From Atractiella rhizophila (Eukaryota): a stretch of 64,000 nucleotides of DNA. The notes under the pieces were generated by a model. It ran no database searches, was not told the origin of the DNA, and saw only the letters and a program-made list of their open reading frames with translations. The translations under genes were made by a program, and so were the position numbers. This document shows positions 1 through 64,000 of this stretch, piece by piece. The stretch lies in contig MU271250.1 of the NCBI GenBank assembly GCA_021432655.1, positions 1 to 64,000 of the forward strand, written 5' to 3'. Within the stretch, counting starts at the first letter, position 1, and every line of letters starts with the position of its first letter.

Positions 1-1773
1 GGCAACGAACGGGAGGACGCACGTCCTGAGGATTTTGAGACTCTAAGCCGGCTAAAAAGAGACATCGAGGGAAGATATGATATGAAGGATCCGAGCCGCA
101 TTGAACGATTCTCGCTGCAGCGGTCACGATTTTCGAACTATGAACAGATGCCGGCCGAATGTTAAGAATACGGGACAAATTGATAACGAGAGCGTTGAAG
201 GTGACAGATCTGTGGATGTGATTGAGGAGATCAGTGGATAGAACGATGACGGGGACGTTGGGGATGTCATAGAACTGTTCAAGCTCGTTTCCATCGAGTG
301 TGTCCTTGAAACCGAGTATTGTTTGCAGAAGGTTTTTGCCTCCTTGCATGACCGAGTCAAACTGCTCTGCATTGGGAAAGGCACGAAGGTTTTGGAGTTC
401 CCGGTCTAGCATGATGACTTGAGCAGTGAATTGATATAAACTGGCCTGGAATCAAAACCGCTTCTCGCCTGAGAGAAGCGATGGGTACGCACTGCAACCA
501 TCCAACCGACTCAGCTGGAACGTTCAGGAAAGGATCCTCTCGCGTTGCAGTCCCAAAGCTGGGCTGCACAATCCAAAATGTGAGCCTAGGAGCCCTAGCT
601 CCAAAGAAACCAGAGGCGAGGCAAATGCGAGACAACACGTTGACGCAGCGTTGACTCGTAAGTGACAAAGTGCTAAAACTGTGGCCTGTTGAAATAAGCG
701 CTTCCTGCGCCATGTCGAAAGTGAGATCCAGCGCTTGAGGTGTCGTACCATTGGTGGTCTCCCACAAAGCGTAGAGGACCAAAGTTGGCAAAACGAGATC
801 GACGTTTAGATGACTGTCAGGTTCCCATGGATACTTCAGCAACATTAAGGATCGTTGGTGCTTGGAATGGGCCAGACTGAGAAGATCTGGATTATCTGTC
901 CGCCGGCTTAGGTGAAGAGCTGAAAAGGCGAGGACGCCTACGTATGCAGGATGAGCTAAGGGACAAGGACACGCCATGATCACGCATGCGACTTACCGCT
1001 GTAAAGAGGAGGGCAGAATAAGGCTGTACTGAATAATGTGAGGAAGAAATTGGGCTGAACGGCTTCAATTGCATTTGCCGTTGGGGATATAATGTCGAGG
1101 AAATGTCGAACCAAGTGCGCATCTTGTATCAAAAGCTGAATCGGCTCTTGTTCCAGAACTGGGCGATTCTTCGGCCTGGCATCGAACGCGGGGCTATACA
1201 TCAGGGGAGGAAGTGGGCGAGCAGGTTGACTTGCTGTGGATTCATCCAAGAAACGAGAAGGGTGAGGGAGATGGTGTTGGTCTGTCGACGGTAGAACAGA
1301 CGTCATCGATTGGCGAACGAAACTTGGAACTGGAAGTCCAAGCTCTTTTGACGACGAAGCAGCGTATGGCATGTCGGGATGGGCGATAGGAGGGAGTGAT
1401 GAAGGTCCGATATTGACAAACTGCATAGTCGGAGACGAGCCTGTCTGAGGAGAGGCTGGTTGAGATATTGGGTGGTCTGGAGATCCCCCATCTGAACCTT
1501 CCGCCGCGGCTGGATAAACACAATTGAGGTAAAGTCGTTCACAATTGGCGCATAAAGGCTTCTCTTCGCCGCATTTAACACGTCGCTGCCTGCAGGTCAA
1601 GCAACCTTTGGAAAAAATGAGTGACACAGCGAGAATCAGTCATGTCACGAACCCATCCTGCTTCGCGAGAAACGGGGCTTAGAGCCCCTTCTCGATGAGA
1701 CGGTGGCTCCTCTCCTATTGTTTCCGCCACCCGTTCCTCCGCCACCATCGTTTGCAGACGAGGGCACAAACAT
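1..1773 (-). CDS. Zn(II)2Cys6 fungal transcription factor, multi-exon, 3' end probably outside the window
   Basis: ATG at 1773. Exon 1 reads MFVPSS...KPRFSRSRMG and a short GT-AG intron joins it to CLTCRQRRVKCGEEKPLCANCERLYLNC, a six-Cys binuclear cluster. Downstream ORFs 357-983 and below continue on the minus strand. Confidence 0.82.
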
Positions 1774-2573
1774 GATCTCCGTCTCAACAATGGCGAGCGA
1801 ATCAAGGAGGAACGAAGTTTTACTTGTGCCTAACCCATGGAAAGGTGGCGATAGCTTGAGCTTATAAGCGATGGAAGGCCTCTACAATAGTTTAGAAACG
1901 AGATAAGCGACGACAAAATTGTTCGCAGAACTTTATTGCTGAGTATTAGAAAAGTATTGTCACCCTGGTGGCAAATTTCGAGAAAAGAATATCGAATACG
2001 AGCGCAGGCTCAGGCCAAGGGAAATTAGCCTGTTGATTCGTGCCGCGTCGCGAACAAGGAACGGGTCGTGGGGGGCTCTGAATCGTGAACGGTTACTTTC
2101 ACACGAACAACAAGCGTTCTTGCCACCTTACTTGCAGCCCTCCAAAAGCAAGAGGAATGGGAGTACACGACGAAAAGACGATCGGCGAGATCGGCACGGG
2201 GCCTTCCCTTTCATGATACCCGCTGAGAAAGCGAAACGAAGCGGTAGCTTGAACAGAAGGAAGTCATAAACACGCTTGACACGTCACGTGTGTAGAAGAA
2301 TCCAACCATTGGACGGAACCTTCCACCACTTCTCTTCTCAAACAGTGGAATCCAGTTATTTTTGCCACCTGAGAACCTAGAAGCTTCGCCTAGCGGTTTT
2401 AAGCTAAGCGAGACGACGTCCAAGCTTTATTCGCAAGACGGTACTAATGTCAAGCGGGTAGAATAAAGAGAGGAATAACAAACAAAACTCACACCGTAAC
2501 GTAGAGGAGGTCTCTCCAACCAGTTCCCCAAAACGCATATACTGATGTCATATGACGGACCATCCCCCTCATA

Positions 2574-5124
2574 GTGCTACAACTGAATGAGCACATCAAT
2601 GTTTCTCAGGGGTTTGACTCCGCCATCTTTGCTGATCTGCTTAATCGAGTTGTTGTTGAAGAAGATCTTCCCTTCTCGATTGTGGACAGTCCAGCCTTTC
2701 AAGAACACCTCATCTACCTCCAATGGACACTGCCTTCTGCCAAAGAAATACGGCTTACAGACCTTACGAAAGGCGGACTGCAATTTGTGGAAGAATCTGG
2801 TAAAAGTCCGAAGAAGAAGATGGAGATACCAAGTCATAAGGTGCTGAAGGAGCAAATACATGCGTATGCAGAAAGAAGCAATGAGAAGCTTGCGCAAACT
2901 CTGAAGGTCTGTCTACTCTTTGGTTATCAATGTGTTTCACTGATGTGTGATAAGGAATCTGGATCCACAGTTCACCTCTCGCTTGACAACTGGACTTCCG
3001 AAAACCATTATGTATTCCTCTGTCTTATCGGTCAATTCATCAACAGCGACTGTGAACTGGTGGAGGTTGTGCTGGGATTTGAAGAGCTTATCAGAGCTCA
3101 TTCAGGAGAGAATATGGCGGATGTGATTATGAAGGTGGTCGATAAATTTGGATTGGCGAATTTGTTCAGCCTCTGCTTTACTAGTTGTGTTCACTTACTA
3201 ACAACCTAAGTTATAGATTGGGTGCTTTACCACGGTTGGCGCTTCCAACAACAAGACAACATTAAGCGGTATCAAACAGCGGCTAAAGAAAAGAAATATT
3301 GCATGCCTCATATCATTCATCTGGCCGTTATCGCCCTGCTGGACTTCTTGAACGTTTGGCCAAAGCCTTCAGCTCCAATCATGAAACCTCCCACCATGCC
3401 TCTTGTCACAAATACGAAGCATTCTAAACTTGATACTTCACTTCCGACAACTTTAGCTTCGACCACCTTCACTAAGGATGCATTGTACCAAGAGTGCATG
3501 ACGGAGGATCCTACAGTCACACAAGACAATGCTGCACAACTAGGTGAGGAGGAATTGAATGAAGTAGAACTGGATTTGAACACAGTCAATGGAGCGATAC
3601 CAAAGGTATGCTTGTTGCTTCTATTGATGCTGCTGTACTTTCTCAATCGTCTGACAGCTTCGAGCCATCATCAAACACGTTCGTGGCTCTCCTCAACGTC
3701 AAAAGAGCTGGTTAGATCTTTTGGAGGATGCTTTGAAGACCTACGAGAGCCTTTCCGATGAGTCCCTCCGCATGCTCATCCTTGACGTTCAGACACGGTG
3801 GGGATCAACCCACGACATGCTGGACCTTGGAATTCGATACAAGGATGTCATCAAAACTTACTCAGATCGCCATGAGCTTCCGTTCATGCTGCATCTGAGT
3901 GAGAAGGAGTGGAATTCAGTTGAACAGGCGCGTCTCCTACTCTTAACATTTCTACATGCCAGATGTTCTAATTCTGACTACTGCTCAGGTGTGCAAATGG
4001 CTCGCGGTTTTCCGACAAGCGACATATGACATGTCGATGAGCCAGACATCTTGTCTCTCTCAAACACTCGGAGTATACCATTCTCTGCTCGGATTTCTGA
4101 AGGGAGAGATCTCGAAGCTTACGGACACAGCTGTGGATAAGGAATATCGCCAGGCTCTTCTCGACTGTTATTACAAGTTGAGTGACTACCATTATCGCTC
4201 AGATCTCTCTCCTTATTATGTATATGCAATTAGTAAGTTCTTTCTTATAACCACCAGCACCTATGACTGACAAAATTTGCGAAATAGTCTGTGATCCTCG
4301 TCTCGGTGTGTCATTCCTCAACTCCTCTGTATTTGACTTGGAACGGGACGAGATTGAAGAACACAAATCAAATTTCATCGACCTCTTTCAAGATCACTAC
4401 TACGAAGCTCCCCACACAACAGTTCAACCCATCCCAACCCAGGCAAAGCTGTCACGGGTGAATCCGAACCTGACGGCCGATTATCTCGCATCTATTGGTC
4501 ATGGTCCAAAAACAGGAGCGGATGACGTTGGAGCGATGAAGGAAATCAACTACCTCTTCAAGCATGCACCACTGGCTTGGGGAGTGGATCCACTTACCTT
4601 TTGGAAGCACGAGTCGAAGCACAACTTGCGCAACTTGTCTCGTCTGGCTCGAGATATTCTGGCTATTCAGGGTATATGTCTTTCCAAAGTGTCCTCACTT
4701 GTTTTCAGGTTTTGATTGTTATAGGTTGTGCTGTGGGAGTCGAGCACATCTTCTCTGGAGCTCGTGATACCATAGGTATTCGCCGTCACCGTCTAGATCC
4801 TGAGAGTATACGTGATCTTATCATGCTCAAGACCACATTGCGCTTGCAACGGAAATCTCTTCTTACAGAGTTGCAGAAGGAGCTGAAGACATTGGATGAT
4901 GGCATTGCAGAGCGGGAGGCTCAGAAGAGATGAAATTGTTACACCTAAGGCTGTGACAAAATTGCTATGCCATATAACCCGTAATCCGTCATATTCTCCC
5001 GTTTTCCGCCGTGCCCGTACGTATCTGACAAACAAAATTTATTACGGTACGATACGAGCCGATAGAGGGCATGTACCGTCGGAAGTGGTGCTGAGACGAT
5101 GATACGGTACGATAGCCATCCCTA
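2574..5124 (+). mobile_element. Decayed, 5'-truncated hAT DNA transposon with an intron-containing transposase (about 2574-4933)
   Basis: hAT motifs HLSLDNWTS, HSGENMA, CMPHIIHL (CxxH), LDVQTRWGST and the dimerisation domain DPLTFWK...LSRLARDILAI...VEHIFS. The second catalytic Asp appears replaced (TTVGASNN). Confidence 0.88.
5101..5124 (-). repeat. Probable right TIR of the hAT element (TAGGGATGGCTATCG...)
   Basis: The reverse complement begins TAGGGATG, like Ac-type ends. Subterminal TACGGTACGATA copies lie at about 5043 and 5103. No left TIR was found. Confidence 0.55.
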
Positions 5125-8100
5125 GTGAGGAGTCTGTCCAGAGTGGTGATTTTGATCTCTGAAATGTATGCGTTTTGCGTCTCCGTATTAGCGGCAAATT
5201 GCCGGGCGGCGACAGATGTAAATTTGTCGTAGTGGCAAAAGGGATCGTAGTGAGTGGGGAGAACAATGGCAAAGAGGGTGATGCAGGACTCACACTCCCC
5301 TGTTTAGGGGAGGACCCTCAGGCGTTCCTCCCACTAGCTACCCAAGCTTATTTTGGAGCTCGCAACCAAACAGGCCTGGGCCACGTGCTCGTGGACACAA
5401 CGCGCAGTATAACGGGTCGGCGATTTGCGTGCTCGTCGCCGGTCTGTCTTCTTTGTTGGAGAATGTGTTGTCGAGCGAACAAGGATGGGGAAACAAAAGG
5501 TAAAACTAAAATAGGAAACAATCATCATCAAAACCAAAACAGAGTGTAGGATGTGGGGAAGTCGTTGTGTACCTCGTAATTGAGGGATTTTTGAAGTTTG
5601 ACCGGTGTTGTTTTGGTGCAGTAAGCAACCGTTTGTGAAAATGGGGTGAGTAACTCACCGACAAACTGGTCGCCGATCTGTCCGTTGAGGAACAGACCGG
5701 CGCCTCGCCTAGACCTATGTTCAACAATGTGACTAGGGATTCACCCAGTGAGGCGTGTAGAGGAGTAGGCCCTCTTAAAGTGAGGAGGAGGGGACCTCGC
5801 AATTGAGGACAATTTTCGTAAATGCGACATTGGTGATGGCGCAAGAACGCAATGAGCATTCGTCTTTGACAGGCGACGAATGGACTCACCAACGACCAAG
5901 TCGCCGACTTGGTCTTGACCCAAGTATCAAAAACTAGGATTTCACCCGGCAAGGCATATAGGGGCGTTGGACCCCTTAAAGTGAGGAAGACCCTTCAGCA
6001 TGTTTTCGTCGAAGGTTACGAAAACGCGCATTTGGGCGATTTTTAACAGAGTTTGGTGTGGAATCGGGATGAACTGCAAGAGGATGTGCAGTGTGATAGT
6101 CTTTTATAGCATCTTGTGAATTTTCCAAATCTGCAATGTTGATCCACTCGTCTTCAGATGGTGAATACCCTTTGTATCGAACGCGATATTTGAAAACTTT
6201 CTTTCGGCTACCGAACCATTTCCCATCTACAATTTTTTCTACTTCCCATTCCTCAATTCCATTCACCAATTCCGGAGGCAGTTTAGGCAACTGGACTCTG
6301 CCAAGGATGTCGTCTTTGTTGACTCTTCGTATTAGGCCCACATGGAACACTGGATGTATCTTCCATGAGGATGGCAACTCGAGTTTGAGGTTGAGGGGAC
6401 CCAAAACTGGGAGAACGCGAAAGGGGCCATGCCATTTGTCATCCAATTTTTTGACAGGTCTCGTCGATTTGATGTTTTTTGTGCTCAACCAGATGAGATC
6501 GCCGACGTGATATTCTGGCGCCGGTGCACGTTTTCTGTCATAATGTTTTGCCATGAGGTCTGCCGCTTGCTCGAGTGACGCCTGTGCTGCCCGGTCGGCG
6601 ATTTGCATCTTTTCGACGAATTGCGCTGCTGCGGGAACGTCCTCGTCGGAGATGGGTTCAAAGGCCATGCGGGGATGTTGACCGCAATCGAGCGAAAATG
6701 GAGTTACGCCCGTCGCCGAACTGACACGATTGTTGAGCGCAAATTCTGCGTTGGGGAGTCCTTCCAGCCCAATTATCCTAAAGGTGGTTGCAGAAAATGC
6801 GTAAATATTGCTCAAGTTCTTGGTTCATACGTTCAGTCTGGCCATCACTTTGCGGGTGATAGGCTGTTGATGGTGAACTTTTGATACCCAACAGGCAAAA
6901 AAGCGCGGATGTGAATTTGGACACAAACTCTTTGCCTCGATCGAAAATTGCAACATCGAAAAGTCTGTGTAACTTCCATATGTGATCGCAAAAGAGTCTT
7001 GCAAGGCCTTCTGCATCCATCATCGAATGGGTAGGATGAGATGAGTGCGTTTTGAGAGTCTGTCAACTATGACGAACGTAATGTGCCAAACCTGGCCACC
7101 AGTAGTATCTTTTCACGAGAGCTGTCGTCGATTTTACGCCTGGATGACCGGCGATTTGCGAATCGTGCAGGTCTTGCAAAATCGAGCGGCGAATTTCGTC
7201 ATCGCGGGGAATATAGAGTTTTCCGCGAAAATAGACTGCACCAGCGACTTCTTGCCACGCTCGTCGGCGAATTGCATCGACTGGCTCGTCTAGGATCTCT
7301 CTCAAAGCCTTGACTACTTGTTCTTCCCGTTCAGGCACCTTTTTCATACGTTCCAGTATACTTAACTCCGACTTTTGTCTTGTGAACGCAACCGCGCTCC
7401 CATTAGCGTTGATGGTGATACGGTCCGTATTGAAAAATCGTTCCGGGAGTAACACTACGTCGAAGTTGTCACAAATCGCCGGTTTGTGGTCCGGTCGCCG
7501 GCTAAGCGCATCTGGTTTTGCGGAATTCCGCCCAGGACGGTGTAAAAGAGTGAAGTTGAAGGATGCAAGTTCGGTAATCCAGCGTGCCTGTCGGCGATTC
7601 AACTTCTGTGGCATTCTAAAATATTCGAGATTTTTGTGATCGGTCAAGATCATAAATGGTTCCTCAGTGCCTTGAAGAAGGTGCCTCCATTCTTCCAGTC
7701 CCCACATAATCACGAACATTTCTTTGTCATAGGTGTCATAGTTCCTTTGGGCAGCATCCAGTGATTTTGATACCAAACCGAGAGGATGAAACTTCCCATC
7801 TGGCTTCATTTGTGACAAAACGGTGCCTGTCACAAAATTTGACCCATCGACTTCGAGCAGGAATCGTCCCATTTGTTCGGGATGTGCCAAAACCGGCGCC
7901 GAAGTCATAAGCTGTTTCAAAGCGGCGAACGAACGTTGTTGATCCACCCCCCAGACCCAGGAAATCTCCATTTTCGTCAGGTCGTATAAAGGTCGTGCAA
8001 TGTGACTGAATCTGTCGCAAAAGCGGCGATAGAAATTAGCGAAACCGAGGAACATTTGGACTTCCTTCTTGTTTTTCGGTTCCGGCTAATCCATTACACC

Positions 8101-9621
8101 TGCAACTTTTACTGGATCTGGTTTGATCCCCCTGTTGGTAATGATCAATCCTAAATACTCAACTTCGCTCTGACACCAAACACATTTCTGTAAGTTAACA
8201 TAAAGCCCATTTTCACGTAAAATTTGACAAACTTGTCGAACACTTTGCCAGTGTTCTTCTTCTGTCTCTGTCGCAATCAGGATATCATCGATGTATATGA
8301 AAATGAATGCAGCTGCGATCATCGCACGGAAAATAGAGTTCAGGAAAGCTTGAAAAGTCGCCGGTGAGTTGCAGAGACCGAAATACATCACCAATGGTTC
8401 GAAAAGCCCGCGATTTGTGCGAAACGCCGCTTTGTGTTAGTCTCCTTCTTTAATGCGAACGTTGTTGAATCCTTTTCTCAGATCGATCTTGCTGAAAAAC
8501 TTCTTACCAGAGACCATGGAAAAGAGGTCAGCTTGAATGGGGAGTGAGGTCTTGTCTTTGACTGTGGCTTCGTTTAGTTTCTGATAATCGAAAGGGGATG
8601 AAGTTTGGATGAGTCTTTTTTGTGCGTGAAAAAAACGGAAGCACCATGCTCGCCTGTGCTAGGACGTATACGACCAGCGCTCAGTTCAGCGTCAATAAAT
8701 TGGTCGAGCGCCACTTGTTCGTCTCTTTTCAAGGGGTAGACGGGACCAGCATATGGTTGAGCTTCTGGCTTGAGGTCGATAGCATGATCCCAAGGTCGTC
8801 GAGGAAGGAGTGAAGTTTTGAATTTTTCGTCGTCGAAAATATCCGCAAAATCGGCGATTTGTTTTGGTATCTCGACAACCTCTTTTAGTCTCATCGCCGC
8901 TACGTCTTTTGCCAGTTTCTGCGATTTCGTCATAGTGGCCCGTATCGAGGTAGACGATGATGGGAAGTGTTCGCGAGTGGTAGACACGTCATCTGCATTG
9001 CAGCTGGTAGGGCAGCCAGAGAACTCAACTTTCCCTGAGTCCCAGTTGATCTCTGGGTTATGGTGTCTTAGCCAGCGTGTCCTAAAATCATGTCAACAGT
9101 TCCCCACTCTGCCACAGCGAATTGCCAAACTTCGTGATGGGCGGCGATCGAAATGGGTAAATAAGCGACAGAATGGATGGAACCCCCCTGATTGAGGGAT
9201 CCGTCGATATTGTAAACGGGCACTGGGGAAGGGAGTTGAGTGACGGGTAGGTTGTATGTGGAAACAAGTTTTGGGGAGATAAAGGAAGTGGTGGCCCCAC
9301 TGTCGACGAGCGCTGATATGGCGTGTCGGCGATGGGAATGTGGATGATGGAAAGCGGTTCTGAGCTTCGTCTTCGAACTGACAAGGGATGCTGTTGTCGA
9401 GCGTAAATGGACTTTGTCGTACATTTTTGCGACTTCTGCGCATCTCTGTCGCCACGAGGGAAAAGACAATTTCCGGAATGGGGAGTCTTGCTCAGATGAG
9501 GGGAATAATGTGTTGAGTGGCGTTTTGTTGGAAGTGATTTTGGATGAAGTAAATGAATTGCAAGCCGGCGATGGGGACACTTTAACTCCACCCACCGTGG
9601 TCCTAAAAATCCTCTTCTAGG

Positions 9622-10914
9622 TCATCTGATTGGGTAACATTCTTTTTCGACGATTTGGTCGGCACTTTGCGCAAATTGTCGCTCTCGGTGCTTCATCTTT
9701 GAATCAAAATATTCTCCTTGAGCTCGGAGATACTGTTCTTTGTTCATGATCGTCCGACATTCTCTTTCCCAGTGGCCCATCTTTTGGCATCGTCTGCAAC
9801 AGGGAGGCCTAGATTTTGTCGCGTCAACCTCCATGTCGTCGGGGTCTTTGGCTCTGTGTGCGTGGGTAGCGGTGTTTGGTGATGAATTGGCGACCGTTGA
9901 CAAAGTGGCGCTCGGTCGATACGATACGGGTGTTCTGCTCTCTCTGTGTTTTGTTGGTCTTGAGCTGTTCTTTTTGGCACAAAACATATTCTGGGGTCCG
10001 TCCTTCGCTGATGGGATGTTTCGAAAGAAGGTTGAATGAGCAGATTCTTCTGCATCAATTCGTCGAGCCTTTTCTTTCCATTCTTCGAGCGATTTTGGGA
10101 ACTCTCCTTGGGTTACTTTGAGATGTAGGGTAGGATTGAGTCCTCGTTTGAAGAAGAAAGTAAGAGCTTCATCACCAAAGTCAGCCTGATTTGCCAGTTC
10201 TTCAAACTTGATGATGTAGGTTTCTAGGTTCCCCTTTTGTTGGAGGGAAGATATTTTTGTTTGTACAATGAGTTTGTGGTCTGTCTTGCAGAAGCGCGAT
10301 TTGAACTCCGACAAAAATTGCTCCCACAAAATTTGTTCCTTGTTTTCGACAAGTCGGCGCAAAATCCCAGCGGCGAATTTTTCCGCATCTCCTTCTTTCA
10401 TGTAAGAAAGGGTAAATAGGATTTTCAAATTTTCGGTCGAAAATTGGCCTGGAACAGTAGACGTGTAGACGTAAATTTCGCGTAAAAATGTCGGAGCTGT
10501 GTTGGGTACTCCTTTGAAGATCGCGGGCGGGGCAAGTTTGATACCTGCATATGGTGCAACTTGGGCAGTTTGGGGTATAGAGGGAGAAGAGTAAGCTTGA
10601 GGTATTGGGTCCGTTCGCGATAAAAAGGGGGAAGTGGTTCCACTATCTCTAGGAGGGGGTAGTCTGAAATCTAGCAATTGTAAAATTAGGTCATTCGTGT
10701 TTTGGACGTCGGACCTCCGTTGCGCAATTTCGTTCACATTCTGGGAGGTTTGCGCATTTTGTTGGTTGAAACTTGTTATGATATCTTGTTCGAGTTTTCT
10801 GAATTGTTTTTCAGTAGTGAGATGTAGAGTTTGGAACATCCTTTCTAGGTGCTGGATACGTTCTTCGCTCGTCGGCGGTTTGCGCGTTTCCATGTCTCCC
10901 CAAACCTCCGACAT
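9622..10914 (-). CDS. Gypsy Gag with CCHC zinc knuckle
   Basis: 430-aa ORF containing CRRCQKMGHWEREC. A GGATTTTT possible slippery site lies at about 9605-9612, before pol. Confidence 0.88.
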   Translation of the reverse strand: MSEVWGDMETRKPPTSEERIQHLERMFQTLHLTTEKQFRKLEQDIITSFNQQNAQTSQNVNEIAQRRSDVQNTNDLILQLLDFRLPPPRDSGTTSPFLSRTDPIPQAYSSPSIPQTAQVAPYAGIKLAPPAIFKGVPNTAPTFLREIYVYTSTVPGQFSTENLKILFTLSYMKEGDAEKFAAGILRRLVENKEQILWEQFLSEFKSRFCKTDHKLIVQTKISSLQQKGNLETYIIKFEELANQADFGDEALTFFFKRGLNPTLHLKVTQGEFPKSLEEWKEKARRIDAEESAHSTFFRNIPSAKDGPQNMFCAKKNSSRPTKHRESRTPVSYRPSATLSTVANSSPNTATHAHRAKDPDDMEVDATKSRPPCCRRCQKMGHWERECRTIMNKEQYLRAQGEYFDSKMKHRERQFAQSADQIVEKECYPIR

Positions 10915-10942
10915 TTTTAAGTTTGATTTTTTGAAAGGGACG

Positions 10943-10952
10943 AGAGTATTCT
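10943..10952 (-). promoter_or_regulatory. Non-tRNA primer-binding site (self-priming type)
   Basis: AGAATACTCT, 2 nt after the LTR, is the exact complement of AGAGTATTCT at 11069-11078, which lies about 27 nt downstream of TATATA. Confidence 0.7.
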
Positions 10953-10954
10953 TC

Positions 10955-11445
10955 TGTTAGGGCTGACAGTATGTGCGGTCGCCGATGGGCGATGCGTCTG
11001 TAGTGGAGGTAAACCTAAGTGAATAGTATGGCATGAGAAGACTAACCTGTAGTGGAGGTAAACCTAAGAGAATACTCTGAGATTACCACCACTACATCTC
11101 GATGTATATATACCATATGTAAAGGCACTGCCATAAACTGTAACATACATTTCTTGAAAAATGTAAGATAGCTAGATCAGGAAAGCAATAAAGGGAATAC
11201 TCGGAAATAAGACATACTCAGCAGTACAAGTGAGAAAGGATAATAAGGCAATAATGGCGACGGTGCAGACCGGCGAAATGTATGAGGTTAGCTGAGCGGC
11301 GATTCGTGTGAGATGGGGGAAGGCGGCGGTCAGCGCAAACATGCGCAAAGCGGCGACAGGTAGGCACGTGATCCTACGACGTACTAAAGTAGGTCATGTG
11401 ACATCAAATGGTGCATTTCGGTAATGCGTAGGGGCAAGCCTGACA
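10955..11445 (-). repeat. Gypsy 5' LTR (491 bp, TG...CA)
   Basis: Sense strand TGTCAGGC...CCCTAACA. Homologous copies start at 23781, 28785, 33898, 34468 and 49355. Confidence 0.95.
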
Positions 11446-11472
11446 CATGCCTAACTATCCACCAAATCACAG

Positions 11473-14170
11473 ACAATACACTCGACCCCAACTTTCCCCA
11501 AGCTCTCCTAAGAAAAGCTGAAGCCGCACGACGAGACTCGGACTTGAACCCGAACGCTGCCACCACCGTTGTGGAAGAGATCAAGCTTGAGGCTGCGCTC
11601 ATGGACGATTCCCCTTATGTAGAAGTTACAAGGTATAGTAGGATCGTCCGTGTTGAGGACCACGCTCCTAACACGTTCAGGGTATGGTTCCTTGGCTTGC
11701 TATTCTCCACCATTGGAACGGCTAGGTTCTCTCCATATCTTCGTCCCTGTGGTGTAGGCTGTAGGACGAAGAGACTGACTGAGATGTAACGACAGGGATA
11801 AATGTTTTCTTCCAAGCCCGGTCGCCTAGTATTACCCTGTCAGTGTTCTGTGCCCAGGTGCTCTGTTACCCCTTCGCGAAGGCAATGGAGTGGGTTTTGC
11901 CAAGGAGACAGTTTAGAATGGTTTGGGTGGAAATGGAGTTTGAATCCGGGACTCTTCAATCAGAAGGAACGCATCCTCATCAGTTCTTCCTTCCTCACCT
12001 CTTCCCCATAGTCCAATGCTGACTTGGGGCGGAATAGCTATCATGGCCAAGGTAACGTTTGGGTGCATATGTGACCAACATCATCGTTGTTCAAGTCCGC
12101 TTCTCTCTTTCATTCTAGCTAATTGGGACTGACGCTGATTCTCGCACCACGACTTCCGAACTATTTTAACGACAAGGTCCTCGGAAGGGACGCACTCTAA
12201 CAAGTCCTACTTGTCGTTTCACTCAACTCCTCGGCTTCTCAGTCGCCGGCTTAACGAGACGCTCCCCTGTCTATCCCCAGCATGATCTGGCCCAACAATC
12301 TGGCCCAAATTGCCTTGAATAGGAGCTTTCATTTTGATAAGAATCTTCCGGCTAACGTGCGTGCTTCGTTTCACATGTCTGATCGCGAACGTGCCTGAAA
12401 GAGGATGTGTCGCTGATATCCATACGGTGAACAGGTATGGAGGATATCCAGACTGAGATTCTTCCTCATCGTCTTCATCAGATACGGTCTCTACTTTGTC
12501 TTTCCCAACAACCTCGTGCGTCGCCCTCTTCCTGTTCACCACATTCTACTTCCGTAGATCTAACCATCCAACGTCTGACAGTTCCAAGCTCTTTCGACTT
12601 TCAACTGGATCGTTTAGATAGCCCCCAACAACGTCAATGTCGCTGCCATCACCGGTTCCGCCTTCTACAGCGGGATGGGACTCAACCCATGGCCTATCTT
12701 CGACTGGAACCAGATCTCGGCACTCAACAACCCTCTCATCTCGCCCCTGTTCTCGACATGCAATCAAGTTGCGGGCATTCTCAGACTCGGGTTGGCGTTC
12801 ATACCTGCTGTTTAGTGCATTTCACTCCTTTTTTCTTGCCCGTAAATGGGATGGGGCTGATGTTGTGAGGTAGGTAATCAAACATCTGGCCGATGGGTTG
12901 TCTACCCCTGAACGATAATCACCTCTGGGACCGGAACGGACATCGATACTATGTGTCGAGGATCCTGACAAGCAAGCATACGCTCGACTAGGAGGCTTAC
13001 AACAATTATTATCCTGGTTCGTCTTTCTTGGCACCTCATCTAATTCCTGTCCTCTGTCTAATGGATGGCATAAAGCATATTGGGGAGTGGCTAACGCGCT
13101 CTTATACGGATTCTTCTTCGCCTTCTACACTGCTGGTCTCGTACATGCCGCCCTGTACCATTATAAGCCCATTATCGATGGGTTCCACGCGATGAAGAAG
13201 TGGAAGAACGCACAGAAGGGCTATAACGACCTTCACAACCGCTTGATGAGAAATTATGCCGATTGCGTCCACCTGCTCATTCTCTTTTATCTGATTTCTG
13301 AGTTGATGTTAATGGCAGGGTCCCAGTGTGGTGTATGTCTCTCTGTCTTGACCATATTTGTCAAACGCTCATTTGGTGTGTTAAATGGTCCGGTTGCATC
13401 ATGGTCATTTCCTTGACTTGCGGAATCATCATGGTCGAGAGTAAGCAACTCCTGCAACCGGCGAAGAGGTCGTGGTACTGAACAATGACAACAGTCTACA
13501 ATACCCCCAATTTGGGGATTTGTCATTTGCATTGCTCTCGCTTTCATCTTTGTCGTACCTGCTGGAATGATTACTGCTGTTGGAACCGTCCAAATCATAC
13601 TCAACGTCATTGGTGCGTCGTATCGTTATACGCTGTTTGAAGAAGCAGATTGATTGACTTTGTGGATCATAGCTGAACTGATCGGTGGCTATGCTCTTCC
13701 CGGAAAACCACTCGCCAACGTGCTCTTCAAATCCTATGGTCTTCTCGTCACGTCTCAAGCTATCACTTACGCATCCGACCTTAAGCTGGGGCACTATCTC
13801 AAGTTGTCTCCAAGGCATGTCTCTCCTGTAGCTCCATGAAATGGAACTGATGGAGGATCTTCTTGTGCAGACTGCAATTCTGGGCTCAAACGATTGCTAC
13901 CGTTTGGGCCGCTTTTGTTTCGTTAGGTGTCATCAAGTCTGTCCATTTCTTTCTGCGAAGAAAGCCGATCATTGACCTTGTAATACTTCTACACATCGAT
14001 AACTATGGTACACCAAACCAAAGCGCTCACTTCACTCACCCAGTGTACAATACCTTCTTCTCCGCCGCGTTATTTGGTCAGCAGACTTCTCTTACAACCT
14101 CGAGTACTAGCTGATGGTGAACACAGGGGCATTATTGGACTGGCAAAAATGTACTCTCAAGGGGCGTAAC
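11473..14170 (+). pseudogene. OPT-family oligopeptide transporter pseudogene, 5' part lost at the Gypsy LTR
   Basis: Motifs DDSPYVEV, NTFRVWFLG, WSLNPGLFNQKE, DWNQI and ELIGGYALPGKP...SDLKLGHYLKLSPR. Frameshifts, stops and deletions. The LTR abuts an intron 3' end (CTAAC...CAG). Confidence 0.88.
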
Positions 14171-17099
14171 GCCTTGACCTGGTTTTGCGACAAAATGCAT
14201 GCACGAGCAAGGTAAGCGTTCATCTCCCTCACCTAATATGCCTGTGCGTTATTGATGTTCTGCTGATAGTATGGTAATATTCGTATATCATGCTAATTCG
14301 ACCTCTCCTCTGTACCTCCACGCGTCTTCTGCATTCCCCTCCCATTCCCCTTCCAGATTCTCGGAGAACTCCTTGCAATCCTCGACAACTGCGCATTACC
14401 AGCTCCCAAGTCTTCCATCAATCCCACGTGCACAACTGGTCTTTCTGGACACTCACGCTTACACACACCAGCCGATTTCCCAGCTGTAGCACGATGGACG
14501 GGGCAACGTGTAGCTGGAATCGTTGAAGGCATGTGTCGGGACTTTGACACGCTATACACGATGGAGCACTTTCTGTCCTCTCCTCCAATCCTCTCCCTCT
14601 TCACACACTTCTCCAACCAACTCCCCAAAACTTCAGACATACAAAAAGCAACATCGCACATTCCCAGCACTGGAGGACACATGGCAAATCACACTTGCCG
14701 ACCTCGACCCAGAATACCACTCTTCCCTCCCCCTCTCTCCATCCTTCGATTCGACCTCCACGTCCAAACTCTCGATACCTCATCGCACGCGCCACGTGTA
14801 CCCACCATCAAACCCAGTTCTTACACCTAGTGGGATACGGCGTGATGTATTATTTGTACATCTTTGACCGTGCCATCGCTTCTAGACTTTTCATAAAACT
14901 TTTGATAACAATCCTTTGGACAGGGAGAATGGGGAAAGGTTCAAAGAAAGTGCTCAGGTAGGGGAGCGCAAGGGATCTGTGGAAGTTGGTCCCTGATGCT
15001 CTTGGGCCGAGAGAGGAGGCGGAGAGAGTTAGGAGCGGAGATGAGAAGGTGATGGAGGAGGTTTGAAGGTGGGGAGTGGAGTTGGCGAAGGCAAATAGCG
15101 TACAGCGTTGACTGCTAATGAGGTGTTTGCAAGGAGCAGCTAGAATGAAATTAAACAGAGATGGTATTTCAAAGACGGAGTACATATGAACAAAACCCTG
15201 GGCAGCATATGAGAGGCTTATGAATGAGTGGGCATGAATGAATCTAGGAGAAATATCGAAGAGCAACAACCAAGACAACTGAGGTAAGGAACAGATTACA
15301 GAGTGAAGTAAGGCTACGATTCGGTTTTCAGGGGAAAGAGACGGGCTAGGAAAGAGACAAACAACAAGAACAATAAGGGGGTGTATATGAATGTTTCGAG
15401 CGACAATTATCAACTTTGCATCTCCACTCTCTGCATCTGCTGAGCAAGTCCAGCGTCACAAGCCACAGCAGGCGACGTTGGCCAGAAGCTACCACTACCA
15501 CTTCCGCTCCTCTCATTCAAGCGTAATCTCACCTCTCCAGTTCCACTTTGACCTCCCATGCCATCCGAACTCCCACTGGATGAATGGAAGCATCTCAACA
15601 AGTCTTTACCCAAGAAGCTGAAGAGGCAGTTAAGACAACACTGGAAGAGGTGCTATCAATACTTCGTCACAAGCAATTAAGCGGCTCACTTGGAGGACAA
15701 AGTGCCTACTTATCTAAATGACATACATTGTATAGAGATACAAGTGAAAGATTTGCAGAAGATATTGGGCATAATGCACATCCCATGCAGTAAGACGGTG
15801 CAAAGTAATGATGTCACCTCTTCAAGTCTATTGTACAACCAATAGACACTCGCGTAACCTCTTTATCTCATCTTCTAACTGAGCTATATTCAGTTCCGCC
15901 TTTGTGATTTCAGCTTGGTTCGACTCAATCACTTTCTGAGTATTATAGAAAAGCTGATGATGCTTCAGTTGTTGTTCTAGATGGCCATGCTTCTTGCTGA
16001 TAAAATATTTCAGCAACAAGTAAGAGTTATAACTAAATCAAACCAAAATGCCATTATTTCCACTAACGAAAGTACTATGAAGGTTGCTCACTCAGTGGCC
16101 TCAAAACGTGCCCAGTCCGACTCAGCATTGACCATGCTGAGCTTATGATGTTTGTGCTCACCGATTCTACCCTTTGAAAGTCTATAATTGCCATCACTCT
16201 TCCAGAATTTCCTGTAGTCCTTGTTACATCCACATCTTCAGGTTCAGCTCCACTTCTTTCTTTCAATTTCCCATCACTGACTCCATCTGACGCACCCTTA
16301 AGATATGCAGGATAAGGCTTGCTGTTTCTGTCATAATCAGCTGCCAGGGTAATTGCATTGAGGAGTTCAGCATGAGGTGTGTCGTGATACTCCTTACAAT
16401 GTAGTGGTAGACAGTCCACACCCAATGTGTGGTCAAATGCGTCCAGGTGCAACATATTGCTGGCAAGGTGAGTGGTGAATACTGTGATAAACCCGTTGTC
16501 TCAAACTAGACATCTGATCGCTTGACTATCCCAGTGAGAGAACAAAGATAACAAAATCCTAGAAAACCTCTTACAGTTAAACGAATGATTGTTTCGCTAC
16601 TCTAACCTTCAGATTCGGGGTTAGCTTTGGCTTCAACACGTTTAGCTTGGCATTTATTCCAAAATGATGCCAATAAGTTGTAAATGGGATGAAAGGTCTT
16701 GATAGATGATACATTTGATATGGGTCGATAAAATGTCAGACATAGGATCATTGTAGAGTACCTACTTATTTCCAATAACATGCAGGAATGCATTCAACAC
16801 TCAACTGAGGGACAGCCTCACAGTATCATCATAGCTGAATGATACACCTGCGTCCCACACAGCTGAAGCAAAGTTAAAGGTTGTGTAAGAACAACATGCC
16901 ACCATTTGAAATCTGATCCTTTGGTTTCCAAAAGCAAGTTCATGGATAGACAGAAAGATGTGGGTGGGATGGAGACTGGAGAAGTCAAAATTAGGGCATC
17001 TGGGTTGATCGATTATTAATCATCATCATTTATACACATTAATCACCAACAGGATACCACTAGACCAAGGTCACACACTGAATAGAGAAAGCACATCAC

Positions 17100-19020
17100 A
17101 TTGCATAATGGGAACATAGAGGAGCCTTTAAAGAAGCAAACGAGGATTCGAAAAATGTGTAGCGCCAACACATCGTATAAGTTCCACCACAGGCCAACTA
17201 GCATCATCCAGATGTACCAACATAGAAGTCCACACTTGCTCAGAATCAGATGTGGATAACGGCAGCAAATTCATGTGTGGAGGCTTACCCATCAATCTGG
17301 AACTCACAGCAGTAACAAGATGTTGAGCATGATGAGTGCCAAGGGAGAGAGGAAGTGACAAATATAAGACATGCAACCTGTCATCATGAACAAGAGTCGA
17401 AATTACATGTCTGAAAAGTGAAAAGGGGAAATTCCATCCAGGTGGACAAGTTTGAAGCGGGCAAGTTGTGATCCAAATTCCTTTGCAGCACTCAACAGAT
17501 CTTCGTCCAAGTCGATTTTGTCAGACCCATTGCAGGAAAGTGTTGCGTAAAGTTCTGCTGAGAGAGGAAGAGATGGAAGAAATTGAGACCAAGTGGTGGC
17601 GGTTTGCAAGCATATTCTAGAGGTAGGAGTAGAGACTGAATCTTGAAGGCGCAGAGTTTTCACTGTGTTGAAGAAGCAAGGTGGAAAACATTTTGAGGCA
17701 GTAAAACCAAGGCTTGACTTATAAACAGACAAGGTAGTGAGAGTGGGGTCAGGATCCCCCAGTGAAGTACTGTTCCATTCTGGAAGACTGTCTAAATGCA
17801 ACCCTTTGAGAGCAAAGTTAGTATGTAGTGTCAATTTAGTGAAATGACAAACCTTGTATGTATAGCCCCAAGATCTCAACTGCATTTGGAAGAGTCGGAA
17901 TAAGCAAATCACTGGGCAGTGATACTGAATCTTCTGGAGGGGAAAACCAGCTGCCATCTTGTGAGAAGTCTTGAACCTGTATGTGGACGTATCTCAATGT
18001 AGCGTGAGAACACAAAATGTCACGAGTGACATTAGGTGGATCTTCACCGTGAGAGGACGAGACTTGAATTATTTAACGAAGTTCCTGGACCACATCAGGC
18101 TGAGAGTAGAATAAATCGAGGAATGAGATCAGTGAAGCCCAGACTCCACCCTTGAACTTCAGAACAGTGACAGAAGGGACCATTATTGTTGGCAAAATGG
18201 TTTGAGGAAGCCTTGCCCAGGTAGTCTCTGGTGGTGTATTCAACACTTTAATCGAAGAAAGGGGTTTGCTAAGGATGATTGGGCACACAATCCCTTCACA
18301 AGTGGTTGTACCAGTGGTGAAGATGATATTGAAAAAATGTGATAGAGGTGTTTATTGTCAACCAGTGCCCAAACCAGATAACATCACCATCACAAATTAG
18401 AAGATCGAGAGCAAGGGCGACATCAATAGGTATTAGAGGCAGGTTATGATCCGTGGATGTATCTTCTGGAGATAAATATAGGTGCTGCAAGGATTGAGAC
18501 ACATTGGCAAGGAGAGATAGAAGTTCCTGAGAAGGTGAATGAGTGATTGTTAAGTGAAGTTTGAATATAGGCATCGGGCAGAGTTGGAGGAAGCTATGGA
18601 GCTGGAGGACTGATTGAGGATCATCACAACAATCCTGGACAGCTTGCGTTCCGAATGCCAACCTCCTGCCTTCTAAATACCAGCCATAATACACCTTGCA
18701 GACCTCGAGAAAGTGCCTATAATGCATGGGATGACCATGCGGTAGACTACCCCATCCTCCAGAGCTATGATTGTATGAGAATGAGATATCACGTACTCCC
18801 AAATCCAAGACCCTCAAGAAAGCTCCCTCCTTGTCATGGTGATGGGTTGAATCTGCATGGAATCCTGAGCTTTGGAACTTGATACAGTGATCTGGTGCCC
18901 AGTCATCATACAGAAGGTCGATGTGGAAGGTCTCGAATACTCGATCCCAAGACATTTTTTTAGCAGAGGAGCTAGCCACAACCTTTTTGGCAATCCTCTC
19001 TCTCTCTTCGTTATAGCCAT
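17100..19020 (-). pseudogene. Decayed gene of unknown function (Leu-rich, possibly LRR-like)
   Basis: Consecutive same-strand ORF pieces (18296-18979, 18073-18288, 17403-17957) broken by stops and frameshifts. No family recognised. Confidence 0.35.
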
Positions 19021-19503
19021 CCTAAGCGGCTTGCATCATGGGTGTTTTGTAGCACACCAAACCAGCAGGAATGTCTGACTGGCGGAATCCTATGTTTCCC
19101 TAAACTCACCACAACCTATCTATGACAGTGTACTGACCTGGTACTGACTGGCATCTTGCCTGTTGAGTCTGGCTTCCCAATATCTTCATATCGAATTTAT
19201 CCCCACTTGCTCCCAACCCTATCCCAGAATAAGTCAACTTCTAGGTGTATCTTGCGCTACTCACCAGGTAGCAGTGTCAATGTGCCCACATCAACCTGTG
19301 TTGGTCTGGAATTCCTCCATTGATGGGTAACCAAACACTCTGGGCACCACCAACACTCATATTGTCACCCATCTGATGCAACACCACTAACCCTAAACAT
19401 CTCCTTCTCAGTCCATGTCTTCTGTTTGTTCAAACATGTTGATTTTCACGCTTCCTACCATTTCCTCCTGGAAGCAGTGTAATTTCTCCATTTTTAACAC
19501 CCT

Positions 19504-21330
19504 ATGCCACCCAAAAGAAAGTCACTAGATCACTTGCTAAGTGGTGAGAGCTCGACTCCATCAAAGAAAAAGAACCAGTTTTCATCAAATCGTATGTATG
19601 CTTCCTTGATAAGAGTTCATCTTTCATGTCATTCCAGCTGCAGATGATGTGGTAGTGCCACTAATCATCAAGTATCAGCAAAGAGGGGAAACTGAAGCAA
19701 CTTCTCTCCTCCTTATCAATAAGGAGCTAAGGGATATGGAGCAAAATACTATAGGGTTAGTACATCTGATTTCAAAGCAAGTTGTTGGCTCATGATGTAT
19801 CCTAGACGAAGTAGTTTGCAATCTTTTAAGAGGGAACGCCAGATCCAAGGCACCAAAGGGTTGAAATGGAAGGAAGATGAATCCTGGAAAGCCAGGGCAT
19901 TAGAATTCCTCAAACGCTTTCTAAACATACGATCAGGATTACTAGGATCTCACCTGCGTCCACACCTTGATATGATCCCTAGGTCTGCTCCTTTCACATA
20001 GATACAATCTGTTTGAGAGTTGTTACAGAGATGTCCTCAGAACATTTGTCAACGAGCATGCAGGAGAAAACAGTGCAGCGCAAAATCCTATAGCCATCCG
20101 AAAGATGTTCTGGGTTGTTGGTAAAAATGATCGATGGGCCTTTGATCAGCATGATAAGGTGTGCTCTTTATTTATTGGCTGGCGAGAATATAAGGTGATG
20201 GAGCATAGCTGAGGAGGTTTGGATTAAGATTTTATGTTGGTCTTGAGCCTTACTCAGGTAAGGTGTTGTGGTTAAGAGTAGGTCGAACAAATCATCCTCG
20301 CCTGATCGCAAGTTATTACTTCGATTGCGTACGCTCCACTGAGAAGGGTCTCTGCAGTTAGTAGTTTAGTAGCAGTCGCCTTACTGGATTGATACTCTCA
20401 TTACAGTCATTCCCAAAGGTACACAGTCGGACAGAGGTACTGACAACCATGGCATCTGTAATGCCCAAACACTTATGCGTCGGGCCATGGAGGACAACAA
20501 ATCGGACGCTTTGATCCTGTATCAAAGATTCTATTTTGGACATGGCAACATCAAGCCTGAAAGCTTCTGGAGCCATTTACGTCGTTATTTCTTCAACTGC
20601 TAGAATATTTGTTGCAATGGGCTGTGGGTAATCTAGTTTATGATCCTGAGGAGGTTGGATATGTGAGTCCTGTGTGCTTGATTTAAGCTCTCTGACATCC
20701 CTAGTTATTTGTTCCGAGCCCTCATCTTTCCCTGGATCCAAGAGATTCTGAATGTGGAAGCTGCACGTTACAACACACCAAGAAGAGAAAACAAAAGCAC
20801 AAGCTTATGCCGTAGAGCCATTGTCCTAATACAATATATGAGAACCCAGAATTATTTGGGCCGCTGGACCTAACGGTGCACTTATTTTATTCATTCATGG
20901 TAACTTGCTCATAGTCTTATTATAGTTAATTGTTCCTATCGAGATTGTTGATGCAGTTCAAGCTGAAATTTGCCCACCCCATCATCATTGTTTTTATCTT
21001 TACACTTCAGCGTTTCAGCACTATTATAACAAGGCAAGAGAACACCTCTCACAGGAAGATCTTCACATGGACTGGCACTCTGTTTGGGATGTTTTTGTTA
21101 AGGTCAGAGGTGCTCTGATGATCTTGATATCAGAAGAAGAACTTCTTTCTTGGTCACAATTAGAAAAAAACTGCCAGGTCCATGATATCACTGATGAAGT
21201 ACGTATTTCATCTTGAACGACATGAGTCATTTTGCACTGATGTCCTTTTCCCAGCCTATTGCTCTGGTTGAAGGAACAAGAACTTATGTTGCGCATGCAC
21301 GAGCAGCAAGAGAAGATGATGAGAGTTTAA
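19504..21330 (+). mobile_element. Decayed intron-containing integrase-core (IS481/IS3-like) DDE transposase of a fungal family
   Basis: Manual translation gives MPPKRK...NQF, NDRWAFDQHDK^LRRFGLRFYVGLEPYSGKVLWLRVGRTNHPRLIASYYFD, TQSDRGTDN and NIKPESFWS. Many frameshifts. Confidence 0.7.
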
Positions 21331-23321
21331 GAGAAGAGGGACTGATATTTCACTCTTAAGCAACTACCTTGGTTGGATTGCAGAGGGACATGCAAGCCCC
21401 AGGCTTATATAATGGAGCCTCAGGGACATGTGGATTCTCAGTCCATGTCTGAAAATGATCACATCATGAATCAAGAACCATTTGACCTCGAGCGACTTTT
21501 CCTAGGTGTTAAAAGGAAGATTGTTCCGGATGTCCCAAACAGGGAGGATGATGAAGATGGCACAGACCTGTCAGATGATGAGTAGAATCGATGCAGTAAC
21601 AGAACTGGATGTAGATTACAATAATCATGTTTCTTCCCAATTGAATACAGTTTCCATCCATTTTAGGCCTCCTCCAGCTACTTTCCCATCCCAGGTACGA
21701 GTGCCCTTAACAGTTTCAAGGGCGCCTTTGCCTACTTCCAATCCTAAGCCTTTAAAGGGATGGTTTATATGTGCTACATATTCATAACTTTCTTTGCTAC
21801 AAAATTGTTTGATGTTAACATCGGTATGAAGCGACTACATAGCAGATAGGACTCACCACAGAATGTACTGGTATCCTTTTGCATCACATAGCTGTCCATT
21901 CACACTTAAACCAATTGGTTACTCCATTTGCTAGATGCCAGCAATTAACTTATAGGTCGACGTGCCTTCTTGCATTGACCACAAATAATTGAATTCGTTC
22001 GACGTGGCCTGAAAACCATCTTGATTGGATCATACTGAGTCCAGCAAATGTCTCCCTTCCCTTTGTGATCCCAGTTGCGATGTGTTTTGGGTCGCTTGGC
22101 AGCCGAGTATCCGGCCACTAATTGGTTACCTTCTCCACTATCATGCTCAATAGCAAATCAGTCTCAAAATCATCAGCTGACAATGCAATTACCTTCAGTG
22201 CCCTAAAGGATTTCACATGTTCACTGCACGCATCATCACTGGATAAATGAAGCAGTTCCAACAGGCTTTCCTTTTCTTGCTAGAGTCGATCTTCTCTATC
22301 CTTTAATTCTTTTACACGATAACTTGTTGCTTTTAACTCCTTCCTCAAATTGGCCTCTTCTCCTAATACTTTGATTGTATTATGGAGGCATCTAAACAGC
22401 ATCTCAGCTCGATATTGTTCCAAATGATATATATCGCCCCTGCACCACACACTCATTGTCAGGTCTTGTTGCCTTATCACACTTAGAGGTTGCACACGCA
22501 CCGACCATCAGGAGACGTTTCCTGAAAATGGATCCATCTTGCACTATGCAGCTCCCTTCCCAGCCTAACTACCTTTATCCAAGGATTCAATTTGTCCTGT
22601 TACACTGTTAGTAGCTTTATATAGGCATACCACTGGGCACATTGAACTCATGGATGGGTTGTCTTTGGTGCCAATAAAGCAACGTATTTGTTTTCCAGTA
22701 AGGATATTCTCTGAGTCTTCCTTTTCACCTGATTCCTCCTCTATCCTCGCAACAAGCTCAGGGGCCAGGGATTCATAATGGTTCTCTGAAGGAGATGGTA
22801 TCTTGACCTCTTCAGTCATGATGGGGCTCATTAATCATTATTCGTAACATAGAAGCGTTAATCACTCTTTAGTCATCCTGAGACTAGAACAGGCTATCTT
22901 CAGCTTTGATCAATATAAGTTGTATCAATCCTAAGAAACACTATCAGTATCACATATACCCTTAACAAGAGTATGCCAGCGTCCATTAGGAAACCACAAG
23001 CTGAGGATCGTTACTTTGAGGAGCCCTCAATGGAACTTATGGAAGAGATGATGGAATGGAAAAAAGGAGGGGAAGAGCTGGATGCATTGGACTCAGATGT
23101 GCTGTTGAGCTCACAGGATGGAATGGGTCATTTGGAGGGTTGGAAGAGTCCAGTCGTTCAGGTGGTCGGCCTTAGAAATCGTTATCAGGTATGTGATCCC
23201 ATTGGGTTATTGTGCTCAGTATCATTTATTGGTGACGAGCCTGATAGAGCCCAAAAAATCCCTGGTTCTGTGTGCGGCTTGCGTTGCCTGGTGATCATAG
23301 GACCCATGAGTGGGTCGAGCT

Positions 23322-24033
23322 TCATAATTCTGAGTGCCTCATCATCAAAGTCTGCCTGATTTGCCTACTCCTCAAACTTGATGATGTTGGACTCCAGGTT
23401 GCCCTTCTGTTGCAGGGAAGACAGTTTTGTTTGCGCAATAAGTTTGTGGTCAGTTTTGCAAAAACATGATCTGAACTCCGACAAAAATTGCTCCCACAAA
23501 ATCTCTTCCTCATTTCGACAAGTCGGCGCAGTATCCCAGCGGCGAATTTTTCAGTGTCTCCTTCTTTCATATACAATAGAGTAAATAAAATTTTTGACTT
23601 TTCTGAAGGGAACTGTCACGAGGTCTTGTTTGATTTTTTTGAACCGCTTTTCGGTTGTGTAGAGTTTGGAACATTCTTTCTAAGTGCAAGATGCATTCTT
23701 TGCTCGTCGGCAGTTCATGCATTTCCATATCTCCTCAAACCTCCGACATTTTTTTCTGAAAAGTAAAGGGAGTATTCTTCTGTTAGGGCTGACACTATGT
23801 GCGGTCGCCGATTGGCGATGCGTCTGTAGTGGAGGTAAACCTAAGTGAATAGTATGGCATGAGAAGACTAACCTGTAGTGGAGGTAAACCTAAGTGAATA
23901 GTATGGCATGAGAAGACTAACCTGTAGTGGAGGTAAACCTAAGAGAATACTCTGAGGTCACCACCACTACATCTCGATGTATATATACATATGTAAGGGC
24001 ACTGCCATAAACTGTAACATATGTTGCTTGAAA
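23322..24033 (-). mobile_element. Gypsy fragment: truncated LTR (23781-24033), PBS and internally deleted gag
   Basis: High similarity to 10150-11160. YMKEGDTEKFAAGILRRLVE. The LTR has three 22-nt repeats, at 23824, 23873 and 23922. Confidence 0.9.
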
Positions 24034-26641
24034 TAACTCGTAAAGGGGTTTGATCGAGTTGTCGAATCGAGGTTGGAAAGTGTGGTGGAATGGAGAGCAG
24101 CAACATTCGCCGCATAGTCAACAGGTAGGAAACATTCAGCAATTGAAGCAGGGGATTCAAGAAAACGAAGAAAATTTTGAGGAAGGTTGAAAGGAACAAA
24201 TTTTGATATGGTAAGAGGAAGGCAATTTCGAATCCAAGACAAATTAGAAGAAAATTTCGGCTGATCATATACGGATGGAGTAGAAATTGTTAAACTAGGC
24301 AGAAGAGAATTATTAGTAGAAGCAAGGAGTGCAGAGGGAGAAGTGGAGGGCAGGATCTTTCCCGGGGTTGTATCGTGTTCTTCCATAAAATTGAGGTATT
24401 CCTGGTCTGAAATTTCTTGCAATGCCCTGTCAAAAGACATGTCGCCATTCGGGGCATACTGTACATGGGTGTGAAAATGAGGATCATTTGAAGGCACTGG
24501 GTTGTCATGGGAGAATAGTGGAAGAAAGAGTGGGTGGATGTCAAGGTCTGGATGCTGAGCCGGGAGAGGAACAGGCCAGCGTCGTTGTTCATAAGCAACC
24601 TGGACGTAGGATGGCCAGTAGGACAGGTCACCATTGTGGATGATCTTTCCATCAAGGTTTCCATCGTACCGCCCATCAGGTCCAGGGCTAAAAATGTCGT
24701 TGGCCGCGCGGGGAATGCCGTCACTATTGAGTTCGTTTGGAGATGCAAAAGCCGGGCTGGCAATCAACACCGAAGGGTGGACATATTGAGATCGACCGGA
24801 GGAGTTAGGTTGAAGAGTAATACCCATCGCCTCGAAGGCAGCATCACCGGTTTTCTCTCGCTGTATAACTGGTACTCGGCAACTGGAAGATATGTGTCCT
24901 ATACCAAGGCAGTATACACATTGATTTGGCTGTACAATAAAATGACCCGACGGCGAGATAGATCCTGGCCAGGAGTCAATCCCGTCGTAGTCCCACGCCC
25001 GGCGGCCAAATACACGGGTCCCTGGATGACCGTAAACTCGCCTTGCGAGATGATACGTCTTCCCAAAGTGTCGCAAAGTAGGAGGCCGAACCGACCAAGG
25101 TCGGTTATACATCGGAGCGACTGGGGGGGTAGAAACGAGGATACGTGGTAGTGAAGTAGTTGCCAAGGAGGGTCGATAAGGAGGTGTAGATGGGTGCCTC
25201 AATGTGGGAGTCTGGCTTCGCAGTGTTGCAGATGACGCAGGTGGAAAATGACGAGCAGAGGATGGGGAAAAACGTATCGGCTGGGAGGAAGGTGGCATTG
25301 ACAAAGATCGAGACTGAGAAGGAAATACAGCATATACACTTGTGTCTCTCTAAAAATGCATGGGGATAGCAGGGTCTCCATGCTCTAGAACAGTGTTCGT
25401 TACATCTTCCGCTTTCAGTTTCTGAAAAAGATCGTTTAGATCATTCCTGGTGACATTCTTTGGATTGAGTGCAAACTTCCTCCATTCAGGTTCAAGGAGG
25501 TTAACGAAGAGGAGGAAGCGGACTGCATCGGACAGAGTGTAAGCAGAGTCTGCAGAGAGTAGTTCCGCATAAATCGCGTTCCATTTGGTGATGAACTGCG
25601 CCAAGGACGTGCATCCAGATCCACTTTGATAAAATGTGATCAATTTGGCTATAATCGTGTGACCCATAACGGCCTGCATTGTGCTGTATAGTGCCTGCAT
25701 CCTTGCGACGATGGAGCTAGCAACACGCTTTTCTTCTTCAGAAAGCTGATTCACAGCCGTGAGGTCCAAATTCGCAAGGACTATAGCCACAGCCTTGGCG
25801 TTCCCAGCTTCCCAACATTCCATAGCGTCCTCCCATTGTGACAAATTGCTGAAAGTGTTACGCAAAGGTTGAGTACGGCGAAAGTCCTCTGTCCCAACCA
25901 GCTCGTCCAATGCATAGCGGTAAACCATACGGACCTGGAGACCCATTCTCATCGCCGCCCACCAACTGGTAAAACCCACCCTTAGAATAGAAGGCACTCC
26001 ATCAATAATAAGTCCCGTCGTCCCAGCCGAAGATTCCATATCGATTGTCCGAAAAGAGTGTGGAGGTGATGAGGTGTTTGATGAAGGGATTAAAAACTCG
26101 GTCGTATTTGATAGGGCAGTGGTGCATGTAGGGGAGGATCTCTGTCATCAAATGGTGTGAGGTATCGAGAAGACATGTACAATCAGTACACTTCGTAGTG
26201 TTGTTACAAGAATTCGCAATGGGCAGCGTTAAACCCAATACTGGACAATCGAGGAGATACTTGTGGCTAACAGATGACTCTCACTACCATGTTAGCTGAT
26301 CCCCAGCGAATATGAGATGGTGGAAAACACTGGGAAATCAGGGCGGAGAAAAACCTAACCCTATGTACATACTGTGAGCTGCAGTACCATTTTGCTCCAA
26401 AATAGTTGAATTTAGCAGAGCTGCTAGAATTCGATTGAGGAAAAGGTAAAATTGAGTGGAATGCGTCGGTGAGGTTCCGAGGAGGATCCTGGAAGTGTCT
26501 GGTCGTTACCAAACCTGCAACGCCAGTAGCTAGCATGCTCGTCGCAAAAAAAGGTGACTGTACCCCATCATTGAAAAGAATTAGCAATATCCAGGTACAA
26601 CGGAAAAGTAACCACAAGGAACACGGACAGTAGTTTCCACA
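24034..26641 (-). mobile_element. Ty1/Copia fragment: 5' LTR (about 26290-26641), iMet-type PBS and gag region, truncated before the protease
   Basis: PBS TGGTAGTGAGAG at 26278-26289. Gag is similar to 57415-58704 (IDGVPSILRVGFTSWW vs IDNVPPISRVGFERWW). Knuckle CVYCLGIGHISSSC. The outer LTR boundary is uncertain. Confidence 0.8.
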
Positions 26642-26699
26642 AATCCACGAATTCCAGTAGTCACCAGTTCTCGAGGTCCGTCGCGACGTGCTTTCGTAT

Positions 26700-27511
26700 G
26701 GATGCCAGCCCTGACTGGTGGCGCATTGACACCAACATCAACATCGACGCCACCGTCTTGGTGGCTTCCTCTTCTTCCTATGCTTCGGTTTCTTTGATTT
26801 GGACTTACGTGGATTAGATCCTGCTTTCAGCTGAACGTTCAATCCACGATGCTTGGAACGGCGCTCAATTCAATTCAGTTCGCGCATGCCCCCCGACAAA
26901 ATGCATCGGATCGAATGAACGAATGGAGAGCGGGGGAAAGCAAGACCCACTTCTTCCATGCATAACCGGGACTGGGAGTAGGTCGCACCATCGAAGTTTA
27001 TAAAACTGTGATGATTTTTCCAGTGTTGACTACAACGCCATTTAGCTTAGCTTTCCACATCGACCTTGAAGAGCGGGAGAGAGAGATAGACCAGTGGTGC
27101 GGATCGTAGTAGATGCTGCGCCATTCCGGACCAATATATGAGCCATAAACTGTAACGTCATGCACGGGCCAGAGGTAGCGCAGCAGGGATAACGAAATCG
27201 TGGTGGTGGCGACCGTAGGTACCAACCTGATTAATGAGGAAATCCAGCATAGTAAGGAACATGGAAGTCGAACTTCTTCAACTGATCTGCATGTATGACA
27301 GCTGGCATCGTCGGTTTCTGATTCGAGGTGTAGCCAAGTCGGGCCTTCGGAATGGAACCCAACTTGTGGTTCTCTGCAGTATCAAATTCAGTGGCTTCGC
27401 TTCGACAGGAGATCCTTGCTCTTTCGGAGGCGGAAGAAGTTGGCAGAGCCGCCCCAACTGAAGAAGAAGCGAAGAGGGAGAGGAGGAGGAGGAGCTAAAT
27501 AGTTCCAGCAT
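26700..27511 (-). pseudogene. Possible decayed secreted-protein gene
   Basis: A signal-peptide-like LLLLLSLFASSSVGAALP is out of frame with the ATG at 27511. Confidence 0.25.
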
Positions 27512-28107
27512 GGTGATATTAGCAAGTCAACCACTTCGAAAGGCTCGGTTCGATGTGTAAATGGTCGTGATTTCGTCGATCTGCTCGGCAGATAAAGGAG
27601 GAATTGAGGTCACAAGAAATAGAACAGGCAAGCGCAAGAGTTGTTAGACATCAAGGTCCTCAGTTTATCATCTATGGCAGGGAACAGGCATTGAGATGCA
27701 CTAAAAGACCAATAAGCCTTGAAGGAGGACATGAAGGAGCTCCTACTCTGTCAAAGAGAAGGGGGAAATCGAGAGATCTTTTTGATTGTTGCACCAGGCA
27801 GGCTGGGAAAAAGAGAAAAGACTTTGAGAGGAACGTGAGTTTTATATCCCATTGGCACGCCCCTTTCTGTGATCACAACAAATTCTAGCTTCGACTCAGG
27901 TCGATTCTAGGTTGGGAATGTATGAATTGGATCTGAGACATTTATGAGAACACGAAAACTCCACAAGAGAAAGCTGAGAGGAGCTCTGATATAAAGAATG
28001 GCAGTCTTGTTGATCCTCCTATAATATTTAGGAGGTTTTATCCGAAACTCAAGGACATGGCAGTCGACTCAACATGATGTAAAACAGGATGTAAACCTGA
28101 TGGACTG

Positions 28108-28560
28108 ATGCATACAAATATCGACACCCAAGAGTTGTGGCTTCCATACCTTGAGAGTGGCTGGTCCATCAAGTGTAAATTCTTTCCAATTATCGTCCAC
28201 GCCGTCCCCACCTCATTCGACATCAATTCTAAGGAAGAGGTTCGAAGACGTATCGAACCTTTCAACCTCAACCTATACAAACACATCACCAAAATAAGCT
28301 GGTGCTGCACCAAGAAGATGACTACCACTCCCTCAAAAAGGTTCAAAACCCACTCCTCCCTCATCATTGCCCTCGACCACAACTCGGTAGCTGACGCACT
28401 CATCGAATTCGGTCTCATCATTGACGGGAAAGCCACTGTGGAAAAGTCCATCCGAGATGTCCTAAGACAAGTGTGTCAGTGCCCTCGTTGCTCGGACATC
28501 CCCCTGCCAAGGACTTCGCCCATTGGACCCCAGCCTCCAGCAGCCACTGCGTGGAGCTCT
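28108..28560 (+). mobile_element. LINE (Tad1-like) ORF1 fragment
   Basis: IIVHAVPT...KTHSSLIIAL...ADALIEFGLIIDG...VEK followed by decayed Cys knuckles. Confidence 0.65.
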
Positions 28561-29116
28561 TGCCTCCGGCAGCCAAGCACAGACCCATCATACATACTCT
28601 ACTGTGTTCAAAAAACAATGAAAGCTGAGTGGTCTCCAAGGTACGAGGAGAACCACTTCAGCTTTTGACTATATATACTGTTAGGAACATGCTGAGAGAT
28701 AATCAGTGATTGAGTACTCATAACACTTCCTTGTAAACTACATTATCTGTTTGCTTTCTTCTCCTTGCTTTGTTTTGACCAATATGTCAGGCTTGCCCTA
28801 CACATTACCGAAATACACCATCCGAAGTCACGTGATCCACTTTACCACGTCATGGCATCACGTGCCTCCCAATCGCTGCTTTGCTGCCTGCGCTGTTCGC
28901 CGCTTTCCCCTTTCTCACACGAATCGCCGCTCAGCAAACCTTATACATTTCTCCGGTCTGCGCCGTCTCCATTTTCGCCTTATTGTCCTTTCTCACTGGT
29001 ACTACCCAGTATATCCTATTTCCGAGTATTCCCTTTATTGCTTTCCGGATCTAGCTATCTTATGTGTTTCAAGAAACATATGTTACAGTTTATGGCAGTG
29101 CCTTTACATATGTATA

Positions 29117-29399
29117 TCCTATACTCTAAGGTTCATCAGTTCTTGACATGAGTCATAAGACACACTTTTGAGCCCTCACACCTCCCTCACCATACACAAT
29201 AGAATGAAATGTATTGTATCATCATATCCCACATGCTTGCCCCTTTCTGAACCTGCAAGGAAATTTTATTCTGAAAGGGTTGAAAAATGTGTTTTGTACT
29301 GGACTCGAACCCTTACAACGGTCACAGTAGGGTTCAAGGGGCCATGCCCCTTGCGAGTGGGTTGGGGGGCCTGAGGGACAAAGGCTGTTCACACACTTG
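29117..29399 (+). mobile_element. Non-autonomous mini-Helitron (283 bp)
   Basis: Inserted between A and T of the LTR TATA with no TSD, and removing it restores CATATGTATATATACATC. It has 5' TC, 3' CTTG (a CTRR variant) and GC-rich hairpins near the 3' end. Confidence 0.7.
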
Positions 29400-29486
29400 T
29401 ATACATCAAGATGTAGTGGTGGTGACCTCAGAGTATTCTCTTAGGTTTACCTCCACTACAGGTTAGTCTTCTCATGCCATACTATT

Positions 29487-29775
29487 TGTGAGAGAGGGAC
29501 ATACCACATGACTCCGTTTTACTTTGTCATTTTCCTTCCCTTCGCTCGTTTCTCTCGCTTTGTTCATGTTCATTCCCTTCGCTCGTTCCTCTCGTTTCGT
29601 TTCCCTCTCTCTTTCTTGATCTCCACTCTTCGGCACGTGTACATAGGGTTAGGACCATCGCCAACCTGATTCCCCAGCGTTTCCACCATCTCATTTCGCT
29701 GGGGATCAGGTACGTAGCTTCATTTCATGTCATTGAGCGTTTCCACCATCTCATTTCGCTGGGGATCAGCTCACA
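29487..29775 (+). mobile_element. Copia-type solo LTR (289 bp)
   Basis: TGTGAG...CTCACA ends and TSD CTATT. The 3' part matches the LTR of the Copia fragment at 26290. Confidence 0.88.
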
Positions 29776-30879
29776 CTATTCACTTAGGTTTACCTCCACT
29801 ACAGACGCATTGCCCATCGGCGACCGCACATAGTGTTTGCCCTAACACAATACTTGTAAATTGTTCGCATTTGAAACCCGTGAAAGACCAATATAAAGCT
29901 GCCCATGAGAGAAAGGAGAAGACTCTAAGTACAAACTTACATGTCCAACAGATTGTCCTTGTACTTTATTCAGAGTTAAGGCAAATGCTAAGGGCACAGG
30001 GAAGTGAAAGCACCAGAATTGAAAAGGAAGCTGGTTTGATACTGCACTGTCAATGCTGATTCGAGGAATGAGAACCGATTCGCTGTGCGCACCTGTAACG
30101 ATGGTTGCTTCAATGACTCGCCAGAGAAGCTGAGTGACAATGAACCATGTGCCATTGCACTGGCCAGCAGATGGATTGAGATTTCGCAGAAGAATGATGG
30201 GTACACTGGTCTTGAGGTGTAAGCAATACGAAGAGAATCCAGAGATCTCCGGGGTATTCAGGTACTCGACAGAGAAGCGATTTCTAAGATCTTCCTCGTC
30301 ATCTATAATTTGATCTGCACTATAATATACCGGATCTCCTGTGGATTCAGGCCACTGAATCAAGTGATCATTGATGCCATCCATATCCACATTCTTTGCT
30401 GCTGGAATCATGCGAACCTGGAAGTATTCTTGAAGGAAGCTCAGAGCAGGGATATTTTGCAGAGAATCTAGTTGGCCGTAAATTGAGCACAACAGACCAT
30501 CTAGTCCTTCGTGGGATGGAATAATAGACCCATCTGGTATCTTTAAGGTTCCACATCCATTGTCTGATGGATTATTAGCGAGACCATTTCCAACATTAAG
30601 GAGCCACTGGGCAAATCTGGTTACATGCTGAAATTTGGCTGGTGTCAATTCCTGTTGGCCTTGAAGAAGGCACATATTGGTTTTCAAAGGCAGGACTTGA
30701 ACATTCGGCCAGAAGTTAGAATTAATGGGCATCTTCAATCTGTGGTCAGGTTCCATTTGGAACTACCGGAAGACATTGTCTGCCATCTCCTGTGAACAGT
30801 ATGTTAATAAAGAACTACTTAAAGGGAAGTATCGTACCACAGAAAACCATGGGTGCTCCTCCAAATGGTCTTGAATCCT

Positions 30880-31800
30880 TTTTAAGAGGAGGTGTGGTTA
30901 GTGCAATTTCACTCAAAATGTCCCTAGTCGATAGGTTATCGACACAGGTGTAGAGGGGGTATGGTCAGTGCAATTTAGCTCCAAATGTCCTAATCTATAG
31001 CTCATCACCAAAGGTAGCTAATGAGGATGTGGAGACAAAGTTCATATATACATGCAATTTCCATATGAATGATATATCACCCCCACAGAGATACTGTAGC
31101 TCCATATGCTTGACCTGATAAAATGTTCCTGCAAACCACCCTCATCATTGCATGTTTTACATTCTTGCTCACACTCATGTTACATTTACTGGTAGATGTA
31201 AAAATCACTAAGGGTTTAGAATATAGCGTAACATGCGCCTGTCTTCATGTAAAATGTTTCAGCAATGATATTATTTATTGGCACTAAAATCATTATTGAT
31301 CATCTGTTTATCATCATCTTTGACCATAATGATTCAAAACAAGCTCTTTAATAGGTCACATCTGTTAAATCATTCTTAACACATTTCATTTTAATGGTAT
31401 TACTATTTTATATGGATTCATCATCTTGATCATTGGTCATACATTCAAGTTTGTGTGTACATCAAAATGATTCTACACAATTCAGCCCCTTGCTTGCTTA
31501 AGAATACATCTGATGCATGCACTACTTTCAGCAGGGTATCAATCTATCCATGTCCGTAGCCAATCTTAAGCGGCTGCATGGCTGAGTTTCATTTTGGTTC
31601 TCAGTCCCATCTTCACCAGGTGTCAATAACCTATCGACATGGGCCACTCTCAACAAAATTGCACCCCTCATACCCGCTCTCCCTGGTGTTGATAACTTAT
31701 CAACATGGGCCAGTTTCAACAAAATTGCTCTCCTCAAACCCCTCTATGACTGTTGTCAATAACCTATCGATCTGGCGCAGTTTTGGCAAAATTGCACTTA
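30880..31800. repeat. Fold-back arrangement of degenerate ~60-bp repeats around an AT-rich core
   Basis: GTCGATAGGTTATCGACAC and GTGCAATTT at about 30900-30980 are inverted relative to GTGTCAATAACCTATCGAC and AAATTGCAC units at about 31620-31800. Confidence 0.55.
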
Positions 31801-32019
31801 TTGTTAATAACGTATAGAGAACACATTGTCTAAACTGTTATAAATTAATTTTGCAACTTTTTTAATTGGAGATATATGCTAAATATGAACCAGAGCTGTC
31901 CAATGAAGCCAGGATTTCAATGGATAAGTGATTTAAGATGTGTCTTAGAGAGGACATTGCCTGGGCCTGCAAGTGTTTATATGTACATGACATTTTGACT
32001 GGATTGCTGTTCATATCTG

Positions 32020-32225
32020 TGGCAGGGTTCTATCCTGGTTGACTAAGAGCCAACAGTTTCGTGATGATGCTGTTTTTGGAGGCAGGGTCGTGCCCTGGGT
32101 GCCTAAGAGGCAAGGATGTAGCCAAGATCTTGTTCCTGACAGAGGTAGGGTTGTATCCTGGGCAGCCTGGAGGCAGGATTCAGCCTGGATCTCATTCCTC
32201 AAAGAGGCAGGGTTGAACCCTAAAG
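32020..32225. repeat. Degenerate tandem repeat (GGCAGGGTT...CCTGG units)
   Basis: Four or more diverged copies are visible. Confidence 0.5.
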
Positions 32226-32419
32226 TACTGTTAGTAGCAGCCAGCCAGCGACCCGAAGTGCCCGCTTCGCGAATGGTAGCGAACTTGGCGCCCTCGTGAT
32301 GAACCTCGCATGTTTGAGCAAGTTCGTGTCGGGGCTAATCCCACCTCGCAAACCAATTTGGCCGTCGTGTCCGAGCTGACGGGACTCAATGGTGTGTTCT
32401 GTCCCATCTGGTTAGTTCC

Positions 32420-33545
32420 GTCAGTGAGAGCCTCACGACTGGGCTGACCTCACCCTGGCCCTGACCCTAACTCCATTCCCCAGCCAAATTTGACTGATGA
32501 AACAGTTCTGTCATGAAGGAATAGTAGTAGAAAGGCCACACAAAGCCAGAGCAGTTTATATACCTTCTCCCCCTGCCATATGGGGCCAGGCCATCACTTA
32601 TGCTGCTTAGTAGAAGCTCCTCACAGTCATTCAGCTAAGTTTTCAGCCATAAATCAATGTAGTGGAGCAGTGTGGACACCCCACAAGGCAGGAGCTCCAC
32701 CTGTTAGCCTGGCAATCAATTAAAATCATCACATCATCCACTTAAGACCAGGACAGCCGCTGATGAAATGATGCAAAAAAATAGTCATCCCACAGCATTT
32801 TGCCATCGAAAAGCAACGGAAAAGATGCCTCAGGACTCTCCATGACTGCCCTGATTCATCCAGAGCATCCCTATTTAGCACAAAGAGCATATGATGTGTT
32901 GCCGCCTTATCTTGAGGAACAGGGAAATGCAGGAGAGACACCCCATAGAGGGGGTGCCAGGACCCCTTGAGCGACCAAAAAGGCGCCACAAATACCACAT
33001 TCCACCCTATTTCCTTCCACATAAGGACTCAACATTGCAATGAATAGCAAAAAACACAAGAAAGAACCTCAGCCTATGCTGAAGCGCAGATAATAACTTT
33101 GCATGATGCAATGGGCAATCCCCATCGATTCCATCACTTATAAACCACTTAGAGCGCCTCCCAAAGAGCCCTTACCATCACCGGAACTGAAGAAGCCTTA
33201 GGGAAACAGGATCTAGCCAGTCTTGTCTTCTGGTGGAACCCCTCATCTCACACCCCACTATCGCTCCTCGCCTCTTGCTGCTAGCTATTTACTGTTGGAA
33301 GTGTCTGAGATAAACATATCAAGAAGGGAGAAGCTACGCTGTGAGTGTGTCGTCTTTGGTTCGCTTTGGAGTCCCACTTTGTTGGACTCTGATGATTCTG
33401 TCCTCTCCTGTTGATGTTGGTCCCACCTTCATCCCTAACCCAGTCAGAGCCTCATGACTAGGCTAACAGGATCCTGGCCCTGACCCTAACTCCATTCCCC
33501 AGTCAAATTTGACTGACGGAACAGTTCCATCGCAAAGGAATAGGA
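32420..33545. repeat. Diverged ~105-bp direct repeat (about 32420-32523 and 33441-33543)
   Basis: Both copies share CCTGGCCCTGACCCTAACTCCATTCCCCAGYCAAATTTGACTGA. Confidence 0.65.
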
Positions 33546-33897
33546 TGTCCCCCGCAAAGCGGGACTACAAAAGCCTCTACTTTGATCCAAGGCCTTTCAG
33601 AGGTTTGTGTTTTCGGGTAAGGTTCACATCTGGGAGGGCGAGGCCATGCATGGGTCTCATGTTGGCCTCGCTGGATTCTGGTATACGTTTAAGGGTTTAG
33701 CCGCCTAAGGGGCCACAAAGTGCAGACCCAAAGTGTTCCCTATCAGTTCACACGAAGCGAAATTTGGGATGGGGCGAGATTAACATGTTATAGCTAGTTC
33801 CTGTACAAAAGTGATTATTTTGCAAAAAGGGTGAATTTTGCATGTTGCAGACGCATAATAGTTATTTCGCGACAAGGGTGCACTTTGCAGGTCACAG

Positions 33898-34343
33898 TGT
33901 TAGGGCTGACACTATGTGCGGTCGCCGACGGACGATGCATCTGTAGTGGAGATAAACCTAAGAGCATGATATGACATGAAGACTAACCTGTAGTGGACAT
34001 AAACCTAAACTCTGAGGTCACCTCCACTACTCTCTGATCTATATATACAAGCGGAATAACACTGCCACAGAGCATAGAGGAGAGCAGATGAAACATGTAA
34101 GAGAACTAAAAGGGGAAGTGACAGTGGGATTACGTGGAGTTAATAAGAGGAGGATAGGCACAATTGGGCTAAGTGGTGATGTAGGTGCAAATGGGCGATG
34201 GGAGATGCAGAGTGGTGACGGTTCGCAGATTTGTATAGAATGCAAATGGGCGAACAGGCACCGATTCATGGGGAACGCAAATGGGCGATAGAAGATGCAA
34301 TCCGGCGAACGGGCGCTGATTTGCATAAGATGCAAACCTGACA
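33898..34343 (-). mobile_element. Gypsy solo LTR, divergent subfamily (shared R/U5, different U3)
   Basis: TG...CA ends and TSD CACAG. U3 contains TGCAAATGGGCGA repeats. Confidence 0.9.
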
Positions 34344-34467
34344 CACAGTCAGCTGCTCACCCGAAGTGGTAATTTCGCACCTGGAGGGCATTTCGCAAGT
34401 TGTGGCCTGTTGCTGATCCAAACTGTTTATTTTGTGACGGGACGTGCACTTCGCAAGTTGGAGCCTA

Positions 34468-34956
34468 TGTTAGGGCTGACACTATGTGCGGTCGCCAATA
34501 GGCGATGCGTCTGTAGTGGAGGTAAACCTAAGTGAATAGTATGGCATGAGGAGACTAACCTGTAGTGGAGGTAAACCTAAGAGAATACTCTGAGGTCACC
34601 ACCACTACATCTCGATGTATATATACATATGTAAGGGCACTGCCATAAACTGTAACATACGTTTCTTGAAACATGTAAGATAGCTAGATCAGGAAAGCAA
34701 CAAAGGAAATACTCGGAATTAAGGCATACTGAGCAGTACAAGTGAGAAAGGACAATAAAGCAATAATAGAGACGGTGCAGACCGGCGAAATGTGTAAGGT
34801 TTGCTGAGCGGCGATTCATGTGAGATAGGGAAAGCGGCGATCAGCGCGAACGTGAGCAAAGCGGCGATGGGGAGGCACGTGATCCTTCGACGTGATGAAA
34901 TAGGTCACGTGACTTCAAATGGTGCGTTTCGATAATGCGTAGGGGCAAGCCTGACA
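34468..34956 (-). mobile_element. Gypsy solo LTR (489 bp)
   Basis: TG...CA ends and TSD GCCTA. Collinear with 10955-11445. Confidence 0.95.
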
Positions 34957-35799
34957 GCCTATCACAGATCTGAAGTGGTCATTTCACAACTGGAGGTGCA
35001 TTTCGCAGGTTGCAGCCAGCAAGCCACCCAAAGTGGCCCTTTCGTGACTGGAGGTCAGTTGCTGCCCACCCCTAGTGCCAACAGTAACCATTATTTTGCA
35101 ACTAGAGGCACACTTTGCAGGTTGTGACCGGTTGCTGATCCGAAATGGTTATTTTGTGACCGGGGGTGCACTTTGCAGGTCAAAGCCAGCCGCTCAGCCA
35201 AAATGGTATTTCGTGACTGGAGGGCACTTTGGAAATGGTCATTTGGGGTTTTGTTGTCTCCGACCTTTTATCCAATTGCGTTGATATGTGACCAACATAC
35301 CAGACAGGTATCAGGGCAGATGCGTGGAGTATGAAAGAGATGGAGGAAGAAAAGGTAAGAACAATACGTATGGGGGAAAATGTTACCTGAGTATGGGGGA
35401 AAATGTTGCCTGACATCAGATTAGGCTTCTTGATTCGTTTATTGCTTTATAGGTGATGATAGATTGGCCACTTCTTCCGGATACGCTTCTCTTTCTTCTC
35501 GTCTGAGAGGACTGCCAGGTTGGCAAAGATAGGTTATATCGTCACTTGGATCTGGGGTATTTCTCATATTTGTCTGCTTGCCCCACGCTTGGCCGGCAAA
35601 CACGTCAGCGTAGTGGTACCATGGCTTCCGTGTCCAGCAGAACCAAATTGGTTGATTAATGTCATTCATTGCATTCTCCGAAAGTTCGTTCGTGCATTTG
35701 CTATGAGCTACTAGAATTGTAACAATGGAAAAGAGCTGTGGAGTGTGCATACAGCTCCCACCTGCTCAAGAAAGGCATCAAGGACAAAATCATTAATGT

Positions 35800-38640
35800 T
35801 CACTTCTCTTGTTTCATGTAAGCACGTCGGATGAAGAACAGTATAGCACTTGCTTGCTGACAACGATCATCGCAAACACGATGAGGACGACTGGGACTGC
35901 ACATTTGGATGTCAGCAAAGAATGAAGCGAGTAGGACGCACTCAACCAATCCGCCACGGCCAGTTGATACGGTATCAGTTGATGCTCATGCCCTATAGAG
36001 AAGAGCGCAAAAAAACAGGAAGATCATGCCAAAGACCGAGACAATTGCAAGTGAGATGTAATCCCACATGTCTTGTTTGAGCCTGTATAAGCAACCCTGA
36101 ACGTTTACAAAATGGGGAGCACACCTTTTGGCAGACACGTATTCAAACGGAGAGCGATAATAGAAATTAAGAATCCGCCAGCCACCGGAAGGTGGAATAG
36201 AGAAGGTTTCAAAGTGTTGGTGTAGACTTGTGCAGTCCAACAGACATAATTATCTTACGTTCAGAGTCAGTAAACAACTTTTAGACCAGGCTGTGAAATG
36301 AAGAGGATTGACTACCTACCGTAGGAAACAAAACCCGAAATCGTGAATGCACGGCCAGTATAGATCGTTTCCTCATCCAAATTAATCTTGAACACTTTAG
36401 ACCCTCCGGGAATGATTGCGATACAGAGTTTGTATACCTTAGAGAGAGTGACCTCACGTACAACAACGTATGCAGCTCCGTATGCTTGACATATCAGGTC
36501 CTCCTGAGCTCTATTGCATCCATTCTCAGCCAAAATTTGGTAGAATGTGGTATTTGCCTTCCAGAGCTGAAAATGATTCCAAGTCGATCTCCTCAGTCAA
36601 GAAATGACAACTTACGAAGCCTAACCTGTAACAAATTAGAAGCTTCAAGGGAAATGAGTGGGCGAGACGAACCAGCTATAGTCGCCGACATACGCCTTCA
36701 TAAAATGGATAATCTCTTTGTTGTTCCCGTCCTGGATGTCAAAAGGCTGGATGTCAAAAGGCGTGCTAGGAGTACAATTGTTGAGGAAATTGTTGAGGAG
36801 ATTGTTGACATCTTGGTCAATGATAAACGTGGTAGTTTGATCCACAACGAGGATCACTAGCCTGTCGGCGAGGTCTGCCGCATTCTGATGGCCGATACAC
36901 TAATGTCAGATCGGAACACAAGCTTACTCAAACTGACTATCAAGTTCAGGCAGCTAGCCATACTGAAGAACCTAGATGCGGGCTTAGTAGGGCAACGTAG
37001 AACTCAGTAGGCTGGAGATGAACAAGAAAACAATGCACAGTTGCACAAAAAAATGCGCATACAACCATCAGATAGTGCGGAGACGACTTCCGTCAATTTT
37101 TTTGGCAAATCCGTCAAAATAAATTGCCCTGAAAATGGTGACGATAGATCACGAAAACTACCAAGTTGCATACCAGACGCAGTAGATGACGAGAAATGAG
37201 CACAACAGCTGGATATAACGCTGTACCCAGAACCTCCAACGAGAAATTTGCCCACTTGAACAATGAATATGATGGCTTCAAATCAGTCACAGTACACTCG
37301 CGCAGTCACCTCTTACCGAGAATAATGAGCGTGAACAGGCCCACCCTCGCTCCCAACTGAGTTCGTGTGAACCTGATATAACCGTTCACCCGAGTGACCA
37401 TCGCCTCCGCAGCGAGCTCTACACTGATGGCGCCGAACCAAACGGCGAGCTTGTTTTTAACTGGGATGTCTCATAAGTAGAACATATCCCACAGCCCACA
37501 CGATCGCAGAGACAGCGGCAGACAAAATAGGGAAGAAGAATCGGCCTTCTAAATTGTCTAGTCGAAATCGGCTATTTTTCGTAATCGATATAAAGTTGCA
37601 CTCAACTTATATCAGACGTCTGACCGTCACATGGTGGCAATTACTTACGACGAACATATTGGAGGACGAGCACAACCCGAGAAATGATGTAGACAACGGC
37701 AAAGGTTTGCAAAGCAGATGTTGTGTCCTTGTCGTTAAATATGGGCAAGATGTCCGCCTCCTCCTGGTTGAACCATCCGTTGCCAGCATTTGCTCGGTAG
37801 TGAAATTCTGCATTGACGGTCAGATAGCTTTGAGAATGGCGCAAAGACAGGCATCGGCCAGTGGGTAGGAACCCAGAGTGGCAAAGATGAGGAGCTGTGA
37901 AGTGCAGATTGCCAGCGAGAAGTTGCAAACGGTCCGAAAGCGACTGACCTGATAGATTTTGATGAACCTAGTAAAACCATCCGACGTTTGAAACTTCAGA
38001 TCAAGCAAAATTTGTGAGTTCCAAATCCACCAAATCACGATGAAGTAGGCAGCATAGTTAACGAGTTGCGCTTTTGTTGACAGCTCGTGGTCGTCATTAA
38101 ATGTGGCAAGGGATCCGACCTGATACTCAATAAGCGCTTGTAATGTACGGTCGACTTACGAAGAACAAATCGGTCAGACCATCTAGGCAATAGTCAATTG
38201 GTGTAACTCTGACTTGGAGAAAACCCACCCAGCCATTCCTCATCCGGTGCTGATGGTGCATCCTGGTCCTCTTCGTTCTCAATTGTCGACGTGGACGGTT
38301 CTGCCCCCTCTGTTATGTAACCATTGACAATACTTCGAGAATCTGTCCACTCAGGTTGGCTGACAAAAAAAAGTCAGTGGAAAAGTCAGGAAGACGGTGT
38401 CTGAACAAACTTGTAGTCCCGGAACAAGTATTTCCTCTCAGTGTCAGAGAAAGGGTTGACAGACCAATGGATGTAGCGTTTCAAGCGTTCGTATTGCAAA
38501 GTCAAGCTGTCATGCTTCAGTAACAGTATCCGGAGTCAAAATTTGAGGATCTTCACTCTAATTTAGGAATCCCAAATAGGGTTCCCTTATCCTTTTTGGT
38601 TTCAGCCTCACGTTGAGTGCAGGTGAGGGGGTAGCTCATC
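35800..38640 (-). CDS. LtrA (low temperature requirement A)-like multi-pass membrane protein, many introns, ends approximate
   Basis: Spliced translation EEWLDGLTDLFF^VGSLATF...YFIVIWWIWNSQILLDLKFQTSD and ARVGLFTLIILG resemble LtrA-family motifs. Confidence 0.65.
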
Positions 38641-39618
38641 TTTAAGATGGAAGAATCAAATGTCAGAGGCAGCACCTCTCCTCTACCTATCTTTTTAAGG
38701 GTGCCAAGAAACTGATTGAAAGCGAAAATATGATCGGATGTACCATAGAGTGGAACATCTCGTGAAGCACCAGCTTCCTCAATGAATGTAAACTGGTTCA
38801 TGCAGATTGACTTGGAAGGAGAATCCGTTCTGAGACATAACCCACGGCTGGGTATGAGAGCTACAGGTGCAGCAGACAACGGCGAGAAGCTTTTAGAGAA
38901 CTTTTGTACTCCTCCGTATCTCCTCGTGGTGGGTCTAGCATTGACCCAGGCGTCCGTTCGTGAAGGGAGTTAGTACAAATTGATGTGGAAAGCATTAGTC
39001 TGTGGAGGTTCTAGATCATTCGCCAACAGAGGAGCAATAACAAACACTTTGTCGTGATGTGGTTACTGTAAAGAAAGGTTAATCGCCCTTTATTCTGAAT
39101 GCAGCCACGGTTCTCTGAGATTTCAAGAGACCAACAAGTTGAACTGTGGCCACGCTTGTTGAATCACTGTCGCAAGCAATCGCAGTAATTACAGTCCCGC
39201 GATAAAAGCCTTACTGTGCCCGACTCTGCCTTCAGCTTTCAATTAAATACGAACACTTAGATTACGCAAATACTCAATGCTTCTTCAAGTCCCATCAAAT
39301 CTGCGTGCAAATACGTTATTTCCTGCGGTGACTGGAGGTTTGGAGCAAGCTCGAAATAGAGAAGAGACCATCCTTCCACTCAATCTTGCATCCTCTCTAA
39401 TTACATCGATACTGGAAGCCACCGACCCTGTTATGCTGCACCGCCAAGAAGGAACCCCTGGCGATGATCCCCTTCTATTGCAGAACGAATTCCGCTCACT
39501 TATAACCAAAGGTGCGAGCCACATCCTCCTCTTCACTCTTTCTACCATACCTCCCTAACTGCATCCCCTCTTCCGCTCGTCCACCCATCTCATCCCTCAT
39601 TTCATTCCGGTCCAGTCT

Positions 39619-42600
39619 ATGAGCAAAATCCCCAATCCGGCAGCCTCCGGAGGACACGATGTCGTCCGCTCCGCCCTCGATGCCTGTAGTACGGCACTTC
39701 GATATGCCACGTCAATCTCATGTGTTGCCCCTGTTCCCGGACTCTCTGCCGGTCTCGGCGCTCTACAGACGCTGGTTACTCAACTTCAGGTAGAGTCTTC
39801 TGTTCCTGCTTCGATGATAATTTAGCGAGTTTGTTCACCGCGACATCTTGTTTCGCAGACAATGAAGGACAATAACGAAAGACGGGACGTCTTTGTCCGT
39901 CATATCGCGCAACTGGTACAACTGATATCAAACTCAATTCAAGAGATCGAGAGAGACTCGAAACTGCAATTTTCCCCGAGTCTTTCGAAAGCTATGGACG
40001 AACTTACACAGTGAGTGCTATCGTGGGTTCAAAACCTTGATTTATACTTATGTGTCTTAACCCATTAGGGACGTTAACGCAATGATCGCGGACGTAGAAA
40101 AGATGAAACGTCAAGGAGCAGCCAAGCGGTTTTGCAAATCAAGTCAGAACGCCGCAAAATTGACTGAGCTGACGGGGAGAATTAACCATGCAATGAGTAG
40201 ATTTAGCGTAAGCAAAAGCTCTCGCCCAGCTTTATATAAAACACATCTCATTAACTCTGAATATCTAGGTTCGGGGAAGTATCACTGTGGAAGCACATGT
40301 GCTCGCTATAGCAGAGAGACAGATTACTCAGCGTAAGGATGATTTGACGCACAATACGAGAAATCCCTGACTGATCAAATTCTTATTACAGTTGAGAAAG
40401 AGAACGAATGGCGCCAACAGGAGGCTGTTCGGCGAAAACAAAAGGAAGAAGAAAAGCATCGAAAGCATGAAGAAGAAATCTTACAGAAACTACCTCAGGA
40501 GGAAGTTGGGTACCGGTCGGCCCTCAATATTGTCACCCACGGGGTTCATCCAGCTACCCGAATAGAAGTACTGCAAAAGGTATCTGGCTGGGCCGATTCC
40601 ATCGACGCCATCGAAAAGATGTACATCCTCACCGGTGCCTTTGGTACTGGCAAATCCGCCATCGCCTACACCGTCGCCGAAACCCTCGAAAATCAAAACA
40701 AACTAGGAGGTTCTTACTTCTTCTGCAGGGACAATGTTGGGTCCTTGAATATCCAGAACTTCGTTGGACCGATCGCCCGCCAGCTTGCCAACTCGATCCC
40801 AGCCGTACGCCACCACATCGTTGAAGCCATAGAAGAACGCAAAAGCGCTGGTCCATTCACCCTTGCTGAAGACTTCAGGCATCTCATTATCGAACCCCTT
40901 TCCAAAGTTTCCGGGTATCAAACTCCGGTAATTATTGTTGTGGATGCGCTCGACGAATGCCCCGAACGTGAAGGGGTAAAGGAACTCTTCCAACTCATTT
41001 CTGCTTCGCTACCTAAACTGAACTTTCCTCTCAAGTTCTTCCTCACCGGACGTCCAGAGTCCCACCGTGACTTTACGGAGCTAAGCTCTTGTATCCTTCA
41101 CGAGCTGAAGAAGGAAGTTGTGGATATGGACATTCGGACTGTCTTAGTCGATGGTCTTGAAAAGGTCGCCATCGAGAACAAGTGTGCCGGGATGGAGCAC
41201 CCTCCTACGACGATCAATAACCTCGTCAATAAAGCTCAAGGTCTTTTCATTTTCATCGATACTTTGATCAGGCATCTGTTGGAAGATGACCCTATTCCAT
41301 GGGAGACAAAGCTCCAAGAAATATTGGAGTTGCCAAGTGAAGATGGTTCACAAATAGATCTTCTCGATGGTCTGTACCACAAAGTTCTCTCCGCCGTGCT
41401 AGATTGCTCAAAGTCCCAGAAGATCCAAGACAGGAATCGCAACATCATTCTTCAAGTTCTTGGCTTCGTCATCATGCTTTACGAACCCCTCTCCCCGACA
41501 TCGCTGGCCCATCTCATCTCATACGACACACCCAAGACGATGCAAACGGCCAAGAACGTGAGGCTTGTCCTTCATCGTCTTAGCTCCGTCATTCTCGTCC
41601 CCAAGGAGAACCACGACCTCATTCGTACTCTTCATGCATCCTTCGTCAATTACATTACCGATCCTACGCGGTGTTCCGACTCCAAGTTATTTGTCGACCC
41701 AGCGCTTTATCATATTCGAATTGCATCTTCGTGCTTGGACTTCCTTCACGATAACCTAAAGCGCAATATCTTAAACCTTCCTGATCCCTGCATCCTCAAC
41801 TCTGAAATTCCCAACCTCCCCGACCTCATCCACCAACTTATCCCTCCTCACCTTCAATACGCCTGTACACATGGCCTATCGCATCTCGCGAATATCACCA
41901 ATCCTTCCCCCGAACTGCTCAAAAAGGTTTCCAAGTTTGCCGAAGAACACGTTATACACTTTTTGGAAGTCATGAGCCTACTGAAAAGGGTTGGCATCGC
42001 TGTCCGGGTTCTTGGGACTGTACTCAAGTGGTACCAGGTGAGAGCTGTGCCAAACGAACCGCACACTTCGTCGATACTGATCATCCATTTTTGCACCACA
42101 GAACCTTGTCACGGAGGGAGACTCTCGAGTTACCTCGCTCCTATCTGACAGCTGCCGCTTTGTGGGTCGTTTCTCCGAGGTGATCAGTGCCTCCGCAGGT
42201 CATATCTACCTCTCAGCTTTAACCCTATCCCCGGAGTGTACCCTTCGTACGACCTACTTGACTCCTCCTTGGGGTTCAGTCAAAGTAGTTCGTGGACGGG
42301 AGGAGTCATGGGACGCTTGCTGGAACAACGTTGTTAAAGGAGCTCCATGCACCGCATTAACCTATTCACCCGACTCCATCAAGATCGCCGCAGGCTCCGA
42401 CGATCAGACAGTCAGGATATGGGATGCAGCCACCGGTAAGCAGCTTCATGTTCTCCGTGGCCATTCCGGATGGGTCCGCGCCGTTGCGTTCTCTGCAGAC
42501 GGACAGCAGGTTGCCTCTGGCGCTTCCGATTCTGCAATCCGTATATGGGATACAGAGAAGGGCCAGTGTCTAAACGTCCTTCGGGGACATACGGGCTGGG

Positions 42601-44306
42601 TCCACACCGTCGCCTTCTCTCCCAACGGGGAGTTCATCGTTTCGGGGTCGCAAGATCATACGGTGAGGATCTGGAATGCGACTACAGGAGAACAACTCAA
42701 AGTCCTCCAAGGCCATACCGACTATCTTCGTGCCGTAACTTTCTCTCCAGACGGAGCACGAGTCGCCTCCGGCGCCTCCGATATGACGGTCAGAATCTGG
42801 GATGTACCGACAGGAGAACAACTAACCGTCCTCCAATGCCAATCCGACTTCATTCGCGCAATATGCTTCTCGAACGATGGAACCAAAGTCGCCCTCGCTT
42901 CTGATGACAAGACAGTCCAAGTCTGGAACGTTTCCACCCAAGAACAACTTCATGTCCTTCGTGGCCATTCAGATGCCGTTCGCGGTGTATGCTTCTCTCC
43001 CAACGGAGATAAGATTGTCTCTGGAGCTGACGATAAGACGGTCCGCGTGTGGGATGTAGCCACGGGCGAGCAGCTCAAACTCATCTCAGGCCATACTGGC
43101 TGGATTCATGCCGTCGCCTACTCGCCCGACGGAGCCACAATTACATCGAGTTCGGAAGACCAGACCATTAAGACCTGGGACGCCCTCACCGGCCAGCATC
43201 TCAAGACCCTCGAAAGCGACTCCGAACTTCTTTCCACTTATGCAACGAAGGATATCCCCAAACCCTCTGACCCTCCATCACAAGCACCCGAGGTCGCCGT
43301 GAAACCACAACCCAACGCCCTCCAAGGACACTCGGACTTCGTTCGAGCCGTATCCTTCTCCCCCGATGGATCCAAGGTGGCGACAGGTTCTTTCGATTCT
43401 ACGGTCAGAATCTGGGATGCTGTCACCGGGGACCAACTGAGCATTCTTCGCGGACATACGAATTTCGTTCGCGCGGTACGGTTCTCGCCAGATGGAACGA
43501 AGGTGGGATCTGGCTCCGACGACAAGACAGCGCGTATCTGGGATATTGCCACCGGAGAGTATCTTGAGCTCAAAGATCACGAAAACGACGTTCGCGCCGT
43601 AGCCTTTTCTCCTAATGGATGGAAGTTTGCTACAGGTTCAGACGACAAGACGATCCGCATCTGGAACGTTGTCGAGGGGAAGCTGCTTGTAACCCTTTCC
43701 GGTCATACTGGTTGGGTTCAGGCAGTATCGTTCTCTCCCGACGGAGCAAGGCTGGCGTCGGGGTCCTCGGACTTGACCCTCCGGATATGGGATTTAAAGA
43801 CCGAAGAATGCCTCAATGTTCTCCAAGGGCACTCTGGCTGGATCCTCGCGGTAAGCTTCTCTCCGAAAGGAGACGTCGTTGCTTCCGGATCTTCCGACAA
43901 GACGGTACGCCTGTGGGATGCTGCGACGGGAAAAGGACTCAAGGTTCTTCAAGGTCACACCCATTGGCTCTCCACCTTATCCTTCTCCGCCGAAGGATCT
44001 ACGCTGACTTCCGAAGATACGGGTGGTCATACCATCCGATGGAATGTGGAGCATGGTATTGAAGTGACGGAAGATAACCGAAAACTCATTCAGCCTTCAC
44101 CTCACGTTTCCCTAAATAACTCTCTTCTCTTTTGTTCGCTGAAAAGTGATGGACCCGACGGTACCTTTGCTATTCGATCTCACTCTAGTCAACTCCTTTT
44201 CCTCCTTCCTCCCTCGGTTCATCGGGTATCTCATTCTATTTCTCTGGACCATAGTACTCTTGCCGTTGGATCCCGCTCAGGGCAACTATACATATTTTGT
44301 ATTTAA
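39619..44306 (+). CDS. Intact fungal NLR: MLKL/HeLo-like helical N-terminus, NACHT and WD40 (HET-E/NWD-like)
   Basis: Five GT-AG introns splice in frame. P-loop GAFGTGKS, Walker B IIVVDALDEC, FFLTGRPE, LHASF, and 13 clear WD repeats. Confidence 0.92.
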
Positions 44307-44779
44307 GCCGTATGATGAATTTTAGACCAAAATGGTTGTTCTCTCTAAGACAGGGATGGTGGTTATTTCCAAGATTAATGCGAAACACCTAGTTAAATAA
44401 TAAAAGGTGGATAGGGATATTGAATAGCACGGCGTAAAACGCCGTCGCCACTTTATTCTATTCTACTTTCATCACCGATCCCTCAGTGTCACACGCTCTT
44501 TTTCGTCTATAAATCCTGTTTAGATCCAGATGAGAACGCCATCGCTATTCAGCTCTGACATCTTGTCTGGATAATACACTCGTTCTTCTCTCTCCATTGT
44601 ACATTAAGTGCTCACCGCACCTTCCGTCATTATGCTCGCTATGCACTCCGCTCTACACTGTCGTTTAACAAGGGATGGATAGTGCAATATGGCGAAGATG
44701 AGATGGAAACTATCTGAGTAGAACAATTCTTCTGAAACATTTGTTAAACAGGCGGAGCCGGGGTGAAGCGATAGCGGTG

Positions 44780-46140
44780 TGGTAGCGAGCGGATAGCAGA
44801 CAGTGCCCGCCGCAGAACCACTCCTCTGCCACCTAAGAGAGACCATCGACCCTCTGCTGGCCGTCCATCCACTCAAGCATGTGGCGGGAGGGCTCAGGAA
44901 GGTTGGTGATGGAGAAGAGGCCAGGGGAAGAGAGGGTCAAGAACTTTGCAAAGACCCTGGAAGAGGAGACCTACAAGGGATACGGCCAAGTGTTCACATG
45001 CCTACTGTCCTTTCTGCTTAGATGCCTAAAGAACTGCGGAGAGGAGCACCTACCAAACATCGAAGACCCCATGTTAGCCTCATGCCTAGAAGATCTGGAA
45101 GAGATGGTGAAGGAGGAAAAACCCTACTGAGCAATCCAATGGGTAGCAGAGAAGCCATCCCAAGGGTAGGACGACAGGGAACACATGGCCATACAGTTCC
45201 TCATGTGGCATGCAGAGGGGACATAGACAGGAACGGACAAGACGACATCCCCAATATCAGCCCTAGAATTCCCCATTTGCCTCGACGGGCCGTCCGAACA
45301 CAATAACAGAAGGGGCCGAGGCGGTCCAGAGAGCGCCGCAGCTCACGCTGGACACAGTTTGGAACACTGTGGGAGATTTATGTTAGTGAAGAAGACCATC
45401 ACCTACCAAATACACTCAGAAGATCACCTAGGGGACCTCAACTTTGTCTGGCTGGACCAGCACTTCAACTCCTGCTCCTACCACTGGCAGGACAAGGGGT
45501 ACTCCCTCACGTCAGCGTACCGGATGCTGCTGCACCTCATGACCAATGCGCTAAAGAAAAAGGCCCTGTGTGGCCTCTCATTCGACTTTGACCCGCTCAA
45601 GGGGCGAGACTTCACAGACCACCTGGGCGACAACTTCCTGATGGAGACAAGCAACAACCTCAGCAAGCACTATGTGGACTTCTTCCACCTCCTACCAGGC
45701 AACAGAAGCCTGAACCTCGAGCACACGACAATGGACAGCCGATGGAACCACACAGTGATGAATCGTTCCAACAAGAGAGCACAGACGGCCCTCAACCACG
45801 TCCTCTCCCTGTCATGCCTATATTGGGGAGGACCAGCCAGGGGCACAGAAATCGCCACGATCAGGCTGACCAACTCAACGACCGGAGAAGGAATCAGGAA
45901 CGTGTTCTGGTACAAGGGGACACTATGCTTCATCACTACCTACAAGTCACAGGTACAGATGGAGAAGGTAAACAGGATTGTGAGATTTGTACAATCGGCG
46001 GTGGCAGAGCTCTGGCTGCAGTGCCTGGTCTGGGTGAGGCCAGTAGAAATGTAAGCGTCACCACACAGAGCAGCACTAAGACCACCAACAGCTCAAACGA
46101 ACAGCTCCCAGCAACAAACCCAAACTTGCTGCACCCAAAG
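44780..46140 (+). pseudogene. Fragment of a telomere-linked RecQ helicase (TLH)-type gene, recombinase-like central domain
   Basis: GGPARGTEIATIRLTN...IRNVFWYKG...TTYK...IVRFV...LVWVRP matches my recollection of this family. Upstream parts have stops, and no helicase domain follows. Confidence 0.6.
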
Positions 46141-46899
46141 CAGGACTGGAGGACGAAGGGGGAAACTTGGAGCTGTTGTGGGAGTTAAATAGAAAAGCTG
46201 GTTTGTCTATCCTTTCTTGCTGGCTATTGCTGATGTGTTTGGAAGGTGGATTTGCCCTCCAGCTCCACCATGTGGCTCCTCAGCCTCAATTATCATTGTG
46301 TGGGCCACTCCCTCCCACCTGCCCCCTCAATATGAAAGGACACGTAATAAGGTGGATGCTTAAGAGCAAGTTCGAATTTTTTTAGCTTTCAACAATCATA
46401 CTTTCATAATAACATGGTAATGCATTTTAATTGCTCAATATACTTATATTCTAAGGTCCCCCTGCATTATCCATTGAAAGTATGAAGTGTGCATGCATAA
46501 AAGACAGTAGAGGTCATTGCCAATAATGCCTATATAGAGGCTGGTTTGAAAGGGATCATAGGTCTTGAAAGGTCCACTCCAAAGAACACCTTTCCACAAG
46601 TGTGCATCAGATGCTCATAGACAATTTGCTCTGAAAGCACCATAGGAGTCCTATGAAGCCTGTCATAGGCGGACACCTTCCCAGGAGCCTATAGACCTAT
46701 TGTACCATGCATAGGTTATCATAGGCTCAGAGGTAAGGTGTTAGATTTTGCTGATGTAGTCTGTCTGCTCTCTAATATGATCACAACAACAACAACCATA
46801 TCAATTTCCAAGCTCAGACAAAAGACTTTACCGGATTACAACATTGACCCACAGTGAAAGCACTCGATGGATTGGGGACACCATCCAGTCTATCAGATT

Positions 46900-48010
46900 G
46901 GGGCATGTGTGAACGGTACAGCAATTAGTTACAACCTTTTTCCTATCACCAAATGCTTCTTCAATTTTGTGCAGGTGGGATGGGTAATAAAAGAGACTCA
47001 CCTTGTTTCATATCTTTTGCAGTGTAAGTCAAAAACTCCAACATCACTCCTCTCCAGCCTCACAAACCCAGTTCCATTTGTACTCCTCCATCATCACCAC
47101 CCCCCATAATCTCTCACCGTGGCCCTGGCAAAACGGATATCCTATTCGAGCCACTCTCCAAAGAATAAAAGAACCCCCAACCTGTATCCTCTGGTACCTT
47201 TTTTCTTCCCTTCAGACATATCCATCACATCCCATACACCCTTTATCCCCCTATTCCGAAAGAACCAGCGGATAAAGTATGGGAAAGTGAACCCAGGGAA
47301 TTGGACCAGTCCACGACACAATACCAAAAATCCATGTAGCTTATCGCCTTTACATTTCTGAAAGTATTGAAGAACTGATGGGGAACAAGGTTTGACGTTT
47401 CCTCGCCGGCGTTGAGGGAGAGGGTTGTGAGGTGTGTGAGGTGTGAAAAGTTGAGCGGAGTGAGGAGTTCGGAGGTCTTTCCATCAGGTGAGTAGGGTGC
47501 TAGCCTGAGATCGATCTTTTCTAGAACAGGCAGCAGAGCGGAGTTTGAGATGGATGGAGGGAGTGGGCACATGTTGTAGAGTTCTAGCTGGGAGAGGGTT
47601 TATGAGAAGGAGAGCGATGTGAGAGGTGGGTACTTTTGAAGTGATAGATACTCGAGGCCGGGAGCTAATTGAAGGCTCGCTGTTGACGAAGGTGAAAGTT
47701 CTCCATGTCAAAAGCAGAGAGCCGTTTGATCCTGACACCGATTCTCCATACAAACTTCTCGACCTCCTCCTTCTTCCACTTTCTTGAACTGTTGATTCCA
47801 AAGTTTACGCTGACCACCTTCATCAAGCCTTCAATCGTATCCAGCACAATCTCCGCCTCCGCCACACTCCAAAATGCGTTCAACTTCACATACGTGACAT
47901 TTGGTGAGCCAGCGATGATCTCTTTCACCATCACAACACTGATATCTTCTTTCAACTTCAGATACTTCCACAGGCATCCAGCACCAGGATAGCATTTCAC
48001 GTGAGCATAC
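46900..48010 (-). pseudogene. Decayed LRR/F-box-like lineage-specific gene
   Basis: Frameshifted pieces SPNVTYVKLNAFW... and LEKIDLRL...FSHLTHLTTLSL. Confidence 0.45.
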
Positions 48011-49354
48011 TTATCCTTTCATGCAAAAAAGGAGCAGAAGCAGTTTCCCAGAGCTGGCAGACATCAGGAAGCCCGGAAGCCATCTCCCATTCCAAGGAAT
48101 CACTCACATCCAAGCCAGATGTGAGGAAAGTGAAGATGTGGGAAAGGAGCTCGATAGGCACGCGTGAGATGTAGCATACACCGGAAGGTGGGGGAAGCGA
48201 GAGTTGAATAATAATCTGCTTTGATGTGCAGGAGCCAGGTATAGGGGTTCATCGACGTCATAGATGGGGATGCAGTGGTAGTTGTAGTTGTAGTTGTTGT
48301 TGTATTTAGCGACATGGGCGAAGATGGAGTCAGAATGGTCTGCTGGCATAGGAAACGTACCAGTGAAGCATGGTTGCAGATCATCCGAATAGTGTGAGGA
48401 AGGGTAAGATTCTGGCTGTTCGGCTTTGCCAAAAGTTAAAGAGTGTCATCTTCAATGTTAGGACGTATGACATAGTTGAAGGTGATGCAGAGTGGACGAA
48501 TCGGAGGCAGTAGGCTAGATAGAAAATGTAAGATGTGAGCCATGAGTCAGTCCGTCCTGATTCTATCTTTCTACCTTTCTCGTCTGCTTTTCTCATTTGT
48601 CCTTTTCGAACAACCACCAGTTCAAAACCCTCTTGTGTGGTTTTTCCTTCTCTTGGTTTGCGTTCACCGTACAGTTACTGTGTCCCTTTTGCTGCCCTCC
48701 TTACAGGTTCCCTTCAGTCCAGTCACAGTTGTGCCTCGTTTCTCTACCTTTGCGTTACAAGAAGGCTAGACACCGGAAAGTGAGTCTCCTTCGTTTCTTG
48801 TCTTGTTGATCATTCTTATTCTGTTGAAAGCCGACTCTGACCTTTGGGGACTGCTGCTGTTTTTAATATCCTTGGCTTCTGGTGTCTAGGTATGTTCTTG
48901 TATCTTATTGCTGTCCACCAATACTTCATGCATTGCAATGTCTAGCTAACTACCCCTAAATGTGCACGAGAAGTGTACGAATGCACCCGCCCGATCGTCA
49001 GCTTAGATGTGAAGGAGAAAGCAAGAAACAGCTATCAGGTCATCATTGCGGTGTCACAAGAGGAAACTCGGAAGGTTGAGCGGCCTTCATGAACCGTGAC
49101 AACCAGGATTGTGAGGATGAAGGGGAAGGCTGCTCAGGCTGAGCTGTCATGAGATTGCGGGTGTGATGTTGTCTAGCTGCTGGGAGGATAGAAGGGAAAC
49201 GTCCAGACGTTGGAACTAGCACGACGAATATAATCGACTCTGCGGCCAGAATATCGGGCCGCAGAGGTAAGTAAAAGACCAGAAAAATAAAGTTTCTAGT
49301 CCTGGTCTAAGGGCGGACAGGAGTTCAAAATTAGCATTGGCAGCCACGATTAAC

Positions 49355-50942
49355 TGTCAGGCTTGCCCCTACGTATTACCGAAATGCACCATCTGAAGTC
49401 ACATGACCCACTCTACCACAGCATGGCATCACGTGCCTACCTGTCACCGCTTTGCTCATACCCACGCTGTCCGCCGCTTTCCCCTTTCTCATACGAATCG
49501 CCGCTCAACAAACCTTATACATTTCGCTGGTCTGCACCATCCCCATTTTCGCCTTATCATCCTTTCTCACTAGTACTGCTCAGTATATCTTATTTCCGAG
49601 TATTCCCTTTATTGCTTTCCTGTTCTAGTTATCTTACATGTTCAAGAAACATACATTACAGTTTATGGCAGTGCCTTTACATATGTATATATACATCAAG
49701 ATGTAGTGATGGTGACCTTAGAGTATTCTCTTAGGTTTACCTCCACTACAGACGCATCGCCCATCAGCGACTGCACATAGTGACAGCCCTAACAGAAGAA
49801 TTCTCTTTCTCCTTTTCAAAATCAAACTTAAAAATGTTGGAGGTTTGGGGAGATATGGAAATGCGCGAACTGCCAACAAGTGAAGAACGCATCCATCACT
49901 TGGAAAAGATGTTCAAGACCTCATAACAAGTTTCAACCAACAAAATATGCCAACCTCCCAGAATGCGAACGAGATTGCGCAACTGAGGTCCGACGTTCAA
50001 AACATAAACGACCGAATTTTACATTTACTGGACTCCAGACTACCCCCTCCTAGGGACAGTGGAACCACTTCCCCCTTTATATCACGAACAGACCCAATAC
50101 CTCAAACTTACTCTCCCCATCTATACCTCAAACTGCCCAAGCAGCACCATATGCAGGTATCACACTTGCTCCACCTTCAATCTTCAAAGGAGTGCCTAAC
50201 ACAGCTCTGACATTTTTATGGGAAATTTACGTCTACACCTCTACTGTTCTAGGCCAATTCCCGACCAAAAAATCAAAAATCCTATTTACCCTCTCTTACA
50301 TGAAAGAAGGCAATGCGGAAAATTTCCCCGCTGGGATTTTGCGCCGGCTTGTCAAAAACAAGGAACAAATTTCGTGGGAACAATTGTTGTCGGAGTTCAA
50401 TCACACTTCTGCAAAACAGACCACAAACTTATTGCACAGACGAAACTGTCTTCCCTCCAGCAAAAGGGAATCCTAGAATCCTACATCATCAAGTTTGAAG
50501 AATTGGCAAACCAGACTGACTTTGATGATGAGGCTCTTATTTTCTTCTAGAAACGAGGACTCAATCCTGCCCTACATCTTAAAGTAACCCAAGGAGAGTT
50601 CCCGAAATCGCTAGAAGAATGGAAAGAAAAACCTCAGCAAATTGATGCGGAAGAATCTGCACATTCAACCTTCTTTCAAAACATCCCACTGGTGAAAGAC
50701 GGGCCCCAAAATACGTTTTCCGCAAAGAGAGACAGCTCGAAATTGACAAAACACAGAGAGAGCAGAACACCCATATTGTATCGACCAAGTGCCGCTTTGC
50801 CGCCAATGGCCAATCCGTCACCAAACGTTGCTACACACTCACAGAGCCAAAGACCCTGATGACATGGAAGGTGATGCAACAAAATCTAGACCCCCCCATT
50901 GCAGGCCATGCCAAAAGATGGGACACCGGGAAAGAGATTGTC
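49355..50942 (+). mobile_element. Gypsy fragment: LTR (49355-49794), decayed PBS and frameshifted gag
   Basis: Same family as 9622-11445. This LTR has only one 22-nt repeat (49730-49751). Confidence 0.92.
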
Positions 50943-52296
50943 CGAAAGACATGGGAGAAGATATTGGATCAGTCAAGCCACCCTCAACAGTATGATCTGG
51001 CCATTTGTTTGGCAGAAAAGTGAGGAGACGAAACCTGGAACGGTGATTGGCTGGATGACTTTGACAAAGATTGCACCGCTCCATCGCATGGCATCTTTTG
51101 CCCCAATGATTGGGAATGCGTGAGTTTCTTGGTTAGGCCACTCAGGTACAGTCTTAACAAAATTGCAGATATCAAGCATGTTGTTTCCCTTTTAGCATGA
51201 CTGAAAGGAGCAGCTGACGACTGCGATTTTTGTGATGGTTACAGAGGAAAGGATACGGAAAGGAAGCGCTGACTTGGTTGCTGGAGCAAGCGTTCGTACG
51301 GTGCAACTGCCACAAAGTGATCGGTAACACGTTTTCATGGAACGAAGGCGCACTGGCGCTTTATAAGAGCTTGGGGTTCAAGGTTGAAGGAGTACAACCA
51401 GAACATTGGTGGCACAAGGGTCAATGGGTCGATGATATCGGGCTGTGAGCTCTTAAACATTTTCCTCGCCCATGACTGACCGTGAGCAGGGGACTGTTGG
51501 AAAAGAACTGGAGGGCGGCGCACAATGGGAAGTAATAAGACGTGCTGTTGTGTCCAACAAGTGATTTTCATAATTAGTGAAACCAGTCCCAATGTGAGGT
51601 GGAATATGGACGAAAATCCGTCAGGCGCTAAGTAACTTGTATGCTGTCAACCATTAGAAAGAGAGTTGAGGCCAGTGAGAAATAAAATCAATTAATCAAG
51701 CTTCTAGACCCCAGTAGCGATGCCCTTGAATCACAACCCAGGATGTTTTTAGTTTTAAACCATTCTCATTCCTCTCTCTACGCTATGCCATTGGCCTTCA
51801 CTTCCCGCTCCGTTATCTCTGGTCAGAATGTTGTTTCCGAGTACTAGTAAACTATGAAGGTAAAAGCTATTACACACAATAGGTTTGGGAGCGAATTCCA
51901 TTGGGGTATTAACCCACTTCTCTTTCTTTTCATAGATTTGTTTATTCTTTTTCTCTCTGAGCCCAATGCCGAGATGAACTCTGTTCTCATTTATGGTGCA
52001 GAGCTTTGAATTTTATGTGTCAATGTACCCAATTCTTTACTCGGTCTGTGGTAAATAGCGAAGCAGAAATTGAATATGATGTTCACATCTATGCTCAGCG
52101 TGCCTCCTACTGAACGTGCGACATGCTACTGTCGAATGAGGTTGTGGAGACGGTGAGAAGCAAAGAACACACCAAAACAAATGCGAACATTACGACGGCG
52201 CTTGATTTAGCGGGTCCAACTTATGAACTTACCACTAGATAGCCGTACGCTGTGCGTCCAATCTTGCAGTTTGTTGCCCATCGAGACACCGTAGGC

Positions 52297-55200
52297 TGTG
52301 CGCTGGACCTGGTCCACAGCGGATGGTGGTCAAATCGCTGTGGAACCAGAACATAACCTAACCCCTAAGTGTAGAATGGAGGGGACCGAGTGAACCAGAG
52401 AGCTCATGCTCTCACACCCCCCCTCACTCGGTGCCCAAAGAAACCAGCACCAGAAAACCCCAAAAGTAAAGTAGAATGATGGTGAAGTATTAATGAGAAG
52501 CAGACACCCTGTATTGAAAGTAAACGAAAGACCAATTCAACTGGATAGCAAAGAAGTGTCAATACGGGAAGGTAACGAACTAGAATGGTAATGAAATTTA
52601 ACAAATCTGACAGCACAAATGAACGTGACTATCTATGTATGATGTATATCAATCCATTCAGGAATCCAGTAATCCTAAGTGAGAGCATAATTTCCAGTGT
52701 TGCAAGTGCGATATGCCCTTCGTCATCACATGCCCTATCATCTCCTGTTTTGGTATCCACGTCAGTACCACCTCACCTTTATTGACTCTTTCGCAGGTAA
52801 AATGATAGTGAACGTCAACATGTTTCGTCCTGCTGTGGTTAGAAGGGTGTTTGGCCAAAGTGAGGGCTCCTTGGTTGTTGCCTTTGATCGTCGTAGGTGC
52901 ATTCTGAGGGAAACCTAGCTCAGTCAGCAACGCCCGTAACAAAATAGCCTCTCTGGCTGCCGATGATAGTGCTATGTATTCTGCTTCCGTATATGAGATC
53001 GCTACGGTCGGTTGCATCTTGGATATCCAAGAAATCGCAGATCTCCCCAGTCTGAACACAATCCCTGAGATTGATCTCCTGGAATCAACATCAGACGCAT
53101 GGTCGGAATCAGAGAAGCCTTCTATTGAAGTGGAGCCTGTACTGTCCCAAATCAGTCTAAAATGCAAAGTTGCAGCAAGATATCTGAAGATCCTCTGCAC
53201 ATATGCCCAATGTCAACGACCAGGATTTGAGTTGAATCGAGCTGCATGATTGACCGCGAACAGTATGTCTGGTCTGGTGTTTACTGCCACATATATCAGT
53301 GCCCCAACTGCCTCTCTGTACGGCTTCTTCTGCATGTACTCACGTTCTTCATCTGAATCAGGCGCCCAATCTTTCAATACCTTCTCATCTACATCGCAGG
53401 GAGTCTTGACGTGACTGCAATCAGTCATACGAAAACGCTCAAGACACTTCTTGATGTAACTCTCCTGATCTAAAGCTACAATGCTGTTAGTCTCGTCCCA
53501 AACTATCCTCATCCCCAAGAAGTTACCAACGGAAGACGTGGTGATCCTGAACTTTGGCCGAAGTAAATCGAACAATATGCCAATCAAGTTGCGGGACGAA
53601 GCAGCAACCAATCCGTCATCTACATGAAGGCAGATGATCGTCACCTCTTCCCCCGCCTTCTTGATATACACCCCATGATCCGCGTCGGTCCTGACATAGC
53701 CGTGTCGCATAAGGAAGGTGTGAAGCGTGTCGTTCCAACCCTTTCCTGCCTGTCGTAGTCTGTAAAGTGTTTTTCGCAACCTGAACACTTTCGAAGGCGA
53801 ATCGGGTCCGCAAACATTTGAGGCTGCTGTAAGTACACTTCCTCCTTCAAATCCCCATGGAGGAATGCATTGCTGACATCAAATTGTGCGAACGCCCATC
53901 ATTGCGATGCGGCGAGGGAAAGAACAGTACGAACCGAGGACATATGGACAGTAGGAGCATATGTCTCCTTGAAATCTTGCCTTGCCACCTGTCTGTCGCC
54001 TCTCGCAACGAGCCTCGCTTTATATTTGACGATATTGCCATCTAAGTCCCTTTTTATCAGTAAAACCCACTTACATCCTATTGAGCACTTTCCATGCGGC
54101 AACTCAACCAAATCGTCTTCCCAAGTCCCCACGGCGCAAAGAGGAGCCATCTCCGCTTGAATCACAGTCCACCACTCATCTGCATGAGGCCCACCTAACG
54201 CCTGTTTAAACGTAGGCTCATCTAAATTACTGTTCCACCCTACTCCTGTCGCGAATACTTCCCATTTCCTTACACCAATCCTATTATCTGTGAGCGCTGA
54301 TTGGTTCGAGGCCCTCAAAGCTGCATTCATCTCCCTTGCAGCAACTGATGGATTGAAATCTCGTAAGCCTGGCTGGAAGTGTGCGTTGAGATGGAAAGCC
54401 AATGGGCGTCTCAAAGTAGACAGAGGTTGCAGCGTATGTGGTTGTGGGTGTTGAAGACCGGATCTATCCCCTAGAGTGTTGTCAGGTTGTGGAAGACCAC
54501 TGTTCAAAGCCCGATAATCGATCCTAGGGATATCCCGCCTGGTGCGCAAGGGTAATGGGTAAGGATTAGGAGAGTGGTTCGGAACCCTCTTACGAGGGAT
54601 GCGAGTCCGTGGGAGGGGTGGTTGCTCGTCACTAGCTTTTGGTGTTTCTCGGCCATCGCCATCGTCATGTCCGCTTGTCTGCCCTGCAGGCGATAAGTCT
54701 ATCGGTGGATAGAGCGGTCTAACTGATGGATCAGATGTAGGTTGCATCCTCACCATTTCTATGGGAGGTGGTATTATCGCATTCGTATCTGGTATTCGGA
54801 CAGGAACATTGTCAGCAAGGTAATCAAAATCCGAGGGCATGAACTCGTTAAGCGACCAGCTGGTCAATTTTACCGTTTCCTCCTCCTGCCTGTCCTTGTA
54901 AAATTGATCTTCAAACCACTTTACCTCCTTCGATTCCACAAAGCGCCTCTGTTGCGGGACCCAGAATAACCACCCCTTCTTCCCTTCCAAGTACCCAACG
55001 AAGTACCCCAAGATCCCTCTTGCATGAAGCTTCGAGATCTGTTTTTCTTTGGGGACATGTATAACTGCAAGACATCCAAAAGTACGGAGGTGCGATACAT
55101 CCGGCGTTTTCCCAGTCCATGATGATTCCAGACATTTCCACGACCCATGCGAGAACATCGGAAGACGATTAAGTGTGTAGACTGCAAACTGCACTGCTTT

Positions 55201-58200
55201 CTCCCAAAAGGATAAAGGTAGACCGGATTCAAACAAAATCGTTTGTGCAACATCAAACAAAGTATACCATCGCCTCTCAATGAAACCCATCTGATTGTGA
55301 ATATAAGGAATTGAGGTCTCATGAGATAGACCATTTTGACGAATAAAAGATTTGAATTGGACAGACTGAAACTCTCCGCCATTGTCGCTTCGGACAATCT
55401 TCACTTTGACGTTGTAACGCCGCTCAGTCTCCAAGATCCAGCTCTTCAGAACCATCGCAGCCCCAGACTTGGCTCGAAGGGGAATCCACCATAGTCTGGC
55501 TGTGGATCCCTCGATGTCCCCAGACCATAACACACACCGGAGTGCATCAAAGCAACCGGGGCAGGTCCCCATAAGTCACAGTCTATCCGTTCACCTATTG
55601 TGTACGAAGTCGACGTAGTGACTTCCCGATTCGGACAGGCTTTCGACTTCCCAGCCGCACATGATGTGCATGGATTTAACTTGGTCGAATTGCAATCAAA
55701 GCCCGTCACCCACTTCCCAGTACACAATTCCCTCCATCTCTTCGACCCTATATGGCCGAGACGTGCGTGCCAGGTCTGAGCAGTCGTAGCTGCATAAGCC
55801 GAGATGGGATTGTGAGTTGTGTACTCCTTCGCAGGTAAGGGAGGGGCACTTACCTCCAGCTCAATCTGCCTCTCGCCAAATTTCGCCATCCCAAAGTGCA
55901 GGCCGTTTTCGCGTGTGAACTTGATCCCACGCTTCATTAAGTCGAGTTGTGAGATCAAAGTCACACCAAGACCCGGGACATAGAGGCTAGTCCCGAAGTC
56001 CGCTTGCATGATTTCGCGACCTTGGACGTCTTCGAGGAGCGGTCATACACGTCCAGTGTGTGTCGCGAAACCTCCGCTGCCAAATGCACCACTGACAAAG
56101 AGAGGAGGATGGAGTGGATGAAGATCTTCGAATAGCTCGGTGGAGCCTGACATGGATACAGTTGCAGCAGAATCAACATACGATGGTAGAGAAACTATGT
56201 CAACACCGGGGACGTCATGGGAGAGGAATCGATGGGCCTATCTGGGATAGCAGCATCGTAGGTGGAGGTCTGTGAGGAAGAGGCAGTCGATCGGGGTCGG
56301 GAAACATCTTCTGAGAAAACCCGATGAGGAGACTTTGCCGCTGCGACATTTGCCGCAACATCAACAGGAAGTCGTCTGTCCACAACACAAATCGGAAAAC
56401 AAATTGAAGAAATCAAATGAGAAGGTAATTGGTAATGATGAAAATTTTGATAATAAGATGAAAAGTCAGTGGAATAAGATACTGGTGCAGGAAAAGAGGA
56501 ATCAGAACCATTTTCAAAACGGCATTTTTCATAAGAAGTATGATGTGAAGGGGAAACAAGGAGTGAATCAACATGATTTGAAATCTTAGGTGAAACGAAG
56601 AACACAGAGTGTCTGGGATTAGCAGTAGCCGGTGAAGGTGTCCGCATGGGGTCATCGTGCGAGTGGTCAGGGTCTTGAAGGAATTCGAATGCAATGTACT
56701 GCTCATCCGTATACGTGGCCAAAGCTTCCTCGAACGATTTCTCACCATCAACTGCATATGCAGCTTTCGAGAGGAAGTGTGGTTCGTTTTCTGGTACCGG
56801 ATTTTCAGCAGTATATCCCAGAATGTAGAGAGGGTGTTCTTCCGGTTGTCCGCTGACAGAGGGTTGAGGAATCTCCCATCTACATTGTTCTTACGCTGCC
56901 TGAACAAAGGATGGCCAATATGCAACATCCCCTTCAGTTACTAGCTTCCCGTTCAGATCCCCATCAAATCTCCCATCTGGCCCAGGGTTAAGTTGGTCAC
57001 GATGAGAATGAGGAACCCGAGGGTTAATAAGATATGCTGTAGCAGAGCTTGTGGGATTCGCTATCAGCGTTGTTGAAGGAGTCCGAAAGAATGTTGGGGC
57101 CATGTCCGTGCGGATTTTAATTCCAAAATCACGAAAAGGTTGTAGACGGGTACGTTCTTAATCCTTTTCCGGAATCTTGCAGGATCGTGCAAGGTGACCT
57201 CTCGAAGGCAATAAACACATTGGTCTTGTCCAACTACAAAATGACCGGATGGAGAAATTGAGCCTGGCCAATTCTGAAGTCCTTCATAGTCCCAGGCCCG
57301 GGATCCAAAGGAATCACGATTGGGATTAGAAAAAACAGGTCGAGAGAACCGAGGGTATCTCTCAGAGACAATGCCTTGTGGAGGAGCTGGTACACTGTAA
57401 GTGTCTGAACATCGTCATTCAATCGGAGGGAGATCATGTTGGATGATCTTGGTTCGAGATGGCAAAAACGGAGCAATGGATCGTACATTTCCAGGAGGCA
57501 TAGGAGTGTCGTCATAGGAAAGGAGCCGTGGACCCATGGCCGGAGAACGCTGATTCCTGGAGGTTTGGACGTTGTACCTGCGGGAATTCATAATCCTAGT
57601 GCAACCCATCGGAGGATAATGTTGATCGAGCCCAGTTGCAAACGCAGTAACACTCCGTGCTCGTGAGAGGGAGGTATTCCCGTTCAACATCTCATCGTCC
57701 AGTTGGTGTCGTACTCCACGAGAACGGGCCGCATCCTTCAAGCGTTCGAAGCACATCGCCAAATTGTTACGAGGTACTTTCGATTCATCCAATGCCACAT
57801 CCCTCCACTCTGCGTCTAGAGCATTTACGAAAATTAAGAAATGAACTGGTTCCGATACCACATATTGTGAGTCTGCTGCTAGAAGGGCCGTATAAGCGTT
57901 GTTCCACATGGTGATAAATTCTGCCATGGATTGGCATCCCGAGTTCACTTGAGATAGTTTGGCAAAGTTGTCCCAGGCTGAGTGGGCGATGATGGAGTGA
58001 GATGTACCATAAACGGAGCAGAGCTTCGCAACAATCGATGATGCGAGTTCTTCATCTGGAGCAATTTCATTGTGAGCTGAAAGGTCAACGTTCACACGGA
58101 GAACAGCAACTGCGTTGGCATTCCCAGCATCACATTCAATCACATTCATCTCCCATGCTCTCTTCGCAGCTTCCGATGCGTAGTCTCCAGGATAAATCAG

Positions 58201-58900
58201 CTTCTGACGGATAAATCCATCCTCCGGTCTTTGATCAAGGCAATATCGATAAACTTTGAGACTCTTGAGCCCCGGGACGATCGCTTTCCACCAGCGTTCG
58301 AATCCAACTCTCGAAATTGGAGGTACATTGTCAATGACATGGTTTCCACCACCGCCATACATAGGCATTCCCGGTCCCTCCATTGGGGTATAAGAAGAAG
58401 AAGAAGATGCGGACGTAGTCAAAGGTTCAGTCGCTGTAGAAATGGCTGGAGAAGGAAAACATGTCAGTGATGGTTCGTCAGGTACGTTGAGATTTAGCTG
58501 ATTGTTGATATGAGGAGGTTGATCATGGCCGTCCAATGGAGTGGGGTACCGTTGTGACATCGGAAGAGAGGATGAAAAAAAATGATTATCAGGATGGATC
58601 CGGATTCCTATCCGGCTCTCGCCATCATGTGCGCTGGACCTGGTCCACAGCGGATGGTGGTCAAATCGCTGTATACAATGCAATGAACTCCCTACCTGGT
58701 CCACAGCGGATGGTGGTCAAATCACTGTGGAACCAGAACATGACCCTAACCCTAAGTGTAGTCCATTGTACATCTGTTAGGCTTATCACTGATAAAATGT
58801 ATATTTATTAATTTTATAGTACCTAAAAGCTTTAGGAGTTTCCAGCATATAGTGGAAGAATGGAGGGGACCGAGTGAACCAGAGAGCTCATGCTCTCACA
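52297..58900 (-). mobile_element. Full-length but decayed Ty1/Copia element (LTRs 58628-58900 and 52297-52416)
   Basis: Gag, PR VDSAATVSM, WHARLGH...CTSC, IN VRSDNGGEF, RT LHVDD and RH FSDSDHA. PBS TGATGGCGAGAG, PPT at 52417-52427, TSD TAGGC/AAGGC (4 of 5 match). Several frameshifts. Confidence 0.95.
58762..58856. mobile_element. 95-bp MITE-like insertion in the Copia 5' LTR
   Basis: Absent from the 3' LTR. Imperfect TIRs TCCATTGTA/TATAGTGGA, with the flanking AG duplicated. Confidence 0.5.
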
Positions 58901-59849
58901 AAGGCGTCAACTTGGCAGAACACACACCAGAGACATCAGGATTGCCAACTTCGCCGTTTCAATGCTTTGAGTCCACATGCCCCATGGTCTTGTCTTAATC
59001 AACTCTCTACTATACTATTGTGATAAATTGGATCAGAGTTCGCTTGAACGAAAGGGAAATCCTTCGCATAAAATTCACTCTTGAGCAGTGAGACGGTTGT
59101 TGCTGAACCTGACACTTCAGGCTTCATGCTTCTCTCGCACTGAGCAGCAGCCATCCACCACAACCGCACAAGCCTTAACAAACGAGAAACTGAATCTCGC
59201 ACCGTCTCTGTTAAAGTGCCACCAATTGATGATGCCGAGATATACTGATTGCCATAATGCATAACATGGAAACGGGACATGTCGCTCCTCTCTTCTCTCC
59301 ACCGCTCCCCTCTCCCCAAAGCACACCCCTGCGTCCCAGTCCTCACGTAAGCTACAACCCCACGGCTATCCGGCATCCACGCACCTCTTCTTAGATATTG
59401 AGCTTTGTCCTCCTCCAATGCCTCCTCTTTTGGTTGTACTGAACTTTGGTTCTGCGTTACCGACCAGACAACAATCAACGCCGCCTACTGATCAGAGATG
59501 AAAACGCACTCTCGTTTAAGACGGAACCATTGAGGGATCGGGCGGTTCTGCTTTAACTTCTTCCCCAAAATCCTCTTCGTGCGGAATGATTTCTGGGACG
59601 GCTACAAGACATCCACACCCATCAATCGCTATCTCTAAGGGGAGAGAGCACTTACCATCTCGAAAAGATTGACAACGACGGCGAAAGAGGTCTTGTTCAA
59701 AAAGCACGAGCCACAACACCGGCCGCTGTTCTTGCCAAACAGACCAGAAGACCGGACGGAGTTACAACTTTTCTGGTTCTGATTGTAATCTCAGCTCGAA
59801 GATCCTCCAGACATTTTGCAGCTCCTTTGGGAAGACAAAACGAAGCAAC

Positions 59850-62083
59850 ATGTCGACCCCCGTCCTCGTGATGAACACTGCGCCTGAGCGACAGACAGGC
59901 CGTAAGGCTCAAATCTCTAATATTCAGGCAGCAAAAGTAGTGGTGCGTCTTTCCTTCTTCACCAGTTGATCATCAAGTCGAAGTAACCTTTGCATCATGG
60001 AAGGCGGACGTAATACGAACATGTTTGGGCCCTCGTGCTATGCTGAAAATGATTCTCGATCCCATGGGCGGCATCCAGCTGACGAACGATGGAAACTCGA
60101 TATTGAGGGAGATCGAGGTTGCCCATCCCGCTGCAAAGAGTATGATCGAGCTTTCAAGGACGCAGGATGAGGAAGTGGGTGACGGAACTACCAGTGTTAT
60201 TATTCTGGGTGCGTTTTCTTCTCGCACAATCGGGTAACAGTTAGGAGAGACGCGTTTGGCGTATTTAATGCCTTTCGATTTCAACCTCGCTTTCGGAGGA
60301 CTGCTTGATATATGCAACTGTGCATTGGCATAAATAGCTTTACGATCACATGCATGATGGACGCCAAAAGGTGATGAGGTTATTGACTTCAATATTTATC
60401 CACCCAACATAACTGCCAGCTAGGAACAATACAATGGAATGACAAAGAGGGAATACTGATCCGTCCTGTTACTAGCTGGGGAGATCCTTGCCCAGACCCT
60501 CCCTTACATCGAACGGTCCATCCACCCTGTCCTTATCATCCGGTCCTTCAAGATTGCTCTCACAGAAGCTTTGTCAATAATCAACCGTGTTTCCGTTCCC
60601 ATCGACCCCAAAAACGAAGAGCAGATGCTGTCTCTGATCAAGACTTCGATCGGCACAAAGTTCGTTGGACGATGGAGTGATTTGATGTGCTCATTGGCTT
60701 TGAAGAGCGTGAAGACTGTGTGGAGCGAAGAAAGTGGAAGGCGAGAAGTGGATATCAAGCGATATGTGAGGGTGGAAAAAGTGCCGGGTGGAGAAATTGA
60801 GGATTCTGTGGTTCTGGACGGAGTGATGATCAACAAGGGTATCTTTCTTGGTTCTTTCTTTACAAAACATGAACTGACAAATAGCCAGACATCACGCACC
60901 CTGCGATGCGACGGCGGATAGAGAACCCTCGAATCATTCTTTTAGACTGCACATTAGAGTATAAGAAAGGCGAATCACAAACTGATATCGAAATCGTGGA
61001 TGTGAATCAGTGGAATCGGGCACTCAGTATTGAGGAAGAACAGATCGACCAGCTGTGCGCGAAGATTATTGAATTCAAACCTGATATTGTCATCACAGAA
61101 AAGGGAGTCTCTGGTACGTTGTCACCTTAACCATCCATTCGCCTCCATCTGAATGTTGCGGTAGACCGTGCCCAAGCCAACTTCGTTAAGGCCAACATAA
61201 CAGCTCTCCGCCGTGTGCGAAAGACAGATAACAACCGTATCGCGCGTGCAGTGGGAGCTACGATTGTGAATCGGGTGGAGGACCTGCGGGAAGCGGACGT
61301 TGGAAAGGATTGCGGGCTTTTCTACATTGATAAAATTGGGGATGAGTGCGTTGTTCTCTATCTCATTCCAATCCACTAATTCAGGCGACTACGACAGGTA
61401 TTTCACTTTCATCGTGAAATGCAAAAACCCCAAAGCCTGCACCATCCTTCTTCGCGGCCCTTCCAAAGATATCCTACAAGAGATAGACCGCAATCTGGCA
61501 GACGCCATGGCAGTGGCACGTAACGTAGTTTTCGACCCACGTCTCGTTCCTGGAGGTGGTGCTACCGAGATGGCGATTGCGGTTGGACTGGCAAAGAAGG
61601 CGAGGAGCATTGAAGGAGTGGAGGGATGGCCAATCCGAGCAGTTAGTGAGGCAATGGAGGTCATTCCAAGGACGCTCATCCAAAACGCTGGCGGTCACGC
61701 TATTCGGGGACTGACTGCTCTCAGGGTACGCTCTCCTTTCCTCTCCTGATTGAGATTGATTGGATGCTGGACGAAAGGCGAAACAAGCCAGCGGAGAACA
61801 TTTTGCTGGGATCGATGGAGAGACGGGGAAGATAACAGATATGCGAGAATACGGACTGATGGAGTCTGCGGCTGTGAAAGTGCAGACTATCAAGACGGCT
61901 ATCGAGTCGGCATGCCTGCTTTTACGGGTCGATGAGTGACGTCGTTTATTCCTTTCTTGAATATTACTGATGAGATTTCGTAACAGTATTGTCAGCGCAA
62001 AGCGACAAAAGGACAGAGGCAGCGGAGGAGATATGGGAAGTGGACCAGGCATGGGAGATGGAGACCAAGATCAAGAACAGTGA
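59850..62083 (+). CDS. CCT3: T-complex protein 1 subunit gamma (TRiC/CCT chaperonin)
   Basis: MSTPVLVMN...[11 protein letters not shown]...[13 protein letters not shown]...EYKKGESQT...[12 protein letters not shown]...PGGGATEMA. Multi-exon, apparently intact. Confidence 0.95.
60209..60475 (+). ncRNA. Candidate intron-hosted structured RNA (snoRNA-like) in CCT3 intron 2
   Basis: 267-nt intron against about 50 nt for its neighbours. Nested stems, GTGATGA and ACA motifs. Confidence 0.35.
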
Positions 62084-63368
62084 AATAAAATGTAACTATT
62101 ATCAACATCACTCGCTCCGGATGAGGTATGAAAACTCGGGAGTGTGCGATTCGTGGGGATGCCAATTTCGATGTGGCCATTATTATGATGAGGGGAGTTA
62201 TCAAGCAACCGAGGTACTACTAGACAGGTTTAAGCCCGTCCAAGTTTGAATGAGCAAACAAGACAGCAGGAAAGAGACTTTGCTACGCTTGTACCGTCGA
62301 GCTCAGCACTGCGCCTCTTCGTGATTGATCAGAAAGGTGTTTTATTCTTGCAACGCGATTGAATACGCAGAGTGGCCTGACCCGACATCCTGACGACCAT
62401 GCTGGGGCTCATGATCATGGAATGAACTGGAATAAAAACGCAGACCGTGATACTTTCTGCTTCTCCCCTTACGCTACCTATCCACTGTAACATTTGCACT
62501 CAAGTCACACCATTTCTGGTTGGTTTTGATGATGAAAGAAGGAGCTGTGATATGTGATTGGAAGGCCGATTACAGGCGAGATTGGACCAGGAAAGTGGAG
62601 ATTAAAGAGAATAGCAACGTCTGAGTCCCTTCTGTCCTTGAGTATGTCTTTGGGGCTTGTGACCGCTGTGGTTCGTAAAATTGGATTCGCCTTCCTTGGT
62701 TTTACATGGATAGGGAGGAGGAATTGTAGCAAGGGGAGGACGGCTGTAGCAACATGAGTATGAAAACTCGTATGTTGCGATACCAGCCGGAGTGCGCACT
62801 CTATAGAGGTGCAAGAGATATGAGGAACGATATGAAAGAAGCAGCGAGCAGGGAGGAAAGGGAGAATGATGACGCGATGAGAGGACTCTAGGCTGCCGTG
62901 TCGTGCCGTTAATCTTCCTCTATCGCGACCCGACAAGCAGCGACAAGCGATAGCTCTCCAGTCTCCTTCCGCCTTGCCTATTGTCATAGAAATGTTCTTG
63001 GCTGGATGAGACGGCCCTGGATTTGGACGGCACAAATGCCTAGCGCGTCAACCACCACGCTCTCGCAGCTCCTGCGGCCTTGCTGATTGATCCCGGCAGA
63101 ATTATCCGTTCTTGCCATAAAAGCTGTAGGCCTTCCCTTGTTCCTTTTCCCTAGCCCAGGTCTGGTTCCTCTCGCCTCAAAAAGAATCGCACTTCATTTC
63201 TCCTTCCTCCGTTCCAACGTTTACGAACGAGTTCCCAGGCTCAGGTTAGCTTGCTTGCTGTTCATTTCGAGTTTATAGCTCTAGGCTGGTACCCCATCGT
63301 CGTATTCACCTATTAACGTCTAAATCCACCTTCTTTATATTCTTCCTGAAATTCTTCACTTTTCAAAA

Positions 63369-64000
63369 ATGAGGTCATACGCCCTCATCACGCTCTCTGC
63401 TCTTTTGGTACAACAAGCGGCCGCACATGCAGTCGTCACGCAAGTGCAGGGGGAAAATGGAGTAACGACTACTGGTTGGTTTTTTCTTCCAGTCATTTCA
63501 GTCGCCTGCTCATCTCCTCAACAGGGTTTGGAGTCAGTGCGTGATTTCTAGTACACAGCTGTGCATATTTGAAACGAAATTTTCTTCAAGTTGACGGTGT
63601 ATCCCGTGATGGATTGGACGAACAAGACTTTCAAATCGATACCTCAGTCTTCAAGGATCTCGTCAGTAATCCTTGTGGTGCGTGCATCTGCACAAGCTGT
63701 TGTGCTTTGAATGAACTGGCATGCAGGTGAAACAATTGGAGGCGGCAGTGTCGACATTGCGACCAACCTGGCCGCTGTTGAAGAGCAAGGAGGTGGACAA
63801 CTGCCTTCGCTCACGAGCGACCTCGTCATCAATATGAACATTCACCAGGTCAACGCTGACGGTGGTGGACCTTTCTTCGCCATGTTCAACGTCGTCAGTC
63901 ACTACTTAACACCCTGAGTTTCCTAATCTTGTGCATAGGATGGAACTGGTAAGACTTGGGAAGATGCCACAATTACGGTTCAGGCTCCAGGAGCGAGGGG
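63369..64000 (+). CDS. Secreted Egh16/GAS1-like (DUF3129) protein, 3' partial
   Basis: Signal peptide MRSYALITLSALLVQQAAA followed by His. Motifs FQIDTSVF, CG and HQVNADGGGP. Confidence 0.88.

Follow-up and report, generated by a model that had tools for sequence, protein, structure and literature searches.

An intron-like direct repeat beside the putative self-primer in the LTR of a chromovirus from Atractiella rhizophila

The element and the anatomy of its LTR

The window, as we call the whole 64,000-nt stretch of DNA analysed (contig MU271250.1 of assembly GCA_021432655.1, Atractiella rhizophila), carries on its minus strand a degenerate LTR retrotransposon whose 5′ LTR occupies positions 10955..11445. 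Pfam matches run from 10914 to 5976 on that strand in the order Retrotrans_gag/Ty3_capsid/zf-CCHC, RVP_2, RVT_1, RT_RNaseH, Integrase_H2C2, SH3_Tf2-1 and Chromo, which is the gag-protease-RT-RNase H-integrase order, with a C-terminal chromodomain, of Ty3/Gypsy chromoviruses. The gag ORF, identified through Pfam, encodes 430 aa (9622..10914, minus strand), and a broken pol then continues to about 5976. Because the frame of this reference element is broken into at least six ORFs, the copy is dead. The LTR family has the TG..CA ends and 5-bp target duplications of Ty3/Gypsy LTRs, and the SH3_Tf2-1 match is the sole pointer to a placement in the Tf1/sushi clade. Judged from its sequence, the element is a Ty3/Gypsy chromovirus with Tf1-like self-priming anatomy, and a neighbouring gene points to a host in or near A. 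rhizophila, an atractiellomycete.

The 5′ LTR, delimited by a blastn comparison of the region with the window and by the contexts of its ends (TGTCAGG...CCCTAACA), is 491 nt long. An earlier note on this DNA had described, in this order, a TATA motif, an arm, a primer segment, a first repeat, a unit beginning with GTTAGT, a second repeat and U5, and all of these are present on the minus strand where the note had placed them. The putative TATA box, TATATATA (11105..11112), was read directly; it lies about 26-27 nt upstream of the primer segment and is kept in 5/5 window copies that reach that far. It is followed by the arm TGTAGTGGTGGTAA (about 11083..11097), the inverted complement of the 3′ part of the 22-nt repeat described below, which would belong to U3 were the primer segment the start of transcription. 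The self-primer segment, AGAGTATTCT (11069..11078), is exactly complementary to the primer-binding site (PBS), AGAATACTCT (10943..10952), which begins 2 nt past the LTR end and does not open with the TGG of a tRNA-type PBS.

Directly 3′ of the primer segment stands the 22-nt repeat CTTAGGTTTACCTCCACTACAG (11047..11068, hereafter Rep1), followed by a 27-nt spacer, GTTAGT...TTCA (11020..11046), and by Rep2 (10998..11019), which ends in CAG; these three were likewise read directly. Rep2 is identical to Rep1, so that spacer and Rep2 together form a 49-nt unit (10998-11046) that begins with GT, ends with AG and, as the note had claimed, duplicates in its last 22 nt the segment that precedes it, placing the repeats 49 nt apart. 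The rest of R/U5 (10955..10997) reaches the LTR end, CTAACA, at 10955 and contains a small stem-loop, in which TCGCC (10992-10988) pairs with GGCGA (10983-10979) in all leader folds. The 10-mer TCCACTACAG occurs 12 times in the window, always within copies of this LTR, where shuffles lead one to expect 0.11 occurrences, and the repeat is therefore more than chance.

Several observations bear on the priming of this element. First, the segment 11078-11069 has an exact 10-nt complement that starts 2 nt beyond the LTR end, a length reached by 8 of 2000 shuffles; the corresponding complement measures 9 nt in a second copy (23781..24033; 19/2000 shuffles reach it) and 10 nt with one mismatch in a third (49355..49794). 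Second, the primer:PBS duplex appears in the minimum-energy folds of leaders with one, two and three repeats (z = -2.3 to -2.7). Finally, the PBS is complementary to a segment of the element's own LTR and not to a tRNA 3′ end, as in Tf1/sushi self-priming, and the anatomy fits the definition of Tf1-type self-priming given in the available portions of PMC7175516, PMC4600332 and PMC6317226. The spacing of about 26-27 nt after TATATATA suggests that AGAGTATTCT is the very 5′ end of the mRNA, and from the predicted duplex we infer that the element primes itself. The note's reading of a Gypsy LTR with a self-primer segment complementary to its PBS is thus supported by Pfam domains, complementarity and folds.

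The arm is predicted to form a second structure with Rep1, a hairpin of -25.4 kcal/mol (z = -5.33) that none of 200 shuffles equals in stability. Its partner in the longer fold is Rep1, not Rep2. The hairpin ends 1 nt from the GTTAGT donor and exists only where U3 is transcribed.

Repeat number and variation among copies

The six LTR copies of the window carry 1, 2, 2, 2, 2 and 3 Reps, differing by whole units with precise borders in the manner of LTR tandem repeats, and GTTAGT is kept in 6/6 units. The second copy (23781..24033, minus strand) is a 5′ LTR with three Reps, that is, two identical 49-nt units, and the third (49355..49794, plus strand) is a 5′ LTR with a single Rep, from which the unit is precisely absent; PBS and gag lie next to each. 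Both are truncated and are 76-81% identical to the reference over their matches. Two solo LTRs have two Reps each. One (34468..34956, minus strand), assigned by repeat count and end contexts, has the target duplication TAGGC, and the other (28782..29850, plus strand), found by blastn and end contexts, has the target duplication CAATA and carries in its spacer an inserted TG..CA element of ~288 nt (29487-29774, duplication CTATT). The last copy is a partial LTR of a divergent subfamily (33898..34048, minus strand), in which two Reps stand 47 nt apart, GTTAGT and CAG are kept, and the same C-to-T change (the TTTAT variant) is present in both Reps. The two-Rep form therefore accounts for 4/6 window copies and is found in both subfamilies. 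The downstream flanks of the LTR at 34468 resemble those of the copy at 33898, and both were considered as 5′ LTRs of another element; this was rejected for the LTR at 34468, as it has a 5-bp target duplication of its own. An nhmmer profile of three R-U5 copies detected no others in the window.

The 27 nt before Rep1 match the 27-nt spacer at 14/27 positions in register (shuffle p = 0.0025), and 14 matches are reached by only 4 of the other 463 LTR registers, the in-register one included. This fits a degenerate duplication of the whole 49-nt unit.

Variation was also read from contigs of two sequencing runs of one sample, both guessed to be DNA, of which 1055 and 695 contigs were aligned; contig depths are values per contig and are not read here as copy numbers. 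No variant at 5% or above occurs in GTTAGT or CAG, in the 9 nt after the donor, or at 21 of the 22 positions of each Rep, and the variable sites (11020, 11022, 11025, 11026 and 11031) are clustered in the 3′ part of the spacer. The note had named, among the outcomes that would refute its model, a GT/AG conserved no better than neighbouring bases; in the contigs the signals and their neighbours are alike free of variants at 5% or above. The C-to-T change of the divergent copy is found at both 11058 (43 contigs) and 11009 (42 contigs), both counts for X1 and over contigs reaching at least 38 nt past the site. All six of the long gap-free bridging contigs listed, three per run and from the one sample, have the two-Rep form. 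Among the joints of the 1750 contigs no 49-nt skip is listed, a weak null result given that contigs drop rare variants, and the window's own one-Rep copy is likewise absent from contig joints.

Intron-like features of the 49-nt unit

The donor context CAG|GTTAGT falls exactly at the repeat boundary, and the end of the unit provides a CAG acceptor; a second GT..AG phase lies within the repeat (CTTAG|GTTTAC), and its deletion product is identical and again 49 nt shorter. Ten host introns were inspected, 7 of them delimited by script in a neighbouring OPT gene and 3 read by eye, one of these in its 3′ part only, and 4 of the 11 OPT exon junctions, for which there was no GT/GC..AG solution, were omitted from the intron table. 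The 7 delimited introns measure 44-78 nt, a range that includes the 49 nt of the unit. Host donors read GTTCTT, GTGCGT (twice), GCATGT, GTCAGC, GTAAGC, GTGCAC, GTTCGT and GTAAGT, and GTTAGT fits among them. In borders and in length the unit is thus of the host type, and the strong donor and typical intron size that the note had seen in it are both real. With its in-frame stops, the OPT copy is possibly a pseudogene.

The branch site is another matter. A TGAY motif is present in 9/10 host introns inspected, whereas a search of the unit for a host branch site (CTGAY, TTGAY or CTAAY; TGAY) returned none. The sole yTnAy candidates in the unit are CTCAT, 13 nt from the donor, TTCAC, and TTTAC inside Rep2. 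TTCAC, which the note had taken as branch-like, is there in the reference copy, but base 11020, its A, is mostly T on the sense strand in the DNA contigs, making the motif a minority variant. A single ATG (11034-11032) precedes the gag ATG in the 164-nt leader; it falls within the spacer and starts a uORF of 25 codons, and no upstream ATG is present in the one-Rep leader. Such a position would be understandable were the spacer taken out ahead of translation. Splicing from the donor to a site beyond the PBS was considered as well and rejected, there being no usable AG between the LTR end and the gag ATG. At the DNA level splicing and repeat deletion are inseparable because both yield the exact one-repeat LTR seen at 49720-49794. 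The indirect evidence from branch site, GT/AG conservation and repeat number leans against an efficient intron.

The note had gone further and proposed that the unit is an intron in the LTR that is spliced at the 5′ end of the RNA, retained at the 3′ end and rebuilt in every cycle, a proposal that we consider unlikely. Retention may be brought about by the U3 arm hairpin occluding Rep1 and the donor, or by cleavage near Rep2, and strong-stop cDNA that ends in the complement of Rep may land on the 3′ Rep2, so that spacer and Rep1 are copied anew and both new LTRs regain the intron, which would be a spliceosomal one inside R. Under this model, removal of the self-primer immediately before Rep would leave the cDNA ending in the complement of the 22-nt exon end. 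Donor, length and acceptor fit such an intron, and the intron closes with a second copy of the exon end, the first of which stands immediately 3′ of the putative cleavage site of the self-primer, as regeneration requires. The strong hairpin adjoining the donor in RNA that includes U3 suits the proposed retention. Under the model every cycle should derive both Reps from Rep1, and the concerted C/T variant agrees with this; the model also places the leader's sole upstream ATG within the removed segment and has the one-Rep and three-Rep copies as expected by-products. In the portions of the literature available, introns raise mRNA accumulation in several basidiomycete species (PMC3744415), and engineered split-intron retroviral vectors rebuild an intron via LTR duplication (PMC3182074).

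Several observations stand against regeneration. First, the unit is without a host-type branch site, which leaves only the three yTnAy candidates listed above. Second, GT/AG is conserved no better in the DNA contigs than its neighbours. Third, short fungal introns are intron-defined, and the identical 3′ copy would be spliced too unless it were protected, the protection being hypothetical. Finally, template switching on a direct repeat also yields every DNA observation. We know of no natural example of a self-regenerating LTR intron, and none was found in the literature by title or abstract. Were the unit spliced and rebuilt, it would explain how a retroelement keeps an intron in fungi that need introns for expression, and it would be a natural counterpart of the split-intron retroviral vectors, through a mechanism of which no description was found in the literature.

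It is also improbable that the unit is a weak or cryptic intron with no regenerating role, spliced in a minority of transcripts while unspliced RNA is reverse-transcribed. Splicing of this kind may make the RNA a target of surveillance or a source of small RNAs, or may strip the uORF from a translated subset. The pairing of a good donor and acceptor with a poor branch site is what one expects of a suboptimal intron, the upstream ATG lies inside the unit, and both a Tf2 cryptic intron and SCANR targeting of poorly spliced transposon RNAs in Cryptococcus are described in the available portions of PMC7175516. However, such an intron leaves the need for Rep2 to equal Rep1 unexplained and adds nothing at the DNA level beyond template switching.

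Repeat number and strand transfer

We favour, with a probability of about 0.6, the reading of the unit as a tandem duplication in R, next to the self-primer, that is left unspliced, varies in copy number, and is changed in size and kept uniform in strand transfer. Transcription would probably begin at AGAGTATTCT, downstream of the putative TATA box, and this segment would fold back on the complementary PBS and then be cut off as primer. The 22-nt Rep that follows it would become the 3′ end of minus-strand strong-stop DNA and thus the homology for the first strand transfer. With two Reps in R, errors of register are possible: a transfer or template switch that is out of register would delete a unit, giving one Rep, or add one, giving three, and the same events would hold the Rep copies to one sequence. 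In retroviral LTRs, direct repeats of 50-75 bp differ in copy number, and their deletion by template switching is frequent and precise (PMC3187697, available portions).

The one-Rep state is unable to regain the spacer, and the persistence of two Reps in spite of this suggests that the unit matters to the element. The two-Rep form would be ancestral to the window subfamilies and probably kept because the unit carries a cis signal, candidates being an acceptor site that stays accessible when Rep1 is taken up by the U3 arm hairpin, or a signal for 3′-end formation. To this extent the unit's function is named only loosely. If the unit is such a duplication, a donor at the exact repeat boundary, a host-like size and a terminal CAG would coincide only by luck or through descent from the GTAGT of the arm. 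The leader's sole upstream ATG sits in the spacer and none is found in the one-Rep leader, which also runs against a simple repeat.

The number of repeats could also have changed once the copies sat in the chromosome, through replication slippage or through unequal recombination involving the 22-nt repeats, leaving the unit as a neutral relic. The copies with one Rep and with three are indeed old 5′ LTRs that have been truncated, and the timing of the change is not readable in the window because no element there has both its LTRs; the explanation is nonetheless doubtful, since the concerted change of the Reps between subfamilies needs homogenisation in a replicating lineage, not in dead copies, and the two-Rep form outlasted subfamily divergence though the one-Rep state is irreversible.

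Several known systems can be set beside this element. It shares with Tf1/Tf2 (Schizosaccharomyces pombe), Tj1 (S. japonicus) and Tcn1 (Cryptococcus) the Ty3/Gypsy domain order, a chromodomain and a Tf2-1-type SH3 domain; a PBS that is complementary to a short LTR segment at the expected mRNA start, in place of a tRNA-type PBS; and a small U5 stem-loop between primer and PBS. Unlike in those elements, the complementarity here is 10 nt and not 11, and priming is predicted from sequence. The 22 nt after the primer, repeated 49 nt downstream and inverted in U3, set it apart from the descriptions of those elements as far as these are available, and no mention of a post-primer repeat with an inverted U3 copy was found in the available literature on Tf1-type self-priming elements.

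The verified part of these findings is ordinary for the field: one more chromovirus with self-priming anatomy, whose LTR carries a variable direct repeat, here from an atractiellomycete. Two features deserve attention: the repeat lies exactly at what would be the homology for the first strand transfer, right after the self-primer, and both Reps and the inverted U3 copy stayed matched through subfamily divergence. The latter points to a cis function in strand transfer or 3′-end formation.

Tandem repeats in retroviral LTRs (PMC3187697, in the portions available) resemble the unit in being short direct repeats that vary in copy number, which here is 1, 2 or 3 with precise unit borders. They differ in being enhancer repeats in U3 upstream of the promoter, whereas the unit lies downstream of the putative TATA box, in the presumed R, and at the homology for first strand transfer, with just 22 of its 49 nt identical between units. 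In the split-intron vectors, LTR duplication during reverse transcription puts a donor 5′, and the intron comes into being only once a replication cycle is complete (PMC3182074, available portions), the same principle as in the note's model. Those vectors are man-made, however; their donor stands where U3 meets R, their acceptor lies downstream of the packaging signal, and they have neither a duplication of the exon end nor transfer onto a second repeat.

The Tf2 cryptic intron and the SCANR targets offer a further likeness, that of intron-like signals in fungal retrotransposon RNA, represented here by a good donor with a weak branch site; in the available portions of PMC7175516, the SCANR targets given by name are mainly DNA transposase transcripts, with no link to LTRs or strand transfer described there. 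Those cases were established with RNA data, whereas the unit is known from DNA alone. Ogre retrotransposons of legumes are LTR elements that keep a spliceosomal intron, between coding regions, through replication. That intron is internal to the element and lies outside the LTR; it persists since the RNA that serves as template is unspliced, and it is not known to involve a step of regeneration.

Relatives of the element are few in the searches made. In a metagenome scan the 28-letter DNA pattern of Rep and U5 gave 0 matches. A search with the gag protein returned a single weak match (27% identity), so that there are no close relatives for a comparison of LTR architecture, and the metagenome scan with the protein of the RNase H/integrase ORF returned a single fragment (L001, 2854 nt) at 42% identity.

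Layout and repeat number of the LTR

Read directly in the sense direction, the minus strand across 10955-11112 carries the features in the order that the earlier note had claimed. A TATA run (TATATATA, 11112-11105) is followed by an arm (TGTAGTGGTGGTAA, 11096-11083) that is the inverted complement of the 3' part of the repeat and presumably lies in U3, a primer segment (AGAGTATTCT, 11078-11069), a 22-nt repeat designated Rep1 (CTTAGGTTTACCTCCACTACAG, 11068-11047), a 27-nt spacer with GTTAGT at its start and TTCA at its end (11046-11020), a second repeat designated Rep2 (11019-10998), and a remaining 43 nt to the LTR end CTAACA at 10955. Spacer and Rep2 make up a 49-nt unit (10998-11046) with GT first and AG last, and its last 22 nt do duplicate the preceding segment, Rep2 being identical to Rep1. 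The duplication is more than a chance match: the last ten bases of Rep occur 12 times in the window, against 0.11 expected, all within copies of this LTR.

A blastn search of the region against the window set the LTR limits at 10955-11445 (491 nt; start TGTCAGG, end CCCTAACA) and found no 3' LTR for the element. Target duplications of 5 bp (TAGGC and CAATA) flank two other LTR copies. Downstream lies gag (9622-10914, minus), and beyond it on the same strand are fragments of protease, reverse transcriptase, RNase H, integrase, a Tf2-1-type SH3 domain and a chromodomain; judged by these predicted domains the element is a Ty3/Gypsy chromovirus, and its pol is broken.

A profile search of the window found no LTR copies beyond six. 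Two Reps are present in the 5' LTR at 10955-11445 and in the solo LTRs at 34468-34956 (target duplication TAGGC) and 28782-29850 (with a foreign 288-nt TG..CA element within the spacer). The truncated 5' LTR at 23781-24033 has three Reps, with two identical 49-nt units in tandem, and the 5' LTR at 49355-49794 has one, with primer segment, Rep and ACGCAT contiguous and the unit absent. The partial LTR at 33898-34048, from a divergent subfamily, has two Reps spaced 47 nt apart, with GTTAGT and CAG retained, and shows the same C-to-T change in both Reps (TTTAT for TTTAC). Since copies of both subfamilies have two Reps, the two-Rep form is ancestral to both and the one-Rep form derived. The two Reps of an LTR also change together.

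The only sequencing runs found for the region were two from a single sample, presumably DNA and possibly the sample behind the window assembly. Their contigs were compared with 10850-11250 at 80% likeness, and no copy numbers were drawn from depth. In each run, three long contigs span U5, Rep2, spacer, Rep1 and primer gap-free with 11 to 17 differing bases, and the two-Rep layout therefore exists in other copies too. Within the 71-nt Rep1-spacer-Rep2 segment, variants at 5% or more were listed at seven sites (11009, 11020, 11022, 11025, 11026, 11031 and 11058), the only ones in the Reps being 11058 (Rep1) and 11009 (Rep2). These occupy the equivalent Rep position, both change from G to A when read on the plus strand (in one run, X1, by 43 and 42 contigs), and the contigs that carry them extend well past the repeat, which at the sequence level confirms concerted change of both Reps.

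Self-priming anatomy and probable resizing at strand transfer

We favor, at a probability of roughly 60%, an unspliced tandem duplication of the R region that was resized during strand transfer. All of the DNA observations would follow from known reverse transcriptase behavior on direct repeats, namely precise unit loss, unit gain and repeat homogenization. Retroviral LTR repeats of 50-75 bp are described as varying in copy number, and deletion between direct repeats as frequent and precise (PMC3187697). The repeats studied here likewise vary in copy number but, unlike the retroviral ones, would themselves be the transfer homology, a place at which shifts of register are readily imagined.

The primer segment AGAGTATTCT is the exact complement of ten bases (10952-10943) beginning 2 nt past the LTR end, a match reached by 8/2000 shuffles of the downstream 25 nt. 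This complementarity to the primer-binding site (PBS) persists over 9 nt in a second 5' LTR copy (19/2000 shuffles) and over 10 nt with one mismatch in a third. A tRNA-type PBS was ruled out because the site does not start with TGG. The primer segment starts 27 nt after the TATA run and pairs with the PBS in minimum-energy folds of one-, two- and three-repeat leaders (z = -2.3 to -2.7), with a small U5 stem-loop between them. In Tf1, pairing of the first 11 bases with the PBS is reported, as is an RNase H cut after base 11; Tj1, Tcn1 and the Tf1/sushi group have been proposed to self-prime likewise (PMC7175516, PMC4600332, PMC6317226). The LTR described here resembles Tf1 in having a segment complementary to the PBS, the anatomy published for self-priming, known here from sequence. 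If priming is Tf1-like, Rep1 would be the first sequence after the primer cut, and its complement would form the 3' end of minus-strand strong-stop DNA, which would have to pair in the 3' R. Two Reps would then result from transfer in register, three if the complement of Rep1 lands on Rep2, and one after a jump from Rep2 to Rep1.

With U3 included, arm and Rep1 fold into a hairpin of -25.4 kcal/mol (z = -5.33, equalled by 0/200 shuffles) whose loop holds the primer segment and whose stem stops one base short of GTTAGT; in a longer fold the arm pairs with Rep1, not Rep2. The 27 nt before Rep1 (arm part and primer) agree in register with the 27-nt spacer at 14/27 positions (shuffle p = 0.0025), and agreement of at least 14 occurs in 4 of the other 463 LTR registers, the in-register one counted among them. 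If 11020 is given its majority base, both the spacer and the primer segment end in TATTCT. These similarities suggest, without establishing it, duplication of an entire 49-nt stretch (arm part, primer and Rep) of which only Rep remained identical. GTTAGT may thus descend from GTAGT of the arm, and the donor therefore weighs less as a coincidence. The two-Rep form persists although the one-Rep state cannot revert, and the unit therefore probably serves the element, possibly as a free acceptor site for strand transfer, in 3'-end formation or in expression.

The unit as a possible intron

The earlier note had proposed a self-regenerating intron, spliced out at the 5' end and rebuilt by transfer of strong-stop cDNA onto a retained Rep2. 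The model adds splicing to the same transfers and predicts the same DNA product; we consider it improbable. It is coherent, and it accounts for the exon end repeated at the intron end and for a U3 arm possibly shielding Rep1 and donor at the 3' end only. The sole upstream ATG of the 164-nt leader also speaks for it. This ATG is part of the spacer (11034-11032, minus) and starts a 25-codon uORF that runs to the TAA of the LTR end (10958, minus); the one-Rep leader has no ATG upstream of the gag ATG, and the three-Rep copy has two. Split-intron vectors are an engineered analogue (PMC3182074), and the model's premise, a frequent dependence of mRNA accumulation on introns in basidiomycetes, has been published (PMC3744415). 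The prior is nevertheless low, and no natural case appeared among the titles and abstracts listed by literature searches.

Host introns were delimited by joining homology-defined exons of an OPT transporter gene copy that contains in-frame stops (11 junctions, 7 solved and 4 without solution), and three more were read by eye in Zn2Cys6 and NACHT-WD40 genes. The seven solved in the OPT gene measure 44-78 nt; across the host introns donors are loose (GTGCGT, GTTCGT, GTAAGC, GTAAGT and others) and acceptors are CAG, TAG or AAG. The 49-nt unit fits them well in length, donor and acceptor, as the note had held for size and donor. Against the model, a branch motif is missing: TGAY precedes the acceptor in 9/10 host introns, mostly as CTGAT or CTGAC, and is absent from the unit. 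Candidates of the form yTnAy are limited, within the unit, to CTCAT (13 nt from the donor), TTTAC (inside Rep2 and 12 nt from the AG) and TTCAC. The last, pointed out earlier as branch-like, is present at 10955-11445 but is a minority variant, most contigs carrying a base at 11020 that makes it TTCTC. Nor did the contigs bear out special conservation of GT/AG relative to neighboring bases, as variants at 5% or more are absent from GTTAGT and CAG and equally from the nine bases after the donor. Contig joints, for which three rare forms were listed, included no 49-nt skip, a weak result since contigs drop rare variants. A weak cryptic intron with no regenerating role is slightly less probable still, and slippage after insertion is just as doubtful.

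Neighboring genes and insertions

Transposon fragments are nested throughout the window, whose content is fungal and includes the Zn2Cys6, NACHT-WD40 and OPT genes as well as a Copia element and part of a Pif1 helicase. The OPT oligopeptide-transporter gene (11466-14830, plus) begins about 20 nt away from 11445, where the LTR starts. At approximately 100% identity, its exons match a protein that NCBI assigns by name to Atractiella rhizophila, and the window therefore belongs to this species or to one very closely related. Homology of the gene to other OPT proteins crosses in-frame stop codons; it may be a pseudogene spliced around by an automatic model. At 40343-44306 (plus), two overlapping frames encode a NACHT/NPHP3_N ATPase domain and, after it, a long WD40 array; with at least one intron near 42081-42148, this is a fungal NLR-like gene. 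A Ty1/Copia pol (RVT_2, rve and a retroviral SH3-like domain) occupies 53213-55575 (minus), and 29842-30762 (minus) holds a fragment of a Pif1-type helicase that may derive from a Helitron.

Within the solo LTR at 28782-29850, the element interrupting the spacer (about 288 nt, 29487-29774, plus) has ends TGTGAG...CTCACA, a 5-bp duplication CTATT and the internal direct repeat GCGTTTCCACCATCTCATTTCGCTGGGGATCAG, present twice; it probably represents a solo LTR from a different family. About 280 nt unlike the reference LTR (29118-29399, plus) also break the U3 part of the LTR at 28782-29850. Flanks downstream of the copies at 33898 and 34468 (33530-33910 and 34100-34480, minus) are alike over about 130 nt and contain repeated TTGCGAAATGC-like motifs, although a separate target duplication belongs to the copy at 34468; either a repeated target that took nested insertions or a local tandem arrangement could explain the likeness.

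What the first reader, a model, noticed from the sequence alone, without database searches (positions are those of the whole stretch)
11047..11097. U3 anti-repeat arm able to mask Rep1 only at the RNA 3' end (Gypsy)
TGTAGTGGTGGTRAYCT, just upstream of the inferred start site, is complementary to AGGTTTACCTCCACTACA up to the donor junction. As U3 sequence it is transcribed only from the 3' LTR. It would therefore hinder splicing there and hide Rep1 from strand transfer while leaving the 5' copy free. The pairing is kept in the divergent 33898 subfamily (GTAGTGGAGGTGACCT) despite a replaced U3.
Basis: partly seen in the sequence, partly recalled or inferred. Interest (0 to 1): 0.8.

Follow-up and report, generated by a model that had tools for sequence, protein, structure and literature searches.

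The report
Hairpin locking a retrotransposon's self-primer
A short inverted repeat at the promoter end of a mushroom-type Gypsy retrotransposon's terminal repeat is real, and on folding predictions it most likely decides which RNA end can prime the element's own reverse transcription rather than controlling splicing; this is untested.

Summary
On the minus strand, a 17-nt arm (11096-11080) pairs imperfectly with Rep1 (11065-11048). Together they form a 49-nt hairpin of -24.5 kcal/mol (z = -6.2), present in 6 of 6 LTR copies in the window.

The element is a Tf1/sushi-like chromovirus. Its LTR runs 11445-10955, and the ends are fixed by three solo LTRs with 5-bp target duplications.

The hairpin loop holds AGAGTATTCT. 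This 10-mer is perfectly complementary to the sequence 2 nt after the LTR, which is the signature of Tf1-type self-priming.

In silico, RNA starting at the primer pairs primer with PBS (probability 0.69-0.94 in 3 of 3 copies). Adding the arm drops this to 0.00. My reading is therefore an "anti-primer lock" acting wherever U3 is present: the RNA 3' end, read-through RNA and plus-strand strong-stop DNA.

Evidence limits:
- There is no covariation (0 of 20 pairs).
- No start site, poly(A) site or splicing data could be obtained.
- No relatives' DNA could be fetched.
- The splicing reading is weak: the 49-nt unit lacks a CTRAY branch site, and its loss looks the same as repeat slippage.

Moderate interest; a new variant of a known mechanism.

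The parts
10955..11445 (-). 5' LTR of Gypsy/chromovirus copy A (TGTCAGG...CCCTAACA)
   Evidence: Self-BLAST ends at 11445 and 10955. The same termini occur in three solo LTRs with 5-bp target duplications. Many contigs diverge at 10955 and 11445.
11104..11112 (-). TATA box (TATATATAC)
   Evidence: Read directly. Kept in 5 of 6 copies; copy C is rearranged here. Function is inferred.
11080..11096 (-). Arm TGTAGTGGTGGTAATCT, 5' half of the hairpin; inferred last 17 nt of U3
   Evidence: Copy A's T at 11082 is a rare variant: the other base is read in 316015 of 317065 depth units in X1.
11066..11079 (-). Hairpin loop CAGAGTATTCTCTT, holding the putative self-primer AGAGTATTCT (11078-11069) and the inferred start site A-11078
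   Evidence: 10 nt, 100% complementary to 10943-10952 (pair I8). The 10-mer occurs 6 times in the window: 5 LTR copies and the PBS of A. About 0.15 are expected by chance.
11048..11065 (-). Rep1 copy 1 AGGTTTACCTCCACTACA, 3' half of the hairpin
11017..11047 (-). Spacer of the 49-nt tandem unit. It begins G|GTTAGT (donor-like) and ends CATACTATTCACTT, which matches the loop at 11 of 14 bases.
   Evidence: The 49-nt period is reported in copy B. No CTRAY motif on direct reading.
10999..11016 (-). Rep1 copy 2
   Evidence: The arm pairs with copy 1, not copy 2: probability 0.97 against 0.00.
10975..10995 (-). U5 stem-loop UCGCC-CAUC-GGCGA, resembling the U5-IR stem-loop
   Evidence: Present in the minimum-energy folds
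10943..10952 (-). Primer-binding site AGAATACTCT, 2 nt after the LTR end
   Evidence: Pairs with the primer at probability 0.94 when the arm is absent.
10912..10914 (-). First ATG of the gag frame (frame 10956-9622)
   Evidence: Retrotrans_gag and Ty3_capsid Pfam hits.
23955..23971 (-). Arm of copy B (three Rep1 units; U3 cut off at 24033)
29412..29428 (+). Arm of copy C (solo LTR, target duplication CAATA, about 280-nt insertion inside the repeat unit)
34015..34031 (-). Arm of the divergent copy D (solo LTR, target duplication CTGTG, different upstream U3, 6-nt deletion in the loop)
34593..34609 (-). Arm of copy E (solo LTR, target duplication TAGGC)
49702..49718 (+). Arm of copy F (one Rep1 unit only; 5' LTR with gag)

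Best explanation
**What it is.** The arm is the U3-side half of a 49-nt imperfect palindrome that straddles the U3/R border of a Tf1/sushi-type, self-priming chromovirus LTR. The centre of the palindrome is the element's self-primer, AGAGUAUUCU.

**RNA begun at the LTR's own start site (inferred, A-11078).** This RNA lacks the arm. Its leader folds so that:
- the primer pairs with the PBS just past the LTR;
- UUAGG (the 5' edge of Rep1) pairs with CCUAA at the LTR end;
- CACUA of Rep1 pairs with UAGUG in U5;
- these helices enclose a stem-loop resembling the U5-IR stem-loop.

This is the self-priming fold.

**Where U3 is present.** This means the 3' end of the genomic RNA, read-through transcripts, and plus-strand strong-stop DNA. 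There the arm captures Rep1 in a stronger local stem of 16 pairs plus a 4-bp cap. The hairpin shuts the primer copy into its tip and makes primer:PBS pairing impossible.

**Proposed role.** The arm acts as an anti-primer lock. Only the authentic 5' end can self-prime. The 3' copy of the primer sequence cannot compete for the PBS or be cut. The 3' PBS tail of strong-stop DNA cannot snap back on the R copy of the primer.

**Shown versus inferred.** Shown: the sequences, the complementarities, and the predicted mutually exclusive folds. Inferred: the start site, the extent of R, and every functional consequence.
For: **Element type.** Pfam finds gag, protease, RNase H, integrase zinc domain, Tf2-1 SH3 and chromodomain on the minus strand from 10956 to 5976. 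The nearest named relatives, about 50% identical, are agaricomycete proteins annotated "Tf2 155 kDa type 1-like".

**Self-priming signature.** A 10-nt perfect complement joins 11078-11069 to 10952-10943, 2 nt past the LTR. The 10-mer occurs only in LTR copies and at the PBS: 6 matches against 0.15 expected. Self-priming from the mRNA 5' end is the stated common feature of Tf1/sushi elements (passages of PMC10085805, PMC4600332, PMC5341516, PMC6317226).

**Position.** The TATA box starts about 34 nt upstream of A-11078, and the -1 base is C.

**Fold switch in RNA.** Primer:PBS probability, with shuffled values for the full U3:

| Copy | No arm | Arm present | Arm shuffled 20 times (mean) |
|---|---|---|---|
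| A | 0.94 | 0.00 | 0.75 |
| B | 0.85 | 0.00 | 0.46 |
| F | 0.69 | 0.00 | 0.23 |

With the arm present, the hairpin has probability 0.85-0.99.

**Fold switch with DNA parameters.** Primer:PBS is 0.89 without U3 and 0.00 with it.

**Rep1 belongs to the 5' fold.** In the one-unit copy F, the minimum-energy fold nests primer:PBS, UUAGG:CCUAA and CACUA:UAGUG around the U5 stem-loop. The UAGUG partner is the family's majority base: copy A's C at 10969 is replaced in 356801 of 358516 depth units.

**Hairpin strength.** z = -6.24.

**Family-wide retention.** 1439 (X1) and 923 (X2) contig pieces were laid. Summed depth is highest from 10943 to 11089, which includes most of the arm. Of the 40 variant places shown, only one falls in the arm.
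Against: **No covariation.** Of 20 pairs, 0 have changes on both sides and 3 have a broken cell. Only five distinct sequences were available.

**No special conservation.** Arm changes in single copies are about as frequent as in neighbouring bases: 5 of 17 arm positions vary among the six copies.

**Nothing mapped.** The start site and poly(A) site are unknown. If R ends before Rep1, the RNA 3' hairpin cannot form.

**A built-in cost.** The hairpin would also bury the acceptor for the minus-strand transfer.

**Weak DNA-model effect.** Shuffling the arm restores primer:PBS only to a mean of 0.13 (range 0-0.52), so other U3 sequence competes as well.

**Limits of the method.** Thermodynamic folds ignore Gag chaperone activity and folding during transcription.

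**Limits of the data.**
- X1 and X2 are one sample. They may be the source of the window itself, so they are not independent.
- 48 of 88 variant places were not shown.
- No relative from another genome could be examined.
Confidence: 0.35

Rival explanations
1. No RNA-level function. The arm is a relic of an inverted duplication of the start of R. One possible origin is snap-back synthesis at the palindromic primer sequence; another is a diverged unit of the 49-nt tandem array. It would be retained only because it fills the required TATA-to-start spacing or serves as a core-promoter DNA element.
For: - Arm, loop and Rep1 add up to 49 nt, the same as the tandem period.
- The 14 nt before Rep1 copy 2 match the loop at 11 of 14 bases, so the hairpin region looks like unit zero of the array.
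- Compensatory changes: 0 of 20 pairs.
- The arm varies about as much as its neighbours.
- It lies within the block conserved with the promoter.
Against: - A stem of about -25 kcal/mol centred exactly on the self-primer is an unlikely accident.
- It is kept in 6 of 6 copies, including one with a different upstream U3.
- It is covered at high depth across the family.
- The arm part of unit zero matches the corresponding 17 nt of unit one at only 5 of 17 bases on direct reading.
Confidence: 0.33
2. First reader's model. At the RNA 3' end, the U3 arm masks Rep1 up to the donor. This hinders removal of the 49-nt unit as an intron and hides Rep1 from strand transfer, while the 5' copy stays free.
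For: - The stem ends one base before G|GTTAGT.
- The unit has GT..AG ends and is 49 nt long. Four short host introns inferred in the window are 50-52 nt.
- Copies carry 1, 2 or 3 units.
Against: - The unit has no CTRAY motif. Of 5 host introns inferred, 4 have one, and all 5 have A or G where the unit has T.
- The GT lies outside the stem.
- Unit loss by splicing and by slippage between the 19-nt repeats gives the same sequence, so copy F decides nothing.
- R downstream of the transfer point is inherited from the 5' copy. Splicing of the 3' copy would therefore leave no trace and has little selective logic (inference from the standard reverse-transcription scheme).
- Hiding the transfer acceptor is a cost.
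- The poly(A) site is unknown.
Confidence: 0.08
3. Start-site switch. Transcription starts on either side of the arm. Arm-containing RNAs are locked and serve for translation. Arm-less RNAs self-prime. This would resemble alternative start-site control in Tf2.
For: - The fold switch itself.
- Tf2 activity is controlled by start-site choice relative to the self-primer (passages of PMC5341516).
Against: The TATA box ends only 8 nt before the arm, so a start upstream of the arm would need another promoter. There are no RNA data.
Confidence: 0.1
4. Cyclisation. The 3'-only arm pairs with a Rep1 copy in the 5' leader, in cis or between co-packaged RNAs. This would bring donor and acceptor together for the minus-strand transfer, as Ty1 CYC5:CYC3 or the Ty3 5'-3' bipartite PBS do.
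For: - Rep1 is present in 1-3 copies per LTR, so spare partners exist.
- End-to-end contacts are needed for initiation in Ty1 and Ty3 (passages of PMC4974528).
Against: The adjacent Rep1, 14 nt away, wins completely in folds: 0.97-0.99 against 0.00 for the next copy. A distant partner is even less favoured.
Confidence: 0.06

Closest known systems
Tf1/Tf2/Tj1 self-priming leader (the three-duplex 'pretzel' of Tf1/sushi chromoviruses)
   Same: - The primer lies at the inferred mRNA 5' end and is complementary to a PBS just past the 5' LTR.
- There are extra duplexes between PBS-adjacent sequence and LTR sequence downstream of the primer.
- A stem-loop resembling the U5-IR stem-loop is present.
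- The integrase carries a chromodomain (passages of PMC10085805 and PMC4600332).
   Different: - Here a U3 segment upstream of the primer is complementary to the R segment downstream of it, so the primer sits in the loop of a hairpin that straddles the start site.
- I saw no such U3 arm in the passages read, or in searches.
- The primary Tf1 papers were not held.
- The complement is 10 nt here; 11 nt for Tf1 is my recollection.
- A 49-nt tandem repeat lies within the leader.
Ty3 5'-3' bipartite PBS and Ty1 CYC5:CYC3
   Same: Sequences present only at the 3' end of the genomic RNA take part in controlling the start of reverse transcription (passages of PMC4974528).
   Different: Those contacts promote initiation by bridging the two RNA ends, through a tRNA in Ty3. 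Here the predicted contact is local and inhibitory, and the primer is the RNA itself.
Retroviral end discrimination by U3 (the HIV-1 upstream poly(A) enhancer in U3, and R hairpins such as TAR and the poly(A) hairpin)
   Same: The logic is the same: R is identical at both RNA ends, and U3, present only at the 3' end, makes the two copies behave differently. This comparison is recalled knowledge; no paper on it was read here.
   Different: The process is different (poly(A) site use rather than priming). Those hairpins lie wholly within R, whereas this one spans U3 and R.
Alternative start-site control of Tf2
   Same: Whether the transcript carries a usable self-primer decides whether it can be reverse transcribed (passages of PMC5341516).
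   Different: In Tf2 the inactive RNA starts downstream and lacks the primer. Here an RNA carrying extra upstream sequence would keep the primer but lock it.

Membership tests
Tf1/sushi group of Ty3/Gypsy chromoviruses | Gypsy gene order with a chromodomain at the integrase C-terminus | tested here: met
   Pfam finds gag, protease, RT_RNaseH, Integrase_H2C2, SH3_Tf2-1 and Chromo, in that order, on the minus strand from 10956 to 5976. The frames are broken, so this is a degenerate copy.
Tf1/sushi group of Ty3/Gypsy chromoviruses | No tRNA-type PBS; instead, a PBS just past the 5' LTR that is complementary to LTR sequence at the mRNA 5' end | tested here: met
   A 10-nt perfect complement joins 11078-11069 to 10952-10943, 2 nt after the LTR. 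The sequence after the LTR does not begin with TGG. That the complement sits at the true mRNA 5' end is inferred only.
Tf1/sushi group of Ty3/Gypsy chromoviruses | Multi-duplex leader fold around the primer:PBS helix | tested here: inconclusive
   Nested helices appear in the minimum-energy fold of the one-unit copy F. In A and B the enforced version lies within 0.8-2.3 kcal/mol of the minimum. These are predictions, and the topology was not compared with Tf1 itself.
Tf1/sushi group of Ty3/Gypsy chromoviruses | Placement in the clade on an RT/integrase tree | not tested
   Only annotation names of the nearest relatives ("Tf2 155 kDa type 1-like", about 50% identity) and the SH3_Tf2-1 Pfam hit. 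No tree was built.
Spliceosomal intron (the 49-nt unit 11046-10998) | GT..AG ends and a length in the host range | tested here: met
   The unit is GTTAGT...ACAG and 49 nt long. Four short TCP-1 introns inferred in the window are 50-52 nt.
Spliceosomal intron (the 49-nt unit 11046-10998) | Host-like 5' site and a CTRAY branch motif | tested here: not met
   The unit has no CTRAY, and T is its third base. Of 5 inferred host introns, 4 have CTRAY and all 5 have A or G there. The sample is small and these introns are inferred from frames and Pfam coordinates, not from RNA.
Spliceosomal intron (the 49-nt unit 11046-10998) | Spliced RNA observed | not testable with these tools
   No RNA run was available to lay on the stretch. 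DNA copies with fewer units exist anyway.
Conserved RNA structure (arm:Rep1 hairpin) | Compensatory base changes | tested here: not met
   Of 20 pairs, 0 have changes on both sides. Five distinct sequences of one family were compared.

The most novel reading that the evidence does not exclude
Self-priming retroelements carry an inherent hazard: the primer sequence is repeated at the RNA 3' end and inside plus-strand strong-stop DNA. This family would solve it with a U3-encoded anti-primer arm. The arm makes the two R copies structurally different, so that only RNA begun at the element's own start site can prime. It would also prevent a suicidal snap-back of strong-stop DNA. That would be a previously undescribed cis-regulatory layer of Tf1-type reverse transcription.
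Probability: 0.3. Interest if true: 0.6.

Novelty: new variant of a known kind. Interest (0 to 1): 0.4.

Why it matters
Self-priming is the defining trick of the Tf1/sushi retrotransposons of fungi, vertebrates and some plants. How the element stops the second copy of its primer sequence from interfering has not, to my knowledge, been addressed.

A U3 arm that locks the primer wherever U3 is present would give a simple, testable answer. It would also extend the retroviral principle that U3 tells the two ends apart from polyadenylation to priming.

If it is only a relic, the finding still documents a very abundant agaricomycete LTR family with a clear self-priming signature and a variable 49-nt repeat in its leader.

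Tried and rejected
**Whole genome.** None is held for this window.

**RNA evidence.** The look-up of sequencing runs listed no RNA holder. It returned only two DNA contig sets of one sample and one metagenome with a 0.05 share. Start site, poly(A) site and splicing could therefore not be tested. The metagenome run X3 laid nothing.

**Relatives' DNA.**
It returned 118 loci, and none matched the element by BLAST.
- Viral contigs gave no relative of the RNase H-integrase protein: four pattern hits, none confirmed. It gave 0 hits for the arm motif.
- Genome contigs gave one chance hit in a bacterial MAG.

**Earlier findings.** Nothing by place, words or sequence. One search did not complete.

**marY1 identity.** A published marY1 LTR primer (PMC3755187, passages) is absent from the window at up to 3 mismatches. 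The second primer was not tried.

**3' LTR of copy A.** Not found in the window, even with word size 7.

**Primary Tf1 papers.** Levin 1995 and 1996 and Lin & Levin 1998 are not held. What I say of them comes from citing papers or from recall.

**Rejected ideas.**
- That the arm pairs with the second Rep1 copy: probability 0.00.
- That conservation in the divergent copy shows selection for pairing.

Full report
**1. What is at the coordinates**

On the minus strand the sequence runs as follows:
- TATATATAC at 11112-11104, then ATCGAGA;
- the arm TGTAGTGGTGGTAATCT at 11096-11080;
- CAGAGTATTCTCTT at 11079-11066;
- Rep1 AGGTTTACCTCCACTACA at 11065-11048;
- G|GTTAGT and a 30-nt spacer;
- a second Rep1 at 11016-10999.

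The arm motif occurs six times in the window and Rep1 twelve times. All of them lie in six copies of one LTR: A 11096, B 23971, C 29412, D 34031, E 34609 and F 49702.

The arm is an imperfect reverse complement of Rep1: 8 bp, a U.U mismatch, 5 bp, a one-base bulge, then 3 bp. The 14-nt loop adds its own AGAG/CUCU mini-stem.
- The 49-nt hairpin folds at -24.5 kcal/mol, with z = -6.24. None of 200 shuffles folds as well.
- Across the six copies the energy is -19.8 to -27.2 kcal/mol. In each copy, 0 of 1000 arm-only shuffles reach it.

**2. What the element is**

The frames downstream on the minus strand carry Retrotrans_gag/Ty3_capsid, aspartic protease, RT_RNaseH, Integrase_H2C2, SH3_Tf2-1 and Chromo. 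This is a Ty3/Gypsy chromovirus, here as a degenerate copy.

Its closest named relatives are about 50% identical over the RNase H-integrase piece. They are agaricomycete proteins annotated "Tf2 155 kDa type 1-like". Other genes in the window also point to a fungus: Zn2Cys6, OPT, NACHT-WD40 and TCP-1.

The LTR is 11445-10955 (TGTCAGG...CCCTAACA).
- Self-BLAST alignments stop at these bases.
- Three other copies are solo LTRs with the same termini and 5-bp target duplications: E TAGGC, C CAATA, D CTGTG.
- In the DNA contigs of runs X1 and X2, many contigs diverge exactly at 10955 and 11445.
- No 3' LTR of copy A lies in the window.

**3. The key context: a self-primer in the hairpin loop**

The 10 nt AGAGTATTCT (11078-11069) are perfectly complementary to AGAATACTCT (10952-10943), which begins 2 nt after the LTR (pair I8).

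The 10-mer occurs six times in the window: five LTR copies and this one site. About 0.15 are expected by chance. There is no TGG-type tRNA PBS.

This is the signature of Tf1-type self-priming. According to the passages I read, it is the common feature of the Tf1/sushi group. [quoted passage not shown]

The TATA box starts about 34 nt upstream of A-11078, and the base before it is C. The start site is therefore most likely at or next to 11078, and the arm (-18 to -2) is the last part of U3. No RNA data could be had (see section 7).

**4. What the hairpin does in folds**

| Molecule modelled | Primer:PBS probability | Arm:Rep1 hairpin probability |
|---|---|---|
| RNA from 11078 to past the PBS, copy A | 0.94 | arm absent |
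| RNA with the arm, or the whole U3, copy A | 0.00 | 0.97-0.99 |
| RNA without the arm, copies B and F | 0.85 and 0.69 | arm absent |
| RNA with the arm, copies B and F | 0.00 | 0.85-0.98 |
| RNA, full U3, arm shuffled 20 times, copies A / B / F | mean 0.75 / 0.46 / 0.23 | not applicable |
| DNA model of plus-strand strong-stop DNA, no U3 | 0.89 | arm absent |
| Same DNA model, with U3 | 0.00 | 0.99 |
| Same DNA model, arm shuffled 20 times | mean 0.13 (range 0-0.52) | not applicable |

In the DNA model other U3 sequence evidently competes as well.

In the one-unit copy F the minimum-energy leader nests three helices around a U5 stem-loop: primer:PBS, UUAGG:CCUAA (the 5' edge of Rep1 with the LTR end) and CACUA:UAGUG (Rep1 with U5). 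The G that makes UAGUG is the family's majority base. Copy A's C at 10969 is replaced in 356801 of 358516 depth units.

Rep1 therefore looks like a working part of the self-priming fold, and the arm is an alternative, stronger partner for it.

**5. Most likely mechanism**

I read the arm as an anti-primer lock (confidence about 0.35).
- RNA started at the LTR's own start site lacks the arm and can fold back to prime.
- Wherever U3 precedes R, the primer copy is shut into the hairpin tip. That applies to the RNA 3' end, to read-through RNAs and to strong-stop plus DNA.

A self-priming element has a problem that tRNA-primed ones lack. Its LTR contains a complement of its own PBS. The 3' copy could therefore compete or be cut, and the 3' PBS tail of strong-stop DNA could snap back. 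Passages of PMC11042837 state that a large share of Tf1 cDNA keeps a single-stranded PBS tail. All functional steps here are inferred.

**6. Evidence against, and rivals**

There is no covariation. Of 20 pairs, 14 never vary, 3 vary on one side in a wobble-compatible way, 3 are broken in one copy, and none has changes on both sides. Only five distinct sequences were available.

In D, the arm's T-to-A change closes the U.U mismatch, while one of D's two Rep1 changes breaks a pair. D's upstream U3 really is different. Even so, the arm lies inside the TATA-to-end block that D shares, so its survival there is not special.

Arm, loop and Rep1 total 49 nt, the tandem period. The 14 nt before Rep1 copy 2 match the loop at 11 of 14 bases. 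The hairpin may therefore be a diverged unit or an inverted duplication with no RNA role (about 0.33).

- The unit lacks CTRAY and has T at the third intron base. Of 5 TCP-1 introns inferred from frames and Pfam coordinates, 4 have CTRAY and all 5 have A or G there.
- The GT is outside the stem.
- A one-unit copy is the same product whether made by splicing or by slippage between repeats.
- The sequence of R downstream of the transfer point is inherited from the 5' copy.

A start-site switch (about 0.10) and a 5'-3' cyclisation role (about 0.06) remain possible.

**7. Family-wide data and limits**

Laying the contigs of X1 and X2 placed 1439 and 923 pieces on the stretch, so the LTR family is very abundant. 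X1 and X2 are one sample, possibly the window's own source.

Summed depth is highest over 10943-11089 (R-U5 plus most of the arm) and lower over U3.

In the hairpin only two variant places are among the 40 shown:
- 11082, where copy A carries the rare base;
- 11058, Rep1 C-to-T in 208115 of 618367 depth units, which gives G.U.

48 further variant places were not shown, and contigs give no linkage between arm and Rep1. A minority of contigs diverge at 11078 and 11095, which indicates subfamilies with variant arms.

No relative's DNA from another genome could be obtained.

**8. Comparison with what is known, and novelty**

The element works like, and by the features tested belongs with, Tf1/sushi self-priming chromoviruses. 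A tree was not built.

Known uses of 3'-end-only sequence in reverse transcription are the Ty3 bipartite PBS and Ty1 CYC5:CYC3 (PMC4974528, passages). Both promote initiation rather than inhibit it. The U3-based discrimination of the two R copies in retroviral polyadenylation is recalled knowledge, not read here.

I found no description of a U3 arm bracketing a self-primer in searches or in the passages read. The primary Tf1 papers were not held, so this negative is limited.

**Verdict.** A real and statistically strong hairpin in a clear biological setting. It has a plausible new regulatory reading, but no evolutionary or RNA evidence supports that reading yet. It is a new variant of a known kind, of moderate interest.

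Noticed in passing
window 28782-29847 (+), 33898-34333 approx. (-), 34468-34957 (-): Three solo LTRs of the same family with 5-bp target-site duplications: C CAATA, D CTGTG, E TAGGC. D has a different upstream U3 that is rich in a CGCCCATTTGCA-like motif. D and E lie only about 420 nt apart, and their downstream flanks resemble each other.
   Followed up: partly
window 29487-29765 (+): Copy C carries an insertion of about 280 nt inside the 49-nt unit. It is flanked by ACTATT on both sides and contains a 37-nt tandem repeat (29522-29601). It may be a small non-autonomous element.
   Followed up: no
window 23753-24033 (-) and 23967-26737 (-): Copy B has three Rep1 units, but its U3 is cut off at 24033. 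Directly upstream lie long open frames (460, 264 and 156 aa) with no Pfam match. One of them runs into the LTR remnant. This could be a tandem or nested arrangement or an unrelated repeat.
   Followed up: no
window 5400-11445 (-): Copy A has a 5' LTR and gag-to-chromodomain frames broken by stops and frameshifts. No 3' LTR was found in the window; beyond about 5500 the sequence is unrelated.
   Followed up: partly
window 49354-50942 (+) and 52658-58716 (-): Homology of copy F (5' LTR with gag) to copy A ends at 50942. From 52658, a Ty1/Copia element lies on the opposite strand (gag_pre-integrase, rve, RVT_2).
   Followed up: no
window 29842-30762 (-): An open frame with PIF1 helicase and Pif1 2B domains lies directly after solo LTR C. 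It may be a Helitron-type or PIF1-like remnant.
   Followed up: no
window 40343-44306 (+): A fungal NLR-type gene with an NPHP3_N/NACHT domain followed by about 12 WD40 repeats.
   Followed up: no
window 59941-61939 (+): A TCP-1/CCT chaperonin gene in six exon pieces. Four inferred introns are 50-52 nt and one is 267 nt. Their 5' sites read GTRCGT or GTATCT, and most have a CTRAY branch motif. I used them as the host yardstick for the intron question.
   Followed up: partly
window 4251-4715 (+) and 980-1639 (-): A hAT dimerisation-domain fragment and a Zn2Cys6 transcription-factor fragment.
   Followed up: no
window 31619-31768: A 66-nt tandem repeat of 2.3 copies and 78% match, of unknown origin.
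   Followed up: no

What the first reader, a model, noticed from the sequence alone, without database searches (positions are those of the whole stretch)
26290..26370. Covarying hairpin over the splice donor in three Copia LTR subfamilies
Sense-strand stems: ACCTGATtCCCCAGCG/CGCTGGGGATCAGGT (29487 LTR, covering CAG|GT), CTGATttCCCAGTG/CGCTGGGGATCAG (here) and TCTGGTtCCACAGCG/CGCTGTGGACCAGG (52297 and 58628). There are two compensatory pairs, a shared bulge and a conserved loop motif CCACCATC. The outer arm lies upstream of the repeat start, as in the Gypsy LTR.
Basis: seen in the sequence. Interest (0 to 1): 0.75.

Follow-up and report, generated by a model that had tools for sequence, protein, structure and literature searches.

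The report
Self-rebuilding intron in fungal retrotransposon ends
Many jumping-gene families in this fungus carry, in their end-repeats, a small intron-like segment between two identical short repeats with a hairpin over its start, a layout that could let the element splice its RNA yet rebuild the intron each time it is copied, though no RNA data were available to prove it.

Summary
The hairpins are real, but the copy at 26290-26375 has no splice donor: it is an intronless remnant of a Copia 5' LTR. Its stem matches the 29487 family's except for two C>T changes; the two compensatory pairs separate those families from the 52297/58628 family. The hairpin belongs to a larger LTR module: U3 arm - R1 (ends YAG) | GT..spacer..R2 (copy of R1, ends YAG) | short tail. 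It occurs in 28 sequence clusters, in 6 of 7 sampled Copia RT clades and in a Gypsy family. The repeat ends at the AG in 74 of 87 copies (all within 2 nt; opposite strand 0 of 87). In Gypsy, R2 starts right behind a Tf1-type self-primer, and the base before R2 is hypervariable. Best reading (0.7): the 5' RNA end is spliced, the U3 arm blocks the donor at the 3' end, and strong-stop DNA jumps to R2, rebuilding the intron. No RNA run was listed; splicing is inferred. The scan noted this module twice before in this genome; ten paper searches found no description. Closest known: the foamy-virus donor switch.

The parts
26290..26375 (-). 3' 86 nt of a Copia family-B 5' LTR, intronless (single-repeat) form; upstream U3 replaced by another repeat from 26375 on
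   Evidence: body 96% identical to the C85 element, whose RT matches PF07727
26354..26363 (-). TAGGGTTAGG, at the position a TATA box holds in other families (32 nt before the repeat start)
   Evidence: promoter role inferred
26328..26342 (-). 5' arm of the hairpin; 26342-26332 predicted U3, 26331 predicted RNA start
26316..26323 (-). loop motif CCACCATC (role unknown)
26296..26308 (-). 3' arm, ending CAG; followed by the tail CTAACA, no GT donor
26278..26289 (-). primer-binding site TGGTAGTGAGAG (relatives read TGGTAGCGAGAG)
   Evidence: tRNA-Met type by likeness to the GalEa PBS quoted in PMC5445492
29487..29775 (+). solo Copia family-A LTR, intron-bearing form, TSD CTATT, inserted in the spacer of a Gypsy LTR
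29664..29679 (+). 5' arm; ACCTG pairs with CAG|GT
   Evidence: z -6.05 for 29660-29720
29676..29709 (+). R1 (34 nt), predicted first exon
29710..29769 (+). candidate 60-nt intron GTACGT..CAG; 29736-29769 is R2, identical to R1
52297..52416 (-). 3' LTR of the family-C Copia element, intronless form
58628..58900 (-). 5' LTR of the same element: arm 58737-58723, R1 58728-58696, candidate 56-nt intron 58695-58640 (R2 58672-58640), tail, PBS 58627-58616
10955..11445 (-). Gypsy (chromodomain) 5' LTR with the same module: candidate 49-nt intron 11046-10998
11069..11078 (-). predicted Tf1-type self-primer AGAGTATTCT, 32 nt after TATATA; R1 starts at the next base
10943..10952 (-). Gypsy primer-binding site, complementary to the self-primer, 2 nt after the LTR end
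34468..34956 (-). Gypsy solo LTR, intron-bearing form
49355..49797 (+). Gypsy LTR, intronless form
23781..24033 (-). Gypsy LTR piece with three repeat copies (two intron units)

Best explanation
The LTR carries a short spliceosomal intron that is rebuilt at each round of reverse transcription. Shown in DNA: arm - R1 | GT..spacer..R2(AG) | tail, with R2 a copy of R1. Inferred: transcription starts at R1, inside the hairpin's 5' arm. At the 5' LTR the RNA lacks the outer arm, so the donor is open and the intron is spliced out, taking a possible 3'-end signal in the spacer with it. At the 3' LTR the RNA contains the U3 arm, which pairs with R1 and the CAG|G, so the intron stays and R1 is tied up. 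Minus-strand strong-stop DNA (copy of R1+tail) therefore anneals to R2 and extends through spacer, R1 and U3. Both new LTRs again hold the intron, and R2 is rewritten from R1. A jump to R1, or later deletion between the repeats, gives intronless LTRs such as 26290. The likely benefit is an intron for mRNA accumulation in an intron-dependent host and/or choice of the poly(A) site.
For: Repeat edge equals the splice edge: 74 of 87 copies exactly, 87 of 87 within 2 nt; 0 of 87 on the opposite strand; unselected YAG in 28 of 28 and GTA in 24 of 28 clusters; lengths 47-88 nt. R1 vs own R2 median identity 1.00, nearest other cluster 0.74. Variants shared by both repeats of one copy: Gypsy +10 C>T in 16 of 16 R1 carriers, in two lineages; single-copy changes in L003 and L006; three changes in L087/L088. 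Jump scar at R2, not R1: Gypsy base before R2 T25 A19 C5 G4 against T50 G1 C2 before R1 (53 copies), 19 changes on the tree against 22.1 shuffled, second most variable of 421 columns. Gypsy R2 starts right after a 10-nt self-primer complementary to the PBS, where the template 5' end lies by the Tf1 rule (PMC7175516). TATA-like or TAGGGTTAGG motif 26-43 nt before the repeat start in most clusters where one was found. Donor opening cost median 7.8 kcal/mol with U3, 2.8 without, 3.9 with shuffled U3. Intron-bearing Gypsy LTRs outnumber intronless 209 to 28. Module in 6 of 7 Copia RT clades sampled. Sense introns are otherwise lost on retrotransposition (PMC2923131).
Against: Splicing, start site and poly(A) site are not observed. 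In 6 of 27 clusters (9, 18, 19, 21, 23, 25) U3 does not make the donor harder to open, and in clusters 12-15 the donor is costly to open even without U3 (3.9-7.1). Branch-like motifs were found in R2 in only 12 of 27 clusters. Family C shows 0 shared against 14 one-sided variants. No general excess of G before R2 across clusters (A9 G7 T6 C1 of 23), so cap copying is not a general signal. The two LTRs of one element differ in repeat number in 15 of 28 pairs (hand count), so repeat number also changes by other routes and intronless LTRs prove nothing. The repeat scan selects similar repeats, and clusters are related, so counts are not independent. One Copia clade (8 of 40 loci) lacks the module.
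Confidence: 0.7

Rival explanations
1. Foamy-virus-like switch without splicing: the GT is only a U1 landing site that suppresses poly(A) at the 5' LTR, the U3 arm hides it at the 3' LTR, and the repeats are kept alike by expansion and contraction.
For: Same geometry as foamy virus (PMC3694450). TGYA in 15 of 27 spacers (3.0 expected from U3 windows) and ATGHAH in 6 of 27 (1.1 expected) suggest a 3'-end signal (motif from PMC3990503). Triple and quadruple copies exist. R2's final YAG could be a by-product of copying R1.
Against: Does not explain why the repeat stops at the donor to the base, which is what an exon junction copied by RT gives.
Confidence: 0.17
2. The hairpin serves only to steer first-strand transfer or priming; RNA starts at R2 or is unspliced, and the splice-like signals are relics of a past splicing event.
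For: The hairpin ties up R1 regardless of splicing; in the long-repeat lineage the stem ends short of the donor.
Against: Donor hexamers stay canonical across clusters with unrelated repeats; the arm keeps the bases that pair with CAG|G; R2 would drift from R1, but it does not.
Confidence: 0.09
3. Chance tandem duplications plus assembly artefacts.
For: Short-read-type assembly of 1998 contigs; unequal LTR pairs and an N gap in one LTR.
Against: Strand-specific, base-exact boundaries in 28 clusters of unrelated sequence; spacers are unique sequence that an assembler cannot invent.
Confidence: 0.04

Closest known systems
Foamy virus LTR major splice donor switch (Schrom et al. 2013, PMC3694450; abstract and results section 11 read)
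   Same: A donor in R is open in 5'-LTR RNA and closed in 3'-LTR RNA because U3 bases change the fold.
   Different: There U1 binding controls poly(A) independently of splicing (section heading), with no mini-intron or duplicated exon described in what I read; here a long perfect stem, a 47-88 nt GT-AG segment and a repeat ending at the junction.
Tf1/sushi self-priming chromoviruses (PMC7175516, PMC4600332; passages read)
   Same: The Gypsy family has a chromodomain and a PBS complementary to a 10-nt LTR stretch.
   Different: 10 rather than 11 nt; followed by the intron module, which those passages do not mention.
Penelope-like elements that retain introns (PMC8557442; passages read)
   Same: Retroelements with a 5' intron in or next to the terminal repeat that survives retrotransposition.
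   Different: Different element class; retention mechanism stated there as unknown; no hairpin or exon duplication.
Cap-copy and transfer errors at the U3-R junction of HIV-1 (PMC12172438; passages read)
   Same: The base just before the template's 5' end mutates often during minus-strand transfer.
   Different: Here the variable base lies before R2, inside the candidate intron, not at the U3-R1 junction.

Membership tests
Ty1/copia LTR retrotransposon | RVT_2 RT with integrase upstream, TG..CA LTRs, PBS | tested here: met
   Family C in the window: gag_pre-integrase, rve, RVT_2 in order; A, B, C, D group in one RT/RNase H clade; the 26290 body itself gave no Pfam hit but is 96% identical to the C85 element.
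Tf1/sushi-type self-priming Gypsy | PBS complementary to the first bases of the transcript | tested here: met
   10-nt match in 3 and 9-nt in 2 5' LTRs, 31-34 nt after TATA; sequence level only
Tf1/sushi-type self-priming Gypsy | RNA start at the primer and RNase H cleavage behind it | not testable with these tools
   no RNA run listed
U2-type spliceosomal intron | GT donor consensus, YAG acceptor, fungal length | tested here: met
   28 of 28 clusters YAG, 24 of 28 GTA, 47-88 nt
U2-type spliceosomal intron | branch point | tested here: inconclusive
   YTRAY/CTCAY (pattern recalled) in R2 in 12 of 27, in the spacer in 1 of 27
U2-type spliceosomal intron | excised from RNA | not testable with these tools
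   no RNA run listed
Foamy-virus-type donor/poly(A) switch | U3-dependent masking of a donor in R | tested here: met
   computed folds only: 21 of 27 clusters costlier with U3 than without, 22 of 27 costlier than shuffled U3
Foamy-virus-type donor/poly(A) switch | U1-dependent suppression of a poly(A) site downstream of the donor | not testable with these tools
   only motif enrichment in the spacer
Curated structured RNA family (Rfam) | match above gathering score | tested here: not met
   3 weak matches, all far below gathering score, in 26000-30000

The most novel reading that the evidence does not exclude
Copia and Gypsy retrotransposons of this fungus, and probably of other intron-dependent fungi, share or have converged on a split-R LTR in which one hairpin gates splicing by LTR position, keeps the 3'-end signal only where needed, and steers strong-stop DNA to a duplicated exon, so that a spliced intron is inherited through reverse transcription: a natural self-regenerating intron.
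Probability: 0.6. Interest if true: 0.88.

Novelty: new variant of a known kind. Interest (0 to 1): 0.76.

Why it matters
Retrotransposons are expected to lose any intron they splice. Basidiomycete genes often need introns for their mRNA to accumulate (PMC3744415), so intronless retroelements face a problem there. This module would be a compact solution, used by both LTR superfamilies in one genome, and it gives base-exact predictions for RNA start, splice junction and strand-transfer point that one RNA data set can test. It would also mean that short internal repeats in fungal LTRs are functional, not noise.

Tried and rejected
RNA evidence: no RNA holder listed. Two DNA contig sets of one sample, possibly the assembly's source, were laid on 23600-35100; the cut tables did not settle single versus double forms. 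Intronless LTRs as proof of splicing: rejected, because deletion between R1 and R2 gives the same sequence and LTR pairs often disagree. Jump scars at R1 of intronless copies: 0 of 10 (A), 0 of 4 (C), 0 of 5 (D) after setting aside one damaged double each in A and C; uninformative if scars arise in a few per cent of cycles. Cap-G as a general signal: not supported across clusters; G stands before R2 in 10 of 10 A/B copies, 5 of 9 C and 5 of 8 D. CACCA as PBS partner: not universal, since clusters with the GGTTATG-type PBS also have it; as branch site: distance to the acceptor varies 10-24 nt. Rfam: nothing. Metagenome scan: 5 loci, no intron-bearing LTR. Other Gypsy families: of 10 stretches, 4 gave a long repeat pair; no duplicated-exon module of their own was found, though L210 shows an unduplicated GTATGC..TTTTAG stretch; too thin to conclude. 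Host below 'fungus': Atlas hits split between Basidiomycota and Ascomycota; basidiomycete is my inference. R-scape was not available. Look-alikes in other genomes of the scan: none.

Full report
Setting. The window comes from a fungus: it encodes a Zn2Cys6 domain and a NACHT-WD40 protein, between Gypsy, Copia and helitron-type pieces. The genome has 51.5 Mb in 1998 contigs. Several loci occur twice with the same flanks (for example L014/L016 and L018/L019), so two haplotypes are probably present and some counts include both. Basidiomycete is my inference; the Atlas taxa were mixed.

The observation. The three stems and the loop motif are in the sequence. The stretch 26290-26375 is the 3' end of a Copia family-B 5' LTR on the minus strand, followed by the PBS; its upstream U3 is replaced by another repeat, and its body is 96% identical to an element on contig C85. 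It has no donor: the 3' arm runs CAG|CTAACA. The donor exists in the solo LTR 29487-29775 (CAG|GTACGT) and in the 5' LTR 58628-58900 (CAG|GTAGGG). The GT at 52297 is tail sequence. Families A and B are sisters, as are C and D. The two compensatory pairs separate A/B from C; A versus B shows none; D has no bulge. Single hairpins other than the A one do not beat shuffles.

The larger module. Intron-bearing LTRs read: arm - R1 ending YAG | GT..spacer..R2 ending YAG | short tail, with R2 a copy of R1. LTRs such as 26290, 52297 and 49355 lack exactly the GT..AG part. I scanned the window and 219 loci for direct repeats of at least 20 nt with period 40-110, with no splice assumption. The loci had been chosen for LTR likeness or RT/RNase H matches, so this is not a genome-wide rate. 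Of 146 distinct pairs, 88 end as AG|GT..AG in one orientation; they form 29 clusters, one of which (L214, not an LTR) I set aside. Several of the 33 other clusters are visibly decayed copies of the module, the rest unrelated arrays. In the 87 remaining copies the repeat ends at the AG exactly in 74, and 1-2 nt later in 13; the same repeats read on the other strand give 0 of 87. Features I did not select for are YAG in 28 of 28 clusters, GTA in 24 of 28, and lengths of 47-88 nt. Among 40 Copia RT loci (of 150 listed), 26 show the module, in 6 of 7 deep clades; deep branching is unresolved, in three loci the module may belong to a neighbouring element, and one clade of 8 loci has none. Genome-wide, exact patterns give 209 intron-bearing and 28 intronless Gypsy LTRs.

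The hairpin. Taking the best-folding copy per cluster, the arm pairs with the exon's last G in 23 of 27 clusters and with the donor's +1 G in 22 of 27, while the rest of the stem uses all pair types (cluster 6, whose arm is displaced by an insertion, and cluster 28 left out). This is conservation of architecture across unalignable sequences, not alignment-based covariation. Opening the nine-base donor costs a median 7.8 kcal/mol in RNA with U3, 2.8 in RNA starting at R1, and 3.9 with shuffled U3; with-U3 exceeds without in 21 of 27 and exceeds shuffled in 22 of 27. The six exceptions belong to one long-repeat lineage whose stem stops short of the donor. Clusters are related, so the printed P values overstate the case.

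Where the RNA starts. A TATA-like or TAGGGTTAGG motif lies 31-34 nt before the repeat start in clusters 0, 4, 12-15 and 26, 37-43 nt in the long-repeat lineage, and 26 nt in family C; 11 of 28 clusters showed no such motif. The Gypsy family gives a second handle: the sequence 2 nt after its 5' LTR is complementary to a 10-nt LTR stretch 32 nt after TATATA (3 copies with 10 nt, 2 with 9 nt; two chance hits at non-PBS flanks ignored). In Tf1 such a stretch is the RNA's 5' end and is cut off as primer (PMC7175516, passage; PMC4600332, passages). The template would then begin at the next base, which is where the part of R2 that matches R1 without variation begins.

Signs that R2 is rewritten by strand transfer. 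In 53 Gypsy copies the base before R2 is T25 A19 C5 G4, the base before R1 T50 G1 C2. On a tree of 51 copies built from other parts of the LTR, that base needs 19 changes (shuffled 22.1), and it is the second most variable of 421 columns in 34 period-49 copies. Frequent change just before the template's 5' end is documented for HIV-1 (PMC12172438, passages). A C>T change at +10 is in R1 of 16 copies and R2 of 17, shared in 16, and appears in the period-47 lineage and separately in L094. L003 and L006 each carry a private change in both repeats; L087/L088 carry three (one event). Family C shows none shared against 14 one-sided changes. Within copies R1 and R2 are identical at the median; the nearest other cluster is 74% identical (the scan favours similar repeats).

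Mechanism. Shown: the layout, the boundaries, the computed folds, the self-primer match, the variable base and the shared variants. Inferred: RNA start at R1; splicing at the 5' LTR; donor masking and intron retention at the 3' LTR; transfer of strong-stop DNA to R2 because R1 is paired; regeneration of the intron in both LTRs. Splicing followed by reverse transcription is the simplest reason for a repeat that stops at the donor to the base. A sense intron in an LTR element is otherwise lost (PMC2923131, passages). Possible benefits: intron-dependent mRNA accumulation, shown for Cryptococcus and cited for Schizophyllum (PMC3744415, passages), and removal of a 3'-end signal from the 5' LTR: TGYA is in 15 of 27 spacers (3.0 expected from U3 windows) and ATGHAH in 6 of 27 (1.1 expected) (motif from PMC3990503, passages).

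Against. No RNA run was available, so every RNA step is untested. By hand count LTR pairs split into 10 double/double, 7 single/double, 5 double/single, 3 single/single and 3 with three or four copies at the 5' LTR; some unequal pairs are 99-100% identical elsewhere. One round of ordinary reverse transcription should give equal LTRs (own knowledge), so DNA slippage, intermolecular plus-strand transfer or assembly error also act. Three pairs of intronless Gypsy LTRs do flank an RNase H match in one orientation (C29, C51, C387), which fits loss during copying. Branch-like motifs were found in only 12 of 27 R2s. G before R2 is not general.

Beyond this genome. One metagenome scan gave 5 loci; four hold a Copia 3' LTR of a lineage not matched in G000. 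They show TATA, an arm beginning TACCTG, and a partner ending CCAG with no GT after it: the intronless form, with arm bases that would cover a CAG|GT. It is a lead only; no intron-bearing copy was seen.

Known systems and novelty. The donor switch works like that of foamy virus (PMC3694450; abstract, outline and section 11 read). Intron retention is known for Penelope-like elements, mechanism unknown (PMC8557442, passages). I found no description of a duplicated-exon intron in an LTR in ten searches (listings and abstract starts seen), five of them aimed at this question (20, 24, 44, 76, 81), nor in term look-ups in PMC3601003, PMC10886601, PMC2864245 and PMC5445492. The library lacks most subscription papers, including older surveys of fungal LTRs, and I read no supplements. 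Two earlier notes of this scan reached the same model on other pieces of this genome; I had written mine down before, and they are not independent support. New here: the breadth, the self-primer coincidence, the variable base, the opening energies and the correction about 26290.

Verdict. A real and widespread LTR module; the named copy is its intronless remnant. Self-regenerating intron 0.7; interest 0.76; new variant of a known kind.

Noticed in passing
window 58762-58857: 96-bp insert in the U3 of the family-C 5' LTR, absent from the 3' LTR, with decayed TCCA..TGGA ends and a 2-bp AG duplication; looks like a small non-autonomous DNA transposon.
   Followed up: no
window 34468-34956: Contigs of both DNA runs join 34461 to 34956, skipping the Gypsy solo LTR: an empty-site allele, so the insertion seems to be on one haplotype only.
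   Followed up: partly
window 29400-29850: The family-A solo LTR is inserted inside the spacer of a Gypsy LTR module; L064 shows a similar insertion of a family-C LTR into another family's hairpin.
   Followed up: no
module clusters: CACCA in the loop occurs in 12 of 27 clusters, 4-15 nt from the repeat start, nearly all lacking a TATA box (several have TAGGGTTAGG instead); possibly a downstream promoter element.
   Followed up: partly
L170-L176, L186: One Copia clade with a GGTTATGAGCCC primer site has no module; how it is expressed without an LTR intron is open.
   Followed up: partly
L189, L198, L205 (5' LTRs), L194, window 23781-24033: LTRs with three or four repeat units; expected from a jump of unspliced strong-stop DNA onto R2, but assembly error is possible.
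   Followed up: partly
L220-L223: Metagenome Copia 3' LTRs with TATA, an arm starting TACCTG and a partner ending CCAG but no donor: possible intronless relic of the same module in another organism.
   Followed up: partly
window 40343-44306: NACHT plus about 12 WD40 repeats split over two frames (fungal NLR/HET-like gene).
   Followed up: no
window 29842-30762: PIF1 helicase fragment, likely helitron-derived.
   Followed up: no
L210 (Gypsy LTR, both ends): A GTATGC..TTTTAG stretch preceded by TTTTTAG but without a long duplicated exon; may be a minimal form of the module.
   Followed up: no

Follow-up and report, generated by a model that had tools for sequence, protein, structure and literature searches.

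Positions 29487-29775 of the window, the 64,000-nucleotide stretch of Atractiella rhizophila contig MU271250.1 that was analysed here, are occupied by a dead solo long terminal repeat (LTR) of a Copia-type family, which is nested in a solo LTR of a Gypsy family (Table 1). The Copia-type element has the hallmarks of Ty1/Copia solo LTRs, namely TG...CA termini, a short inverted repeat and a 5-bp target duplication. DNA comparison within the window matches the host Gypsy LTR to copies at 10955-11445, 34468-34956 and 49354-49797, and these copies, together with one at 23624-24033, are uninterrupted and read CATACTATTCACTTAGG.

Contigs of the public runs X1, X2, X4 and X14 were aligned to positions 26000-30000 at 85% likeness, and gave 15 listed joints and 17 more. 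The joint from 29480 to 29775 skips 294 bases and is found in eight contigs of three runs (four in X1, three in X2 and one in X4). Since 294 is the sum of 289 and 5, and CTATT flanks the skip, the feature that these contigs pass over is the 289-bp solo LTR with its 5-bp target duplication. Another joint, from 28779 to 29848 with five shared letters, skips 1068 bases in contigs of X1 and X2, which indicates that the Gypsy solo LTR was itself inserted into another repeat. The original prediction had the LTR begin at 29638, where TGTACATA (29638-29645) is found; every part that it listed for the element was recovered, but the true start of the LTR is 29487.

The host Gypsy LTR also contains an insert of 283 bp that is missing from the other LTR copies. 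It resembles a small non-autonomous element with TA-rich junctions, and the joint without it (29116 to 29400) occurs in five, two and one contigs of three runs. Adjoining the Gypsy solo LTR is a fragment of a Pif1 helicase (ORF 29842-30762, minus strand; Pif1_2B_dom, E 1.3e-14), which may be part of a Helitron-like element.

Table 1. Positions in the window of the solo LTR, its parts, its host and its Copia-type relatives
Feature	Position	Strand	Remarks
Host Gypsy-family solo LTR	28780..29850	+	Holds the Copia-type solo LTR and a 283-bp insert (29117-29399)
Target-site duplication CTATT, left copy, 5 bp	29482..29486		
Solo LTR, Copia-type family, 289 bp	29487..29775	+	Termini TGTGAG...CTCACA; empty sites in other Gypsy LTR copies
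Older 37-nt tandem repeat in CT-rich U3 of solo LTR	29522..29601	+	2.2 copies, 32/37 identical (TRF)
TGTACATAGGGTTAGG, onset of similarity to the 26290 LTR	29638..29653	+	Putative start of R, from sequence comparison
Hairpin left arm CTGATTCCCCAGCG	29666..29679	+	One bulged T
Rep1 (A1), 34 nt	29676..29709	+	Last 4 nt of left arm, 17-nt loop with CCACCATC, right arm 1 (29697-29709); CAG end
Spacer B, 26 nt	29710..29735	+	GTACGT start; its homologue in the Copia 5′ LTR has 25 nt
Rep2 (A2)	29736..29769	+	Second right arm (29757-29769), no left arm of its own; CAG end
3′ terminus of solo LTR, CTCACA	29770..29775	+	
Target-site duplication CTATT, right copy, 5 bp	29776..29780		
gag ORF of the 26290 element	25350..26039	-	250 nt downstream of its LTR
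R-U5 part of 5′ LTR, related Copia-type element	26290..26369	-	One hairpin copy, no spacer; end CTAACA
3′ LTR of full Copia, 120 bp	52297..52416	-	Single hairpin copy, no spacer, without the 95-nt U3 block
5′ LTR of full Copia, 273 bp	58628..58900	-	A1 58696-58726, spacer 58671-58695 (GTAGGG start), A2 58640-58670, then GTCCAGCGCACA

The two 34-nt repeats of the solo LTR are identical at 34/34 positions with a start-to-start spacing of 60 in a direct-repeat search, and blastn recovers the pair with an E-value of 2.5e-12, so that the repetition is not a matter of chance. The original prediction described a 60-nt unit (29710-29769) that begins with GTACGT after Rep1 and ends in CAG before CTCACA, and each of these parts was located as described. 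Counted in monomers, the solo LTR and the 5′ LTR of a full Copia element in the window hold 1.57 each, and the LTR at 26290 and the 3′ LTR of the full Copia hold 0.57 each. The arrangement is that of a tandem repeat, in that the monomers stand head to tail and related copies differ by whole monomers. At least three repeats are found in none of the four LTRs of the window, a sample too small to argue against the tandem-repeat class. The second, older repeat in the U3 of the same LTR suggests that duplication is a general habit of this LTR.

Copia-type relatives of the solo LTR

The only DNA relative that blastn finds for the solo LTR within the window is the segment at 26290-26369. No Gypsy match is returned by this comparison, which agrees with the earlier remark that the unit has no likeness to the Gypsy unit. 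The similarity amounts to 84% over 77 nt (29638-29712) and 95% over 37 nt (29740-29775), and both of these matches fall on one single copy at 26290; the relative therefore has one repeat and no spacer, and it lacks exactly the 60-nt unit, as had been claimed. Its CTAACA end is followed by TGGTAGTGAGAG and then, 250 nt further on, by an ORF. The PBS-like TGGTAG behind this LTR is left unmatched to a primer because no tRNA genes were found in the window.

The assignment of the solo LTR to a Copia-type family rests on this relative and on the gag that it carries. The gag of the 26290 element is 42% identical (E 3e-51) to that of the full Copia, whose gag ORF lies upstream of ORFs with gag_pre-integrs, rve, SH3_retrovirus and RVT_2 domains (52658-56042). 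The next ORF, in the same frame as the 26290 gag, holds a CX2CX4HX4C knuckle, and the protein atlas lead for the 26290 gag ORF is a copia-type gag (0.91). Pfam gave no family for the gag ORFs at E ≤ 0.01 and noise alone at E ≤ 10. TGTGAGAG, TAGGGTTAGG, the hairpin and a ...CACA end are shared features of the LTRs of the full Copia. The family assignment of the original prediction is upheld through the 26290 relative and the likeness of its gag to that of an element with RVT_2 and rve; no full-length member of the solo LTR's own subfamily was found within the window.

The gag frame of the 26290 element (23967-26144, minus strand) is 724 codons long and interrupted by a single in-frame stop (25350). 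It includes a CCHC knuckle, shows no protease, integrase or reverse transcriptase domain, and ends inside a Gypsy LTR fragment. To judge from its sequence, the element is gag-only or truncated.

The full Copia (52297-58900, minus strand) has the ends TGTGAGAGC...CAGCGCACA and the flanks GCCTT and GCCTA, which match at 4/5 bases, and a polypurine run, GAGGGGGGG, precedes its 3′ LTR. Its 5′ LTR is ordered as CTGGTTCCACAGTG-ATTTGACCACCATC-CGCTGTGGACCAG (the hairpin), GTAGGGAGTTCATTGCATTGTATAC (the 25-nt spacer that starts with GTA), AGCGATTTGACCACCATCCGCTGTGGACCAG (the repeated loop and right arm) and GTCCAGCGCACA, and the unit it carries measures 56 nt (58640-58695). A 95-nt U3 block of the 5′ LTR (58762-58856, minus strand), which includes TATAAAAT, is missing at 52373/52374 of the 3′ LTR. 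The ends of this block give no GT..AG in any register and have a 2-nt microhomology alone in common. Four further differences between the two LTRs are clustered in the middle of the LTR (92.6% identity over 68 nt, 100% at both ends). In the established model of reverse transcription, a single U5 template gives rise to both LTRs of a newly inserted element. Since the unit is present in the 5′ LTR and absent from the 3′ LTR, and one U5 template serves for both, the loss of the unit from this element is not the result of splicing. The asymmetry between the two LTRs could stem from gene conversion by another copy and not from simple deletion.

A hairpin common to four LTRs and duplicated in part in two of them

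No part of the Copia 5′ LTR is aligned with the solo LTR by blastn. Their spacers are identical at 19/27 positions, a score that is reached by 2 of 5000 shuffles, or by 19 of 5000 when the first three bases (GTA) are left out. The pattern TAGGGTTAGG...CCACCATC...CGCTGKGG has three matches in the window against none expected, all of them in these LTRs, and the motif TAGGGTTAGG is present in three of the four LTRs, the Copia 3′ LTR carrying one extra G. The A copies are identical at 34/34 positions within the solo LTR and at 30/31 within the Copia 5′ LTR; between the two lineages the figure is 24-25/34 (~72%). A homologous spacer, a common motif and identity of the repeats within each LTR together argue that within Copia the design was inherited and did not arise on two occasions. 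In each LTR, the pair of repeats evolves in concert.

The repeat is built around a hairpin of 13 pairs with one bulged T. All 52 of the 52 pair cells are paired in the alignment of the four LTRs; in two pairs both partners have been replaced (A-U by G-C, C-G by A-U), and three cells are U.G wobbles, which form pairs only on the sense strand as RNA. The CAG that terminates the repeat is the closing part of the stem and pairs with CTG. The solo LTR and the Copia 5′ LTR have the left arm once and the right arm twice. Folding of the solo region is more stable than that of shuffled sequences (z -3.7), which is not so for the regions of the Copia and of 26290 (z -0.41 and -0.42); the hairpin itself is present in all three folds. 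A search of Rfam over 26200-29900 at E ≤ 1 returned three matches at chance level, none of them near the unit.

Several other origins and partners were considered for the parts of the unit and rejected. A conserved helix between the start of R and the spacer is found in the fold of the solo LTR and missing from that of the Copia, and was dropped. Derivation of the spacer from a PBS or leader found no support, as the local alignment score was reached by 759 to 5000 of 5000 shuffles, and comparison of the spacer with the rest of the window gave chance matches of 12 nt or less only. The unit is also no tiny complete LTR element of the SMART-like kind outlined in the cited part of PMC3281118, as its 34-nt repeats have no TG..CA ends and its spacer has neither a PBS nor a polypurine tract.

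Tandem repeat, leader intron or two-state structure

The outward form of the unit is that of an intron, and it is possible, though unlikely, that a real spliceosomal intron lies wholly in the R-U5 leader, at 29710-29769 in the solo LTR and at 58640-58695 in the full Copia. Transcripts would then start near TGTACA and be spliced at CAG|GTACGT...CAG|CTCACA to give two leader isoforms, and reverse transcription of the spliced RNA would produce unit-less progeny such as the 26290 lineage. The fungal 5′ splice-site consensus is GTRNGT. The GTACGT of the solo unit (29710) fits this consensus, and the GTAGGG of the Copia unit (58695, minus strand) is a weaker match; GTA and the G at +5 are kept in both lineages. 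Both units end in CAG, and their lengths of 60 and 56 nt compare with 59-64 nt for the two host introns predicted in the window, GTGAGA...CTGAT...CAG at 42038-42101 (64 nt) and GTAAGT...CTCAT...TAG at 996-938 (minus strand). Near-matches alone to the branch-site motif CTRAY are found 10-40 nt before the 3′ site: the solo unit has CTCAT 19 nt upstream of the CAG, and the Copia unit has TTGAC 24 nt upstream of it. These stand at non-homologous positions, and the difference between the lineages counts against the intron. The position of the unit is favourable: the solo LTR has a CT-rich block upstream of it, and the Copia 5′ LTR has TATAAAAT, so that transcription of the unit is probable; the unit is also situated in a part that is conserved between subfamilies with differing upstream parts, as would fit a transcribed R-U5 leader. 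The intron-like boundaries on which the original prediction was built are therefore present, but they are less surprising than was claimed: at the 4-mer frequencies of the window itself, 0.14 of A-B-A repeats of such a size would have an AG|GT phase by chance. When GTRNG is also required, the chance expectation becomes 0.019 per repeat, before correction for the number of repeats inspected, and this lower figure speaks for the intron. The product of splicing would equal the natural unit-less leader. However, a 60-nt removal across a 34-nt repeat gives the same product at any of 35 phases, so that splicing, template switching and replication slippage are indistinguishable by their product, and the unit-less relative, which the original prediction took as a sign of splicing, loses its diagnostic value; repeat-mediated deletion yields the same sequence, and the Copia 3′ LTR has lost the unit without splicing. 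Moreover, the intron reading gives no reason for the identity of Rep2 to Rep1, and an efficiently spliced leader intron would be expected to vanish from progeny, whereas the unit persists in two lineages. It is quite improbable that a conserved spliceosomal intron lies entirely inside the LTR of a fungal Copia clade, with a 3′ half that copies the end of the upstream exon. If an LTR intron of this kind were real, splicing would recreate the intron-less leader exactly, intron loss by reverse transcription would be free of scars, and the two leader isoforms might, for instance, be translated in the one case and packaged in the other.

Convergence with a Gypsy unit under host selection, the broader claim of the original prediction, finds no support in a count of AGGT in the tandem repeats of the window. 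The count covered six repeat units of 23-66 nt, with the two Copia units, which are homologous, counted once. On the presumed sense strand, the solo unit, the Copia unit and the Gypsy 49-mer contain AGGT, as does one of the 66-mer's three copies. The 37-mer in the U3 of the solo LTR (29522-29601) has none on either strand and the 23-mer none on its plus strand, and the opposite strand carries AGGT in the 66-mer, the 23-mer and the Gypsy 49-mer. For one strand of the six units a count of 1.13 is expected, so that AGGT appears in several units and on either strand near expectation; there is no clear enrichment, in a sample far too small for a test of the hypothesis. The 49-mer belongs to a Gypsy LTR fragment (23824-23949) with 2.6 tandem copies at 98% matches, and it is presumably the Gypsy unit that had been meant. 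Its unit boundaries read CAG|GTTAGT on the sense strand of the LTR and also GAG|GTAAAC on the other strand, and its copy number varies among the Gypsy LTR copies.

Public RNA data bear on the site through one library. The site was matched by 24 public runs, none with half of the words, and the one RNA run among them is the root metatranscriptome X14 (share 0.08). A 151-nt contig of this run with four differences and a depth of 3.2 covers 29609-29749, passing from Rep1 over the GT and through the complete spacer as far as Rep2. It represents either unspliced RNA or DNA present in the library, and as the single RNA-library contig over the site, possibly of DNA origin, it counts against the intron. 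Of the 15 joints listed for the aligned contigs, none skips 60 nt. Logan contigs are built from 31-letter words; a repeat of 34 nt exceeds this length, and this result therefore carries no weight. Elsewhere, an X14 contig skips 61 nt at 27212-27272, without GT..AG ends on either strand. Many diverged contigs cover 26400-28400, and this skip resembles an indel between repeat copies and not an intron.

Another reading dispenses with splicing and holds that the duplication was selected as a two-state RNA structure, in which right arms 1 and 2 are alternative partners of the left arm; pairing with the first would form the local hairpin, and pairing with the second would leave the loop, arm 1 and the spacer looped out. 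The leader would switch in this way between functions such as translation and packaging, strand transfer or priming. One left arm and two right arms in both lineages, compensatory changes of the stem that are matched in both right arms of each LTR, and a spacer conserved at 19/27 positions are what such a switch would call for, and the design persists despite the instability that is expected of direct repeats in retroelements. However, the loops are also identical within an LTR and different between lineages, which points to homogenisation rather than to selection for pairing, and summed contig depth (26268-26803), though no measure of copy number, makes unit-less lineages such as 26290 multi-copy as well. 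The long-range helix between the R start and the spacer occurs in the solo fold and not in the Copia fold, and the whole case is drawn from four sequences. Selection for two states is rather doubtful, and neither it nor the leader intron excludes the tandem-repeat reading, with which both are compatible.

The reading that we prefer, at a probability of roughly 60%, is that the unit is a tandem repeat of variable copy number, built around a conserved hairpin in the leader of a fungal Copia clade, and that its GT..AG look is a by-product. The 60-nt unit would be the second, partial monomer of a short tandem repeat, each monomer consisting of the hairpin loop, the right arm and the 26-nt spacer, and the repeat would lie in the R-U5 end, presumably transcribed, of a Copia-type LTR. 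Copy number would rise and fall through switches of the reverse transcriptase between the 34-nt repeats of its template, or through replication slippage, and the stable hairpin probably promotes either event. One such process would yield unit-less LTRs and homogenise the repeats as well. The intron-like traits would follow from the same arrangement: CAG would be set by the stem, GTA would be the first three bases of the conserved spacer, and 56-60 nt would be the length of the monomer. The array is found in two diverged Copia lineages, and one-copy forms occur in both, once within a single element. Near-identity of the A copies within an LTR combined with divergence between lineages is a property of an expanding and contracting repeat, and is not required by the intron model. 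Some points weigh against the tandem-repeat reading, namely the 0.019 chance of GTRNG, the retention of GTA and of G at +5 in both lineages, and a length and a CAG end that look intron-like. Expansion also predicts copies with three repeats, which were seen in 0/4 LTRs, and template switching is a process that we infer. Finally, survival of an easily lost repeat in two lineages suggests some selective value, and the tandem-repeat reading names none.

Relation to known systems

Precedents exist for the processes that the tandem-repeat reading invokes. In an assay for direct-repeat deletion, a duplicated segment that has a 25-bp spacer collapses through template switching in the course of retroviral reverse transcription, according to the part of PMC6395001 cited here, and the cited parts of two further sources deal with template switching that creates complex LTR elements (PMC1950507) and with tandem repeats in LTR retrotransposons (PMC7004042). 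Like the direct repeats of LTRs, the design consists of a short repeat and a spacer, related copies differ by one repeat plus spacer, and the repeats are homogenised. Unlike them, its repeat is 34 nt only, includes half of a covarying hairpin and is situated at the R-U5 end, not among U3 enhancers; moreover, it is kept in two lineages that are ~28% diverged, and switching is here inferred.

Leaders of retroviral RNAs contain structured elements in R and U5, including TAR, the poly(A) hairpin and U5-leader stems, and in some retroviruses splice donors lie inside R. The Copia-type LTRs resemble these in that their terminal transcribed part contains a hairpin, stable and conserved, whose stem is directly followed by GT; they have no sequence or family relation to them.

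Host splicing of LTR-element RNA, which generates two RNA classes, has been described for Ogre, EVADE, BARE1 and Cer1 (PMC12786077; PMC3735527). The introns of these elements, in the passages cited, belong to the internal region, and a subgenomic gag RNA or another protein results from them; splicing has been shown there. None of them is described in those passages as lying wholly inside an LTR or as being bounded by repeats. A narrow literature search likewise brought up no intron described as contained entirely within an LTR, and we know of none. If spliced, the unit would be the first known intron of this kind, as far as that search goes; if it is merely a slippage-prone repeat, it represents ordinary length polymorphism of an LTR. 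In either case, the absence from a relative of a GT..AG segment bounded by repeats is no evidence of splicing, since repeat-mediated deletion leaves the same product.

Intron-dependent expression and a splicing-linked surveillance of transposons are known from Cryptococcus (PMC3744415; PMC5851062), and the pathway, as outlined in the cited parts, offers a possible reason for a fungal transposon to gain from an intron. Nothing in the window ties the LTR unit to Cryptococcus or to its surveillance pathway. The interest that is left attaches to a leader hairpin, conserved and covarying and with its right arm duplicated, in a fungal Copia clade. That hairpin and duplication were kept and homogenised across ~28% divergence hints at a role in the element's RNA or in its reverse-transcription steps.

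Searches for further members were made in public contig collections. The pattern TAGGGTTAGG..CCACCATC..CGCTGKGG had no matches in metagenomes, and alignment of gag revealed no relatives in viral_contigs (65 pattern matches) or in metagenome_contigs (162 pattern matches). The viral pattern CCACCATC..CGCTGKGGAYCAG gave two matches in phage contigs; both are without the left arm and the TAGGGTTAGG motif, and they were dismissed as chance.

Two further features of the window may be recorded. A gene with NACHT/NPHP3_N and WD40 domains, which are typical of fungal NLR-like proteins, occupies 40343-44306 on the plus strand, and its two frames are probably joined by the 64-nt intron at 42038-42101. 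The 66-nt tandem repeat included in the AGGT count is situated at 31616-31808 with 2.3 copies and 78% matches, and matching inverted copies are found at 30885-30945.
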